Origin: Harryflintia acetispora
GTDB lineage: Bacteria > Bacillota > Clostridia > Oscillospirales > Ruminococcaceae
Assembly (NCBI RefSeq): GCF_004340125.1
Contig: NZ_SLUK01000009.1
Coordinates: 69,885-101,884 of the forward strand
Length of the DNA stretch: 32,000 nt
Direction of reading: 5' to 3'
Below are positions 1-32,000 of this stretch, in pieces. The position numbers and the translations under genes were made by a program. Below the pieces are notes generated by a model. It had not been told where the DNA came from. It saw only the letters and a list, made by a program, of their open reading frames with translations, and did no database searches. Positions within the stretch are counted from its first letter, which is position 1. Each line of letters begins with the position of its first letter.

Positions 1-405
1 CCCGCAAAGGCAGTCATAGAGCTCCTCGATGCAGACGATATAGTCCCCGATCTCGTTGAGCCGGTGGATCAGCTCCCACAGGCTGGAGGCCTCCTCGTTT
101 TCCTTGAGGAAGCTGCCGTAGCTGCGCAGAAAGTCGATCTTGTCCAGGAGCTCCTGCACCCGCTCGCAGAGCCCCGGGAAGCGGTAGACGTCCTCGAAGA
201 TGGCGCAGCGGTATTCGACCGCGCGCGGGTCGGGCGTCAGGTTGCCGGTCAGTAGGCTCTTGATGAGCGCGCGCTCTGCCGGCTTGTCGCTCACCTCGGC
301 GCAGATAAAATCCACCGAAAGGTCGCTCTGTGCCTCCGGCGGCAGCTTGTGGTGGACGCCCTCGGCCCCGGGCGGGTCGATCAGGCTCAGTTTCTTCATC
401 GGCAT
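1..405 (-). CDS. MutS-related ATPase-like protein, N-terminal part (gene runs off the left edge)
   Basis: Minus-strand frame is open from the ATG at 405-403 to base 1. A GGAGG lies 10 nt upstream (416-420 rc). Translation MPMKKLSLIDPP...YRCAIFEDVYRFPGLCERVQELL resembles N-termini of clostridial MutS-related proteins. It is missing from the ORF track because it is truncated. Confidence 0.45.
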   Translation of the reverse strand, partial: MPMKKLSLIDPPGAEGVHHKLPPEAQSDLSVDFICAEVSDKPAERALIKSLLTGNLTPDPRAVEYRCAIFEDVYRFPGLCERVQELLDKIDFLRSYGSFLKENEEASSLWELIHRLNEIGDYIVCIEELYDCLCG

Positions 406-693
406 GGATACCCTACCTCCCATTTTCGATGTTGGCCGCGCGGCAGCGGCGGCTTGCTGTCACCATTATACCACCGCACGCGCGCCCTGTCATCTGCCGG
501 GAGCGGCCCGGCGGAAAGGCGAAAAATTTTTATCCCGCTGGAAAAAGTGATAGGCGCAGAGGAGAATATGTGCTATATTGATATAAAAAGATTAGATACC
601 TTTGGAGGGGCGTATGCTCATCGCCATCGCCGCGCTCGGGACGGCGGGTCCCGCCAGCGATGGAACAATTCTATTAGGTAAAGGGTGGTCAAC

Positions 694-1986
694 ATGAAGG
701 CAATTTCCGCTCTGCTGCGCCGGAACCGGTTTCTCGACGAGCTGCTGAGCATCGAAGGTAACGCGAAGTACTGTATCCTGACCCTTCCGTTCCAGATGAT
801 CGTCTATTCCCTTTACACCCCCTTCGCCTCCCTCTATATGAAGGAGCTGGGGCTTTCGGACTCGCAGATCGGCACGGTGGTCACCGTGGGGCTGATCTCC
901 CAGATGGCCAGCTCCTTCATCGGCGGAATGGTCACCGACAAGATCGGGCGGCGAAAAAGCAACCTGCTCTTCGACGCGGTGGCCTACGTCACCTCGGCCC
1001 TGTTGATGGCGGTGGCCCACAACTTCTGGTACTTCGTCATCGCCCAGGGGTTTTACGGGCTGTTCCAGGCCTCGAACAACGCCTGGAACGGGCTGATCGG
1101 CGAGGACTGCGAGCCGGACAAGATTTCGCTGGTCTTCAGCGGACTTCAGGTCATCCAGCTGCTGACCACCTTCCTGGCGCCGATCGCCATCTTCTTCATC
1201 GACCGCTACGACCTGGTGCCCACCATGCGGGTCATCTACGGGATCGCCACCGTGACCATCAGCATGAAGATCCTGCTGCTCTACCACTTCGACCATGAAA
1301 CCGAGATGGGCAAACGCCGTATGGCGGAGACGCGCGACATCCCGCTTTACAAGATGTTCGCCGGCTACCGCGGGGTGCTGGGGATCATCTTTAAGACCCC
1401 CGCGACCTTCCTGCTGCTGGCGATCGTGATCATCGCCAACGTGATCACAGTGGTCTGCAACAACTTCTTTTCCCTTTACATCTCCAATACCCTCGGCGTG
1501 TCCGACGCCGTTGTGGGCTATGTGCCGCTGGTGCGCGCGGCCATCCTGCTGCTCTTCATGTTCGGCGTGCAGCACTGGATCAACTCCCTGCCCTATAAGC
1601 CGGTGATGATCATCGGGCTGCTCATCTACATCGTGGGCTTCGTCAGCCTGATCCTGGCGCGCGAGAGCCTCATTGGCCTTTACATCTATATCCCGCTCGA
1701 GGCGGTGGCCTACGCCTTCGTCATGCCGCGCAAGGATGCGCTGCTCACCCTCTTTGTGGATAAGCACGACCGCTCGAAGGTGTTCGGCATGCTCTATGTC
1801 ATCGTGTTGGGCGTTTCGGCGCCCTTCGGGTCGATCATCGGGGCGCTCAGCGACTCCAACCAGGTTTACCCGCTGATCCTGGTCATCCTGCTGTGCGTGC
1901 TGGGCTGCCTGCTGGTGCTCTTCGGGCGCAGCGACCTGCGCCAGGGAGAGACGGAGGAGGCCCCGGCTGCCGCCGGGGAGCTGTAA
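694..1986 (+). CDS. MFS transporter
   Basis: The ORF 685-1986 is multi-TM and hydrophobic. It carries MFS motif A (GGMVTDKIGRRKS). ATG 694 is preferred because AAGGGTGG lies 5 nt upstream. Confidence 0.85.
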   Translation: MKAISALLRRNRFLDELLSIEGNAKYCILTLPFQMIVYSLYTPFASLYMKELGLSDSQIGTVVTVGLISQMASSFIGGMVTDKIGRRKSNLLFDAVAYVTSALLMAVAHNFWYFVIAQGFYGLFQASNNAWNGLIGEDCEPDKISLVFSGLQVIQLLTTFLAPIAIFFIDRYDLVPTMRVIYGIATVTISMKILLLYHFDHETEMGKRRMAETRDIPLYKMFAGYRGVLGIIFKTPATFLLLAIVIIANVITVVCNNFFSLYISNTLGVSDAVVGYVPLVRAAILLLFMFGVQHWINSLPYKPVMIIGLLIYIVGFVSLILARESLIGLYIYIPLEAVAYAFVMPRKDALLTLFVDKHDRSKVFGMLYVIVLGVSAPFGSIIGALSDSNQVYPLILVILLCVLGCLLVLFGRSDLRQGETEEAPAAAGEL

Positions 1987-2007
1987 CGAAAAAAGGAGGG
2001 TAGGACC

Positions 2008-2340
2008 ATGAAACTGGGAATTATTCGGTGCCTGCAAACAGAGGACTACTGCCCGGGTACAACGGACTTTCGCGCAATCAAAGAAAAGACCGGGGCCTTT
2101 CAAGGCGTATCGGAGGAGATAGAAATCATCGGGTTCATCGGCTGCGGCGGCTGCCCGGGGAAGAAAGCCGTGCTGCGGGCGCGGGAGCTTGTCAAAAGGG
2201 GAGCCGATACGGTCGCTTTTGCGAGCTGCGTCCAGAAGGGGACCCCGATCGGCTACCCCTGCCCGTTCGCCAAAAAGATGAAGGAATTGATCGCAAAAGA
2301 TTTGGGGGAAGGCATTAGGCTTTTGGACTATACGCATTGA
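2008..2340 (+). CDS. CGGC domain-containing protein
   Basis: 110-aa ORF with IGCGGCPGKK and further Cys motifs typical of the CGGC domain. AAGGAGGG RBS upstream. Confidence 0.75.
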   Translation: MKLGIIRCLQTEDYCPGTTDFRAIKEKTGAFQGVSEEIEIIGFIGCGGCPGKKAVLRARELVKRGADTVAFASCVQKGTPIGYPCPFAKKMKELIAKDLGEGIRLLDYTH

Positions 2341-2383
2341 CGGGTTCGTTTTTTGTGTAGAAAATTGCATATATATAGGTAAG

Positions 2384-2431
2384 GGCCCGGCCCCTGCCGC
2401 CCATTGGGTGGCAGGGGCCGGGCCGCTTTGT
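2384..2431 (+). terminator. Rho-independent terminator after the CGGC gene
   Basis: 15-bp GC stem GGCCCGGCCCCTGCC / GGCAGGGGCCGGGCC followed by GCTTTGT. Confidence 0.6.
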
Positions 2432-2733
2432 ACGTAAAGGGCGGATACTGTACAAGCCGCGCTCGTCCGCGAAGAACTGGAAATCGACTGGGACTGGAAA
2501 AAATCGAGGCGGTTCAGGCTGACTTAAATGGCTTTGTGATCAGCTTTTGGCGAAATCATAAGGTGCGGGTCGAAAAGGAAGAAAATGTTAAAATATTCCA
2601 AATTGTGAAATTCGTGAAAACTTCATGATTTTTTTTGCCACATACAGAAAGCCTTTGGTGATCTCTCTGGAATTTGGGCCGGTTTTGGACAAAGTGTCCC
2701 TCAAAATGCCGTTTTCGGACAAGTACCGGAAGT

Positions 2734-2762
2734 TTGACAAAAATTTGCGGGTTGAATATAAT
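2734..2762 (+). promoter_or_regulatory. Sigma-A promoter, perfect consensus TTGACA-17-TATAAT
   Basis: TTGACA at 2734-2739, a 17-nt spacer, then TATAAT at 2757-2762. It lies 155 nt upstream of the YabE-like start. Confidence 0.75.
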
Positions 2763-2768
2763 GGCAAC

Positions 2769-2916
2769 TGCCTTGGTAAAAATAGTTAGTGTGGCGGGCT
2801 CCCAAATCCAAAAGCGGGAGAACCTGCCGGACAGATTATTCACAACAAGAGCGAAAGCAAGCGCGGTGAAAGCCCGCGCGCGCCCAACGAGGCTGCTTTC
2901 AAAAAAGGAGCGGTTT
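2769..2916 (+). promoter_or_regulatory. Structured 5-prime leader of the YabE-like gene (candidate riboswitch or translational attenuator)
   Basis: The leader is about 148 nt. It contains hairpins GGCGGGCUCCC..GGGAGAACCUGCC and GCGCGG..CCGCGC, plus a CUGCUUU segment able to pair with the SD AAGGAGCGG. GCGGGAGAACC and CCGGACAGAUUAUUC loosely recall ydaO (c-di-AMP) motifs. Confidence 0.35.
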
Positions 2917-3960
2917 ATGGTTAGCATATTACGAAAAGCACTGAGCGCCTGCAAGGCCCTGCGCTCCCGTGCTTTTGCAGTAGGTGCGCTGGCGGTAGTA
3001 ATGGCATTTACAATCTATGAAATATCTGATTTGACGCACGCGGTGTACATCCGCGACGGCGAGAGCGTCACGCTCGCCTACACCATGAGCGACGACGTTG
3101 AGGACCTTCTGCAAAAGGAAGGGATCGAAGTCTCGGGGAGCGACGTCGTCGAGTTTTCCGGTTTCACCTCGAGCACGGCCGAGGTCGAGATCAAGCGGGC
3201 CTTCCCGGTCAAGCTGACGGCCGACGGGGAGACCAGGACCCTGCAGGTGGCCGACAAGACGGTGGCCGACCTGCTGCAGAGCGAGGGGATCACCCTCGAC
3301 GGCAGCGACAAGGTAAACCTGCCGATGAAGCGCGCGCTGTGCGAGGACGACCATGTCGTCGTGCAGCGGGTGGACTTTACCACCCGGGTCGAGGAGCGGG
3401 AAATCCCCTTCGAGACCGTTGCGACCAAAACCTCCCTGCTGCGCCCCGGGCAGACCAAGGTGCTGACCCCTGGGCAGGACGGCAAGGAGGTCACCACCTA
3501 CTCCCAGAAGCTCTGCGACGGCCAGCTGCAAAGCGAGGAGGAGGTCTCCACCCGCGTGGTGGCCGAGCCCGTCGCGCAGGAGGTGCTTGTCGGCGCCGCG
3601 GCGGCGGTCTCGCCGCTGGACTTCGGCTATGAGATGGATGAAAGCGGCGCGCCGGTCGGCTATACCCGGCTGCTCACCGAGCAGAAGGCCACCGGCTACA
3701 GCGCGCGCCCCGGCACCAAGACGGCCAGCGGGCGGTACGCCGTGGCGGGCCACGTCGCGGTGAACACCGAGGTAATCCCCTACGGCACCAAGCTGTACAT
3801 CGCCTCGCCCGACAATTCCTTCGTCTATGGCTACGCCATCGCGGCGGACACCGGCACCGGGCTGATCGACGGCAGCATCGATCTCGACCTGTTCTATGAC
3901 AGCTACACCGAAAGCTGTCTCAACGGGGTGCGGTACGTCAACGTCTATGTGCTGGATTAG
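2917..3960 (+). CDS. YabE-like cell-wall protein (TM anchor, 2x DUF348, G5, C-terminal 3D domain)
   Basis: In frame with track ORF 2674-3960. ATG 2917 is preceded by AAAGGAG. There is an N-terminal TM segment (FAVGALAVVMAFTI). DUF348-like repeats (VEDLLQKEGIEV, VADLLQSEGITL) and a G5-like segment (PGQTKVLTPGQDGKE) follow. The 3D-domain end is GYAIAADTGTGLIDGSIDLDLFY. Confidence 0.85.
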   Translation: MVSILRKALSACKALRSRAFAVGALAVVMAFTIYEISDLTHAVYIRDGESVTLAYTMSDDVEDLLQKEGIEVSGSDVVEFSGFTSSTAEVEIKRAFPVKLTADGETRTLQVADKTVADLLQSEGITLDGSDKVNLPMKRALCEDDHVVVQRVDFTTRVEEREIPFETVATKTSLLRPGQTKVLTPGQDGKEVTTYSQKLCDGQLQSEEEVSTRVVAEPVAQEVLVGAAAAVSPLDFGYEMDESGAPVGYTRLLTEQKATGYSARPGTKTASGRYAVAGHVAVNTEVIPYGTKLYIASPDNSFVYGYAIAADTGTGLIDGSIDLDLFYDSYTESCLNGVRYVNVYVLD

Positions 3961-3979
3961 CTGGACTAGGCAGAAAACA

Positions 3980-4026
3980 AAGGCTCTCCCGGCGGGCGTC
4001 AGCCCGGGAGAGCCTTCTCTTTCTAT
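3980..4026 (+). terminator. Rho-independent terminator
   Basis: Stem AAGGCTCTCCCGG / CCCGGGAGAGCCTT followed by a CTCTTTCT tract. Confidence 0.65.
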
Positions 4027-4088
4027 GAGACTTCCATTTTATCCCATATTTGCATAAGGCGGAATAAAATGCCAAAACTGCAAATAGA

Positions 4089-4400
4089 ATGGATAACGAA
4101 AGGACGGGTTGTTGTTTGAGATTCGTTTCTTTAAACGCCAAGGGCGAGGGGACGCCAAAGGACGCGGCAGGCAGGCTCAGAGTGGTGCGCAGCCCCATCC
4201 TGGAGGACATCGACGAGGTGCTGCGGCAGCTGCGCGAGAGCAGCGCGCGCTTCGACCTGGTCTGCGACGACGATCTGCTCGAGTCGATCATCTACGAGCA
4301 GAACGCGCTGATGGCGCGGTACCGCTACCTGATCAAGCTGGCCAAGCAGGACGGGCTCACGGTGCCACGGGAGCGGCTGCCCGACTGCGTGACCCTTTGA
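4089..4400 (+). CDS. DUF2508 (YaaL-like) protein; start codon uncertain
   Basis: The C-terminal part LLESIIYEQNALMARYRYLIKLAKQDG matches the YaaL/DUF2508 pattern. It lies directly upstream of bofA, as in Bacillus. A TAGAAT -10-like element overlaps ATG 4089, so the true start may be an internal TTG or GTG. Confidence 0.6.
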   Translation: MDNERTGCCLRFVSLNAKGEGTPKDAAGRLRVVRSPILEDIDEVLRQLRESSARFDLVCDDDLLESIIYEQNALMARYRYLIKLAKQDGLTVPRERLPDCVTL

Positions 4401-4431
4401 AAGACGAAAAATGACAACGGGGAGGCAAAAC

Positions 4432-4692
4432 ATGCTGGACACCATTTATCTTGGGGGATTCTTACTGGTCTCGGCAATCGTTATGCTCACCGCGCTGATC
4501 CGCCAGCGGATCCTGGTGCGGGGGCTGCTGCTCAGCGCGGTCAGCGGGTTGGGCTCGCTGGGGGTGGTGAGCCTCCTGTCGGGCACCTTTTCGCTGGGGG
4601 TGACCTTCAACCTCTTTTCGGCAATCACGTCGGTGCTCTATGGGGTGCCGGGGGTGATCGGGATCCTGGTGCTGCATATGATCACAGGGTAA
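4432..4692 (+). CDS. bofA: Pro-sigmaK processing inhibitor BofA
   Basis: Small two-TM protein (LGGFLLVSAIV..., GVPGVIGILVLHMI). GGGGAGG lies 6 nt upstream of ATG 4432. It shows yaaL-bofA synteny. Confidence 0.7.
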   Translation: MLDTIYLGGFLLVSAIVMLTALIRQRILVRGLLLSAVSGLGSLGVVSLLSGTFSLGVTFNLFSAITSVLYGVPGVIGILVLHMITG

Positions 4693-4719
4693 ACGGGGCC
4701 GCGGCAGGGCCCCGTTTTC
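4692..4719 (+). terminator. Rho-independent terminator after bofA
   Basis: Stem ACGGGGCC / GGCCCCGT followed by TTTCG. Confidence 0.6.
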
Positions 4720-4778
4720 GCTCTCTTGACGCTGGGACAAAGCGAAAAAAGATTGGAAAATTTTTTGTAAAAAAGACG

Positions 4779-4807
4779 TTGACTTAAAGCGCTTTTTCGG
4801 GTATAAT
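4779..4807 (+). promoter_or_regulatory. Sigma-A promoter for tRNA-Met (TTGACT-17-TATAAT)
   Basis: TTGACT at 4779-4784, a 17-nt spacer, then TATAAT at 4802-4807. Confidence 0.7.
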
Positions 4808-4838
4808 AATACTCGTTCTGAAAAACGGACAAACATAT

Positions 4839-4915
4839 GGCGGTATAGCTCAGTTGGCTAGAGCATTCGGTTCATACCCGAAGTGTCGGTGGTTCAAGTC
4901 CACTTACCGCTACCA
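4839..4915 (+). tRNA. tRNA-Met (CAT), elongator type
   Basis: Cloverleaf: acceptor GGCGGTA/TACCGCT, anticodon arm TTCGG-TTCATAC-CCGAA, T arm GGTGG-TTCAAGT-CCACT, encoded CCA. It closely resembles the Bacillus elongator tRNA-Met. Confidence 0.9.
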
Positions 4916-4923
4916 TGCGAATA

Positions 4924-4946
4924 AAACCGTGTCAAACGGTTTTTTT
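4924..4946 (+). terminator. Short terminator after tRNA-Met
   Basis: Stem ACCGT / ACGGT followed by TTTTTTT. Confidence 0.5.
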
Positions 4947-4978
4947 CATATATGCCTGCCGACATGGCGGGACAGCCT

Positions 4979-5053
4979 GGCCCGTTGGTCAAGAGGTTAA
5001 GACACCGCCCTTTCACGGCGGTATCGCGGGTTCGATTCCCGCACGGGTCACCA
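4979..5053 (+). tRNA. tRNA-Glu (TTC)
   Basis: Acceptor GGCCCGT/ACGGGTC, anticodon arm CCGCC-CTTTCAC-GGCGG, T arm GCGGG-TTCGATT-CCCGC, encoded CCA. It is near-identical to the Bacillus tRNA-Glu. Confidence 0.92.
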
Positions 5054-5091
5054 AAAATAAAAAGCCATCCTCGGATGGCTTTTTTATTTTT
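5054..5091. terminator. Bidirectional terminator hairpin
   Basis: Stem AAAAGCCATCC / GGATGGCTTTT flanked by A-tracts and T-tracts. Confidence 0.75.
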
Positions 5092-5112
5092 GCCCGTACG
5101 GGAATCGAACAG
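5092..5112 (-). repeat. Inverted partial copy of the tRNA-Glu 3-prime end
   Basis: The reverse complement GTTCGATTCCCGTACGGGC matches tRNA-Glu 5031-5049 (GTTCGATTCCCGCACGGGT). No complete cloverleaf can be drawn. Confidence 0.7.
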
Positions 5113-5420
5113 GCAGCAAGGCGCGTTTGGGCTGCCTGTGGCAGCCAGGTTCTGCCGCGGGTAGATTCCCACACGGATTCGGGAGAAGGGAGCCGCCGGG
5201 CGGCGCTCCCCTTGGGCTGCGCGGGAGGCCGGGAGGGCGGGGCGCTGGAAGGGCTATGACGGACACCCCCAAGATATGGTGGTTGGGATAAATTTTTTTG
5301 CGGTTGACCGCTATCGGTGGAAGCTGCCCCGCGGCGTGATACCATGCCGTTTTGGGACGAATCCCGTCCGGGAGCAGACATAAAATGGGAGGGGCTTTAT
5401 ACCAGCCGTATAGCCGCTAT

Positions 5421-5436
5421 CCACAATATATTGTGG
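5421..5436. promoter_or_regulatory. NrdR box 1
   Basis: The palindrome CCACAATATATTGTGG matches the NrdR operator consensus acaCwAtATaTwGtgt. It lies upstream of nrdD. Confidence 0.8.
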
Positions 5437-5452
5437 TTATATAAAAATTTAA

Positions 5453-5468
5453 TATCAAAATGTATGGT
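5453..5468. promoter_or_regulatory. NrdR box 2 (degenerate)
   Basis: TATCAAAATGTATGGT matches about half the consensus. Its centre is 32 bp from box 1, which is the typical tandem spacing. Confidence 0.4.
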
Positions 5469-5475
5469 TTGTCCG

Positions 5476-5504
5476 TTGACAAAGTAGGTGCCGGGAGGTA
5501 GAAT
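5476..5504 (+). promoter_or_regulatory. nrdDG promoter (TTGACA-17-TAGAAT)
   Basis: TTGACA at 5476-5481, a 17-nt spacer, then TAGAAT at 5499-5504. Confidence 0.7.
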
Positions 5505-5565
5505 ATCATTTGGAGAATTTTAGACGGGGAAACCGGCTTTACTAAGACAAAGGGGAATTGCGGCA

Positions 5566-7884
5566 ATGATTACGACGATTGTGAAACGCGACGGCAGAAC
5601 GGTGCTCTTTGACATCCAGAAGATCGCGCAGGCCATCTTCAAGGCGGCGCAGGCGCTGGGCGGGCAGGACTTTGACACGGCGCTGGAGCTCGCAAAAGAG
5701 GTGGTGCGCCGCCTCGAGGAGGAGGGGGCGACCACGCCGAGCGTGGAGCATATCCAGGATACGGTGGAGGAGGTGCTCGTGGACAGCGGCCATGCGCGCA
5801 CCGCCAAGGAGTTCATTATCTACCGGGCCCAGCGCTCGCGGGTGCGGGAGATGAACACCAAGCTGATGAAAATCTATGAGGACATCACCTTCAAGGATGC
5901 CAAGGACAACGACATCAAGCGGGAGAATGCCAACATCGATGGGGACACCGCGATGGGCTCTATGCTCAAATACGGCAGCGAGGGCGCCAAGCAGTTCTAT
6001 CAGATGTTCATCATCAACCCAAAGTTTTCCCAAGCGCACGCGGACGGGGACATCCATATCCACGACATGGACTTCTATACCCTGACTACCACCTGTACCC
6101 AGATCGACCTGGACAAGCTCTTTACCGGGGGCTTTTGCACCGGGCACGGCTTCCTGCGCGAGCCGGGGGAGATCCGCACCTACGCGGCCTTGGCATGCAT
6201 CGCCATCCAGTCGAACCAGAACGACCAGCACGGCGGGCAGAGCGTGCCCAACTTCGATTACGCCATGGCCAAGGGGGTGGCGAAGACCTACCGCAAGCAG
6301 TATATCCAGAACCTCGGCAAGGCGCTGGAAATCCTGGTCGACTGTGAGGAGCCGCATAAAAAGGCCAAGGAGCTGATCCGGGCCATCGAGGAGGAGAGCG
6401 GCAAGAGCCCGCTGCTGGAAAACGGCAACGGCTTCGGCAAGCTGCTGCTCGCAAAGCTCGCGGAGCTTTGCGACGAGCGCATGGCCGGCAAGGTGCTGCG
6501 CTTTACCGAGAAGGAGGCCAAGGCCGAGACCGAGGATGCGACCTATCAGGCGATGGAGGCGCTGGTGCACAACCTCAACACCATGCATTCCCGCGCCGGG
6601 GCGCAGATCCCCTTCTCGTCCTTAAACTACGGCATGGACACCTCGCCCGAGGGGCGGCTGGTGATCCGTTCCATCCTGATGGCGACCGATGCGGGGCTGG
6701 GCAACGGCGAGACCGCCATCTTCCCGATCCACATCTTCAAGGTCAAGGAAGGGGTCAACTACAACCCCGGCGAGCCGAACTACGACCTCTTTAAGCTCGC
6801 CTGTAAGGTTTCGGCCAAACGGTTGTTCCCGAACTTTTCCTTCCTCGACGCGCCCTTCAACCTGCAGTACTACCGCCCCGGCCATCCCGAGACCGAGATC
6901 GCCTACATGGGCTGCCGCACGAGGGTGATCGGCAACAACTACGACCCGTCGCGCGAGATCGTGAACGGGCGGGGGAACCTGAGCTTCACCTCGGTCAACC
7001 TGCCGCGGCTGGCCATCAAGGCGGGGGGCAACGTGGACCTCTTCTTCGAGATGCTCGAGGACAAGATCCAGCTCATCGCCGAACAGCTGATGGAGCGCTA
7101 CAAAATCCAGGCGGGCAAGAAGGTCAAAAACTACCCCTTCCTGATGGGGCAGGGCGTCTGGCTGGATTCGGACAAGCTGGGCCCCGAGGACACGGTGGGT
7201 GAGGTGCTCAAGCACGGCACGCTGACGCTGGGCTTCATCGGGCTGGCCGAATGCCTCAAGGCGCTGGTGGGCAAGCACCACGGCGAGAGCCCCGAGGCGC
7301 AGAACCTGGGGCTGGATATCGTGGGCTACATGCGCAAGCGTATGGACGACTACACCCGGGAGACCGGCTTCAACTACACCCTGATCGCCACTCCGGCGGA
7401 GGGACTCTCCGGACGGTTTGTGAAGCTCGACCGGGAGCGCTACGGCGTGATCGAAGGGGTGACCGACCGGGAATACTACACAAATTCCTTCCATGTTCCG
7501 GTCTATTACGGAATTTCGGCGTTTGACAAGATTAAGATCGAAGCACCCTACCATGCGATGACCAACGCCGGGCACATCTCCTACGTCGAGCTCGACGGCG
7601 ACCCGCTGCAGAACCTCGACGCCTTCGAGGCGATCGTGCGCTGCATGAAGGAGAGCGGCGTGGGCTACGGGTCGATCAACCATCCGGTGGACCGGGACCC
7701 GGTCTGCGGGTACACCGGGATCATCGGGGACGAGTGCCCCCACTGCCACCGCGCCGAGGAGGAGGGCCCGCACTTTGAGCGGATCCGCCGGATCACCGGA
7801 TACCTCGTCGGGACGGTGGAACGCTTCAACAACGCCAAGCGCGCCGAGGAACACGACCGGGTCAAGCACAGCGTGGCCCTGTAA
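5566..7884 (+). CDS. nrdD: Anaerobic ribonucleoside-triphosphate reductase (class III)
   Basis: 772 aa. N-terminal ATP-cone (MITTIVKRDGRTVLFDIQKI). C-terminal Zn-Cys cluster (CGYTGIIGDECPHC). Glycyl-radical motif RRITGYLVG. Confidence 0.95.
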   Translation: MITTIVKRDGRTVLFDIQKIAQAIFKAAQALGGQDFDTALELAKEVVRRLEEEGATTPSVEHIQDTVEEVLVDSGHARTAKEFIIYRAQRSRVREMNTKLMKIYEDITFKDAKDNDIKRENANIDGDTAMGSMLKYGSEGAKQFYQMFIINPKFSQAHADGDIHIHDMDFYTLTTTCTQIDLDKLFTGGFCTGHGFLREPGEIRTYAALACIAIQSNQNDQHGGQSVPNFDYAMAKGVAKTYRKQYIQNLGKALEILVDCEEPHKKAKELIRAIEEESGKSPLLENGNGFGKLLLAKLAELCDERMAGKVLRFTEKEAKAETEDATYQAMEALVHNLNTMHSRAGAQIPFSSLNYGMDTSPEGRLVIRSILMATDAGLGNGETAIFPIHIFKVKEGVNYNPGEPNYDLFKLACKVSAKRLFPNFSFLDAPFNLQYYRPGHPETEIAYMGCRTRVIGNNYDPSREIVNGRGNLSFTSVNLPRLAIKAGGNVDLFFEMLEDKIQLIAEQLMERYKIQAGKKVKNYPFLMGQGVWLDSDKLGPEDTVGEVLKHGTLTLGFIGLAECLKALVGKHHGESPEAQNLGLDIVGYMRKRMDDYTRETGFNYTLIATPAEGLSGRFVKLDRERYGVIEGVTDREYYTNSFHVPVYYGISAFDKIKIEAPYHAMTNAGHISYVELDGDPLQNLDAFEAIVRCMKESGVGYGSINHPVDRDPVCGYTGIIGDECPHCHRAEEEGPHFERIRRITGYLVGTVERFNNAKRAEEHDRVKHSVAL

Positions 7885-7954
7885 AAAATGATTGAGGGCG
7901 GTCCGGGTTCCCGCATGGGCGCCGGGCCGCCCCGTTTTATTCGGAGGAAGAGGG

Positions 7955-8473
7955 ATGGAGGAAAAGAAGATCATGGTCGCGGGGCTGGTGCCCGAGTCGA
8001 TCGTGGATGGGCTGGGGCTGCGCTTCACCGTTTTCGTGCAGGGGTGCCCCCATCACTGCGAGGGATGTCACAATCCGCAGACCCACCCCTTCGAGGGGGG
8101 GGAGGCGCTGAGCGCCGGGGAAATCTTCACCCACATGGAAAAGAACCCGCTTATTTCGGGAGTGACCCTGTCGGGCGGCGAGCCCTTCTGCCAGGCCGAG
8201 GCGCTGCTCCCCTTGGCGAAGCTGGTCAAGGGGAAGGGGCTGCACCTTTGCTCCTACAGCGGGTACACCTTTGAGGAGTTGGTGGAGATGGGGAAGAGCC
8301 GGCCGCCGGTGAAAGAGCTCCTGGAGCTCTGCGACGTGCTGATCGACGGACGGTTTATCCTGGCCGAGCGCACCCTCGAAAAGCGCTTTGCCGGCAGCCG
8401 CAACCAGCGGGTGCTGGATGTGCGCCGCTCGCTGGAGGAGGGGAAGCCGGTGCCGCAGGAAGAGTGGCAGTAA
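7955..8473 (+). CDS. nrdG: Anaerobic RNR activating protein (radical SAM)
   Basis: In frame with ORF 7892-8473. ATG 7955 follows a GGAGG. The CPHHCEGCHN radical-SAM cluster is present. The gene is directly downstream of nrdD. Confidence 0.9.
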   Translation: MEEKKIMVAGLVPESIVDGLGLRFTVFVQGCPHHCEGCHNPQTHPFEGGEALSAGEIFTHMEKNPLISGVTLSGGEPFCQAEALLPLAKLVKGKGLHLCSYSGYTFEELVEMGKSRPPVKELLELCDVLIDGRFILAERTLEKRFAGSRNQRVLDVRRSLEEGKPVPQEEWQ

Positions 8474-8535
8474 GGCGGATAAATAGGATTCCCAAGGGGC
8501 CAAGGCGCCGACGGCGCCATGCCCTTTGGGCGGGT

Positions 8536-8558
8536 GCGGGCAGAGCCCGCGACTTTTC
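8536..8558 (+). terminator. Terminator after nrdG
   Basis: Stem GCGGGC-aga-GCCCGC followed by GACTTTTCC. It is preceded by a second GC hairpin at 8493-8527. Confidence 0.5.
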
Positions 8559-8804
8559 CGGATTGCTGATACTCGCCGTGACGAAATCTTTCCAAGGATC
8601 AGGAAGGGAGCAAAAAGCTCCCAGTGGGAGGTTTTTGCGAGGGGAAACCCTATCAAGGGGTTTCCCCTCGGCCGCAGGGTTTGCCCGGCTGCGGGCTGGG
8701 GCGCCGTTGTACGGGCGAACCCCAGCCTGCGGCCGGCGGAAAGGTGGAGCTCGCTGCCCCCACAAACTACCATGCCGGTCCGACCCGATTTAACAATCGG
8801 TTCA

Positions 8805-8832
8805 TTGCTTTCGACAAGCCGCATGCTATAAT
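8805..8832 (+). promoter_or_regulatory. Candidate promoter TTGCTT-16-TGcTATAAT ending 6 nt before the SBP start codon
   Basis: TTGCTT at 8805-8810 and an extended -10 TGCTATAAT at 8824-8832. The ATG at 8839 would be at or near the TSS, giving a leaderless-like arrangement. Confidence 0.45.
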
Positions 8833-8838
8833 AAGGGC

Positions 8839-10431
8839 ATGAAGAAGTATCTGCAAAGAATCCTGTCTTTATTTCTGATATTCTCGTTAATCTTGCCTCT
8901 GGCCGCCTGCAGCGACGGCACAGGGGCCGCCTTGCGTTATGATATTTCCACGGTGATCACCAACCTGGACCCGCAGTACGCCGACGGGGAGGACGCCAAG
9001 ATGGTCATCCGCAACGTCTTCGAGGGGCTGTTTTGCTACGATGAGGAGGGCAAAGCCGTACCCGCCGCCGCCGAGAGCTATGGGATTTCGGCCGACGGGC
9101 TGGTCTACACCTTCCAGCTGCGCGAGGGGATGCACTGGTCGGACGAGGCGCAGACCCCCATCACTGCGAACGATTTTGAATTCGCTCTCAAGCGCCTCTA
9201 TAACCGGGATTATCAAAGCCCGTTTGCCGACGATTTCCTCTGCCTGAAAAATGCGCAGGCGATCCTCGGCGGCAGCATGCCGCCCTCCGCGCTGGGGGTG
9301 AAGGCGACGGGGACCTACACCTTGGAAATCACGCTGGAATACCCCGCCCCCCAGCTGCCCGAGCTGCTCTGCTCGACGGCCGCCATGCCCTGCAACGAGG
9401 TGTTTTTCACCGAGACCAAGGGCCGCTACGGCCTGTCGGCGGACATGCTGCTGTATAACGGGCCCTTCTATGTGCGGCTCTGGGAGCCGGAGGAATACAT
9501 CCAGCTGCGCAAGAGCGATGATTACCGCGCGCCGCAGGAGACTTATCCCGCGCGGGTGACGCTCAGCGTCACAGACGGGCAGGAGCATTTGCGGCGCTTC
9601 CAAAGCGGGAAGACCGATGCGGCGGTGCTCAGCTATGACGAGCTGCAGCAGCTGAGGACGCAGCAGATAAACTATGAGCAGTTCGAGGATATCGTCTGGG
9701 TGATGGTCTTCAACCAACGGGTGCCGTTTTTAGAAAACCGCAACGCCCGCAAGGCCCTTGCGGGGGCGGTAAACCATGCCGCCTTTGCGCCGCTGCTGGG
9801 CAATGACCTGATTGATTCGGCCACCTTCCTGCCCCCATCGCTGACGATCTACTCGGAGAGCTACCGCAAGCTGGCCGGCTTTACGCGGGAGGGCAGCTAC
9901 CGGCCCAAGGAGGCCAAAGAGAGCTGGGCCAGGGCGCTACAGGAGGCCGGGGAGCCGCCGGTGCTCACCCTGCTGACTGCCGAGGGCTCCTCCCACCCGA
10001 TGACCGCCGGGGCGGTGCAAAAGAGCTGGCGGGACGATTTGGCGCTGGTGGTCAACATGGAGCAGCACCCGCTCGATGAGCTGAGCGCCCTGGTGCAGGA
10101 CGGGCAGTACCAGATCGCCATCCTGCCCATGCGCCCGGCCTCCTCCCGGCCCGAGGAGATGCTCGCGGACTTCCGCTCCAGCTCGGGGCGCAACCTGGCG
10201 GGGTACCAAAGCAAAACTTACGACGCGCTGCTCGAGAGGGCCGAAAAGGCCCGCGGCAAGGAGGAACTGCTCGCCGCCTGCAAGGAGGCCGAGGAGCTGC
10301 TTTATCAGGATGCGGTGTTGGTGCCGCTTTATTATCAGACCAGCTACTATGTGACCCCCAAAAAGGTGAGCGGCATCTATTTCTCGCCCTTCGCCGGGGA
10401 GATCAGCTTTCAGAAGGCGGTCAAGAAATGA
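8839..10431 (+). CDS. ABC transporter substrate-binding lipoprotein, family 5 (peptide/nickel, OppA/DppA-like)
   Basis: 530 aa. Lipoprotein signal with lipobox LPLAAC. The family-5 SBP-like length and sequence style fit. No permease or ATPase genes are adjacent. Confidence 0.8.
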   Translation: MKKYLQRILSLFLIFSLILPLAACSDGTGAALRYDISTVITNLDPQYADGEDAKMVIRNVFEGLFCYDEEGKAVPAAAESYGISADGLVYTFQLREGMHWSDEAQTPITANDFEFALKRLYNRDYQSPFADDFLCLKNAQAILGGSMPPSALGVKATGTYTLEITLEYPAPQLPELLCSTAAMPCNEVFFTETKGRYGLSADMLLYNGPFYVRLWEPEEYIQLRKSDDYRAPQETYPARVTLSVTDGQEHLRRFQSGKTDAAVLSYDELQQLRTQQINYEQFEDIVWVMVFNQRVPFLENRNARKALAGAVNHAAFAPLLGNDLIDSATFLPPSLTIYSESYRKLAGFTREGSYRPKEAKESWARALQEAGEPPVLTLLTAEGSSHPMTAGAVQKSWRDDLALVVNMEQHPLDELSALVQDGQYQIAILPMRPASSRPEEMLADFRSSSGRNLAGYQSKTYDALLERAEKARGKEELLAACKEAEELLYQDAVLVPLYYQTSYYVTPKKVSGIYFSPFAGEISFQKAVKK

Positions 10432-10444
10432 GAGGGTGGATAAC

Positions 10445-10885
10445 ATGGAGATCAGGAAAATGACGGCGGACGACTACGACGGAGTCTACCGGCTGTGGCT
10501 GGACACGCCGGGAATGGGACTCAACAACCTCGACGATTCGCGCGAGGGGATCGAGCGGTACCTGCGGCGCAATCCCGGGACCTGCTTCGTCGCGCAGAAG
10601 GAGGGACGGATCGTCGGCGCGATCATGAGCGGGCACGACGGGCGCCGGGGCTACATCTACCACACGGCGGTCGCCGTCCCCGAGCGCCGGCAGGGGATCG
10701 GCAGCGCGCTGCTCGCCGCCGCGTTCGATGCGCTGGAGCGCGAAGGGATCAACAAGGTCGCGCTCGTCGTGTTCGGACGCAACCGGGACGGCAACCGGTT
10801 CTGGGAGGCGAACGGGTTCACGTCCCGTGAGGATTTGGTGTACCGCAACAAGAACATCCGGGAGTTTATCCGCAACGATACCTGA
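10445..10885 (+). CDS. GNAT family N-acetyltransferase
   Basis: In frame with ORF 10436-10885. ATG 10445 follows GAGGGTGG. The acetyl-CoA motif is VAVPERRQGIGSALL. Confidence 0.85.
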   Translation: MEIRKMTADDYDGVYRLWLDTPGMGLNNLDDSREGIERYLRRNPGTCFVAQKEGRIVGAIMSGHDGRRGYIYHTAVAVPERRQGIGSALLAAAFDALEREGINKVALVVFGRNRDGNRFWEANGFTSREDLVYRNKNIREFIRNDT

Positions 10886-10934
10886 CAAAGCCGCGCACGG
10901 CAGGGGATACTGCCGTGCGCGGCTTTGTGCTTTC
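10886..10934. terminator. Bidirectional terminator (GNAT / GLUG paralog 1)
   Basis: 18-bp stem CAAAGCCGCGCACGGCAG / CTGCCGTGCGCGGCTTTG. Confidence 0.8.
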
Positions 10935-10942
10935 AGCCCGGT

Positions 10943-12214
10943 TCAGTGGGTCTGGAACACCTTGAGGGTGGGGTGGGAGGCCCCGGGCAGGAGCTCCCAG
11001 GCGCTGCCCTCCTGCCCGATGGAGAGGGCGGGCAGGTTGGAGGCTGTGGCGAAGCCGGAGGCGGCGAGCTGCACACAGCCCGCATCCAGCCCGCCGGCGT
11101 TGGACAGGCCGAAGGCGTGAGAGGCGCTGGCGCTCTGCCAGTAGCAGCCCGAAATGGAGGCGGTCCCGCCGCTGTTGGGCTGCACGCCGCCGATGAGCCC
11201 GCCGGAAGCGGGGCCGGATACGGTGGAGCCTAAGGAGTAACAGCGCAGGATGCTGCCTGAGTCGATTGCGCCGACCAGCCCTCCAGAAAAGCTGCCCGAG
11301 TTGTTTGCGGTGCAGGAGATGGTGTAGCAGTCGCTGACCTTCTGGCCACCGGAATAATAGCCGACCAGTCCGCCGGCGGTGAGGCCGCCGACGGTAATGG
11401 ACGAGTTTTGAGCATAGCAGCGATCGATGGAGCCTGTGCTGAGGCCGCAAAGGACGCCGCCGTTGTCTCTGGAAGTATAAAAGGAGGAGTCGGTCACACC
11501 GAGGTTTTGGATAGTCCCGCTGTTGCGGCCAAACAGCCCGGGATAATTCTGCGTTAGTGAGCAGGTGGCGTGGCTGACGGTGTAACCGCCGCCGTCGTAG
11601 GTGCCGGAGAAGAGGGCGGAGGAGATGCCGATCGGCGTCCAGTTGCCGTTGGCGGCGTTGCCGTCGCTGTCGTAGCCGGTAAGGTCGATGTCGTTGATCT
11701 GCAAAAAGCAAAGCCCCGCATCCAAGTGGCGGTTCAGATGCTGCAGCTGCGCCGGGGTGCTGACCCGGTAGGGGCTTTGCATGGTGCCATTTCCGGCGTA
11801 GAAGGCCCCGGCCGTCCCGGCGGCACAGCCGCAGGTGGGGGCGGTGGTGAAGGTTTTGCTGAGCGTCCCCTCTCGGTCCAGCCCCGCGCGGCCGGGGGCG
11901 ACATGGGCGGTGACCTTCAGCGTATAGTCCGCCGGACCTGCGGGATCGACGGCGCAGGGGAGATGGACCGTGACCTGCCCGGCGGCGGTGATCGTGACCC
12001 GGGCCTGCACCATGGGGGAGCCGGCGGCCGAGGCACCGGGATAAACCTCGAAGGTGTAGTCCTTTGTGCGCGGCGAGCGGGTGAAAGGAATATTGAGCCC
12101 GTAGTCGCATTCTTTGCCCGATAGGAGCTCGACGCTCAAGCCCGCCGCGGCGTGGACGCGCGCCGGGCAGGCGAGCAGGATCAGCAGGCAGACGGCAATC
12201 ATCAGCTTTTTCAA
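10943..12214 (-). CDS. Secreted GLUG-repeat protein, paralog 1
   Basis: Same frame as ORF 10943-12319. The start is taken as TTG 12214, with AGGAGG 8 nt upstream, giving MKKLMIAVCLLILLACPARVHA (a signal peptide). ATG 12202 is an alternative start. The protein has an Ig-like N-domain, a CGC motif and repeated GGLVG/GGLIG (GLUG) motifs. Confidence 0.85.
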   Translation of the reverse strand: MKKLMIAVCLLILLACPARVHAAAGLSVELLSGKECDYGLNIPFTRSPRTKDYTFEVYPGASAAGSPMVQARVTITAAGQVTVHLPCAVDPAGPADYTLKVTAHVAPGRAGLDREGTLSKTFTTAPTCGCAAGTAGAFYAGNGTMQSPYRVSTPAQLQHLNRHLDAGLCFLQINDIDLTGYDSDGNAANGNWTPIGISSALFSGTYDGGGYTVSHATCSLTQNYPGLFGRNSGTIQNLGVTDSSFYTSRDNGGVLCGLSTGSIDRCYAQNSSITVGGLTAGGLVGYYSGGQKVSDCYTISCTANNSGSFSGGLVGAIDSGSILRCYSLGSTVSGPASGGLIGGVQPNSGGTASISGCYWQSASASHAFGLSNAGGLDAGCVQLAASGFATASNLPALSIGQEGSAWELLPGASHPTLKVFQTH

Positions 12215-12242
12215 AGGGGACCCCTCCTGATTTGGGGCAGAG

Positions 12243-12267
12243 AAAAAGACCGTTAGCAAGGACTGCT
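12243..12267. repeat. E1 inverted repeat, gene-proximal arm
   Basis: AAAAAGACCGTTAGCAAGGACTGCT. Confidence 0.9.
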
Positions 12268-12313
12268 GGCGGTCTGTACCGGGCGGGAAGGGGGTGGATT
12301 TTGTCCGTTTTCC

Positions 12314-12342
12314 TTGCAAAACCCGCCAGAAAAGGGTATAAT
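12314..12342 (+). promoter_or_regulatory. Sigma-A promoter inside E1 (TTGCAA-17-TATAAT), facing away from GLUG paralog 1
   Basis: TTGCAA at 12314-12319, a 17-nt spacer, then TATAAT at 12337-12342. Confidence 0.7.
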
Positions 12343-12413
12343 TAGGGTAACATTACCAGTTGCTGGTTCGGATTATGAAGGAACTGGAAAAATTGGCGAG
12401 AAAAAAGGCCCCA

Positions 12414-12438
12414 AGCAGTCCTTGCTAGCGGTCTTTTT
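12414..12438. repeat. E1 inverted repeat, distal arm
   Basis: AGCAGTCCTTGCTAGCGGTCTTTTT is the reverse complement of the proximal arm with one mismatch. Confidence 0.9.
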
Positions 12439-12495
12439 TGTTTTTTCGCCCTCCCGGCGGGGGATGGAATTTCGCCGCCTTCCGTCAGGGAAAGG

Positions 12496-12524
12496 TTGTA
12501 TTATCAGGGCAAAAGTGGTAAAAT
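12496..12524 (+). promoter_or_regulatory. Candidate metG promoter (TTGTAT-17-TAAAAT, TG-extended)
   Basis: TTGTAT at 12496-12501 and TGgTAAAAT at 12516-12524. It lies outside cassette E1. Confidence 0.45.
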
Positions 12525-12578
12525 AACAAAACAGCTGCAAGCAGCCCCCGCATCAAACCGAATTTGGAGGAAAGTAAA

Positions 12579-14558
12579 ATGAGCAAGACATTCTACATCA
12601 CCACGCCGATCTATTATCCGTCCGGGCAGCCGCATATCGGGCACGGCTACTGCACCGTCGCGGCGGACGCTATGGCGAGGTATAAGCGAATGCAGGGGTT
12701 TGATGTCATGTTCCTTACCGGCACCGACGAGCACGGCCAGAAGATCGAGGACAAGGCCAAGGAGGCCGGGGTCACCCCCAAGGAGTATGTCGACAGGATC
12801 GTCGCCAATTTCAAAAAGCTCTGGGAGTGCTTTGAAATCTCCAACGACCGCTTCATCCGCACCACCGACGACTACCACGTCGAAGCGGTGCAAAAAATAT
12901 TTCGGCGCCTCTACGAGCAGGGGGACATCTACAAGGGCGAGTACGTCGGCAAGTATTGCACCCCCTGCGAGGCGTTCTGGACCGAGAGCCAGCTCGTCGA
13001 CGGCAAGTGCCCCGACTGCGGGCGCGAGGTCGCCGAGGCGCACGAGGAGGCCTATTTCTTCCGCCTGTCCGCCTATGCCGAGCGGCTGGTGAAATACTAC
13101 GAGGAGCACCCCGATTTCATGGAGCCGCAAGCCCGCTTTAACGAGATGGTCAATAATTTCATCAAGCCCGGGCTCGAGGATTTGTGCGTCTCGCGCACCA
13201 CCTTCAAGTGGGGCATCCCGGTGACCTTCGACGAAAAACATGTGGTCTACGTCTGGGTGGATGCGCTCTCCAACTACATCACGGCGCTCGGGTACGAAAA
13301 CGAAAAATACGATGATTTTGACAAGTACTGGCCTGCCGACGTGCACCTGGTGGGCAAGGAGATCATGCGCTTCCACGCGATCATCTGGCCGGCCATCCTG
13401 ATGGCGCTGGGCCTGCCGCTGCCCAAGAAGGTTTACGGCCACGGGTGGCTGCTGATGGACGGGGGCAAGATGAGCAAGAGCAAGGGGAACGTGGTCGACC
13501 CGTTCCTGCTCTGCGAGCGGTACTCCACCGATGCGATCCGCTACTTCCTGCTGCGGGAGATCCCCTTCGGCTCGGACGGCGTCTTCTCCAACGAGGCGCT
13601 CATCGGGCGGATCAACTCCGACCTTGCCAACGACCTTGGCAACCTGGTGTCCCGCACCGTGTCGATGGCGGGGAAATATTTCGGCGGCACCCTGCCCGCC
13701 GAGCGGGAAGCGGACGCGCTGGACGACGAGCTGACCGCCCTGGCGCAGGGGCTTTGCGCGCGGGTCGAGGCGGCCTATGACGGGATGCAGTTCCCGGTCG
13801 CGCTGACAGAAATCTTTAAGCTGGTCAGCCGCTGCAACAAGTATATCGACGAGACCATGCCCTGGAGCCTGGGCAAGGACGAAGGGAAGCGCGCGCGGCT
13901 GGCGAGCGTGCTGTATAACCTGCTGGAGTGCATTCGGATCACCGCGATCCTGATCACCCCCTGTATGCCCGCCACAGGCCCCCGGATCCTTTGCCAGATC
14001 GGGGCCGGGGAGGAAATCTCCTCCTGGGAGAGCGCCGGGAAGTTCGGGCTGCTGCCGCCGGATGTGACGACCAGCAAGGGCGAGGCGCTCTTCCCGCGGA
14101 TCGATGCCAAGAAGGAGCTCGAGGAGCTCGACGCGCTGGTGGAGGCCCAGAAGACGGCGGCCAAGGCGGCGCTGGAAGCGCCCAAGGCAGAGGCCAAGCC
14201 CGAGGAGAAGGAAGCGAAGGCCGAAGTCCCCGGGATCATCACCATCGACGACTTTATGAAGGTCGAGCTGCGGGTGGCCGAGGTGACTGCCTGCGAGCCG
14301 GTGCCCAAGGCCGACAAGCTGCTGCGTCTGGAGCTCGACGACGGGCAGGGCGGCCGGCAGGTGGTGTCGGGGATCCACCCGTGGTACGAGCCGCAGGACC
14401 TCATCGGCAAAAAGGTGGTCGTGGTGGCCAACCTAAAGCCCGCCAAGCTGCGTGGGGTGGAGTCGAACGGCATGATCCTCGCCGCTGACGCCGGGGACAG
14501 TGACGTGCGGGTGGTTTTTATCGACCACGACGTGCCCAACGGGTCGAGAATCCGCTAA
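12579..14558 (+). CDS. metG: Methionine--tRNA ligase with C-terminal tRNA-binding (Trbp111/EMAP-like) domain
   Basis: ATG 12579 follows GGAGGAAAG. It carries the HIGH motif (PHIGHGY), KMSKS (GGKMSKSKGN) and a Zn knuckle (CPDCG). The C-terminus reads KVELRVAEV...VVANLKPAKLRGVESNGMIL. Confidence 0.95.
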   Translation: MSKTFYITTPIYYPSGQPHIGHGYCTVAADAMARYKRMQGFDVMFLTGTDEHGQKIEDKAKEAGVTPKEYVDRIVANFKKLWECFEISNDRFIRTTDDYHVEAVQKIFRRLYEQGDIYKGEYVGKYCTPCEAFWTESQLVDGKCPDCGREVAEAHEEAYFFRLSAYAERLVKYYEEHPDFMEPQARFNEMVNNFIKPGLEDLCVSRTTFKWGIPVTFDEKHVVYVWVDALSNYITALGYENEKYDDFDKYWPADVHLVGKEIMRFHAIIWPAILMALGLPLPKKVYGHGWLLMDGGKMSKSKGNVVDPFLLCERYSTDAIRYFLLREIPFGSDGVFSNEALIGRINSDLANDLGNLVSRTVSMAGKYFGGTLPAEREADALDDELTALAQGLCARVEAAYDGMQFPVALTEIFKLVSRCNKYIDETMPWSLGKDEGKRARLASVLYNLLECIRITAILITPCMPATGPRILCQIGAGEEISSWESAGKFGLLPPDVTTSKGEALFPRIDAKKELEELDALVEAQKTAAKAALEAPKAEAKPEEKEAKAEVPGIITIDDFMKVELRVAEVTACEPVPKADKLLRLELDDGQGGRQVVSGIHPWYEPQDLIGKKVVVVANLKPAKLRGVESNGMILAADAGDSDVRVVFIDHDVPNGSRIR

Positions 14559-14589
14559 ATGAAAAAAGCGCAGCGCGCATAAAAAGCAT

Positions 14590-14627
14590 AAAAGCCCTCC
14601 TGCCGGCATGCCGGCAGGAGGGCTTTT
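14590..14627. terminator. Bidirectional terminator
   Basis: Perfect palindrome AAAAGCCCTCCTGCCGGCATGCCGGCAGGAGGGCTTTT. Confidence 0.85.
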
Positions 14628-14636
14628 CGCGGCGGG

Positions 14637-15803
14637 TCATCCGATGGTGACCACCTCGCCGTCCCGAAAGGCGGCATCGGAAATTTCGTTGCCGATCCCC
14701 GGGAGGTCGGGCACGGTGTATTGGCCGTCCACCGGCTGGTAGTCGAAAACGGCCAGCGCGCGCATCCTGGGGCCGATGGTGTTCACGTTGTACTCGTGGA
14801 TGACGAAGTTCGGGATGGCGCATTCCAGCTGCAGGGAGGCCGCCGTCAGCAGGGGGCTGCCGCAGACGTGGAACTGCACGCCGGCCTCGTAGATATAGGC
14901 CAGGTCGCAGATTTTCTTCGCCTCGGTGATCCCGCCGCAGGTGCCGATGTCCGGCTGCGCGATCTGCAGCGCGTCCTGACGAAAGCACTTATTGTACTGC
15001 CAGCGCGAATAGATCCGCTCGCCGCTGGCGATGGGCAACCCGGTCTCCCGGTGCACATAGCGCAGCAGCTCGGCGTGGGGCGTGGTGGGCTCTTCAAAGT
15101 AGAATATCCCGTACTCCTTGGCCATGTTGCCCATCTGCACGGCGGACTGCGCGTCGGTGTAGCAGTGGTTCTCCAGGATGATGTCCACCCCAGGGCCGAC
15201 GGCCTCGCGGGTGGCGGCGATGCGCGCGCGCAGCATCTGCATTTGGCGCGGGGCGAGCAGGCCGGTGCGCTCGGCGTCGGTGAAGCGGCCCGCATCCTCT
15301 TTGAAGTTAAAGAAATCGATCTTCACCGCGTCGAAACCCTTGTCCACCGCGGCTTTGGCTTCGCGCGCATAGTCCTCCGGCTTCCTGGCCGGCTTGCCGT
15401 CCCAGCCGTTTTGCAGCTGGCTGGCATAGGCGCGCAGGCTCTGGCGCTGCCTGCCGCCCAGCAGCTCGTGCACCGGCGCGCCGTAGGCCTTGCCCTTGAT
15501 GTCCCACAAAGCGATATCCAGGGCGCTGATCCCGCCGAAAACGACCGGTCCGCCGTTTCGTCCCCAGAAGCAGTCCCGGTAGAGCTTCTGCCAGACGGCC
15601 TCGTGCTCGAGCGGGTTCAGGCCAATCAGCCGCCGGGCGAGGTCCTGCAGCATCCCTACGGCGGCGCGCTGCGCGCCGCCGTAGGAGAGGGCCGCCTCGC
15701 CGTCGCCGTAGATCCCGCTGTCGGTATACACGCGGCAGAGCGGCGGGGTCCAGCCGAGCTCGACCGGTTTTGCGAGGAGCAGATCAATTTTTGTGATTTT
15801 CAT
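14637..15803 (-). CDS. Enolase-superfamily enzyme (mandelate racemase/muconate lactonizing family, sugar-acid dehydratase-like)
   Basis: 388 aa. MKITKIDLL..., ALDIALWDIKGKAYGAPVHELLGG and the overall pattern fit the galactonate/mannonate dehydratase-like MR/MLE family. Confidence 0.8.
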   Translation of the reverse strand: MKITKIDLLLAKPVELGWTPPLCRVYTDSGIYGDGEAALSYGGAQRAAVGMLQDLARRLIGLNPLEHEAVWQKLYRDCFWGRNGGPVVFGGISALDIALWDIKGKAYGAPVHELLGGRQRQSLRAYASQLQNGWDGKPARKPEDYAREAKAAVDKGFDAVKIDFFNFKEDAGRFTDAERTGLLAPRQMQMLRARIAATREAVGPGVDIILENHCYTDAQSAVQMGNMAKEYGIFYFEEPTTPHAELLRYVHRETGLPIASGERIYSRWQYNKCFRQDALQIAQPDIGTCGGITEAKKICDLAYIYEAGVQFHVCGSPLLTAASLQLECAIPNFVIHEYNVNTIGPRMRALAVFDYQPVDGQYTVPDLPGIGNEISDAAFRDGEVVTIG

Positions 15804-15835
15804 GGGAGCACCACCCTTTCCGTTCTTCTGTAGAA

Positions 15836-15864
15836 ATCATAATTCGCCCGCTCTCAAAACGCAA
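15836..15864 (-). promoter_or_regulatory. Candidate promoter TTGCGT-17-TATGAT for the enolase-family gene
   Basis: The reverse complement reads TTGCGT (15864-15859), a 17-nt spacer, then TATGAT (15841-15836). Confidence 0.45.
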
Positions 15865-15908
15865 TATACTATGAAATGAATGAGCGGATCATTGTTTTCA
15901 TAGCAATC

Positions 15909-15947
15909 GAAAACAAGGGGCCGCATAGCAGCGCTATGCGGCCCCTT
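15909..15947 (-). terminator. Terminator of GLUG paralog 2
   Basis: Stem AAGGGGCCGCATAG / CTATGCGGCCCCTT, followed on the minus strand by a TTTT tract. Confidence 0.75.
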
Positions 15948-15956
15948 GCGGGATGG

Positions 15957-17168
15957 TTAACCGATACTGCCGACCTGGGAGTTGCCGAAGCTGCCGCCGC
16001 TGTTGGGGGTGTAATTCCCGTAACCATAGAGATAGACGGCGTGGCTGGGGCTCGTCCAGCGGCAGTTTTGCAGGACGATGGACCCTTCCGCGTATCCGGA
16101 AATCCCTCCGGTGTAGGCGGCGGTGTTGGCTGCGGACGAGGCGCATTCGACGAAGGAGGAATCCTTGCTGTAACCGGTGATGCCCCCGGCGGTGCCGTAG
16201 GTATGCAGCTGCTTCACCGTGCCGCCGATGACCTTGCACCGCAGGGCGCTGCCGGAAAAGACATTGGATACCAGACCGCCCACTTTATACCATTCCCCGC
16301 TTGCCTGTACCGTCGGGTTGGTGACGGTGCAATCCTGGAGGACGGCGCCGCCGCTCAGCTGGGCGACGAGGGAGCCGGCATGGGCGGACGATACGGCGAC
16401 ATAGGGGGAAACTAAGGCGGCGTTTTTGACGATGCAGCCGCTTCCCGAGACACTGGCAAACATCCCCGCGGCATCACTGGAGAGGGAGGCGTCGGTGATC
16501 CGAAGGCCGCTGATGGAACAACCATTCCCGTCGAAAACGCCGCCAAAGGACGAAATGGGCGTCCATGTCCCGCCAAGCGCGATGTCCTGTACCTGCTTAA
16601 GGCTACTGGCATTGTGCTGCTCGATGTGTGCGAGCTGGGCGGGGGAGGCAATCAAAAACGGGTTGCCCGGGGAGCCGTCCCCGAAAAAGTAGCCGCCCTG
16701 CGCGCTGGAATCACACCCGCAGACATAGCCGGTGGTGTATTCCCTGGTGATCCGCCCGGCGGTATGGAAGCCGCTTTGCGCCGCGGGCACGTTGGCCGTT
16801 GCGGTGATGACAAAGGTTTCGGGCCCGGCCAGGCTAAAGTCCGCCTGCAAAAAGACGGCGGAGGTGCCGCCGCTTGTCTCGACGGAATCGAGGATGGTGC
16901 CGCTGCCCTTCCTTTGCAGGGTAAAGGTATAGGAGCCGGCATGCCCGCTCCCGGTAAAGCGCACCGTCAGCCCGCGCACCGGCAGCGCGGCGGCCACACG
17001 CGCCTGCGCTTTTGGGGAGGCCTGCACCCTCGGCAGGGTTTCCTCGTCGAGCAGCGCGGTCTCCACCTCGATGGAGGAGCCGACAGTCTCCCCGGCGGCC
17101 CCCGCCACGGACACCGTTCCCAGGACCAGGGTGAGAGAAAGAAGAATCGAACCAAGTTTTTTCCACAT
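15957..17168 (-). CDS. Secreted GLUG-repeat protein, paralog 2
   Basis: Same frame as ORF 15957-17393. ATG 17168 gives MWKKLGSILLSLTLVLGTVSVAGAAG (a signal peptide). It shares the family core ...CGC...GG(Y/F)F.GDG...ASPAQLAHI and VFDGNGCSISGL. Confidence 0.85.
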   Translation of the reverse strand: MWKKLGSILLSLTLVLGTVSVAGAAGETVGSSIEVETALLDEETLPRVQASPKAQARVAAALPVRGLTVRFTGSGHAGSYTFTLQRKGSGTILDSVETSGGTSAVFLQADFSLAGPETFVITATANVPAAQSGFHTAGRITREYTTGYVCGCDSSAQGGYFFGDGSPGNPFLIASPAQLAHIEQHNASSLKQVQDIALGGTWTPISSFGGVFDGNGCSISGLRITDASLSSDAAGMFASVSGSGCIVKNAALVSPYVAVSSAHAGSLVAQLSGGAVLQDCTVTNPTVQASGEWYKVGGLVSNVFSGSALRCKVIGGTVKQLHTYGTAGGITGYSKDSSFVECASSAANTAAYTGGISGYAEGSIVLQNCRWTSPSHAVYLYGYGNYTPNSGGSFGNSQVGSIG

Positions 17169-17173
17169 AAAAA

Positions 17174-17185
17174 TGCCCCCAATTT
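17174..17185. repeat. 12-nt direct repeat copy 1 (overlaps the RBS of GLUG paralog 2)
   Basis: TGCCCCCAATTT. On the minus strand this reads AAATTGGGGGCA, just upstream of the ATG. Confidence 0.8.
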
Positions 17186-17261
17186 GTTTGGTGGCACAAA
17201 CCATACACCCGGGCCCGCCATGACGGGCCCGGCCCACCGGCCGCTGCGCCCGGCAAGGCGC

Positions 17262-17305
17262 AAGACAACAAAGCCCATCCATCTTACCGGGTAACATGGA
17301 TGGGC
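17262..17305 (-). terminator. Intrinsic terminator inside the leader of GLUG paralog 2
   Basis: On the minus strand, stem GCCCATCCAT-(13 nt)-ATGGATGGGC is followed by TTTGTTGTCTT. It lies between the promoter (17480-17452) and the ATG at 17168. Confidence 0.6.
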
Positions 17306-17347
17306 AAAGCCTGCCGTATACTACGGCACAGCCGGCATATGCAATTT

Positions 17348-17359
17348 TGCCCCCAATTT
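17348..17359. repeat. 12-nt direct repeat copy 2
   Basis: An identical TGCCCCCAATTT lies 174 bp upstream within the leader. Confidence 0.8.
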
Positions 17360-17451
17360 TGAAGGCGGAGCCACCGATCCCCCCATCGGACACCGCCCTA
17401 TCCCCAAGCGCCGCCGGGCCTTACCCCTAAAATCCGGCAGCGTCTACCAGA

Positions 17452-17480
17452 ATTATACAGGATTCACCGCCGCATTGCAA
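17452..17480 (-). promoter_or_regulatory. Sigma-A promoter TTGCAA-17-TATAAT facing GLUG paralog 2
   Basis: The reverse complement reads TTGCAA (17480-17475), a 17-nt spacer, then TATAAT (17457-17452). It sits 17 nt after the stop codon of the kinase-like gene. Confidence 0.7.
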
Positions 17481-17496
17481 GAGGAGCCGGGCAAAA

Positions 17497-18657
17497 TCAG
17501 GGCTCGGGGGTGCGGCAGACGTCGGCGAGCAGGATGTGCACCGGCGAGAAACGGTCACAAATATAGTCGGCGCTGTTCGGCGCGCGCAGCACGCCCTCGC
17601 CCGAAAAGCCCTCCTGCTTCTGGCGCAGGGGGAGGGTGAGCACCACCTTGGTGCCGCTGCCCTCCACCGAGTCGATCATCAAGGTCCCGCCGTGGGCGGC
17701 CATCGAGAGCTTGGCCACCGTCAGCCCCAAGCCTCCGCCCGCGGCCTCGTAGCCGGTCGGATCGTGGCTGAAGAAGGGGTCGCAGATATAAGGATAGATT
17801 TCCGGCTCGATCCCGAGCCCACGGTCCGTCACGGTGATCCGAGCGCTGCCGGAAACCTCCTCGAGCGCGAGGGTGATTTCGTTGTCCGAGCGGGTATAGC
17901 GCAGCGAATTCGAGAGCACGTTGAGCAGGGCGTTTTGCAGCTTTTCCTGGTCGCACTGGCAGAGCAGCGGCCTCTCGGGCAGCGAGACGTGCAGCGGGAT
18001 TCCCAGGTCCTGCGCCAGCATTTGGACGGCATCCCCGAGCTGGCGCAGCAGCTCGCGCAGGTCGACCGTGACCGGCTCGAAGGGGTTGATGGCGCTGGTA
18101 AAGCGGGTATATTCGGTGAGATTCACGCAGTGGCGCAGAATCTTATAGCTGTTCTGGTTGATGTGCAGCAGATGCTCGCGCAGCGAGCGCTCCTTTTTGA
18201 GCTCCTCCATCCGGGACATGGCCGAGAGGGAGGCGAAGATGGAGGAGAGCGGCCCGCGCAGCTGGTTGGAGAAGGTGGACACCACCCGGTTGGCACCCAG
18301 CGGGTCGAGCGCGGTGCCCTGCGCGTTGGCCGGGCTGAGGTGGACGAGCGCAAATCGGGTTCCCCCGAATGTGCAAAACGGCACGAAGAAGAGCTCGGTG
18401 GTGCCCAGCGGCAGCCGCCCGGTGCTGACCGTCACGCTGCGGTCTGCGCAAAGCTCCTCGCCCACCCGATGGCGGTCCTCCGCCGAGAGCATGGACGAAA
18501 GCCCGTCCGGAACCTTGAAGCTGCCGTAGAGCGCGAGCGCGCGTTTGTTCGTCCAGACTATACGCAGTTCTTCGTCCACCACCGCGGTCGGTTGGCTGGA
18601 GTCGTCATACAGATCAATAACCGTCCGCGCATGCGGGCAGTCCTCCCATATTCCCAT
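17497..18657 (-). CDS. Soluble histidine-kinase-like protein (PAS-like N-terminus, DHp, HATPase_c) with a His-less H-box
   Basis: Same frame as ORF 17497-18768. ATG 18657 is preferred because the upstream codons are AT-rich promoter sequence. N-box LQNALLNVLSNSLRY, G1 DRGLGI, F PFF and G2 GGGLGLTV are all present. The H-box position reads FSNQLRGPL instead of SHELRTPL. No TM segments are seen. Confidence 0.8.
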   Translation of the reverse strand: MGIWEDCPHARTVIDLYDDSSQPTAVVDEELRIVWTNKRALALYGSFKVPDGLSSMLSAEDRHRVGEELCADRSVTVSTGRLPLGTTELFFVPFCTFGGTRFALVHLSPANAQGTALDPLGANRVVSTFSNQLRGPLSSIFASLSAMSRMEELKKERSLREHLLHINQNSYKILRHCVNLTEYTRFTSAINPFEPVTVDLRELLRQLGDAVQMLAQDLGIPLHVSLPERPLLCQCDQEKLQNALLNVLSNSLRYTRSDNEITLALEEVSGSARITVTDRGLGIEPEIYPYICDPFFSHDPTGYEAAGGGLGLTVAKLSMAAHGGTLMIDSVEGSGTKVVLTLPLRQKQEGFSGEGVLRAPNSADYICDRFSPVHILLADVCRTPEP

Positions 18658-18724
18658 ATTTTCATTTCCCCAAACAGTGTTGATTTTTGCTTTTCTCTCT
18701 ATTTGTTTATGTATTCCGGAACCC

Positions 18725-18753
18725 ATTATACATGATGTGCGCCGGGCTTGCAA
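18725..18753 (-). promoter_or_regulatory. Sigma-A promoter TTGCAA-17-TATAAT for the kinase-like gene
   Basis: The reverse complement reads TTGCAA (18753-18748), a 17-nt spacer, then TATAAT (18730-18725). Confidence 0.65.
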
Positions 18754-18836
18754 TCTTTTCGCTTGCATGCGGCCGGGACGGCGCTGCGCAGATATTACAA
18801 AATTTTAAAAAAGAGGTTAAAAGTTTGTCAATCGGC

Positions 18837-18865
18837 TTGTAGTTTTCACAAATATGGTATAGAAT
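18837..18865 (+). promoter_or_regulatory. Candidate gap promoter (TTGTAG-17-TAGAAT)
   Basis: TTGTAG at 18837-18842 and TAGAAT at 18860-18865. A GGGAGG RBS lies at 18884-18889. Confidence 0.5.
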
Positions 18866-18892
18866 AGAATCAGCTTAAAATATGGGAGGTAG

Positions 18893-19912
<1,020 letters not shown>

Positions 19913-19937
19913 GAACCATTGATACCCAAATAGAACG

Positions 19938-19969
19938 AAAAAAGCCGCGGCATTGCCGCGGCTTTTTTT
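19938..19969. terminator. Bidirectional terminator after gap
   Basis: AAAAAGCCGCGG-catt-GCCGCGGCTTTTTTT. Confidence 0.85.
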
Positions 19970-19993
19970 GTGCGCGACCGCTTAAAAAAAGAA

Positions 19994-20010
19994 GACCGAT
20001 AGTATAGGTA
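19994..20010. repeat. E3 inverted repeat, distal arm
   Basis: GACCGATAGTATAGGTA, preceded by an A-tract. Confidence 0.9.
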
Positions 20011-20084
20011 GCTATGGGCCTTCTTTGCGTTTTTCTTCCTATCTGATAGCCGGGTTTTGCCCAGCAATTGGAAATCTTCACCTA

Positions 20085-20113
20085 ATTATATCCTGTTTTT
20101 CCGGGAAATGCAA
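20085..20113 (-). promoter_or_regulatory. Sigma-A promoter inside E3 (TTGCAT-17-TATAAT), facing away from GLUG paralog 3
   Basis: The reverse complement reads TTGCAT (20113-20108), a 17-nt spacer, then TATAAT (20090-20085). Confidence 0.7.
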
Positions 20114-20163
20114 GCAAATCTACCGTTTTTTGCCTCCATCCCCCACGCCGGACGATAGGTTGA

Positions 20164-20180
20164 TACCTATACTATCGGTC
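20164..20180. repeat. E3 inverted repeat, gene-proximal arm
   Basis: TACCTATACTATCGGTC is the perfect reverse complement of the distal arm. It lies 23 nt upstream of the ATG of GLUG paralog 3. Confidence 0.9.
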
Positions 20181-20203
20181 ATTTTTGAAACGGAGGGAAT
20201 GGC

Positions 20204-21565
20204 ATGATCAAGCGGTTTGTTTGCGTAGCCCAGGCGGCCGCGCTGCTGGCCTTGACGGGGGTGCCGGCGCTCGCGCAGGGGGAGACGCTGGGCCTTTCGC
20301 TGCGCAGCGCGACCAGCACACGCGCCGGCTCGGACGGAAGCCTGCCGCAGCGCGGCTTCGAAATCACCTTCACCGGCTCCGCCCGCGCCAAGGATTATAC
20401 CTTTACGCTCAAGGAGAAGGACAGCGGCGCTGCGCTCGGCACTGTGGACGCTGCAAAGGGAGACAGCGGCGTCTTCCTGCCCGCCGACTATGACATCGCC
20501 GCGCCCAAAAGCTATTTGCTGGAGGTCACGGCCAACGTCGACCCCCAGCGCGCGGGATTCGAGCGGCCCCATACGGTCAGCCGGGAGTTTGAAGCCCCTT
20601 TCAGCTGCGGTTGTCCGTCCGGGACGGCGGGCGGCTTCCTCTACGGCGACGGGGAAACAGTCCCCTTCGCGGTGGCGAGCCCGCAGCAGCTGCAGCATGT
20701 GAACGCGCATCTGGACAAGAAGTTCGTGCAGATGGCGGACCTGGATCTCGGCGGCTACGCCAACTGGACGCCGCTGGGCGGAAACAGTCAGGACAGCTTC
20801 ACCGGAACCTATGATGGGAACGGCTACACCGTGAGCGGGCTCACCTGCACGGGGAGGGACCGGTCCGGCCTGTTCGGGGCCATCGAGGGGGCCACGGTGC
20901 AAAACCTCGGGGTGGTCGGCGCAAACCTGTCGACACCCCGGGGAATGGCCGGTGCGATTGCGGCGGGGTGCTACGACTCGGCGCTGCGGCGCTGCTTCGC
21001 ACTCGGCGGGCAGTTCGTTGCGACCGTCCAGACGGCTGAAAATCCCCAGTCTTCGGCGGGCGGCCTTGTGTCTCAGCCAATGAACTCGACAGTGGAGGAC
21101 TGCTATGCAGCCGGGATCACCTTGCAGGCCTGTTACGCCGGCGGGCTGGCCGGTTCCTTCTCCAGCCATGCCGGGCCGGATTACTCGACTGTGCGCCGGT
21201 GCTACGCCATCCCCTATTCGGTCAAGGCCTACGGGACCAACTACGCGGGCACCATCAACGGGAGCATGAACGATCTCTGCGTAATCGACGGAATCGGCTA
21301 CCAGAACATTACCGACCCGTCGCTGCCGGCACTCTCCTATATCCGGACGGTTAGCGGTATAACGAACAGTAACAGTTCTGCGATATCAGGCATTTACGAG
21401 GTGGCGGCGGGACAGCAGGATACTTTTAGCTTTCTCAGCCCCGGCGGCGCTGCCAGCGCCTGGGAGTGGGGGAGCGCCGACATTACGGGCCTTGGCACGG
21501 TGGCGGTGCCGGTGCTGAAGGTCTTTTCCGGGCACCCTTATACCCTATCCGGTGTGAACGCCTGA
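20204..21565 (+). CDS. Secreted GLUG-repeat protein, paralog 3
   Basis: 453 aa. GGAGGG RBS at 20192-20197. The signal peptide is MIKRFVCVAQAAALLALTGVPALAQG. The family core is DYTFTL, VTANVDPQRAGFER, CGC, ASPQQLQHV, TYDGNGYTVSGL and AGGLV/AGGLAG. Confidence 0.88.
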   Translation: MIKRFVCVAQAAALLALTGVPALAQGETLGLSLRSATSTRAGSDGSLPQRGFEITFTGSARAKDYTFTLKEKDSGAALGTVDAAKGDSGVFLPADYDIAAPKSYLLEVTANVDPQRAGFERPHTVSREFEAPFSCGCPSGTAGGFLYGDGETVPFAVASPQQLQHVNAHLDKKFVQMADLDLGGYANWTPLGGNSQDSFTGTYDGNGYTVSGLTCTGRDRSGLFGAIEGATVQNLGVVGANLSTPRGMAGAIAAGCYDSALRRCFALGGQFVATVQTAENPQSSAGGLVSQPMNSTVEDCYAAGITLQACYAGGLAGSFSSHAGPDYSTVRRCYAIPYSVKAYGTNYAGTINGSMNDLCVIDGIGYQNITDPSLPALSYIRTVSGITNSNSSAISGIYEVAAGQQDTFSFLSPGGAASAWEWGSADITGLGTVAVPVLKVFSGHPYTLSGVNA

Positions 21566-21602
21566 GGGCCGGGGGAAGCGTCCCGTCCGGAAAGCTGAAA
21601 AG

Positions 21603-21633
21603 GGGAGGCCAGCGTCAAAGACGCTGGCCTCCC
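21603..21633. terminator. Bidirectional terminator (GLUG paralog 3 / nagA)
   Basis: GGGAGGCCAGCGTC-aaa-GACGCTGGCCTCCC. Confidence 0.8.
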
Positions 21634-21649
21634 AATTGTTTCATGGTAT

Positions 21650-22771
21650 TTAGGCGAGCCGCTCGCCCGCGGTATAGACGGCCTTGATGTCATAATCCCG
21701 GTCCACCACCACCAGGTCGGCGACGGCTCCCGGGGCGATCACGCCGACCCTGTCCTGCATCCCGATCATCCGGGCGGGGGAATGGGTGGCGGCGCGGATT
21801 GCGTCCTCCTCGCGCACCCCGAAGCGGATGGCCCGGCGCATGCACTCGAACTGGTTGGTGGCGCTGCCCGCGATCGAGCCGCTGGCGATGGTGGCCAGCC
21901 CGTCCTTAACGGTGACCGCCTGGCCGCCCAGCTCGTACATGCCGTTGGGCATGCCGCAGGCCTCCATGCTGTCCGAGATCAGCGCGATCCGCCCCGGCCC
22001 GAGCACCTTAAAGGTGATCCGCACCACGGCGGGGTCCAGATGGATCCCGTCCGAGATCATCTCGGCGTCGATGTCGCTGTCAAAGACGGCGCCCACCACG
22101 CCAGGGGAGCGGTGGGTGAAGGGAGTCATGGCGTTGTAGAGGTGGGTGGCGTGGCGCGCGCCCAGCGAGACGGCGTGCATGGCGGTGTCATAGCCGGCGG
22201 CGGTGTGGGCCAAAGAGATGCGCACCTCATCCTTCAGCGCCTTGATGAATTCTTCGGCCCCGGGCAGCTCGGGCGCGATGTCGCACAGCAGGATATGGTT
22301 CCCCGAAGCCTCCTGCAGCCGCCGGAAGAGGCCGGCGTCCGGATCGATCAGGTTCGCCTCGTTTTGCGCGCCCTTCTTTTCCTTGGAGAAGAAGGGGCCC
22401 TCCATGTTGATCCCCAGCACCTTTGCGCCCTTGCGGGGGGCGGCGATGAAGGCGCGCAGCTCGTGCATGATGGAATCGAGGGTGTCCGCCGGCAGGGACA
22501 TGGTGGTCGCGAGCAGGGAGGTCACCCCGTTTTCGGCGTAGTAGCGGGCCATCTTGTAGTAATTGTCCTCGCCCCCGCGCGACCAGTCGCACCCGACGCA
22601 GCCGTGGGAATGAATGTCCAAAAGCCCCGGGATCACCCGCAGCCCGCCAAGGTCCTCGCCCGTTCCGGGGAGGGAGGGGGCGACGGACTTGATTTCGCCG
22701 TCCTCCATCAGGATGTCGGCCTTATGAAAGGTAAAATCGGTATGATATACTTCCGCGTTTTTTAACAGCAT
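21650..22771 (-). CDS. nagA: N-acetylglucosamine-6-phosphate deacetylase
   Basis: 373 aa. It carries GLLDIHSHG and further amidohydrolase metal-ligand motifs. AAAGGAGAAA RBS. Confidence 0.9.
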   Translation of the reverse strand: MLLKNAEVYHTDFTFHKADILMEDGEIKSVAPSLPGTGEDLGGLRVIPGLLDIHSHGCVGCDWSRGGEDNYYKMARYYAENGVTSLLATTMSLPADTLDSIMHELRAFIAAPRKGAKVLGINMEGPFFSKEKKGAQNEANLIDPDAGLFRRLQEASGNHILLCDIAPELPGAEEFIKALKDEVRISLAHTAAGYDTAMHAVSLGARHATHLYNAMTPFTHRSPGVVGAVFDSDIDAEMISDGIHLDPAVVRITFKVLGPGRIALISDSMEACGMPNGMYELGGQAVTVKDGLATIASGSIAGSATNQFECMRRAIRFGVREEDAIRAATHSPARMIGMQDRVGVIAPGAVADLVVVDRDYDIKAVYTAGERLA

Positions 22772-22824
22772 GAGAGTTTCTCCTTTTGCTCTTTTCCTTA
22801 GTGTACATCATGGCGGCGAAATAA

Positions 22825-23304
22825 TCAACGGTTCAGCCGCGCCACCCCATAGCACAGATAGAGCGCATAGACCAGCCAGACGAGGTAGGGCAGGTAGAGC
22901 CAGGCGCTGCGCTCGCAGATGCGGCGCATGCGGGTGACGGTGAGCACCCCCAGCGCGATCATGGCCACGATCATAAAGAAGGAGAGGGTGTACTGCCCGA
23001 GCCTAAAAAAGGCGCCCGGCCACAGGGCGCTGAGCAGAAGCCCCGAAAAATAGAGCACCAGGGTGCTGCGCCGCAGGTAGTAGTCGGTCTGCGGGGTGAT
23101 CAGCAGATGGTACAGCGCGAGGGCCATCAGCACATAGAGGATGGTCCAGACGATGGGAAAGACCGCCGCCGGCGGAGCCAGGGCGGGCAGGTTCATGGCA
23201 TGGTAGGCGCTTGACATATCGCCGCCGAGCAATGTGCCGAGCAGCGAGGCGGCGGCCGACGCGGCCAGGGAAAGCAGAAGTTCACGCAGTTTGATGACGC
23301 CCAC
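22825..23304 (-). CDS. TspO/MBR family (tryptophan-rich sensory) membrane protein
   Basis: 159 aa with five TM segments. PPAAVFPIVWTILYVLMALA and the LYLPYLVWLVYA pattern are present. GTG start with GAGGGGG upstream. Confidence 0.8.
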   Translation of the reverse strand: MGVIKLRELLLSLAASAAASLLGTLLGGDMSSAYHAMNLPALAPPAAVFPIVWTILYVLMALALYHLLITPQTDYYLRRSTLVLYFSGLLLSALWPGAFFRLGQYTLSFFMIVAMIALGVLTVTRMRRICERSAWLYLPYLVWLVYALYLCYGVARLNR

Positions 23305-23559
23305 AGGGCAGACCCCCTCAAAAATAGCTTTGCTGGTTACCTTCTAAATATATGAACCCAACGCCCCGATTATATGCGCGCGCCGGCGCGAAAGAGGAAG
23401 AAATGCAGGAAATCGGAAAAAAGGGGATGAAACGCAAAGCGGTGTATGCTATAATAGCCGCATGACGGCCATTACAGCATTTTTATGGCAGAGGCCATTT
23501 TTCGCCCGGGCCGCGGCCGGTCCGCGCGCGGGCGCGAGCTTAAGGGGAGTTTGAGTGAA

Positions 23560-24369
23560 ATGGAAATCAAAGCGGCAAACCGGATCGTGGTCAAGGTCGG
23601 AACCTCGACGCTCACCCATCCGAGCGGGCTGATCAACATCCGCCGGATCGAGCAGTTCGTCAAGGTGCTGGCCGACCTCAAAAATATGGGCAAGGAGATC
23701 GTCCTGGTCACCTCGGGCGCCATCGGCGTCGGGGTGGGCAAGCTCGGGCTCAAGGAGCGCCCGTCGGATACCCGCTCCAAGCAGGCGGCCGCCGCCATCG
23801 GCCAGTGCGAGCTGATGTACATCTACGACCGGCAATTTTCCGAATACAACCACGTCATCTCCCAGGTGCTGCTCACCCGGGACGTGGTGGAGGACGAGCG
23901 GCGGTGTGCGCTCTGCCGCAACACCTTCTCCCGCCTGCTGGAGTATGGGGTGATCCCGGTGGTCAACGAGAACGACACGGTGGCGGTCGAGGAGATCGAA
24001 TTCGGAGACAACGACACCCTTTCGGCAGTGGTGGCCACCCTGTGCGACGCCGACTTGCTCATCATCCTTTCGGACATCGACGGGCTCTATACCGACAACC
24101 CGCGCACCAACCCCGACGCCACCCTGATCCGGGCGGTGACCGAGATCGACGATTACATCCTCTCGATCGCCCACGGCGCGGGCAGCGCGCGGGGGACCGG
24201 CGGGATGATCACCAAGATTCATGCCGCCGAGGTCGCCGGGGAAGCCGGGATCGACACGGTGGTGATGTCGGGCACCGACCCGGCGCTGATCTACCGGCTG
24301 CTCGAAGGGGAGTCGGTCGGAACACGCTTTTACAGCAGGCAGGCAAAACCGGAAAATGTGACGGCCTAG
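23560..24369 (+). CDS. proB: Glutamate 5-kinase
   Basis: In frame with ORF 23485-24369. ATG 23560 follows AAGGGGAG. Motifs are RIVVKVGTSTLT, VLVTSGAIGVG and VVNENDTV. Confidence 0.92.
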   Translation: MEIKAANRIVVKVGTSTLTHPSGLINIRRIEQFVKVLADLKNMGKEIVLVTSGAIGVGVGKLGLKERPSDTRSKQAAAAIGQCELMYIYDRQFSEYNHVISQVLLTRDVVEDERRCALCRNTFSRLLEYGVIPVVNENDTVAVEEIEFGDNDTLSAVVATLCDADLLIILSDIDGLYTDNPRTNPDATLIRAVTEIDDYILSIAHGAGSARGTGGMITKIHAAEVAGEAGIDTVVMSGTDPALIYRLLEGESVGTRFYSRQAKPENVTA

Positions 24370-24386
24370 ACGAGGAGGGCTTTGAA

Positions 24387-25631
24387 ATGGTGGATTTAAT
24401 CAGCTTGGGCAAGCGCGCGAAGGCCGCGAGCCGGGTCCTCTCCTGCGCGGGCGCGGCCCAGCGGGACAAAGCGCTGCGCGCGATCGCTGCGGCGCTGCGC
24501 GAAAACGCGCCCGCGATTTTAAAAGAAAACGGGGCGGACATGGCCGCCGCGCGCGAGCGCGGGATGACAAAGGCTTTCCTCGACAGACTACAGCTGAGCG
24601 GGGAACGGATCGAGGGCATCGCCGCGGCGGTGGAGGAGATCGTCATGCTCCAGGACCCCGTCGGGGTGGTGGAGAGCGGGCGGACCTTGGAAAACGGGAT
24701 CCGGCTCGTTAAGACCAAGGTGCCCTTCGGGGTGGTCGGGATGATCTATGAGGCGCGGCCGAACGTCACGGTGGACGCGGCGGCGCTCTGCCTCAAGTCG
24801 GGCAACGTCTGCCTGCTGCGCGGCTCGAAGGAGGCGATCCGCTCGAACATCGCGCTGGCAAACGTCATGCGCGGCGCGCTGGACAAGGCGGGCCTGCCCG
24901 GGGACTGCATCCTGCTGGTGGAGGATACCACCCGCGAGAGCGCGAACGCCATGATGACCTTAAACGGCTACCTCGACCTGCTCATCCCGCGCGGGGGCGC
25001 CGGGCTGATCCGCACGGTGGTGGAGAACGCCACCGTCCCGGTGATCGAAACCGGGGTGGGCAACTGCCACACCTATATCGACGCGCACGCCGACCTCGAG
25101 ATGGCGGTGAGGATCCTGGACAACGCCAAGACCTCCCGCCCGTCGGTCTGCAACGCCTGCGAGACGGTGTTGGTCCATCGGGACATTGCCGGACGCTTCC
25201 TGCCGGCGGCGAAGGCGGCGCTGGCGCACGCAAACGTGGAGTGGCGCGGGGATGCGCGCAGCTGTGAGATCCTGCCGGGGATCAAGAAGGCAAACGAGAC
25301 GGACTGGGAGACCGAATACGGCGACTACATCCTCGCCTGCCGGGTGGTGGAGAACATGGAGGAGGCGCTTTTGCACATCGCGCGCTACTCCTCGGGCCAC
25401 TCGGAATGCATCGTGACCGAAAGCTATGAAAGCGCCGAAATTTTCACGGCAAGGGTGGACGCGGCGGCGGTTTATGTCAATGCCTCGACCCGGTTCACCG
25501 ACGGGGGGGTCTTCGGGCTGGGGGCGGAGATCGGCATCTCCACCCAGAAGCTGCATATCCGCGGGCCGATGGGGCTGCGGGAGCTGACCACCGACAAATA
25601 TATCCTCTTCGGCAGCGGGCAGGTGCGCTGA
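24387..25631 (+). CDS. proA: Glutamate-5-semialdehyde dehydrogenase
   Basis: In frame with ORF 23805-25631. ATG 24387 follows GAGGAGGG. Motifs are GVVGMIYEARPNVTVDAAALCLKSGN and CNACETVLVH. Confidence 0.93.
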   Translation: MVDLISLGKRAKAASRVLSCAGAAQRDKALRAIAAALRENAPAILKENGADMAAARERGMTKAFLDRLQLSGERIEGIAAAVEEIVMLQDPVGVVESGRTLENGIRLVKTKVPFGVVGMIYEARPNVTVDAAALCLKSGNVCLLRGSKEAIRSNIALANVMRGALDKAGLPGDCILLVEDTTRESANAMMTLNGYLDLLIPRGGAGLIRTVVENATVPVIETGVGNCHTYIDAHADLEMAVRILDNAKTSRPSVCNACETVLVHRDIAGRFLPAAKAALAHANVEWRGDARSCEILPGIKKANETDWETEYGDYILACRVVENMEEALLHIARYSSGHSECIVTESYESAEIFTARVDAAAVYVNASTRFTDGGVFGLGAEIGISTQKLHIRGPMGLRELTTDKYILFGSGQVR

Positions 25632-25670
25632 GCGCAAACTTGAACCGTTTGTGAATTCTAAGGGCTTTGC

Positions 25671-25700
25671 TTGAAAGAATACGCGCCAATGTGGTATACT
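25671..25700 (+). promoter_or_regulatory. Candidate promoter TTGAAA-18-TGgTATACT
   Basis: TTGAAA at 25671-25676 and an extended -10 TGGTATACT at 25692-25700. Confidence 0.5.
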
Positions 25701-25752
25701 GGCTAGTAGTCGCGGGGAAACCCGCAAACCGGTATCACGAAAGGAATTGACG

Positions 25753-26685
25753 ATGACGGAATACAATTCTCTGCGCGAGGTGCACCGGCGGCGCAAAAAC
25801 AGGGCCGCCGCCCCCATCGGGGCGCTGGTGCTCATCCTCGCCGCGGCAGGGCTGGTGGCGCTGATCATTTTGGGCGTCAACCTGACCTCGCAGATTCTCG
25901 ATAATTCGCGGGAGAAGCAGAAGTTTGAGAAGATCATCCAGCCGGTGCTGATGTTCGACCCGCCGCCCTTCGAGGACGTGACGACGCTGGATAAGTTCAC
26001 CGTGCTGCAGGCCGCGCTCTGGGCGACCATGCTCGGCGACAAGCGGGAGACCTATCCCTTCGACGCGCAGGGCAACCTGATCGTCCCCTCCTCGGACGTG
26101 GACGTGACCTCGACCCAGCTGTTCGGGCCCGAGCTTGAGCTCGAGCACCAGTCCTTCTCGGACTTCGGCATCTCCTATGAGTACAACGAGGCCACCAAGG
26201 CCTACCATGTGCCGGTCATGAGCGCCAGCGCGCTGTATACCCCGCGCGTGGACGAGATCACCCGCGACGGGGACACCTATTCCCTGTTGGTGGGATATAT
26301 CCCGCCGGGCACCGCCTGGAACACCGACATCGCCGGGAACAAGACCGAGCCCGACCCGCACAAGTTTATGATCTATGAGCTGAAAAGGCTGGATAAGCAT
26401 TATCAGCTGACCGCCATCAAGGACCCGCCGCCCGAGAAGCAGGTCGGCTACGGGACCGAGGCTTCGGTTCCCGACGGGGCGATCGCCAGCGTCGGGGAGG
26501 ACGAGACGCTTCCGGACGGGGAGGGCGGCGTCTACGGCGAAGGGGAGGAAGGGGCTTTGGCATCCTCCTCACAGGAGGACGGCTCGTCCAGCGCCGGGGA
26601 GAGCTCTTCCGATGAGCCGGAGGATGACGGCTTTGAGGAGGATTCCTCCACTGAGAGTTCCCCTGAGGATTCTTCGGAAGAATAA
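25753..26685 (+). CDS. Membrane-anchored hypothetical protein with a Ser/Glu/Asp-rich acidic C-terminal tail
   Basis: ATG 25753 follows AAGGA. There is a single TM segment (IGALVLILAAAGLVALIILGV). The last ~70 aa are strongly acidic (SSQEDGSSSAGESSSDEPEDDGFEEDSSTESSPEDSSEE). Confidence 0.7.
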   Translation: MTEYNSLREVHRRRKNRAAAPIGALVLILAAAGLVALIILGVNLTSQILDNSREKQKFEKIIQPVLMFDPPPFEDVTTLDKFTVLQAALWATMLGDKRETYPFDAQGNLIVPSSDVDVTSTQLFGPELELEHQSFSDFGISYEYNEATKAYHVPVMSASALYTPRVDEITRDGDTYSLLVGYIPPGTAWNTDIAGNKTEPDPHKFMIYELKRLDKHYQLTAIKDPPPEKQVGYGTEASVPDGAIASVGEDETLPDGEGGVYGEGEEGALASSSQEDGSSSAGESSSDEPEDDGFEEDSSTESSPEDSSEE

Positions 26686-26700
26686 CGACAAGGATGAAGG

Positions 26701-26735
26701 GATGCAGGCCGTTGATTTCATCAACGGCCTGCATC
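26701..26735 (+). other. Perfect 16-bp hairpin between the acidic-tail gene and the radical SAM gene
   Basis: GATGCAGGCCGTTGAT-ttc-ATCAACGGCCTGCATC. No T-tract follows. Confidence 0.6.
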
Positions 26736-26765
26736 GTGCAAGGGAGAAAACCGGGAGGGAGCAGT

Positions 26766-27713
26766 ATGCAGGAGGCGTTCGCCTACTCCGACCGGGGCAA
26801 GCGCTACCACACCTATGACTATTACCTGCGGCACCGCTACGGCTGCAAGGTCTGCCGGATCCCGCTGTCGGGAGGGTTTTCCTGCCCCAACCGGGACGGC
26901 ACCAAGGGGGTGGGCGGCTGCGATTTTTGCTCGGGCGCGGGCAGCGGGGAGTTCGCCGGAGACGCTGCCCTGCCCATCGCGCAGCAGGCGCGGCAGGTGC
27001 GCGCGGGAACGGTGAAGAAATGGCCGCAGGCAAAGTACATCCCCTACTTCCAGGCCTTTACCGGGACCTTTGCGCCGCTGTGGCGGCTGCGGGAGCTCTA
27101 TGAGGCGGCGCTGGCGCTGCCGGACACGGTGGGGCTCAGTATCGCCACCCGCCCGGACGCCATCGCGCCCGAGGCGTTGGACTATCTCGGAGAGCTGGCC
27201 CGGCGCACCGATCTGAGCGTCGAGCTCGGGGTGCAGACCTGCCACGACAGGACGGCGGCGGCGCTCAACTGCCAGCACACCTGGGAGGAGTTCCTCGAGT
27301 GCTTCTGGAGGCTGCGCGAGCGGGGAATCGCCGTCTGCGTCCACCTGATCGACGGGCTGCCGGGGGAGGACCGGGGGATGATGGCCGAGAGCGCCAGAAA
27401 GGTCGGGGAGCTTCGGGTGGACGCGCTCAAGCTCCATCTGCTCTACGCGGTGCGCGGCACCGTGATCGGCGAGCGCTATGAGCGCGGGGAGCTGCGGCTG
27501 CTCTCGAGGGAGGAATATGTGGACATTATCTGCGACCAGCTCGAGCTGCTGCCGCCACAGACGGTGATCCAGCGCCTGACCGGCGACGGCGCGCCCGGGG
27601 AGCTGCTGGGCCCGCAGTGGAGCCGCAAAAAGCTCTGCGTGCTCAACGAGATCGACAAGGAGCTGCGCCGCCGGGACAGCGTGCAGGGCTGCCGGTACCA
27701 GGCCAAGTATTAA
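26766..27713 (+). CDS. TIGR01212-family radical SAM protein
   Basis: In frame with ORF 26694-27713. ATG 26766 follows GGGAGGGAG. Motifs are GGFSCPNRDGTKGVGGCDFC and YFQAFTGTFAP. The C-terminal pattern is YhcC/YtqA-like. Confidence 0.85.
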   Translation: MQEAFAYSDRGKRYHTYDYYLRHRYGCKVCRIPLSGGFSCPNRDGTKGVGGCDFCSGAGSGEFAGDAALPIAQQARQVRAGTVKKWPQAKYIPYFQAFTGTFAPLWRLRELYEAALALPDTVGLSIATRPDAIAPEALDYLGELARRTDLSVELGVQTCHDRTAAALNCQHTWEEFLECFWRLRERGIAVCVHLIDGLPGEDRGMMAESARKVGELRVDALKLHLLYAVRGTVIGERYERGELRLLSREEYVDIICDQLELLPPQTVIQRLTGDGAPGELLGPQWSRKKLCVLNEIDKELRRRDSVQGCRYQAKY

Positions 27714-27787
27714 GTTTTCGTTAAATCGGCCCACAGGCGGCCGAGATGTGATATACTGTTTACCATCCGTTAATTGGAGGGAAAGAA

Positions 27788-29461
27788 GTGAAAAAGGTTA
27801 GACTGGGCGTTTATGGAGCGGTTACGCTGCTGTTGGCCCTTTATGTTTTTGTGGAGTCGGTGAATTTGAGCCCCTTCTATTCCGAAGGAGCCATCTTCTG
27901 GGCTCTTGTGATCTCGCTGTATCTGCTGATCTGGGCGCTCTTCCACTTTGGGGAGTTCACCTTCCAGCGGCTGGAGGCGGGGATGAGCGGGGCGCAGCGG
28001 CCCTTTAACTATGTGCCCAAGTGCAAGTTTCCGAAAGTCGTCAAGTTCATCATCGCGGCGCCCTGGGCATTCCTGGCGGTCATGATGATCATCTCCTCCC
28101 CCCTGATCAGCTGGGGGGCTTACCGCGACCAGCTGGGCGAGGTGCAGGAGCGGGAGTTCTCCAGCGACATCCAGGCGGTGGACATGTCCCAGGTGCCGAT
28201 CGTGGACCAGGAGCTCGCCTATAACCTGGCCAACAAGAAGCTGGGCGAGAAGCCCTCGCTGGGCAGCCAGGTGGTCCTGGGCGAGCCGACCATCCAGATG
28301 GTGGACGGCAAGCTGATCTGGGCGGTGCCGCTGCAGCATTCCGGCTTCTTCAAGTGGCTGACCAACATGTCGGGCAGCGCGGGGTACATCACCGTTTCGG
28401 CCACCAACGTCAATGACGTCAGCTATGTGGAGGACCATAAGATCAAAATCCAGCCGAACAGCTACCTGCTGCACGATCTCAAGCGCAACGTGCGCTTCGG
28501 TGGAGCGCTGTTTGAGGGGATCGTGGACTATTCCTTCGAGCTGGACGATAACGGGCAGCCCTACTGGGTGGTGAGCACCTACCGCAACCGCCGGGGCTTT
28601 GCCCTGCCCGAGGCGACCGGGGTGATCGTGGTCAACGCGACCACCGGGGAGAAGGAGAAGTATTCCATCGCCGACGTGCCCGAGTGGGTGGACCGGGTGC
28701 AGCCCGAGGACTTTATCCTCAACCAGATCAACAACCAGGGCGCCTATGTGCACGGCATCTTTAACTTTGCCGACAAGGACAAGTTCCGCCAGAGCGAGGG
28801 GCACAACATCGTCTACAACGGCGGCAACTGCTACCTCTTCACCGGGCTCACCAGCGTCGGGCGGGACGAGAGCGCCATCGGCTTCATGATGGTGGATATG
28901 GTGACCAAGGAGCCCATCCGCTACCAGATCAACGGCGCGACCGAGGACATGGGCCAGCGCTCGGCCGAGGGGAAGGTGCAAAACCTCAAATATGACGCCT
29001 CCTTCCCGATCATCATCAACCTCGACGGGCAGCCGACCTACTTCATGACCCTCAAGGACAACGCGGGGCTGATCAAGCAGTACGCCTTCGTGTCGGTGGT
29101 TAACTATTCCACCGTCGGCACCGGGGAGACCATCGCCGACGCGCGCAGGGATTACAGCCAGGCGCTGCGCAACGGCGGCAGCTCGGCCGCGCTGCAGGAA
29201 TCGGCCGAAACTGAGAAGGCCACCGGCGCGGTGCTGCGCATCGCCTCTGAGCAGAGCGAGAAGCAGGAGATTTACAAGCTGATTCTGGACAGCAAGCAGG
29301 ATGTGATCTTCATCGCGGACAGCACCGTCAGCGACGAGCTGGCCATCACCAGGGAGGGGGACCAGGTGACGCTCGAGTATGTCGAGACCGGGGACGGGGT
29401 GATCCACGCCGTGTCCTTCGACAATTTGGAGTTTACCCAAAAGCAGGCCGAGAACGGATAA
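27788..29461 (+). CDS. Large membrane protein of unknown function (N-terminal TM segments, large extracytoplasmic domain)
   Basis: 557 aa. GTG start after GGAGGG. There are three hydrophobic segments in the first ~110 aa. The family was not recognised. Confidence 0.75.
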   Translation: MKKVRLGVYGAVTLLLALYVFVESVNLSPFYSEGAIFWALVISLYLLIWALFHFGEFTFQRLEAGMSGAQRPFNYVPKCKFPKVVKFIIAAPWAFLAVMMIISSPLISWGAYRDQLGEVQEREFSSDIQAVDMSQVPIVDQELAYNLANKKLGEKPSLGSQVVLGEPTIQMVDGKLIWAVPLQHSGFFKWLTNMSGSAGYITVSATNVNDVSYVEDHKIKIQPNSYLLHDLKRNVRFGGALFEGIVDYSFELDDNGQPYWVVSTYRNRRGFALPEATGVIVVNATTGEKEKYSIADVPEWVDRVQPEDFILNQINNQGAYVHGIFNFADKDKFRQSEGHNIVYNGGNCYLFTGLTSVGRDESAIGFMMVDMVTKEPIRYQINGATEDMGQRSAEGKVQNLKYDASFPIIINLDGQPTYFMTLKDNAGLIKQYAFVSVVNYSTVGTGETIADARRDYSQALRNGGSSAALQESAETEKATGAVLRIASEQSEKQEIYKLILDSKQDVIFIADSTVSDELAITREGDQVTLEYVETGDGVIHAVSFDNLEFTQKQAENG

Positions 29462-29470
29462 ACGATCAAG

Positions 29471-29507
29471 GCGGCCCCGGCGGACATCATCCGCCGGGGC
29501 CGCTTTA
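29471..29507 (+). terminator. Rho-independent terminator
   Basis: GCGGCCCCGGCGGA-catca-TCCGCCGGGGCCGC followed by TTTATCC. Confidence 0.7.
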
Positions 29508-29636
29508 TCCTTGTGGCAGGCAATTCCCGCAGCAGCGTTTTAAAATTTTTTAGGCACAGTGTTTTTTTGTGGTGGAGCGCATATAATAAAGGGGAGCTGC
29601 GAAAGTGGTTTTTCTGATAAATTTGGTAAAAGCGGG

Positions 29637-29665
29637 TTGACAACGAATCGAGGGTATAGTATAAT
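29637..29665 (+). promoter_or_regulatory. Sigma-A promoter for the tRNA cluster, perfect TTGACA-17-TATAAT
   Basis: TTGACA at 29637-29642, a 17-nt spacer, then TATAAT at 29660-29665. Confidence 0.75.
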
Positions 29666-29734
29666 AAATTTCGTCGCTGAAAGGCGCTTTTCTATATGTT
29701 GGAAGCCTGCGTTTGTCAGGTCTTGCAGTTATCT

Positions 29735-29811
29735 GGCCCGGTAGTTCAGTTGGTTAGAACGCTAGCCTGTCACGCTAGAGGTCGTGGGTTCGAGCCCCAT
29801 CCGGGTCGCCA
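29735..29811 (+). tRNA. tRNA-Asp (GTC)
   Basis: Acceptor GGCCCGG/CCGGGTC, anticodon arm CTAGC-CTGTCAC-GCTAG, T arm GTGGG-TTCGAGC-CCCAT, encoded CCA. Confidence 0.92.
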
Positions 29812-29907
29812 ATTTGCCTTTTCGCACGGTTCCTGTCCCGGATGGGGCGAGAACGGCCGACCGCTTGCAAGAGCGGGGGAATCGTGCCAGTGGCACGATT
29901 TTAGGCC

Positions 29908-29941
29908 GCGGGTAGAGCCCGTTCATCCGGGTCGCCAATTT
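29908..29941 (+). pseudogene. Degenerate tRNA-Asp 3-prime fragment (T-arm-like sequence plus an exact 18-nt copy of the 3-prime end and trailer)
   Basis: CATCCGGGTCGCCAATTT at 29924-29941 is identical to 29798-29815. It is preceded by GGGTAGAGCCCGTT (compare GGGTTCGAGCCC). There is no 5-prime half. Confidence 0.65.
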
Positions 29942-29990
29942 TCTTTTATGGCAGAGCTTGTGGTTCAGGAGAAGCCTGGGCCGCCCATTT

Positions 29991-30066
<76 letters not shown>

Positions 30067-30150
30067 ATCGTCTATTAGCCGCATAGGCTGATATAAAATG
30101 CACATAGCGGATGTGAAAACGGTAAGTTCTCTCAAAGCGGTGCAACACAT

Positions 30151-30226
30151 GCGGGTTTAGCTCATCCGGTAGAGCGCCACCTTGCCAAGGTGGAGGTAGC
30201 GAGTTCGAGCCTCGTAACCCGCTCCA
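30151..30226 (+). tRNA. tRNA-Gly (GCC)
   Basis: Acceptor GCGGGTT/AACCCGC, anticodon arm CCACC-TTGCCAA-GGTGG, T arm GCGAG-TTCGAGC-CTCGT, encoded CCA. Confidence 0.92.
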
Positions 30227-30230
30227 AAAA

Positions 30231-30270
30231 GCCGCGCCACTTTAGATGATAAAGTGGCGCGCGCTTTCAA
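30231..30270 (+). terminator. Hairpin/terminator after tRNA-Gly
   Basis: GCGCGCCACTTT-agatgat-AAAGTGGCGCGC followed by GCTTTC. Confidence 0.55.
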
Positions 30271-30279
30271 AATTTATCT

Positions 30280-30354
30280 GGCGCCGTAGCCAAGAGGTAA
30301 GGCAGAGGTCTGCAAAACCTTCATTCACCAGTTCAAATCTGGTCGGCGCCTCCA
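30280..30354 (+). tRNA. tRNA-Cys (GCA)
   Basis: Acceptor GGCGCCG/CGGCGCC, anticodon arm GAGGT-CTGCAAA-ACCTT, T arm ACCAG-TTCAAAT-CTGGT, encoded CCA. Confidence 0.9.
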
Positions 30355-30358
30355 AAAA

Positions 30359-30397
30359 GCGAGCGCCCTTCCGACAGGAAGGGCGCTCGTGTTTTTG
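30359..30397. terminator. Terminator after tRNA-Cys
   Basis: GCGAGCGCCCTTCC-gaca-GGAAGGGCGCTCG followed by TGTTTTTGTT. Confidence 0.8.
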
Positions 30398-30400
30398 TTC

Positions 30401-30424
30401 GGCGCCCCAGATTTGAACTGTGGT
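30401..30424 (-). repeat. Inverted partial copy of the tRNA-Cys 3-prime end
   Basis: GGCGCCCCAGATTTGAACTGTGGT is approximately the reverse complement of tRNA-Cys 30327-30350 (CACCAGTTCAAATCTGGTCGGCGCC). Confidence 0.7.
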
Positions 30425-30566
30425 CAACATCTGGCCGGCGCTCGGCTTAGCAGAATTGGTCCGGCGAAATTTTACACAGTCTTGATAGAACGCCTTGCCG
30501 CAACTGGTTATGCTATGGGATGATGGGAAGAATGGCATGCCGGATGGAATACCGTCCCTTGACAGA

Positions 30567-30595
30567 TTGAAACCATTACAAAAAGATGATAGAAT
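30567..30595 (+). promoter_or_regulatory. Candidate promoter TTGAAA-17-TAGAAT
   Basis: TTGAAA at 30567-30572, a 17-nt spacer, then TAGAAT at 30590-30595. Confidence 0.55.
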
Positions 30596-30612
30596 GTAGA
30601 CATGGAGGCCCG

Positions 30613-31263
30613 ATGAAGGACAGGGAAGCACAGCTGGAAAGAGCCCGTTTGATGCGGGAAATGGAGCTTTTGGACGGAGGTGCCAAGATGGGATTATTCT
30701 TGGAAGCGGTGGTTTTGGCGCGGCAGGAGGTGCCGGCGGCTAAGGAGCTGCTCAAACGGTTCGAGAAGCGCTCGCAGGAGGACGAATGCGCCCTGATTGC
30801 GCAGGAATGCATGTGCTTTGCGCGGGAGCGCGGCACCTTCATCCTGCTCAACGAGGATTGCGCCGAGGGCGAGGCCTTCGCGCGGTTCGCCTCCCAGGAG
30901 GACGGCGACGCCGTGCTCTACCTGCATATCCATGACGAGGCGCTCTGGATGTACCGGCTGTTCTGCTGCGGCGTGGAAAAGGACCGCTTCTGTCCCATCC
31001 CGGACTACTGGGAGGATGGGATGGAGCGGGAGGAATACGACTCCTGGTCGGGGGACGCCGAGAAGCTGGAACGTTATATCGGCGGCTTTCATGCCGGGGA
31101 GGTGGAGCGTTACCTCACACTCTGGACCGACGAAATGTTCGAGGGCAGGCAGGCGAGGAAGGCCTATGCGGGGGACGAGTACGGCTATGCCGATTGCTGG
31201 CAGATGGCGGACTTCCTGCGCCGGATCGGATACCCCTATCCCGGGGAGGACGAGCTGGGATAA
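30613..31263 (+). CDS. Hypothetical cytoplasmic protein (acidic, Cys/Trp-rich)
   Basis: In frame with ORF 30586-31263. ATG 30613 follows a GGAGG and lies downstream of the candidate promoter. No family was recognised. Confidence 0.65.
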   Translation: MKDREAQLERARLMREMELLDGGAKMGLFLEAVVLARQEVPAAKELLKRFEKRSQEDECALIAQECMCFARERGTFILLNEDCAEGEAFARFASQEDGDAVLYLHIHDEALWMYRLFCCGVEKDRFCPIPDYWEDGMEREEYDSWSGDAEKLERYIGGFHAGEVERYLTLWTDEMFEGRQARKAYAGDEYGYADCWQMADFLRRIGYPYPGEDELG

Positions 31264-31273
31264 CAAAAAAGTC

Positions 31274-31316
31274 AAAAGGAGCTGCGAAACGATTCGTTTC
31301 GCAGCTCCTTTTTTGT
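31274..31316. terminator. Bidirectional terminator
   Basis: AAAAGGAGCTGCGAAACG-att-CGTTTCGCAGCTCCTTTT. Confidence 0.85.
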
Positions 31317-31321
31317 TTTGC

Positions 31322-32000
31322 TTACTGAGGGCGCTTCTGGCCGCGCACCACCACCGCGATGATCCTTGGGCCGGCGTTGATCGAAACCGAGGCTCCGATG
31401 GTATAGACCCCCTTCGGCGGATAGCCGAGCTTTTCCTCGAGCAGGGCAGAAAGCTCCTCGGCGGGCTCATCGAGCATCCCGCGCACGATGATATACTCGC
31501 CGCCCGCGGCGATCGCCTTCTGGCAGAGCGCGCACACCCGCGGGACGACGTTCTTATCCCCGCGCACCTTCTCGAGTACGTTGTTGCCGCCGTCCACCAT
31601 GTGGATGATCGGGCGCAGGCCCAGCAGCTCGCCCACAAAGGCGGCGGCCGAGCTGATCCGCCCGCTCTTTTTTGCAAAGTCCAGCGTATAGCAGGCCAGG
31701 AATATTTCGGCGCTGTCCGCCCAGTCCTGGATGTACGCGATGATCTCCCCGGGCGCCTCGCCCGCTGCAATCATCTTGGCCGCCTCCATCACCGGGTAGC
31801 CGTAGCCCAGGGAGTAGCTCTTCGAGTCGATGATGGTGATCTTCATCCCGGCGGCGAGGACGGGCTCGTCGCGCAGAAACTGCTCGCGCGCCAGGTGCGC
31901 CGACTCGAGGGTGCCCGAGCCCTTGCCGTTGATGGTCACGCAGATCAGGTCGGTGTAGCCCTCGGCGGCGGCGCGGGTGAAGGATTCGAGGTATTCCGCG
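31322..32000 (-). CDS. DegV family fatty-acid-binding protein (5-prime end beyond the window)
   Basis: The minus-strand frame is open to the window edge. The listed ORF 31322-31939 is only its C-terminal part. ...ICVTINGKGSGTLESA and the C-terminal pattern are typical of DegV. Confidence 0.8.
   Translation of the reverse strand, partial: AEYLESFTRAAAEGYTDLICVTINGKGSGTLESAHLAREQFLRDEPVLAAGMKITIIDSKSYSLGYGYPVMEAAKMIAAGEAPGEIIAYIQDWADSAEIFLACYTLDFAKKSGRISSAAAFVGELLGLRPIIHMVDGGNNVLEKVRGDKNVVPRVCALCQKAIAAGGEYIIVRGMLDEPAEELSALLEEKLGYPPKGVYTIGASVSINAGPRIIAVVVRGQKRPQ

What the first reader, a model, noticed from the sequence alone, without database searches (positions are those of the whole stretch)
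10943..21565. Three-member family of small secreted GLUG-repeat proteins interspersed among core housekeeping genes
ORFs at 10943-12214 (minus), 15957-17168 (minus) and 20204-21565 (plus) are paralogs. Each has a Sec signal peptide and a ~110-aa beta-rich N-domain (DYTF(T/E)(L/V); VTA(H/N)V.P..(A/S)G(L/F)). An invariant CGC then follows, and after it G(G/A)(F/Y)(F/L/Y).G(D/N)G...P(F/Y)..(A/S)(S/T)P(A/Q)QL(Q/A)H. Next comes (T/V)(Y/F)DG(G/N)G(Y/C)(T/S)(V/I)S and then several GGLVG/GGLIG/GGLAG (GLUG) repeats. Two of them end with W(E)(L/W)...P(T/V)LKVF.

None has a recognisable wall anchor (no LPXTG, SLH or choline-binding repeats). Each is a monocistronic unit insulated by strong bidirectional terminators and wedged between metG, gap, nagA and similar genes, rather than sitting in an island.

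Two paralogs carry putative invertons and the third has a terminator-gated leader. Together this looks like a multi-locus, stochastically expressed secreted or surface protein repertoire of unknown function. The recombinase would be trans-encoded, because none is in the window.
Basis: partly seen in the sequence, partly recalled or inferred. Interest (0 to 1): 0.65.

Follow-up and report, generated by a model that had tools for sequence, protein, structure and literature searches.

The report
Invertible-promoter-switched secreted beta-helix protein family
A human-gut Clostridium (Provencibacterium massiliense-like) encodes three related secreted proteins, and two of them lie behind a small DNA cassette that can flip its only promoter toward or away from the gene; on/off switches of this kind are known, but this conserved cassette and this protein family do not appear in the literature I could search.

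Summary
The window has exactly three paralogs: gene1 10943-12214(-), gene2 15957-17168(-) and gene3 20204-21565(+). Each has a signal peptide, an Ig-like N-domain, a CGC linker and a GLUG-type right-handed beta-helix. The helix is homologous to the N-terminal domain of streptococcal IgA1 metalloproteases and to BACOVA_03286, but there is no protease domain and no wall anchor.

Gene1 and gene3 each lie directly behind a homologous ~186-bp cassette. It is bounded by two 27-bp dyad-symmetric sites (GACC-N19-GGTC) in inverted orientation. Inside is one consensus promoter (TTGCAA/TTGCAT-N17-TATAAT) that points away from the gene (OFF).

The same cassette, always OFF, precedes relatives at 10 further loci in Harryflintia and in metagenomes. 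The distal site is usually also a two-way terminator. The site centre is identical within a locus and differs between loci.

Two Logan assemblies show de Bruijn-graph signs of the flipped state at gene3: an exact ON-junction, and a contig ending at the predicted branch point.

Gene2 has a fixed promoter and a structured 284-nt leader of unknown function. No recombinase lies in the window or beside nine related loci.

Verdict: a real, new member of a known kind (multi-locus invertible promoters). What the proteins bind or do is unknown.

The parts
10943..12214 (-). gene1: 423-aa secreted protein (TTG start). Signal peptide, Ig-like N-domain, CGC linker, GLUG-type beta-helix.
   Evidence: P0001, 100% identity; AF2 model, pLDDT 87.8
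12248..12433 (-). Inverton 1 (186 bp). Proximal 27-bp site 12248-12274 and distal 27-bp site 12407-12433. Both sites are dyad-symmetric (GACC..GGTC) and share the core TAGCAAGGACTGCT.
   Evidence: (repeat I2)
12314..12342 (+). Promoter inside inverton 1, TTGCAA-N17-TATAAT. It currently points away from gene1 (OFF), toward the distal site, whose hairpin and T-run act as a terminator before metG.
15957..17168 (-). gene2: 403-aa paralog with no inverton. It is 99.8% identical to Provencibacterium massiliense WP_143533540.1.
17169..17480 (-). gene2 control region. Fixed promoter TTGCAA-N17-TATAAT (17480-17452), then a structured ~284-nt leader with a terminator-like hairpin at 17273-17305 followed by a U-rich tract.
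   Evidence: (repeat I25)
19994..20180 (+). Inverton 3 (187 bp). Distal site 19994-20020 and proximal site 20154-20180, with shared core GACCGATAGTATAGGTA.
   Evidence: (repeat I6)
20085..20113 (-). Promoter inside inverton 3, TTGCAT-N17-TATAAT, pointing away from gene3 (OFF).
   Evidence: read; aligned with the inverton 1 promoter
20204..21565 (+). gene3: 453-aa paralog.
   Evidence: (P0113)
10885..10928 (.). Perfect 19-bp-stem hairpin between the converging GNAT gene and gene1 (two-way terminator).
   Evidence: repeat I10
15913..15949 (-). Intrinsic terminator after gene2.
   Evidence: (repeat I19)
19935..19971 (.). Two-way terminator after gap, 22 nt before the distal site of inverton 3.
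   Evidence: (repeat I15)
21603..21633 (+). Terminator-like hairpin after gene3.

Best explanation
Gene1 and gene3, and most of their relatives in Provencibacterium/Harryflintia-type Oscillospiraceae, are phase-variable genes. Each is controlled by its own copy of a conserved ~186-bp invertible promoter cassette.

Shown by sequence:
- The gene has a ribosome-binding site but no promoter of its own.
- The only consensus sigma-A-type promoter lies inside the cassette.
- The cassette is bounded by two 27-bp dyad-symmetric sites in inverted orientation.
- The outer GACC/GGTC ends of the sites are conserved at all loci. The central ~10-17 nt are identical between the two sites of one locus and differ between loci.
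- The distal site is a hairpin with T-runs on both sides.

Inferred mechanism:
- A site-specific recombinase encoded elsewhere binds the GACC half-sites and exchanges strands in the shared centre, which flips the cassette.
- I lean toward a tyrosine recombinase because the site has an odd length and because of Clostridial precedents. This is not shown.
- In the assembled (OFF) orientation the promoter fires outward. Its transcript ends about 65 nt later at the distal site, so metG and gap are insulated. The same hairpin stops read-through from the upstream neighbour.
- After inversion the promoter reads through about 65 nt of cassette and the proximal site into the ribosome-binding site and gene (ON).
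- Locus-specific centres would keep the switches independent and prevent rearrangement between loci. This gives combinatorial expression of a secreted-protein repertoire.
- The population is strongly OFF-biased.

The products are Sec-exported proteins with no anchor: an Ig-like domain followed by a GLUG beta-helix. They resemble a stand-alone N-terminal domain of M26 IgA1 proteases and have no catalytic domain. They most likely bind a ligand (host, glycan or cell surface); which ligand is unknown.

Gene2 is the non-switching member. It has a fixed promoter and a long structured leader.
For: Cassette anatomy. Significance: 2 matches against 0.00 expected by chance.

Conservation. The same cassette lies immediately upstream of the start codon at:
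- H. acetispora P0008, P0013 and P0009;
- metagenome relatives P0006, P0004 and P0007;
- eight further metagenome contigs, which add four distinct loci. At L103/L108 and L106 the downstream ORF hits the family HMM. The L105 contig is too short to judge. L107 carries a different payload.

Orientation. The promoter faces away from the gene at all 12 distinct loci, and in 11 assemblies of inverton 1.

Site centres are identical within each locus and differ between loci.

Evidence for inversion:
- The first 59 nt of contig L008 equal the reverse complement of the predicted ON junction, while only 28 nt match the reference.
- Contig L006 ends at window position 19981. That is the start of the first 31-mer containing the first orientation-specific base, 20011.

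No recombinase in the window or in the flanks of nine related loci.

Protein. AF2 model with pLDDT 87.8. Profile match to 3n6z at E = 3e-19 and to IgA1 proteases at about 1e-10. Foldseek match to 3n6z at 2e-9. No HExxH or LPXTG. In the pneumococcal enzyme this domain is a small subdomain plus a beta-helix and it contacts the IgA1 Fab (PMC7695701). About 40 clusters at 50% identity share the N-domain plus beta-helix architecture.
Against: - No assembly shows a complete cassette in the ON orientation. Evidence for flipping rests on k-mer-level graph features in two samples, and template switching at inverted repeats during library preparation could mimic these.
- No recombinase was identified, so its type is a guess.
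- In inverton 1 the proximal site also forms a hairpin followed by TTTTT (dG -10.8), which could dampen ON expression.
- Promoter activity, secretion and any binding function are untested.
- Pfam GLUG is below threshold.
- GTDB genome scans returned no related locus. I could not survey the whole genome for further copies.
Confidence: 0.75

Rival explanations
1. The repeats are not recombination sites. They are related intrinsic-terminator or operator palindromes around a fixed divergent promoter that makes a short RNA. The genes are expressed by other means, or are silent.
For: Each site is itself a hairpin. The distal site has T-runs on both sides, so it does resemble a terminator. Every complete assembly shows a single orientation.
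Against: - The proximal site lies 13-40 nt (mostly 15-30) before the start codon and has no consistent T-run.
- The asymmetric site centres are inverted relative to each other and are kept identical within a locus while diverging between loci. Recombination predicts this; termination does not.
- The exact ON junction in L008 and the branch-point break in L006 support flipping.
- No alternative gene-facing promoter is conserved in the cassette.
Confidence: 0.1
2. The switch is real, but the products are beta-helix enzymes (polysaccharide lyase or glycosidase type) that are secreted to degrade a glycan. They are not binding or adhesion proteins.
For: Right-handed beta-helices are common in pectate lyases and phage depolymerases. 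Weak Foldseek hits to Pel3, PelA and fucoidan lyase and to phage 'pectate lyase superfamily' proteins.
Against: Those matches are poor (probability 0.04-0.47, TM-score 0.14-0.23). The significant matches are to the non-catalytic GLUG helix of 3n6z and the IgA1-protease N-terminal domain. No enzyme family matched in Pfam or NCBIfam.
Confidence: 0.15
3. The cassettes and genes are remnants of a mobile element or prophage, such as tail-fibre-like beta-helix proteins with shufflon-type variation.
For: GLUG beta-helices occur in phage proteins. The locus next to gap varies between strains.
Against: - The proteins have signal peptides, and each gene sits alone between housekeeping genes.
- No phage or transposase genes are nearby.
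- GC content is like the rest of the genome.
- The cassette pattern is absent from 2.9 million viral contigs.
- The inversion moves a promoter, not coding segments.
Confidence: 0.03

Closest known systems
Bacteroides fragilis Mpi-dependent invertible promoters (multi-locus polysaccharide and surface switches)
   Same: Many dispersed ~200-bp promoter cassettes flanked by related inverted repeats. Each controls one surface or secreted locus, and all are flipped by a recombinase encoded elsewhere, which gives combinatorial ON/OFF states. (My own knowledge; Coyne 2003 and Krinos 2001 appear in the reference list read.)
   Different: Different phylum and different promoter type (here sigma-A TTGCAA-N17-TATAAT). 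Different repeat motif (GACC-N19-GGTC, dyad-symmetric, locus-specific centre). The targets are single genes of one protein family rather than polysaccharide operons. The recombinase is unidentified (Mpi is a serine invertase). The distal site doubles as a two-way terminator.
E. coli fimS (FimB/FimE)
   Same: The promoter lies inside a short invertible element next to the regulated gene, and the population is OFF-biased (my own knowledge).
   Different: fimS is a single locus with 9-bp repeats and adjacent tyrosine recombinase genes. Here there are several loci, 27-bp dyad sites and no adjacent recombinase.
Clostridioides difficile RecV-dependent switches (cwpV, flgB, cmrRST) and Clostridia 'inverton group 139' (PMC11892184)
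   Same: Clostridia; several invertons per genome affecting surface proteins; tyrosine recombinases implicated. Group 139 includes an Oscillospiraceae member, Intestinimonas.
   Different: The cwpV switch works by forming a terminator downstream of a fixed promoter (my own knowledge); here the promoter itself is inverted. Group 139 invertons nearly always have a recombinase within 5 kb; here none was seen in 10 loci. I could not compare repeat motifs because the supplementary tables are not held.
N-terminal domain of M26 IgA1 metalloproteases (S. pneumoniae 6xja/7jgj, Gemella 7uvk) and BACOVA_03286 (3n6z)
   Same: Homologous GLUG-type right-handed beta-helix (profile E = 3e-19 to 5e-10; Foldseek 2e-9). 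Same layout of a small N-terminal subdomain plus a beta-helix (PMC7695701).
   Different: No middle or C-terminal catalytic domains, no HExxH, no G5 and no LPXTG. The protein is only 400-450 aa. The N-domain is a clade-specific Ig-like fold, distantly related to FctA/Spy0128 repeats.

Membership tests
Invertible promoter (inverton) | Pair of inverted repeats flanking a short DNA segment | tested here: met
   Repeats of 33 nt (88%) and 23 nt (91%), 130 and 153 nt apart. Cassette pattern matches twice against 0.00 expected. The asymmetric centres are in inverted orientation.
Invertible promoter (inverton) | Promoter inside the segment that faces the regulated gene in only one orientation | tested here: met
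   Sequence-level only. TTGCAA/TTGCAT/TTGAAA-N17-TATAAT is the most conserved interior block at all 12 loci and faces away from the gene. Activity was not measured.
Invertible promoter (inverton) | Both orientations present in natural or cultured populations | tested here: inconclusive
   L008 starts with the exact ON junction over 59 nt. L006 ends at the predicted OFF/ON branch k-mer.
Invertible promoter (inverton) | A cognate site-specific recombinase | not testable with these tools
   None in the 32-kb window or in the flanks of nine related loci.
Pfam GLUG (PF07581) | Score at or above the gathering cut-off (20.5 bits) | tested here: not met
   15.6 bits (gene1), 14.4 bits (gene2), no hit (gene3). 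Homolog P0011 carries a precomputed PF07581 hit, and the family profile matches GLUG-helix structures, so homology to GLUG helices is supported despite the sub-threshold repeat scores.
M26 IgA1 metalloprotease (ZmpA/IgA1P) | Beta-helix N-terminal domain homologous to the IgA1P N-terminal domain | tested here: met
   hmmsearch of the family profile against PDB: 6xja, 6xjb, 7jgj, 7uvk and 7uvl at E = 5e-10 to 6e-11.
M26 IgA1 metalloprotease (ZmpA/IgA1P) | Zinc-metalloprotease catalytic region with HExxH | tested here: not met
   No HExxH in any of the three proteins. No Peptidase_M26 hit. The proteins end right after the helix C-cap.
Gram-positive wall-anchored surface protein | LPXTG sorting signal, SLH, choline-binding or similar anchor | tested here: not met
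   No such Pfam domain at E <= 1 and no LPXTG-like motif.
cwpV-type terminator switch | Fixed promoter upstream; the inversion creates or removes a terminator in the leader | tested here: not met
   The promoter is inside the invertible segment. No conserved promoter lies upstream of the distal site, which is itself a terminator.
Known riboswitch or leader RNA (gene2 leader) | Match to an Rfam covariance model | tested here: not met
   The only hit is Collinsella-1 at 12.6 bits against a threshold of 35, on the opposite strand, E = 0.61. The leader is nevertheless unusually structured (z = -3.57).

The most novel reading that the evidence does not exclude
The cassette plus gene is a duplicating module in which the recombination sites have been adapted to serve also as two-way transcription terminators. 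Locus-specific crossover cores would let one master recombinase run many independent switches without scrambling the chromosome. The switched products would be stand-alone copies of the immunoglobulin-contacting N-terminal domain of IgA1 proteases. On this reading the system is a phase-variable repertoire of secreted IgA- or mucosa-binding decoys or adhesins in a gut commensal. The same N-domain and cassette also carry other payloads (L107: Big_2 plus an unknown domain).
Probability: 0.12. Interest if true: 0.75.

Novelty: new member of a known kind. Interest (0 to 1): 0.55.

Why it matters
Invertible promoters are a main source of surface variation in gut Bacteroidota but are poorly characterised in Oscillospiraceae. 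These bacteria are abundant, hard to culture and almost unstudied genetically.

This finding supplies three things:
- a defined, conserved cassette with a searchable signature;
- a coherent target protein family, about 40 clusters at 50% identity;
- testable design features: a site that doubles as a terminator, locus-specific cores and a strong OFF bias.

It gives an entry point for finding the master recombinase. It also allows a test of whether these IgA1-protease-N-domain-like proteins interact with host immunoglobulin, mucus or phage. The practical value is better inverton annotation in Clostridial metagenome-assembled genomes, and an explanation for assembly breaks at these loci.

Tried and rejected
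- GTDB genome scans. Five scans (family alignment, P0010, two promoter or leader patterns, the strict cassette pattern) found no related locus. The relevant genomes seem to be absent or masked, so I could not survey the whole genome or search for the recombinase.
- Promoter-only pattern. It returned 73 loci, mostly in Clostridia. None had flanking repeats (best repeat score 12 or lower), so they are ordinary promoters and were discarded.
- Exact look-ups of the gap protein and of P0010 were not on record. I therefore could not examine the distal side of inverton 3 in more samples, or compare the gene2-type leader across species.
- Rfam found nothing relevant at the gathering threshold or at E <= 10 on the gene2 leader.
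- The word-indexed search with the N-domain profile returned only fragments. The exhaustive search was needed.
- The recurrent Logan contig break at window position 14929 looked like a possible intragenic switch. The continuing contigs are colinear with the window there. I did not establish the cause; most likely a k-mer shared with other genomes.
- Gene2's upstream region does not align with the cassettes and has no GACC..GGTC sites, so it is not a locked-ON inverton.
- The viral collection has no cassette match.
- Literature searches for GLUG plus inverton, and for Provencibacterium or Harryflintia, found no prior description.

Full report
**1. The proteins**

The window (about 62% GC) contains ORFs at 10943-12214(-), 15957-17168(-) and 20204-21565(+). 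They align over their full length at 28-43% identity.

A family HMM hits only these three ORFs in the window. Each starts with a typical Sec signal: a K/R-rich N-terminus, a hydrophobic core and an AxA-like cleavage site, read directly from the sequences. None has HExxH or an LPXTG-like motif, and none has any anchor domain in Pfam at E <= 1. Pfam GLUG is only sub-threshold. NCBIfam has no model for them.

**2. Fold and relatives**

An AlphaFold2 model of gene1, built on a 14-member family alignment, is confident (pLDDT 87.8, pTM 0.85). It shows a signal helix, a seven-strand Ig-like domain (residues 26-123), a linker holding the CGC motif, and a right-handed beta-helix that runs to the C-terminus.

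The family profile matches solved structures only through the helix:
- BACOVA_03286, deposited as 'putative IgA1 protease' (3n6z, E = 3e-19);
- the N-terminal domains of the S. pneumoniae and Gemella IgA1 metalloproteases (E about 1e-10).

Foldseek agrees (3n6z, 2e-9). The N-domain matches only generic FN3 and Ig folds.

[quoted passage not shown] The window proteins therefore look like stand-alone versions of that module without the protease.

An exhaustive profile search with the N-domain found 62 representative clusters. About 40 of them are 370-475-aa proteins with the same layout of signal peptide, N-domain and helix. The weak tail consists of FctA/Spy0128-type and cadherin-type repeat adhesins. 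The family is small and specific to this clade.

**3. Organism**

Gene2 is 402/403 identical to Provencibacterium massiliense WP_143533540.1. Its 90% cluster also holds proteins labelled Harryflintia acetispora. Both genera are Oscillospiraceae. Flanking genes in other assemblies of the species are 98.6-100% identical to the window.

**4. The switches**

Upstream of gene1 lie inverted repeats at 12243-12275/12406-12438. Upstream of gene3 lie repeats at 19988-20010/20164-20186.

Between each pair sits one near-consensus promoter:
- TTGCAA-N17-TATAAT at 12314-12342 on the + strand;
- TTGCAT-N17-TATAAT at 20113-20085 on the - strand.

Both point away from the gene they adjoin. The two cassettes are homologous in their interiors.

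Aligning them with six cassettes from relatives and analysing 12 distinct loci gives a common anatomy:
- a distal 27-bp site, GACC-N19-GG(T/C)C, with dyad symmetry;
- about 64 nt of variable sequence;
- the -10 and -35 boxes on the opposite strand;
- about 38 nt of further interior sequence;
- a proximal 27-bp site;
- 13-40 nt (mostly 15-30) containing the ribosome-binding site;
- the start codon.

A strict pattern for this anatomy matches the window exactly twice. Shuffles gave 0.00 matches. The pattern matches every related locus and none of 73 unrelated Clostridial promoters.

**5. Conservation**

The cassette precedes H. acetispora paralogs P0008, P0013 and P0009 and metagenome relatives P0006, P0004 and P0007. 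It also occurs in eight more metagenome contigs. These add four distinct loci:
- At two of them (L103/L108 and L106) the downstream ORF hits the family HMM.
- L105 is too short to judge.
- In L107 the cassette precedes a different secreted protein. Its first ~128 residues align weakly with the family N-domain (hhalign E = 1e-4), and a Big_2 domain and an unassigned C-terminal domain follow.

At all 12 distinct loci, and in 11 assemblies of inverton 1, the promoter faces away from the gene. If the two orientations were equally likely, 12 of 12 would have a probability of about 2e-4 (my calculation). The OFF state therefore dominates in natural populations.

The gene on the distal side varies and lies in either orientation. 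The family gene is the only consistent partner of the cassette.

**6. Features of the sites**

- The outer GACC/GGTC ends are conserved at all loci. They are the likely binding determinant for a shared recombinase.
- The central 10-17 nt are identical between the distal site and the reverse complement of the proximal site within a locus. They differ between loci, for example AGCAAGGACTGCT at inverton 1 and GACCGATAGTATAGGTA at inverton 3. The asymmetric centre is inverted between the two sites of a pair, which predicts inversion rather than deletion. The locus-specific centres should also prevent recombination between loci. This last point is inference.
- The distal site folds into a hairpin (dG -5 to -17 kcal/mol). 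It has a T-run on the outward strand in about 10 of 12 loci and on the gene strand in about 8-9 of 12. It should therefore terminate both the outward OFF transcript and read-through from the upstream neighbour.
- The proximal site has no consistent T-run.

**7. Evidence that the cassette flips**

Independent assemblies of the gene3 locus were retrieved.

- Logan contig L008 (run ERR12745726) begins with GTTTCAAAAATGACCGATAGTATAGGTAGCTATGGG. Its first 59 nt are the exact reverse complement of the predicted ON-state proximal junction, while only 28 nt match the reference. The perfect repeat is 17 nt, shorter than the 31-nt k-mer I assume for Logan assemblies (k = 31 is from my own knowledge, not from a tool output). 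On that assumption, reads spanning an ON junction must exist.
- Logan contig L006 (run SRR27027535) ends at window position 19981. That is the start of the first 31-mer to include the first orientation-specific base, 20011. A unitig is expected to break exactly there if both OFF and ON continuations are present.
- An ENA contig of the P0013 locus also starts inside the distal site.

This supports flipping but is not conclusive.

**8. Recombinase**

Pfam scans of all substantial ORFs in the window found no integrase or resolvase. None is called in the flanks of nine related loci. A trans-acting enzyme is therefore inferred.

The odd 27-bp site length and Clostridial precedents make a tyrosine recombinase somewhat more likely than a serine invertase. 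The precedents are RecV, from my own knowledge, and the tyrosine recombinases linked to Clostridial inverton group 139 (PMC11892184). This is a guess.

**9. Gene2**

Gene2 has no GACC..GGTC sites and no cassette homology. A fixed TTGCAA-N17-TATAAT promoter (17480-17452) points at the gene. The ~284-nt leader folds unusually well (z = -3.57). It contains a 10-bp-stem hairpin (17273-17305) followed by CUUUGUUGUCUU.

No Rfam family fits. Ten other assemblies are colinear with the window and differ at 2 nt, which gives no power for covariation analysis.

Gene2-type proteins (P0002, P0010) share a distinct C-terminus (S(F/Y)GNSQV.SI) and lack the W..LKVF cap.

**10. Context and strain variation**

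Each gene is monocistronic and bounded by hairpin terminators. Each lies among housekeeping genes.

In two assemblies of the same species an AT-rich segment follows the gap terminator where the window has inverton 3 and gene3. That segment carries AMP-binding, acyl-carrier and MBOAT genes. The gene3 position therefore varies between strains.

**11. Comparison and novelty**

In function this is a multi-locus invertible-promoter system. It works like the Mpi-controlled promoters of B. fragilis and like fimS, and it occurs in Clostridia, where RecV-type switches are known.

It differs from those in four ways:
- the repeat motif;
- the coupling of one cassette family to one protein family;
- the site that doubles as a terminator;
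- the absence of a nearby recombinase.

Searches of the held literature found no description of it. I file it as a new member of a known kind. The protein family is uncharacterised and is annotated only as 'hypothetical protein'.

Noticed in passing
window 5030-5110, 29774-29868, 30329-30420: The last tRNA of each cluster (tRNA-Glu, tRNA-Asp, tRNA-Cys) is followed by a terminator hairpin. After that comes a reverse-complement copy of the tRNA's own T-arm and 3' acceptor strand (repeats of 31-44 nt, 77-78% complementary). There are three independent cases in 32 kb. Integration scars would be direct repeats, not inverted ones. Unexplained.
   Followed up: partly
L107 110-295 and 320-1630: The same cassette, OFF, precedes a different secreted protein. 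It has a weakly similar N-domain, a Big_2 domain and an unassigned C-terminal domain with no Pfam match. The cassette and N-domain may therefore carry alternative payloads.
   Followed up: partly
L110 3123-3757 and L109/L110 1-3126 (the equivalent of window positions above 19972): In other assemblies of the same species an AT-rich segment follows the gap terminator where the window has inverton 3 and gene3. The segment carries dlt-like genes (AMP-binding, PP-binding, acetyltransferase, MBOAT). This junction is a point of strain variation.
   Followed up: partly
window 14929: Ten Logan contigs from different runs all end at the same base inside the MR_MLE epimerase gene. Longer contigs are colinear with the window there. 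The cause was not established; most likely a k-mer shared with other genomes rather than a switch. It is a reminder that contig ends alone are weak evidence.
   Followed up: yes
window 17169-17445 (- strand): The 5' leader of gene2 is unusually structured (MFE -142.8 kcal/mol, z = -3.57) and has no Rfam match. It may be an undescribed cis-regulatory RNA.
   Followed up: partly
window 17497-18657 (- strand): A 386-aa cytoplasmic PAS histidine kinase with no adjacent response regulator lies directly upstream of gene2. Its stop codon is 17 nt before the -35 box of gene2's promoter. The P0004 locus also has a two-component system directly upstream. This may be coincidence.
   Followed up: no
window 27788-29461 (+) and 25747-26685 (+): Two membrane or secreted proteins (557 and 312 aa) have no Pfam match. 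The 312-aa protein has a long acidic, Ser/Glu/Asp-rich tail.
   Followed up: no
protein cluster of P0002: Proteins at least 90% identical to gene2 are labelled Provencibacterium massiliense in some NCBI records and Harryflintia acetispora in others. This suggests inconsistent species naming among these assemblies. The 'H. acetispora' assembly GCA_015550205.1 carries a different set of switched paralogs at different loci.
   Followed up: no

Follow-up and report, generated by a model that had tools for sequence, protein, structure and literature searches.

Short promoter-bearing cassettes with paired 27-bp sites upstream of secreted GLUG-like genes in Harryflintia acetispora and its relatives, probably OFF-biased invertible promoters

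The cassette 1 locus and its target gene

The window, that is, the whole 32-kb stretch of DNA analysed here, carries genes for 2 secreted GLUG-like paralogues, each preceded by a small cassette bounded by inverted repeats. Cassette 1 lies between paralogue 1 and metG, and metG falls within the 7.7 kb that separate it from its sister, cassette 2. The features of both loci are as follows:

10943–12214, − strand: secreted GLUG-like paralogue 1, the target of cassette 1 (423 aa; TTG start at 12214, GGAGG at 12223–12227)
12248–12274: predicted gene-proximal 27-bp recombination site of cassette 1, an exact match to GACCGNNAGN9CTNNCGGTC, consisting of outer half GACCGTTAGC (12248–12257), centre AAGGACT (12258–12264) and inner half GCTGGCGGTC (12265–12274)
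12265–12416: predicted invertible segment of cassette 1, 152 bp delimited by the 7-bp centres, as deduced from the site architecture
12314–12342, + strand: predicted internal promoter of cassette 1, TTGCAA-17-TATAAT
12372–12399, − strand: weak promoter-like site TCGCCA-16-CATAAT inside cassette 1 (9/12), facing the gene in the present orientation
12400–12446, + strand: predicted intrinsic terminator of the OFF-state transcript, the hairpin of the distal dyad site followed by TTTTTTGTTTTTT (12434–12446)
12407–12433: predicted gene-distal, metG-side 27-bp recombination site of cassette 1, consisting of inner half GGCCCCAAGC (12407–12416), centre AGTCCTT (12417–12423) and outer half GCTAGCGGTC (12424–12433)
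12579: start of metG, on the other flank of cassette 1
19994–20020: distal 27-bp site of cassette 2, GACCGATAGT-ATAGGTA-GCTATGGGCC
20085–20113, − strand: predicted promoter of cassette 2, TTGCAT-17-TATAAT, homologous to that of cassette 1 and facing away from paralogue 2 (OFF)
20154–20180: gene-proximal 27-bp site of cassette 2, GATAGGTTGA-TACCTAT-ACTATCGGTC, with a degenerate inner half
20204–21565, + strand: secreted GLUG-like paralogue 2, the target of cassette 2 (453 aa, 38% identical to paralogue 1)

The start of paralogue 1 is where the initial annotation had placed it, 28 nt outside the proximal arm, and the signal-peptide-like segment predicted at the N-terminus agrees with the secretion proposed there. 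The protein is 100% identical to a Harryflintia acetispora protein, and its UniRef label is "GLUG domain-containing". The GLUG designation stands on fold and homology but not on the Pfam gathering score, as paralogue 1 reaches 15.5 bits versus a cut-off of 20.5 (E = 0.023); paralogue 2 gave no GLUG (PF07581) match in the Pfam scan, and NCBIfam supplied no name for the target proteins. Some homologues of paralogue 1 do carry PF07581, and its predicted structure (pLDDT 89.9) has an Ig-like domain ahead of a beta-helix, with the beta-helical putative IgA1 protease 3n6z as the best structural match (E = 1.3e-9). Thus, we refer to the protein as GLUG-like, on the basis of fold and homology rather than of a curated threshold.

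The repeats of cassette 1 had been described as two 25-nt arms, AAAAAGACCGTTAGCAAGGACTGCT at 12243–12267 and its reverse complement at 12414–12438, matching at 24 of 25 positions, separated by 146 bp and forming a unit of 196 bp (12243–12438). All of these figures hold, no such match is expected by chance (0 in 100 shuffles), and a repeat search lengthens the arms to 33 nt at 88% identity (12243–12275 and 12406–12438). The arms indeed form an inverted repeat, but not a simple 25-nt one: they are 27-bp dyad-symmetric sites, each built around a 7-bp centre that is specific to the cassette, and the proximal site is preceded by an A-run (12243–12247). The distal centre is the reverse complement of the proximal one, so that the 2 centres are identical, and the partner sites differ at 1 position of the outer half and 3 positions of the inner half.

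The internal promoter given in the initial annotation matches the consensus at 10 of 12 positions and is the sole + strand promoter-like match between 11900 and 12700 in our promoter scan. By this computational call it faces metG, away from the GLUG-like gene, which corresponds to the OFF orientation, and its −10 hexamer (12337–12342) lies across the middle of the cassette, which is 186 bp long. The further claim that no convincing promoter points towards the gene needs a small correction, since the weak site listed above was scored in the scan. This site is kept only in a close orthologue of cassette 1 (contig L029) and absent from the other cassettes; it may allow basal expression of the GLUG-like gene. 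The promoter previously proposed for metG itself (12496–12524) fell under the threshold of the scan.

An imperfect hairpin with a T-tract had been pointed out at the distal end, and we recover it at approximately 12400–12446, with a folding energy of −15.3 kcal/mol (z = −2.5) and followed by UUUUUUGUUUUUU; the same arrangement is present in other cassettes. After inversion to ON, the proximal site of cassette 1 would become a hybrid that is predicted to retain a hairpin (−7.0 kcal/mol) followed by TTTTTCTCT, suggesting that ON expression may be attenuated.

Comparison of 13 homologous cassettes

The A-rich GACCGnTAG arms were predicted to recur elsewhere, and they do. We identified 13 homologous cassettes, the 2 of the window and 11 in related contigs. 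The family thus has at least 13 members, each 186–187 bp long, and occurs in Harryflintia acetispora, in Provencibacterium massiliense and in uncultured bacteria related to them. A promoter-core pattern scan of metagenome contigs returned both true cassettes (L012, L013 and L014) and unrelated promoters (L015–L017); the sole match of the same scan among genome contigs (L011) is an unrelated Acetatifactor promoter without arms and was discarded. Twelve of the 13 cassettes lie directly 5′ of genes for secreted GLUG-like paralogues, ending 18–35 nt ahead of the ribosome-binding site and start codon, and the remaining one precedes an unrelated secreted-protein operon.

The site layout is the same in all cassettes: an outer 10-bp half-site GACCGnnAGn, an asymmetric 7-bp centre and an inner 10-bp half-site nCTnnCGGTC. 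The outer half-sites are nearly invariant at 7 positions, and the inner ones agree with the GACCG..AG core at 5.85 of these 7 on average. Between partner arms, mismatches were counted at 26/130 outer and 38/130 inner half-site positions (64/260 for both halves) and at 0/91 centre positions, the probability of the last figure being approximately 7e-12 given the half-site mismatch rate. Positions 10 and 18, which border the centre, mismatch in 6 and 3 cassettes, respectively. At the same time, all 13 centres are distinct, differing on average at 3.3 of 7 positions in pairwise comparisons. The orthologue of cassette 1 in L029, which is 81% identical to it, illustrates the pattern: the centre AAGGACT has become AAGGGCT, changed in both arms together. 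Homology-dependent strand exchange calls for just this, a centre free to differ from one cassette to the next but always the same in the two arms of each.

The sites stand 159–160 bp apart in every one of the 13 cassettes, even though the interiors can no longer be aligned. Within the interiors, the sole conserved block is the promoter (−35 element, 17-bp spacer, −10 element and flanking bases), which occupies a fixed position. In all relatives the two arms remain inverted with respect to each other, and loss of this pairing, named at the outset as an argument against inversion, was not seen. In cassette 2 and in those of L007 and L008, upstream terminators abut the distal site, leaving no room for another promoter 5′ of the genes; a GAPDH look-up at the left junction of cassette 2 gave no record.

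These comparisons bear on 3 explanations that do not involve recombination at the arms. Terminal inverted repeats, small size and many copies are also features of a MITE-like miniature mobile element, or a remnant of one, with an outward promoter. The cassettes, however, are as diverged as the 35–45% identical paralogues they precede, always stand at the same distance and in the same orientation to the gene, and have terminal repeats that differ in the centre from copy to copy; furthermore, there are no target-site duplications, and no near-identical copies bearing them were seen elsewhere in unrelated surroundings. This combination points to co-duplication with the genes rather than transposition, and we consider a mobile-element origin highly improbable. 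Even less credit can be given to an RNA leader or riboswitch of the GLUG gene or of metG, in which the arms would pair as a long closing stem, as a complementary pair of 25–33 nt around 130–146 nt might suggest. A transcript from the only conserved promoter, which is flanked by the arms, would include just one of them; in other cassettes the distal arm is directly bordered by terminators; the interior shows no conservation; and no Rfam family was matched at the gathering threshold in the window or at E ≤ 1 in 12100–12700, with no T-box found 5′ of metG in the Rfam search.

The third explanation is a pair of operators at which a dimeric transcription factor loops the DNA and represses or activates the internal promoter. 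It would account for the dyad symmetry and conservation of the GACCGnnAG half-sites and for the constant, nearly helically phased spacing. Such operators, however, need neither a cassette-specific shared centre nor an asymmetric centre that is consistently inverted, and the promoter under control would be directed into a terminator and not towards the one gene next to it. An operator pair is thus very unlikely, if somewhat less so than the previous two.

Orientation of the cassettes and the proposed inversion mechanism

Cassette 1 is OFF in 6 of 6 independent assemblies, with no flipped copy seen among them, and its orthologue in L029 is OFF as well. Altogether, approximately 25 consensus observations over the 13 cassettes are all OFF, and any switching must therefore be either strongly OFF-biased or rare. 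Our search for flipped alleles covered contigs with exact GLUG1, GLUG2, MetG, P0005 and other proteins, and returned the OFF arrangement throughout, save for a junction in contig L026. This contig, from the Logan assembly of ERR12745726, opens with 11 consecutive 31-mers exclusive to the in-silico inverted cassette 2. The arms of cassette 2 share just 17 identical nt, fewer than k = 31, and Logan drops k-mers seen once (PMC12424806), indicating that at least 2 reads carried the flipped junction. This junction belongs to cassette 2, not to cassette 1, and the contig mixes both junctions; in principle, the flipped junction could be a template-switch chimera formed at the inverted repeat. Elsewhere, a longer GGDEF gene call had suggested a flipped cassette in L022, but its DNA proved identical to that of L020, L021 and L023.

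The uniform orientation in all of the approximately 25 consensus assemblies would also be expected of a fixed, non-inverting module, which produces a short divergent sRNA or decoy transcript, uses the dyad sites as bidirectional terminators or insulators and leaves the GLUG gene to a promoter that has escaped recognition. In keeping with this, U-runs follow the hairpins into which the distal sites fold, and the transcripts of 95–100 nt that are predicted fold better than shuffled sequences (z from −2.2 to −7.5). Terminators, however, constrain stems and not loops, whereas here the "loop" is identical at 91 of 91 positions and the "stems" are mismatched at approximately 25%. Nor does a fixed module need a private inverted loop shared by 2 terminators or a spacing of 159–160 bp; its transcribed part shows no sequence conservation, and L007 and L008 have no U-run after the distal site. 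Finally, the flipped junction of L026 is left unexplained by the fixed module as it is by the operator pair. We therefore regard the fixed module as unlikely, although it is the least implausible of the 4 alternatives.

Cassette 1 is a segment flanked by inverted repeats with a predicted internal promoter whose direction would decide the expression of the adjacent gene, and it is most probably an OFF-biased invertible promoter (inverton), switched by site-specific DNA inversion. This was the reading of the initial annotation, an inverton currently OFF upstream of a secreted GLUG paralogue, and it gains support from the 13 cassettes, the retention of the inverted arms, the conserved promoter block and the flipped junction of cassette 2. 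In the mechanism that we propose, a recombinase supplied from elsewhere would bind the half-sites and synapse the 2 sites across a loop of 159–160 bp, with strand exchange taking place inside the 7-bp centres (12258–12264 and 12417–12423 in cassette 1), so that inversion would turn round the lone internal sigma-70-type promoter. In the OFF state, the promoter would fire towards metG and yield a transcript of approximately 95 nt ending at the distal-site hairpin and U-run; in the ON state, it would transcribe the secreted GLUG-like gene via a 5′ UTR of approximately 118 nt.

No recombinase gene was found in the window (Pfam scan of 30 ORFs) or within 10 kb of the cassettes in L018, L019 and L030, and the lone recombinase near the cassette of L020 sits in a mobile element that L021 lacks. 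The sites themselves are informative regarding the class of the enzyme. Tyrosine recombinase core sites consist of 2 inverted half-sites around an overlap of 6–8 bp; the cassettes have a 10 + 7 + 10 layout with a 7-bp overlap, which is identical between partners in all 13 cases and otherwise free in sequence. By contrast, serine DNA invertases act on even-length dyads with a 2-bp crossover, usually assisted by an enhancer located in the segment or close to it, whereas the sites here are 27 bp long with a non-palindromic 7-bp centre. The odd length and the apparent need for identity over 7 bp argue against the 2-bp stagger of serine recombinases and fit the overlap of tyrosine recombinases. Judging from this architecture, the cassettes are most likely acted upon by a tyrosine recombinase encoded elsewhere in the genome.

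With a private centre in each cassette, one recombinase could run all switches independently without recombination between cassettes: the centres would serve as addresses that allow flips within a cassette and forbid exchange between cassettes. Such an arrangement would be a natural counterpart of the heterospecific lox and FRT sites of Cre and Flp, which have the same binding arms but recombine only with matching central spacers, different spacers thereby defining independent, non-cross-reacting site pairs. Unlike these sites, which are engineered, the pattern of 13 switches appears to have evolved naturally, and its block to cross-recombination is what we infer from the centres. If so, private centres would avert inversion or deletion of chromosome segments, such as the one containing metG between the 2 cassettes of the window; a mutation of the centre in one arm should lock the switch, and equal centres in 2 cassettes should cause rearrangement. 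The constant length of 186–187 bp and the position of the −10 element at the midpoint also suggest that the switching rate may be coupled mechanically to how the promoter is occupied or bent at the apex of the loop. The full combination, in which one trans-acting tyrosine recombinase runs at least 13 switches with private 7-bp addresses and promoter and switching are mechanically coupled, is a tentative proposal, less likely than not to hold.

Relationship to known inversion switches

Among inversion switches, the fimS element of E. coli is a single 314-bp locus with 9-bp repeats, inverted by the tyrosine recombinases FimB and FimE, the genes of which are adjacent. It carries the promoter of a surface-structure gene, its repeats are flanked by half-sites, and its switching is OFF-biased (summarised in PMC2784873). 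The Harryflintia-type cassettes probably resemble it in these respects; they differ in forming at least 13 loci of 186–187 bp, with sites of 27 bp and no recombinase gene found next to them.

Closer in taxonomic terms are the C. difficile switches cwpV/Cdi1 and flgB/Cdi4, of 195 bp and 154 bp, respectively, with imperfect 21-bp inverted repeats (PMC2784873, PMC5386303, PMC5903667). RecV, a tyrosine recombinase, is encoded away from its switches, and cwpV is OFF in the published genome, with approximately 5% of cells being ON (PMC2784873, PMC5903667), providing a precedent for both a remote recombinase and an OFF-biased reference genome. As in the cassettes described here, the RecV switches are small segments located 5′ of surface-protein or flagellar genes of Clostridia; terminator formation plays a part in their OFF state, as we predict for cassette 1. 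Unlike in Harryflintia, the cwpV promoter lies outside the invertible segment, and most of the C. difficile inverted repeats are mutually unrelated (PMC5903667), whereas half-sites, length and promoter are common to the 13 cassettes. The repeat sequences are likewise unrelated (AAGTT(A/G)CTAT... in C. difficile versus GACCGnnAG here).

In Bacteroides fragilis, one remote master recombinase, Mpi, controls many polysaccharide loci with internal promoters and a shared repeat motif (PMC5903667, PMC11892184). The 2 systems are alike in their multiple loci with internal promoters, repeats sharing a motif and association with surface structures of gut commensals. Mpi is, however, a serine recombinase, whereas the odd 27-bp sites with a matching 7-bp centre point to another class; phylum, promoter type and targets also differ. 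Inverton group 139 of Clostridia, detected experimentally in the hCom2 survey, is tied to the tyrosine-recombinase "invertase group 35" and includes Intestinimonas of the Oscillospirales (PMC11892184). It is similar in size and host class, but nearly all of its invertons have a recombinase within 5 kb, unlike the cassettes described here. In two supplementary files of that study (PMC11892184), AAGACCG, CGGTCTT and GLUG had no match.

Our literature search returned no paper that connects invertons with Harryflintia, with Oscillospiraceae or with GLUG proteins. The type of switch is already known, and the family of cassette 1 is very probably a further, cleanly organised example of it. Harryflintia and Provencibacterium are common but little-studied gut Oscillospiraceae. 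If the switches flip, a dozen or more secreted beta-helix proteins would be varied gene by gene in these 2 genera, which would amount to antigenic or adhesive variation in a Firmicute comparable to the capsule switches of Bacteroides. Under the same premise, annotation based on any of the reference assemblies would take the target genes to be promoterless or silent. For the design of recombination sites, the 13 diverged copies constitute a natural data set in which half-sites, overlap, spacing and promoter position can be told apart.

The cassette between GLUG1 and metG

The region between metG and the minus-strand gene for secreted GLUG paralogue 1 (GLUG1) had been proposed to carry an invertible promoter, currently OFF, that is, directed away from GLUG1. 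This reading is supported by the comparison of 13 cassettes, with their matched site centres, fixed spacing and conserved promoter, and cassette 1 is a predicted invertible promoter, another case of an already known sort of switch. The relevant features of the window are as follows.

12243-12267, first arm of cassette 1, AAAAAGACCGTTAGCAAGGACTGCT
12414-12438, second arm of cassette 1, reverse complement of the first with 1 mismatch
12314-12342, plus strand, promoter TTGCAA-17-TATAAT between the arms (10/12 match)
12399 to 12372, minus strand, weak gene-ward site TCGCCA-16-CATAAT (9/12 match)
12214, minus strand, TTG start of GLUG1, preceded by GGAGG, 28 nt outside the arm
12579, plus strand, start of metG
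19988-20010 and 20164-20186, inverted pair of cassette 2 (23 nt at 91%, 153 nt between)
20204-21565, plus strand, secreted paralogue 2 (GLUG2), directly downstream of cassette 2

The arms, promoter and GLUG1 start of the initial annotation were all recovered. No match to the arm pair is expected by chance (0 in 100 dinucleotide-preserving shuffles), and a repeat search extended the pair to 33 nt at 88%. In the promoter scan, 12314-12342 was the sole promoter-like site on the plus strand within 11900-12700. Pairing of the arms as a long RNA stem is excluded, because this only promoter is located between them. The OFF state had been thought to lack a convincing gene-ward promoter; the scan found the one weak site at 12372-12399, which is kept only in the close orthologue of cassette 1 and could be a source of basal GLUG1 expression. 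The promoter proposed for metG itself scored under the scan threshold.

GLUG1 encodes a 423-aa product with a signal-peptide-like N-terminus. The Pfam GLUG motif scores 15.5 bits in paralogue 1, below the cut-off of 20.5, and paralogue 2 lacks it; several homologues have the motif. The confidently predicted structure (pLDDT 89.9) comprises an N-terminal beta-sandwich followed by a beta-helix. Its best structural match is 3n6z (E = 1.3e-9), a Bacteroides ovatus protein described as a putative IgA1 protease, and the next is 7uvl, the pneumococcal IgA1 protease; neither match implies a catalytic function for the target protein.

A family of 13 cassettes

The GLUG1 product is 100% identical to a protein of Harryflintia acetispora, the organism of the window, and has approximately 10 paralogues in H. 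acetispora and Provencibacterium massiliense. Paralogue 2 is 38% identical to paralogue 1 (E = 8e-52), and cassette 2, found in the repeat search of the window, aligns with cassette 1 when reverse-complemented, with the promoter block in common as well as an arm core, AAGACCGnTAG. Further copies of the arms, suggested as a check by the initial annotation, were sought in paralogue-encoding contigs and by a metagenome scan for the promoter block, bringing the family to 13 distinct cassettes.

Members of the cassette family
Cassettes 1 and 2: the window
L029 cassette: orthologue of cassette 1, 81% identical
Six cassettes: upstream of the genes for paralogous proteins P0005/P0003, P0010, P0009, P0020, P0017 and P0011
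L012 and L013 cassettes: metagenome contigs
Second cassette of contig L018: upstream of a 489-aa paralogue
Second cassette of contig L030, 14739-14924: upstream of an operon that encodes a 100-aa protein and a non-GLUG secreted protein of 606 aa

The 606-aa protein displays no similarity to the GLUG paralogues, indicating that the switch family is not bound to a single protein family. The promoter-core pattern also matched ordinary promoters in an Acetatifactor MAG and metagenome contigs (L011, L015, L016, L017), without flanking dyad sites in these four contigs; the promoter block by itself is thus not diagnostic of a cassette. Small ORFs separate the large secreted-protein gene from its cassette at L018:6028-6264 (78 aa, with a weak match to a lipoprotein signal) and L030:14946-15248 (100 aa); the two products are homologues (37% over 43 aa, E = 7e-12). 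A 414-aa ORF with neither a Pfam match nor a cassette of its own (L008:3843-5087) stands in tandem behind the P0010 paralogue, with which it is probably co-transcribed.

Site architecture and matched centres

The arms are an inverted pair, as described, but not simple repeats: each is a 27-bp dyad-symmetric site in three parts, namely, an outer half-site (GACCGnnAGn) of which seven positions are nearly invariant, a non-palindromic 7-bp centre and an inner half-site nCTnnCGGTC, which agrees with the outer core at 5.85 of 7 positions on average (13 cassettes). Every cassette has its two sites in inverted orientation, spaced 159 or 160 bp start to start in all 13, for a cassette length of 186 or 187 bp. 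The downstream proteins are just 35-45% identical, and the interiors have diverged past recognition outside the promoter, the sole conserved interior block, with a −35, a 17-bp spacer and a −10 within AGGATATAATTAGG. In 12 of the 13 cassettes, the −10 hexamer spans positions 92-97 (91-96 in two) and straddles the midpoint (12337-12342 within 12248-12433 for cassette 1), so that inversion would leave it at the same physical place. The fixed spacing would fit the helical-phase sensitivity expected for synapsis over so short a loop. The AGGATATAATTAGG block is longer than a −10 requires, and a second role, e.g., as a bend or a protein site at the loop apex, is possible.

Position-by-position comparison of the two arms of every cassette revealed 26/130 mismatches in the outer half-sites, 38/130 in the inner half-sites and 0/91 in the centre (P approximately 7e-12 at the half-site mismatch rate). 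Positions 10 and 18, which flank the centre, are mismatched in 6 and 3 cassettes, respectively, delimiting the matched block to exactly 7 bp. Between cassettes, the centre is the most variable part, distinct in all 13 (mean difference 3.3 of 7 positions); cassette 1 has AAGGACT and its L029 orthologue AAGGGCT, the change being present in both arms. The core sites of tyrosine recombinases (lambda Int, Cre, Flp, XerCD) contain an overlap region at which strand exchange depends on homology. A centre free to vary yet the same in both partners is what such exchange demands, and on this sequence pattern we assign it as a predicted overlap region; the pattern is the opposite of the constraint from an RNA hairpin or a protein operator. 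A serine invertase appears disfavoured by the odd 27-bp site and by identity required over 7 bp rather than 2. By analogy with heterospecific lox sites, the private centres would stop cassettes recombining with one another. A MITE is excluded: the copies diverged together with the genes, are constant in position and orientation, lack target-site duplications and differ in their centres.

Orientation and proposed switching

The promoter is directed away from the prospective target gene in all 13 cassettes. Cassette 1 is OFF in the window and five independent assemblies (L001/L003, L004, L005, L006, L014), as is the P0005/P0003 cassette in five assemblies; in total, approximately 25 consensus observations are OFF and 0 ON. 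The exception is contig L026, from the Logan assembly of run ERR12745726, which starts GTTTCAAAAAT-GACCGATAGTATAGGTA-GCTATGGGCC, that is, with the gene-side flank of cassette 2 in reverse complement, connected by the site to the interior's distal end. The first 198 nt of L026 are exact to the in-silico inverted cassette 2 allele (28 nt for the reference allele), and the first 11 consecutive 31-mers are present only in the inverted allele. The interior and the normal OFF junction into the gene follow, so L026 is a walk through the assembly graph of a sample in which both junctions occurred. Because the cassette 2 arms have only 17 identical bases in common, fewer than k = 31, and Logan drops k-mers seen once (PMC12424806), the flipped junction was in at least 2 reads. 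Since template switching at inverted repeats can yield chimeras that look like such a junction, L026 is suggestive evidence, not proof, of flipping, and of cassette 2 rather than cassette 1.

A fixed module of an sRNA plus terminators, without inversion, agrees with the uniform orientation and the hairpins described below, but cannot account for the L026 junction, the constant spacing or the perfect match between private centres; reading the dyad sites as an operator pair fails on the same three points. No Rfam family matched. The GLUG2 contigs of two ENA assemblies stop at an identical position in cassette 2 (L027:1 and L028:1, window 20071), L009:1 is the first base of the 7-bp centre in the distal site of the P0010 cassette, and L002:1 lies 1 nt before the metG ATG. 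Such breaks may reflect mixed orientations, although their number is not above chance.

For the invertible promoter, we propose that a recombinase encoded elsewhere would bind the half-sites and exchange strands in the centre, inverting 12265-12416; no recombinase gene was found in the window or within 10 kb of the cassettes in L018, L019 and L030. In the OFF state, the promoter would fire toward metG, with a transcript running from near 12349 into the distal site. As RNA, the distal site of cassette 1 is predicted to form a hairpin (−15.3 kcal/mol including flanking A/U pairs), after which comes UUUUUUGUUUUUU. Among 10 cassettes, the stability of the OFF-side hairpin equals or exceeds that of the hybrid ON-side hairpin in 8 (exceeds it in six), and in none of the 10 does the OFF side have fewer U residues after it than the ON side. 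Thus, the distal site seems to double as a terminator, insulating metG and other neighbours. In the inverted state, transcription from the promoter would pass a weaker hairpin and a short U-run to reach the ribosome-binding site and start codon, giving a 5′ UTR of approximately 118 nt. At cassette 2 and in L007 and L008, the terminator of the upstream gene abuts the distal site, leaving no other promoter space for the downstream gene.

The closest functional relatives are the C. difficile RecV switches (PMC2784873, PMC5386303, PMC5903667), the Bacteroides fragilis promoters under Mpi control, E. coli fimS and, from the hCom2 survey (PMC11892184), the tyrosine-recombinase-linked invertons of Clostridia. 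The logic is shared with all four, from which the family differs in its uniform 186-187-bp build, 27-bp dyad sites with private centres, −10 at the midpoint and absence of a nearby recombinase gene. No report of such a 186-187-bp family was found in the literature searched.

Two further observations concern other loci. In two Provencibacterium assemblies (L020 and L022), a block of approximately 7 kb (L020:12870-19941), encoding TnpV, arsenic-resistance-like proteins, a MobA/MobL relaxase and a 432-aa integrase, lies approximately 1.5 kb downstream of the P0005 gene; it is absent from L021 and hence probably an integrative mobilisable element, unrelated to the switch. In the window, the tRNA genes for Cys (30329-30420), Asp (29774-29868) and Glu (5030-5110) are each followed by a terminator-like hairpin, beyond which part of the 3′ end of that tRNA (T-arm and acceptor) recurs in inverted orientation (31-44 nt at 77-78%); these copies could be remnants of convergent tRNA fragments or of integration sites.
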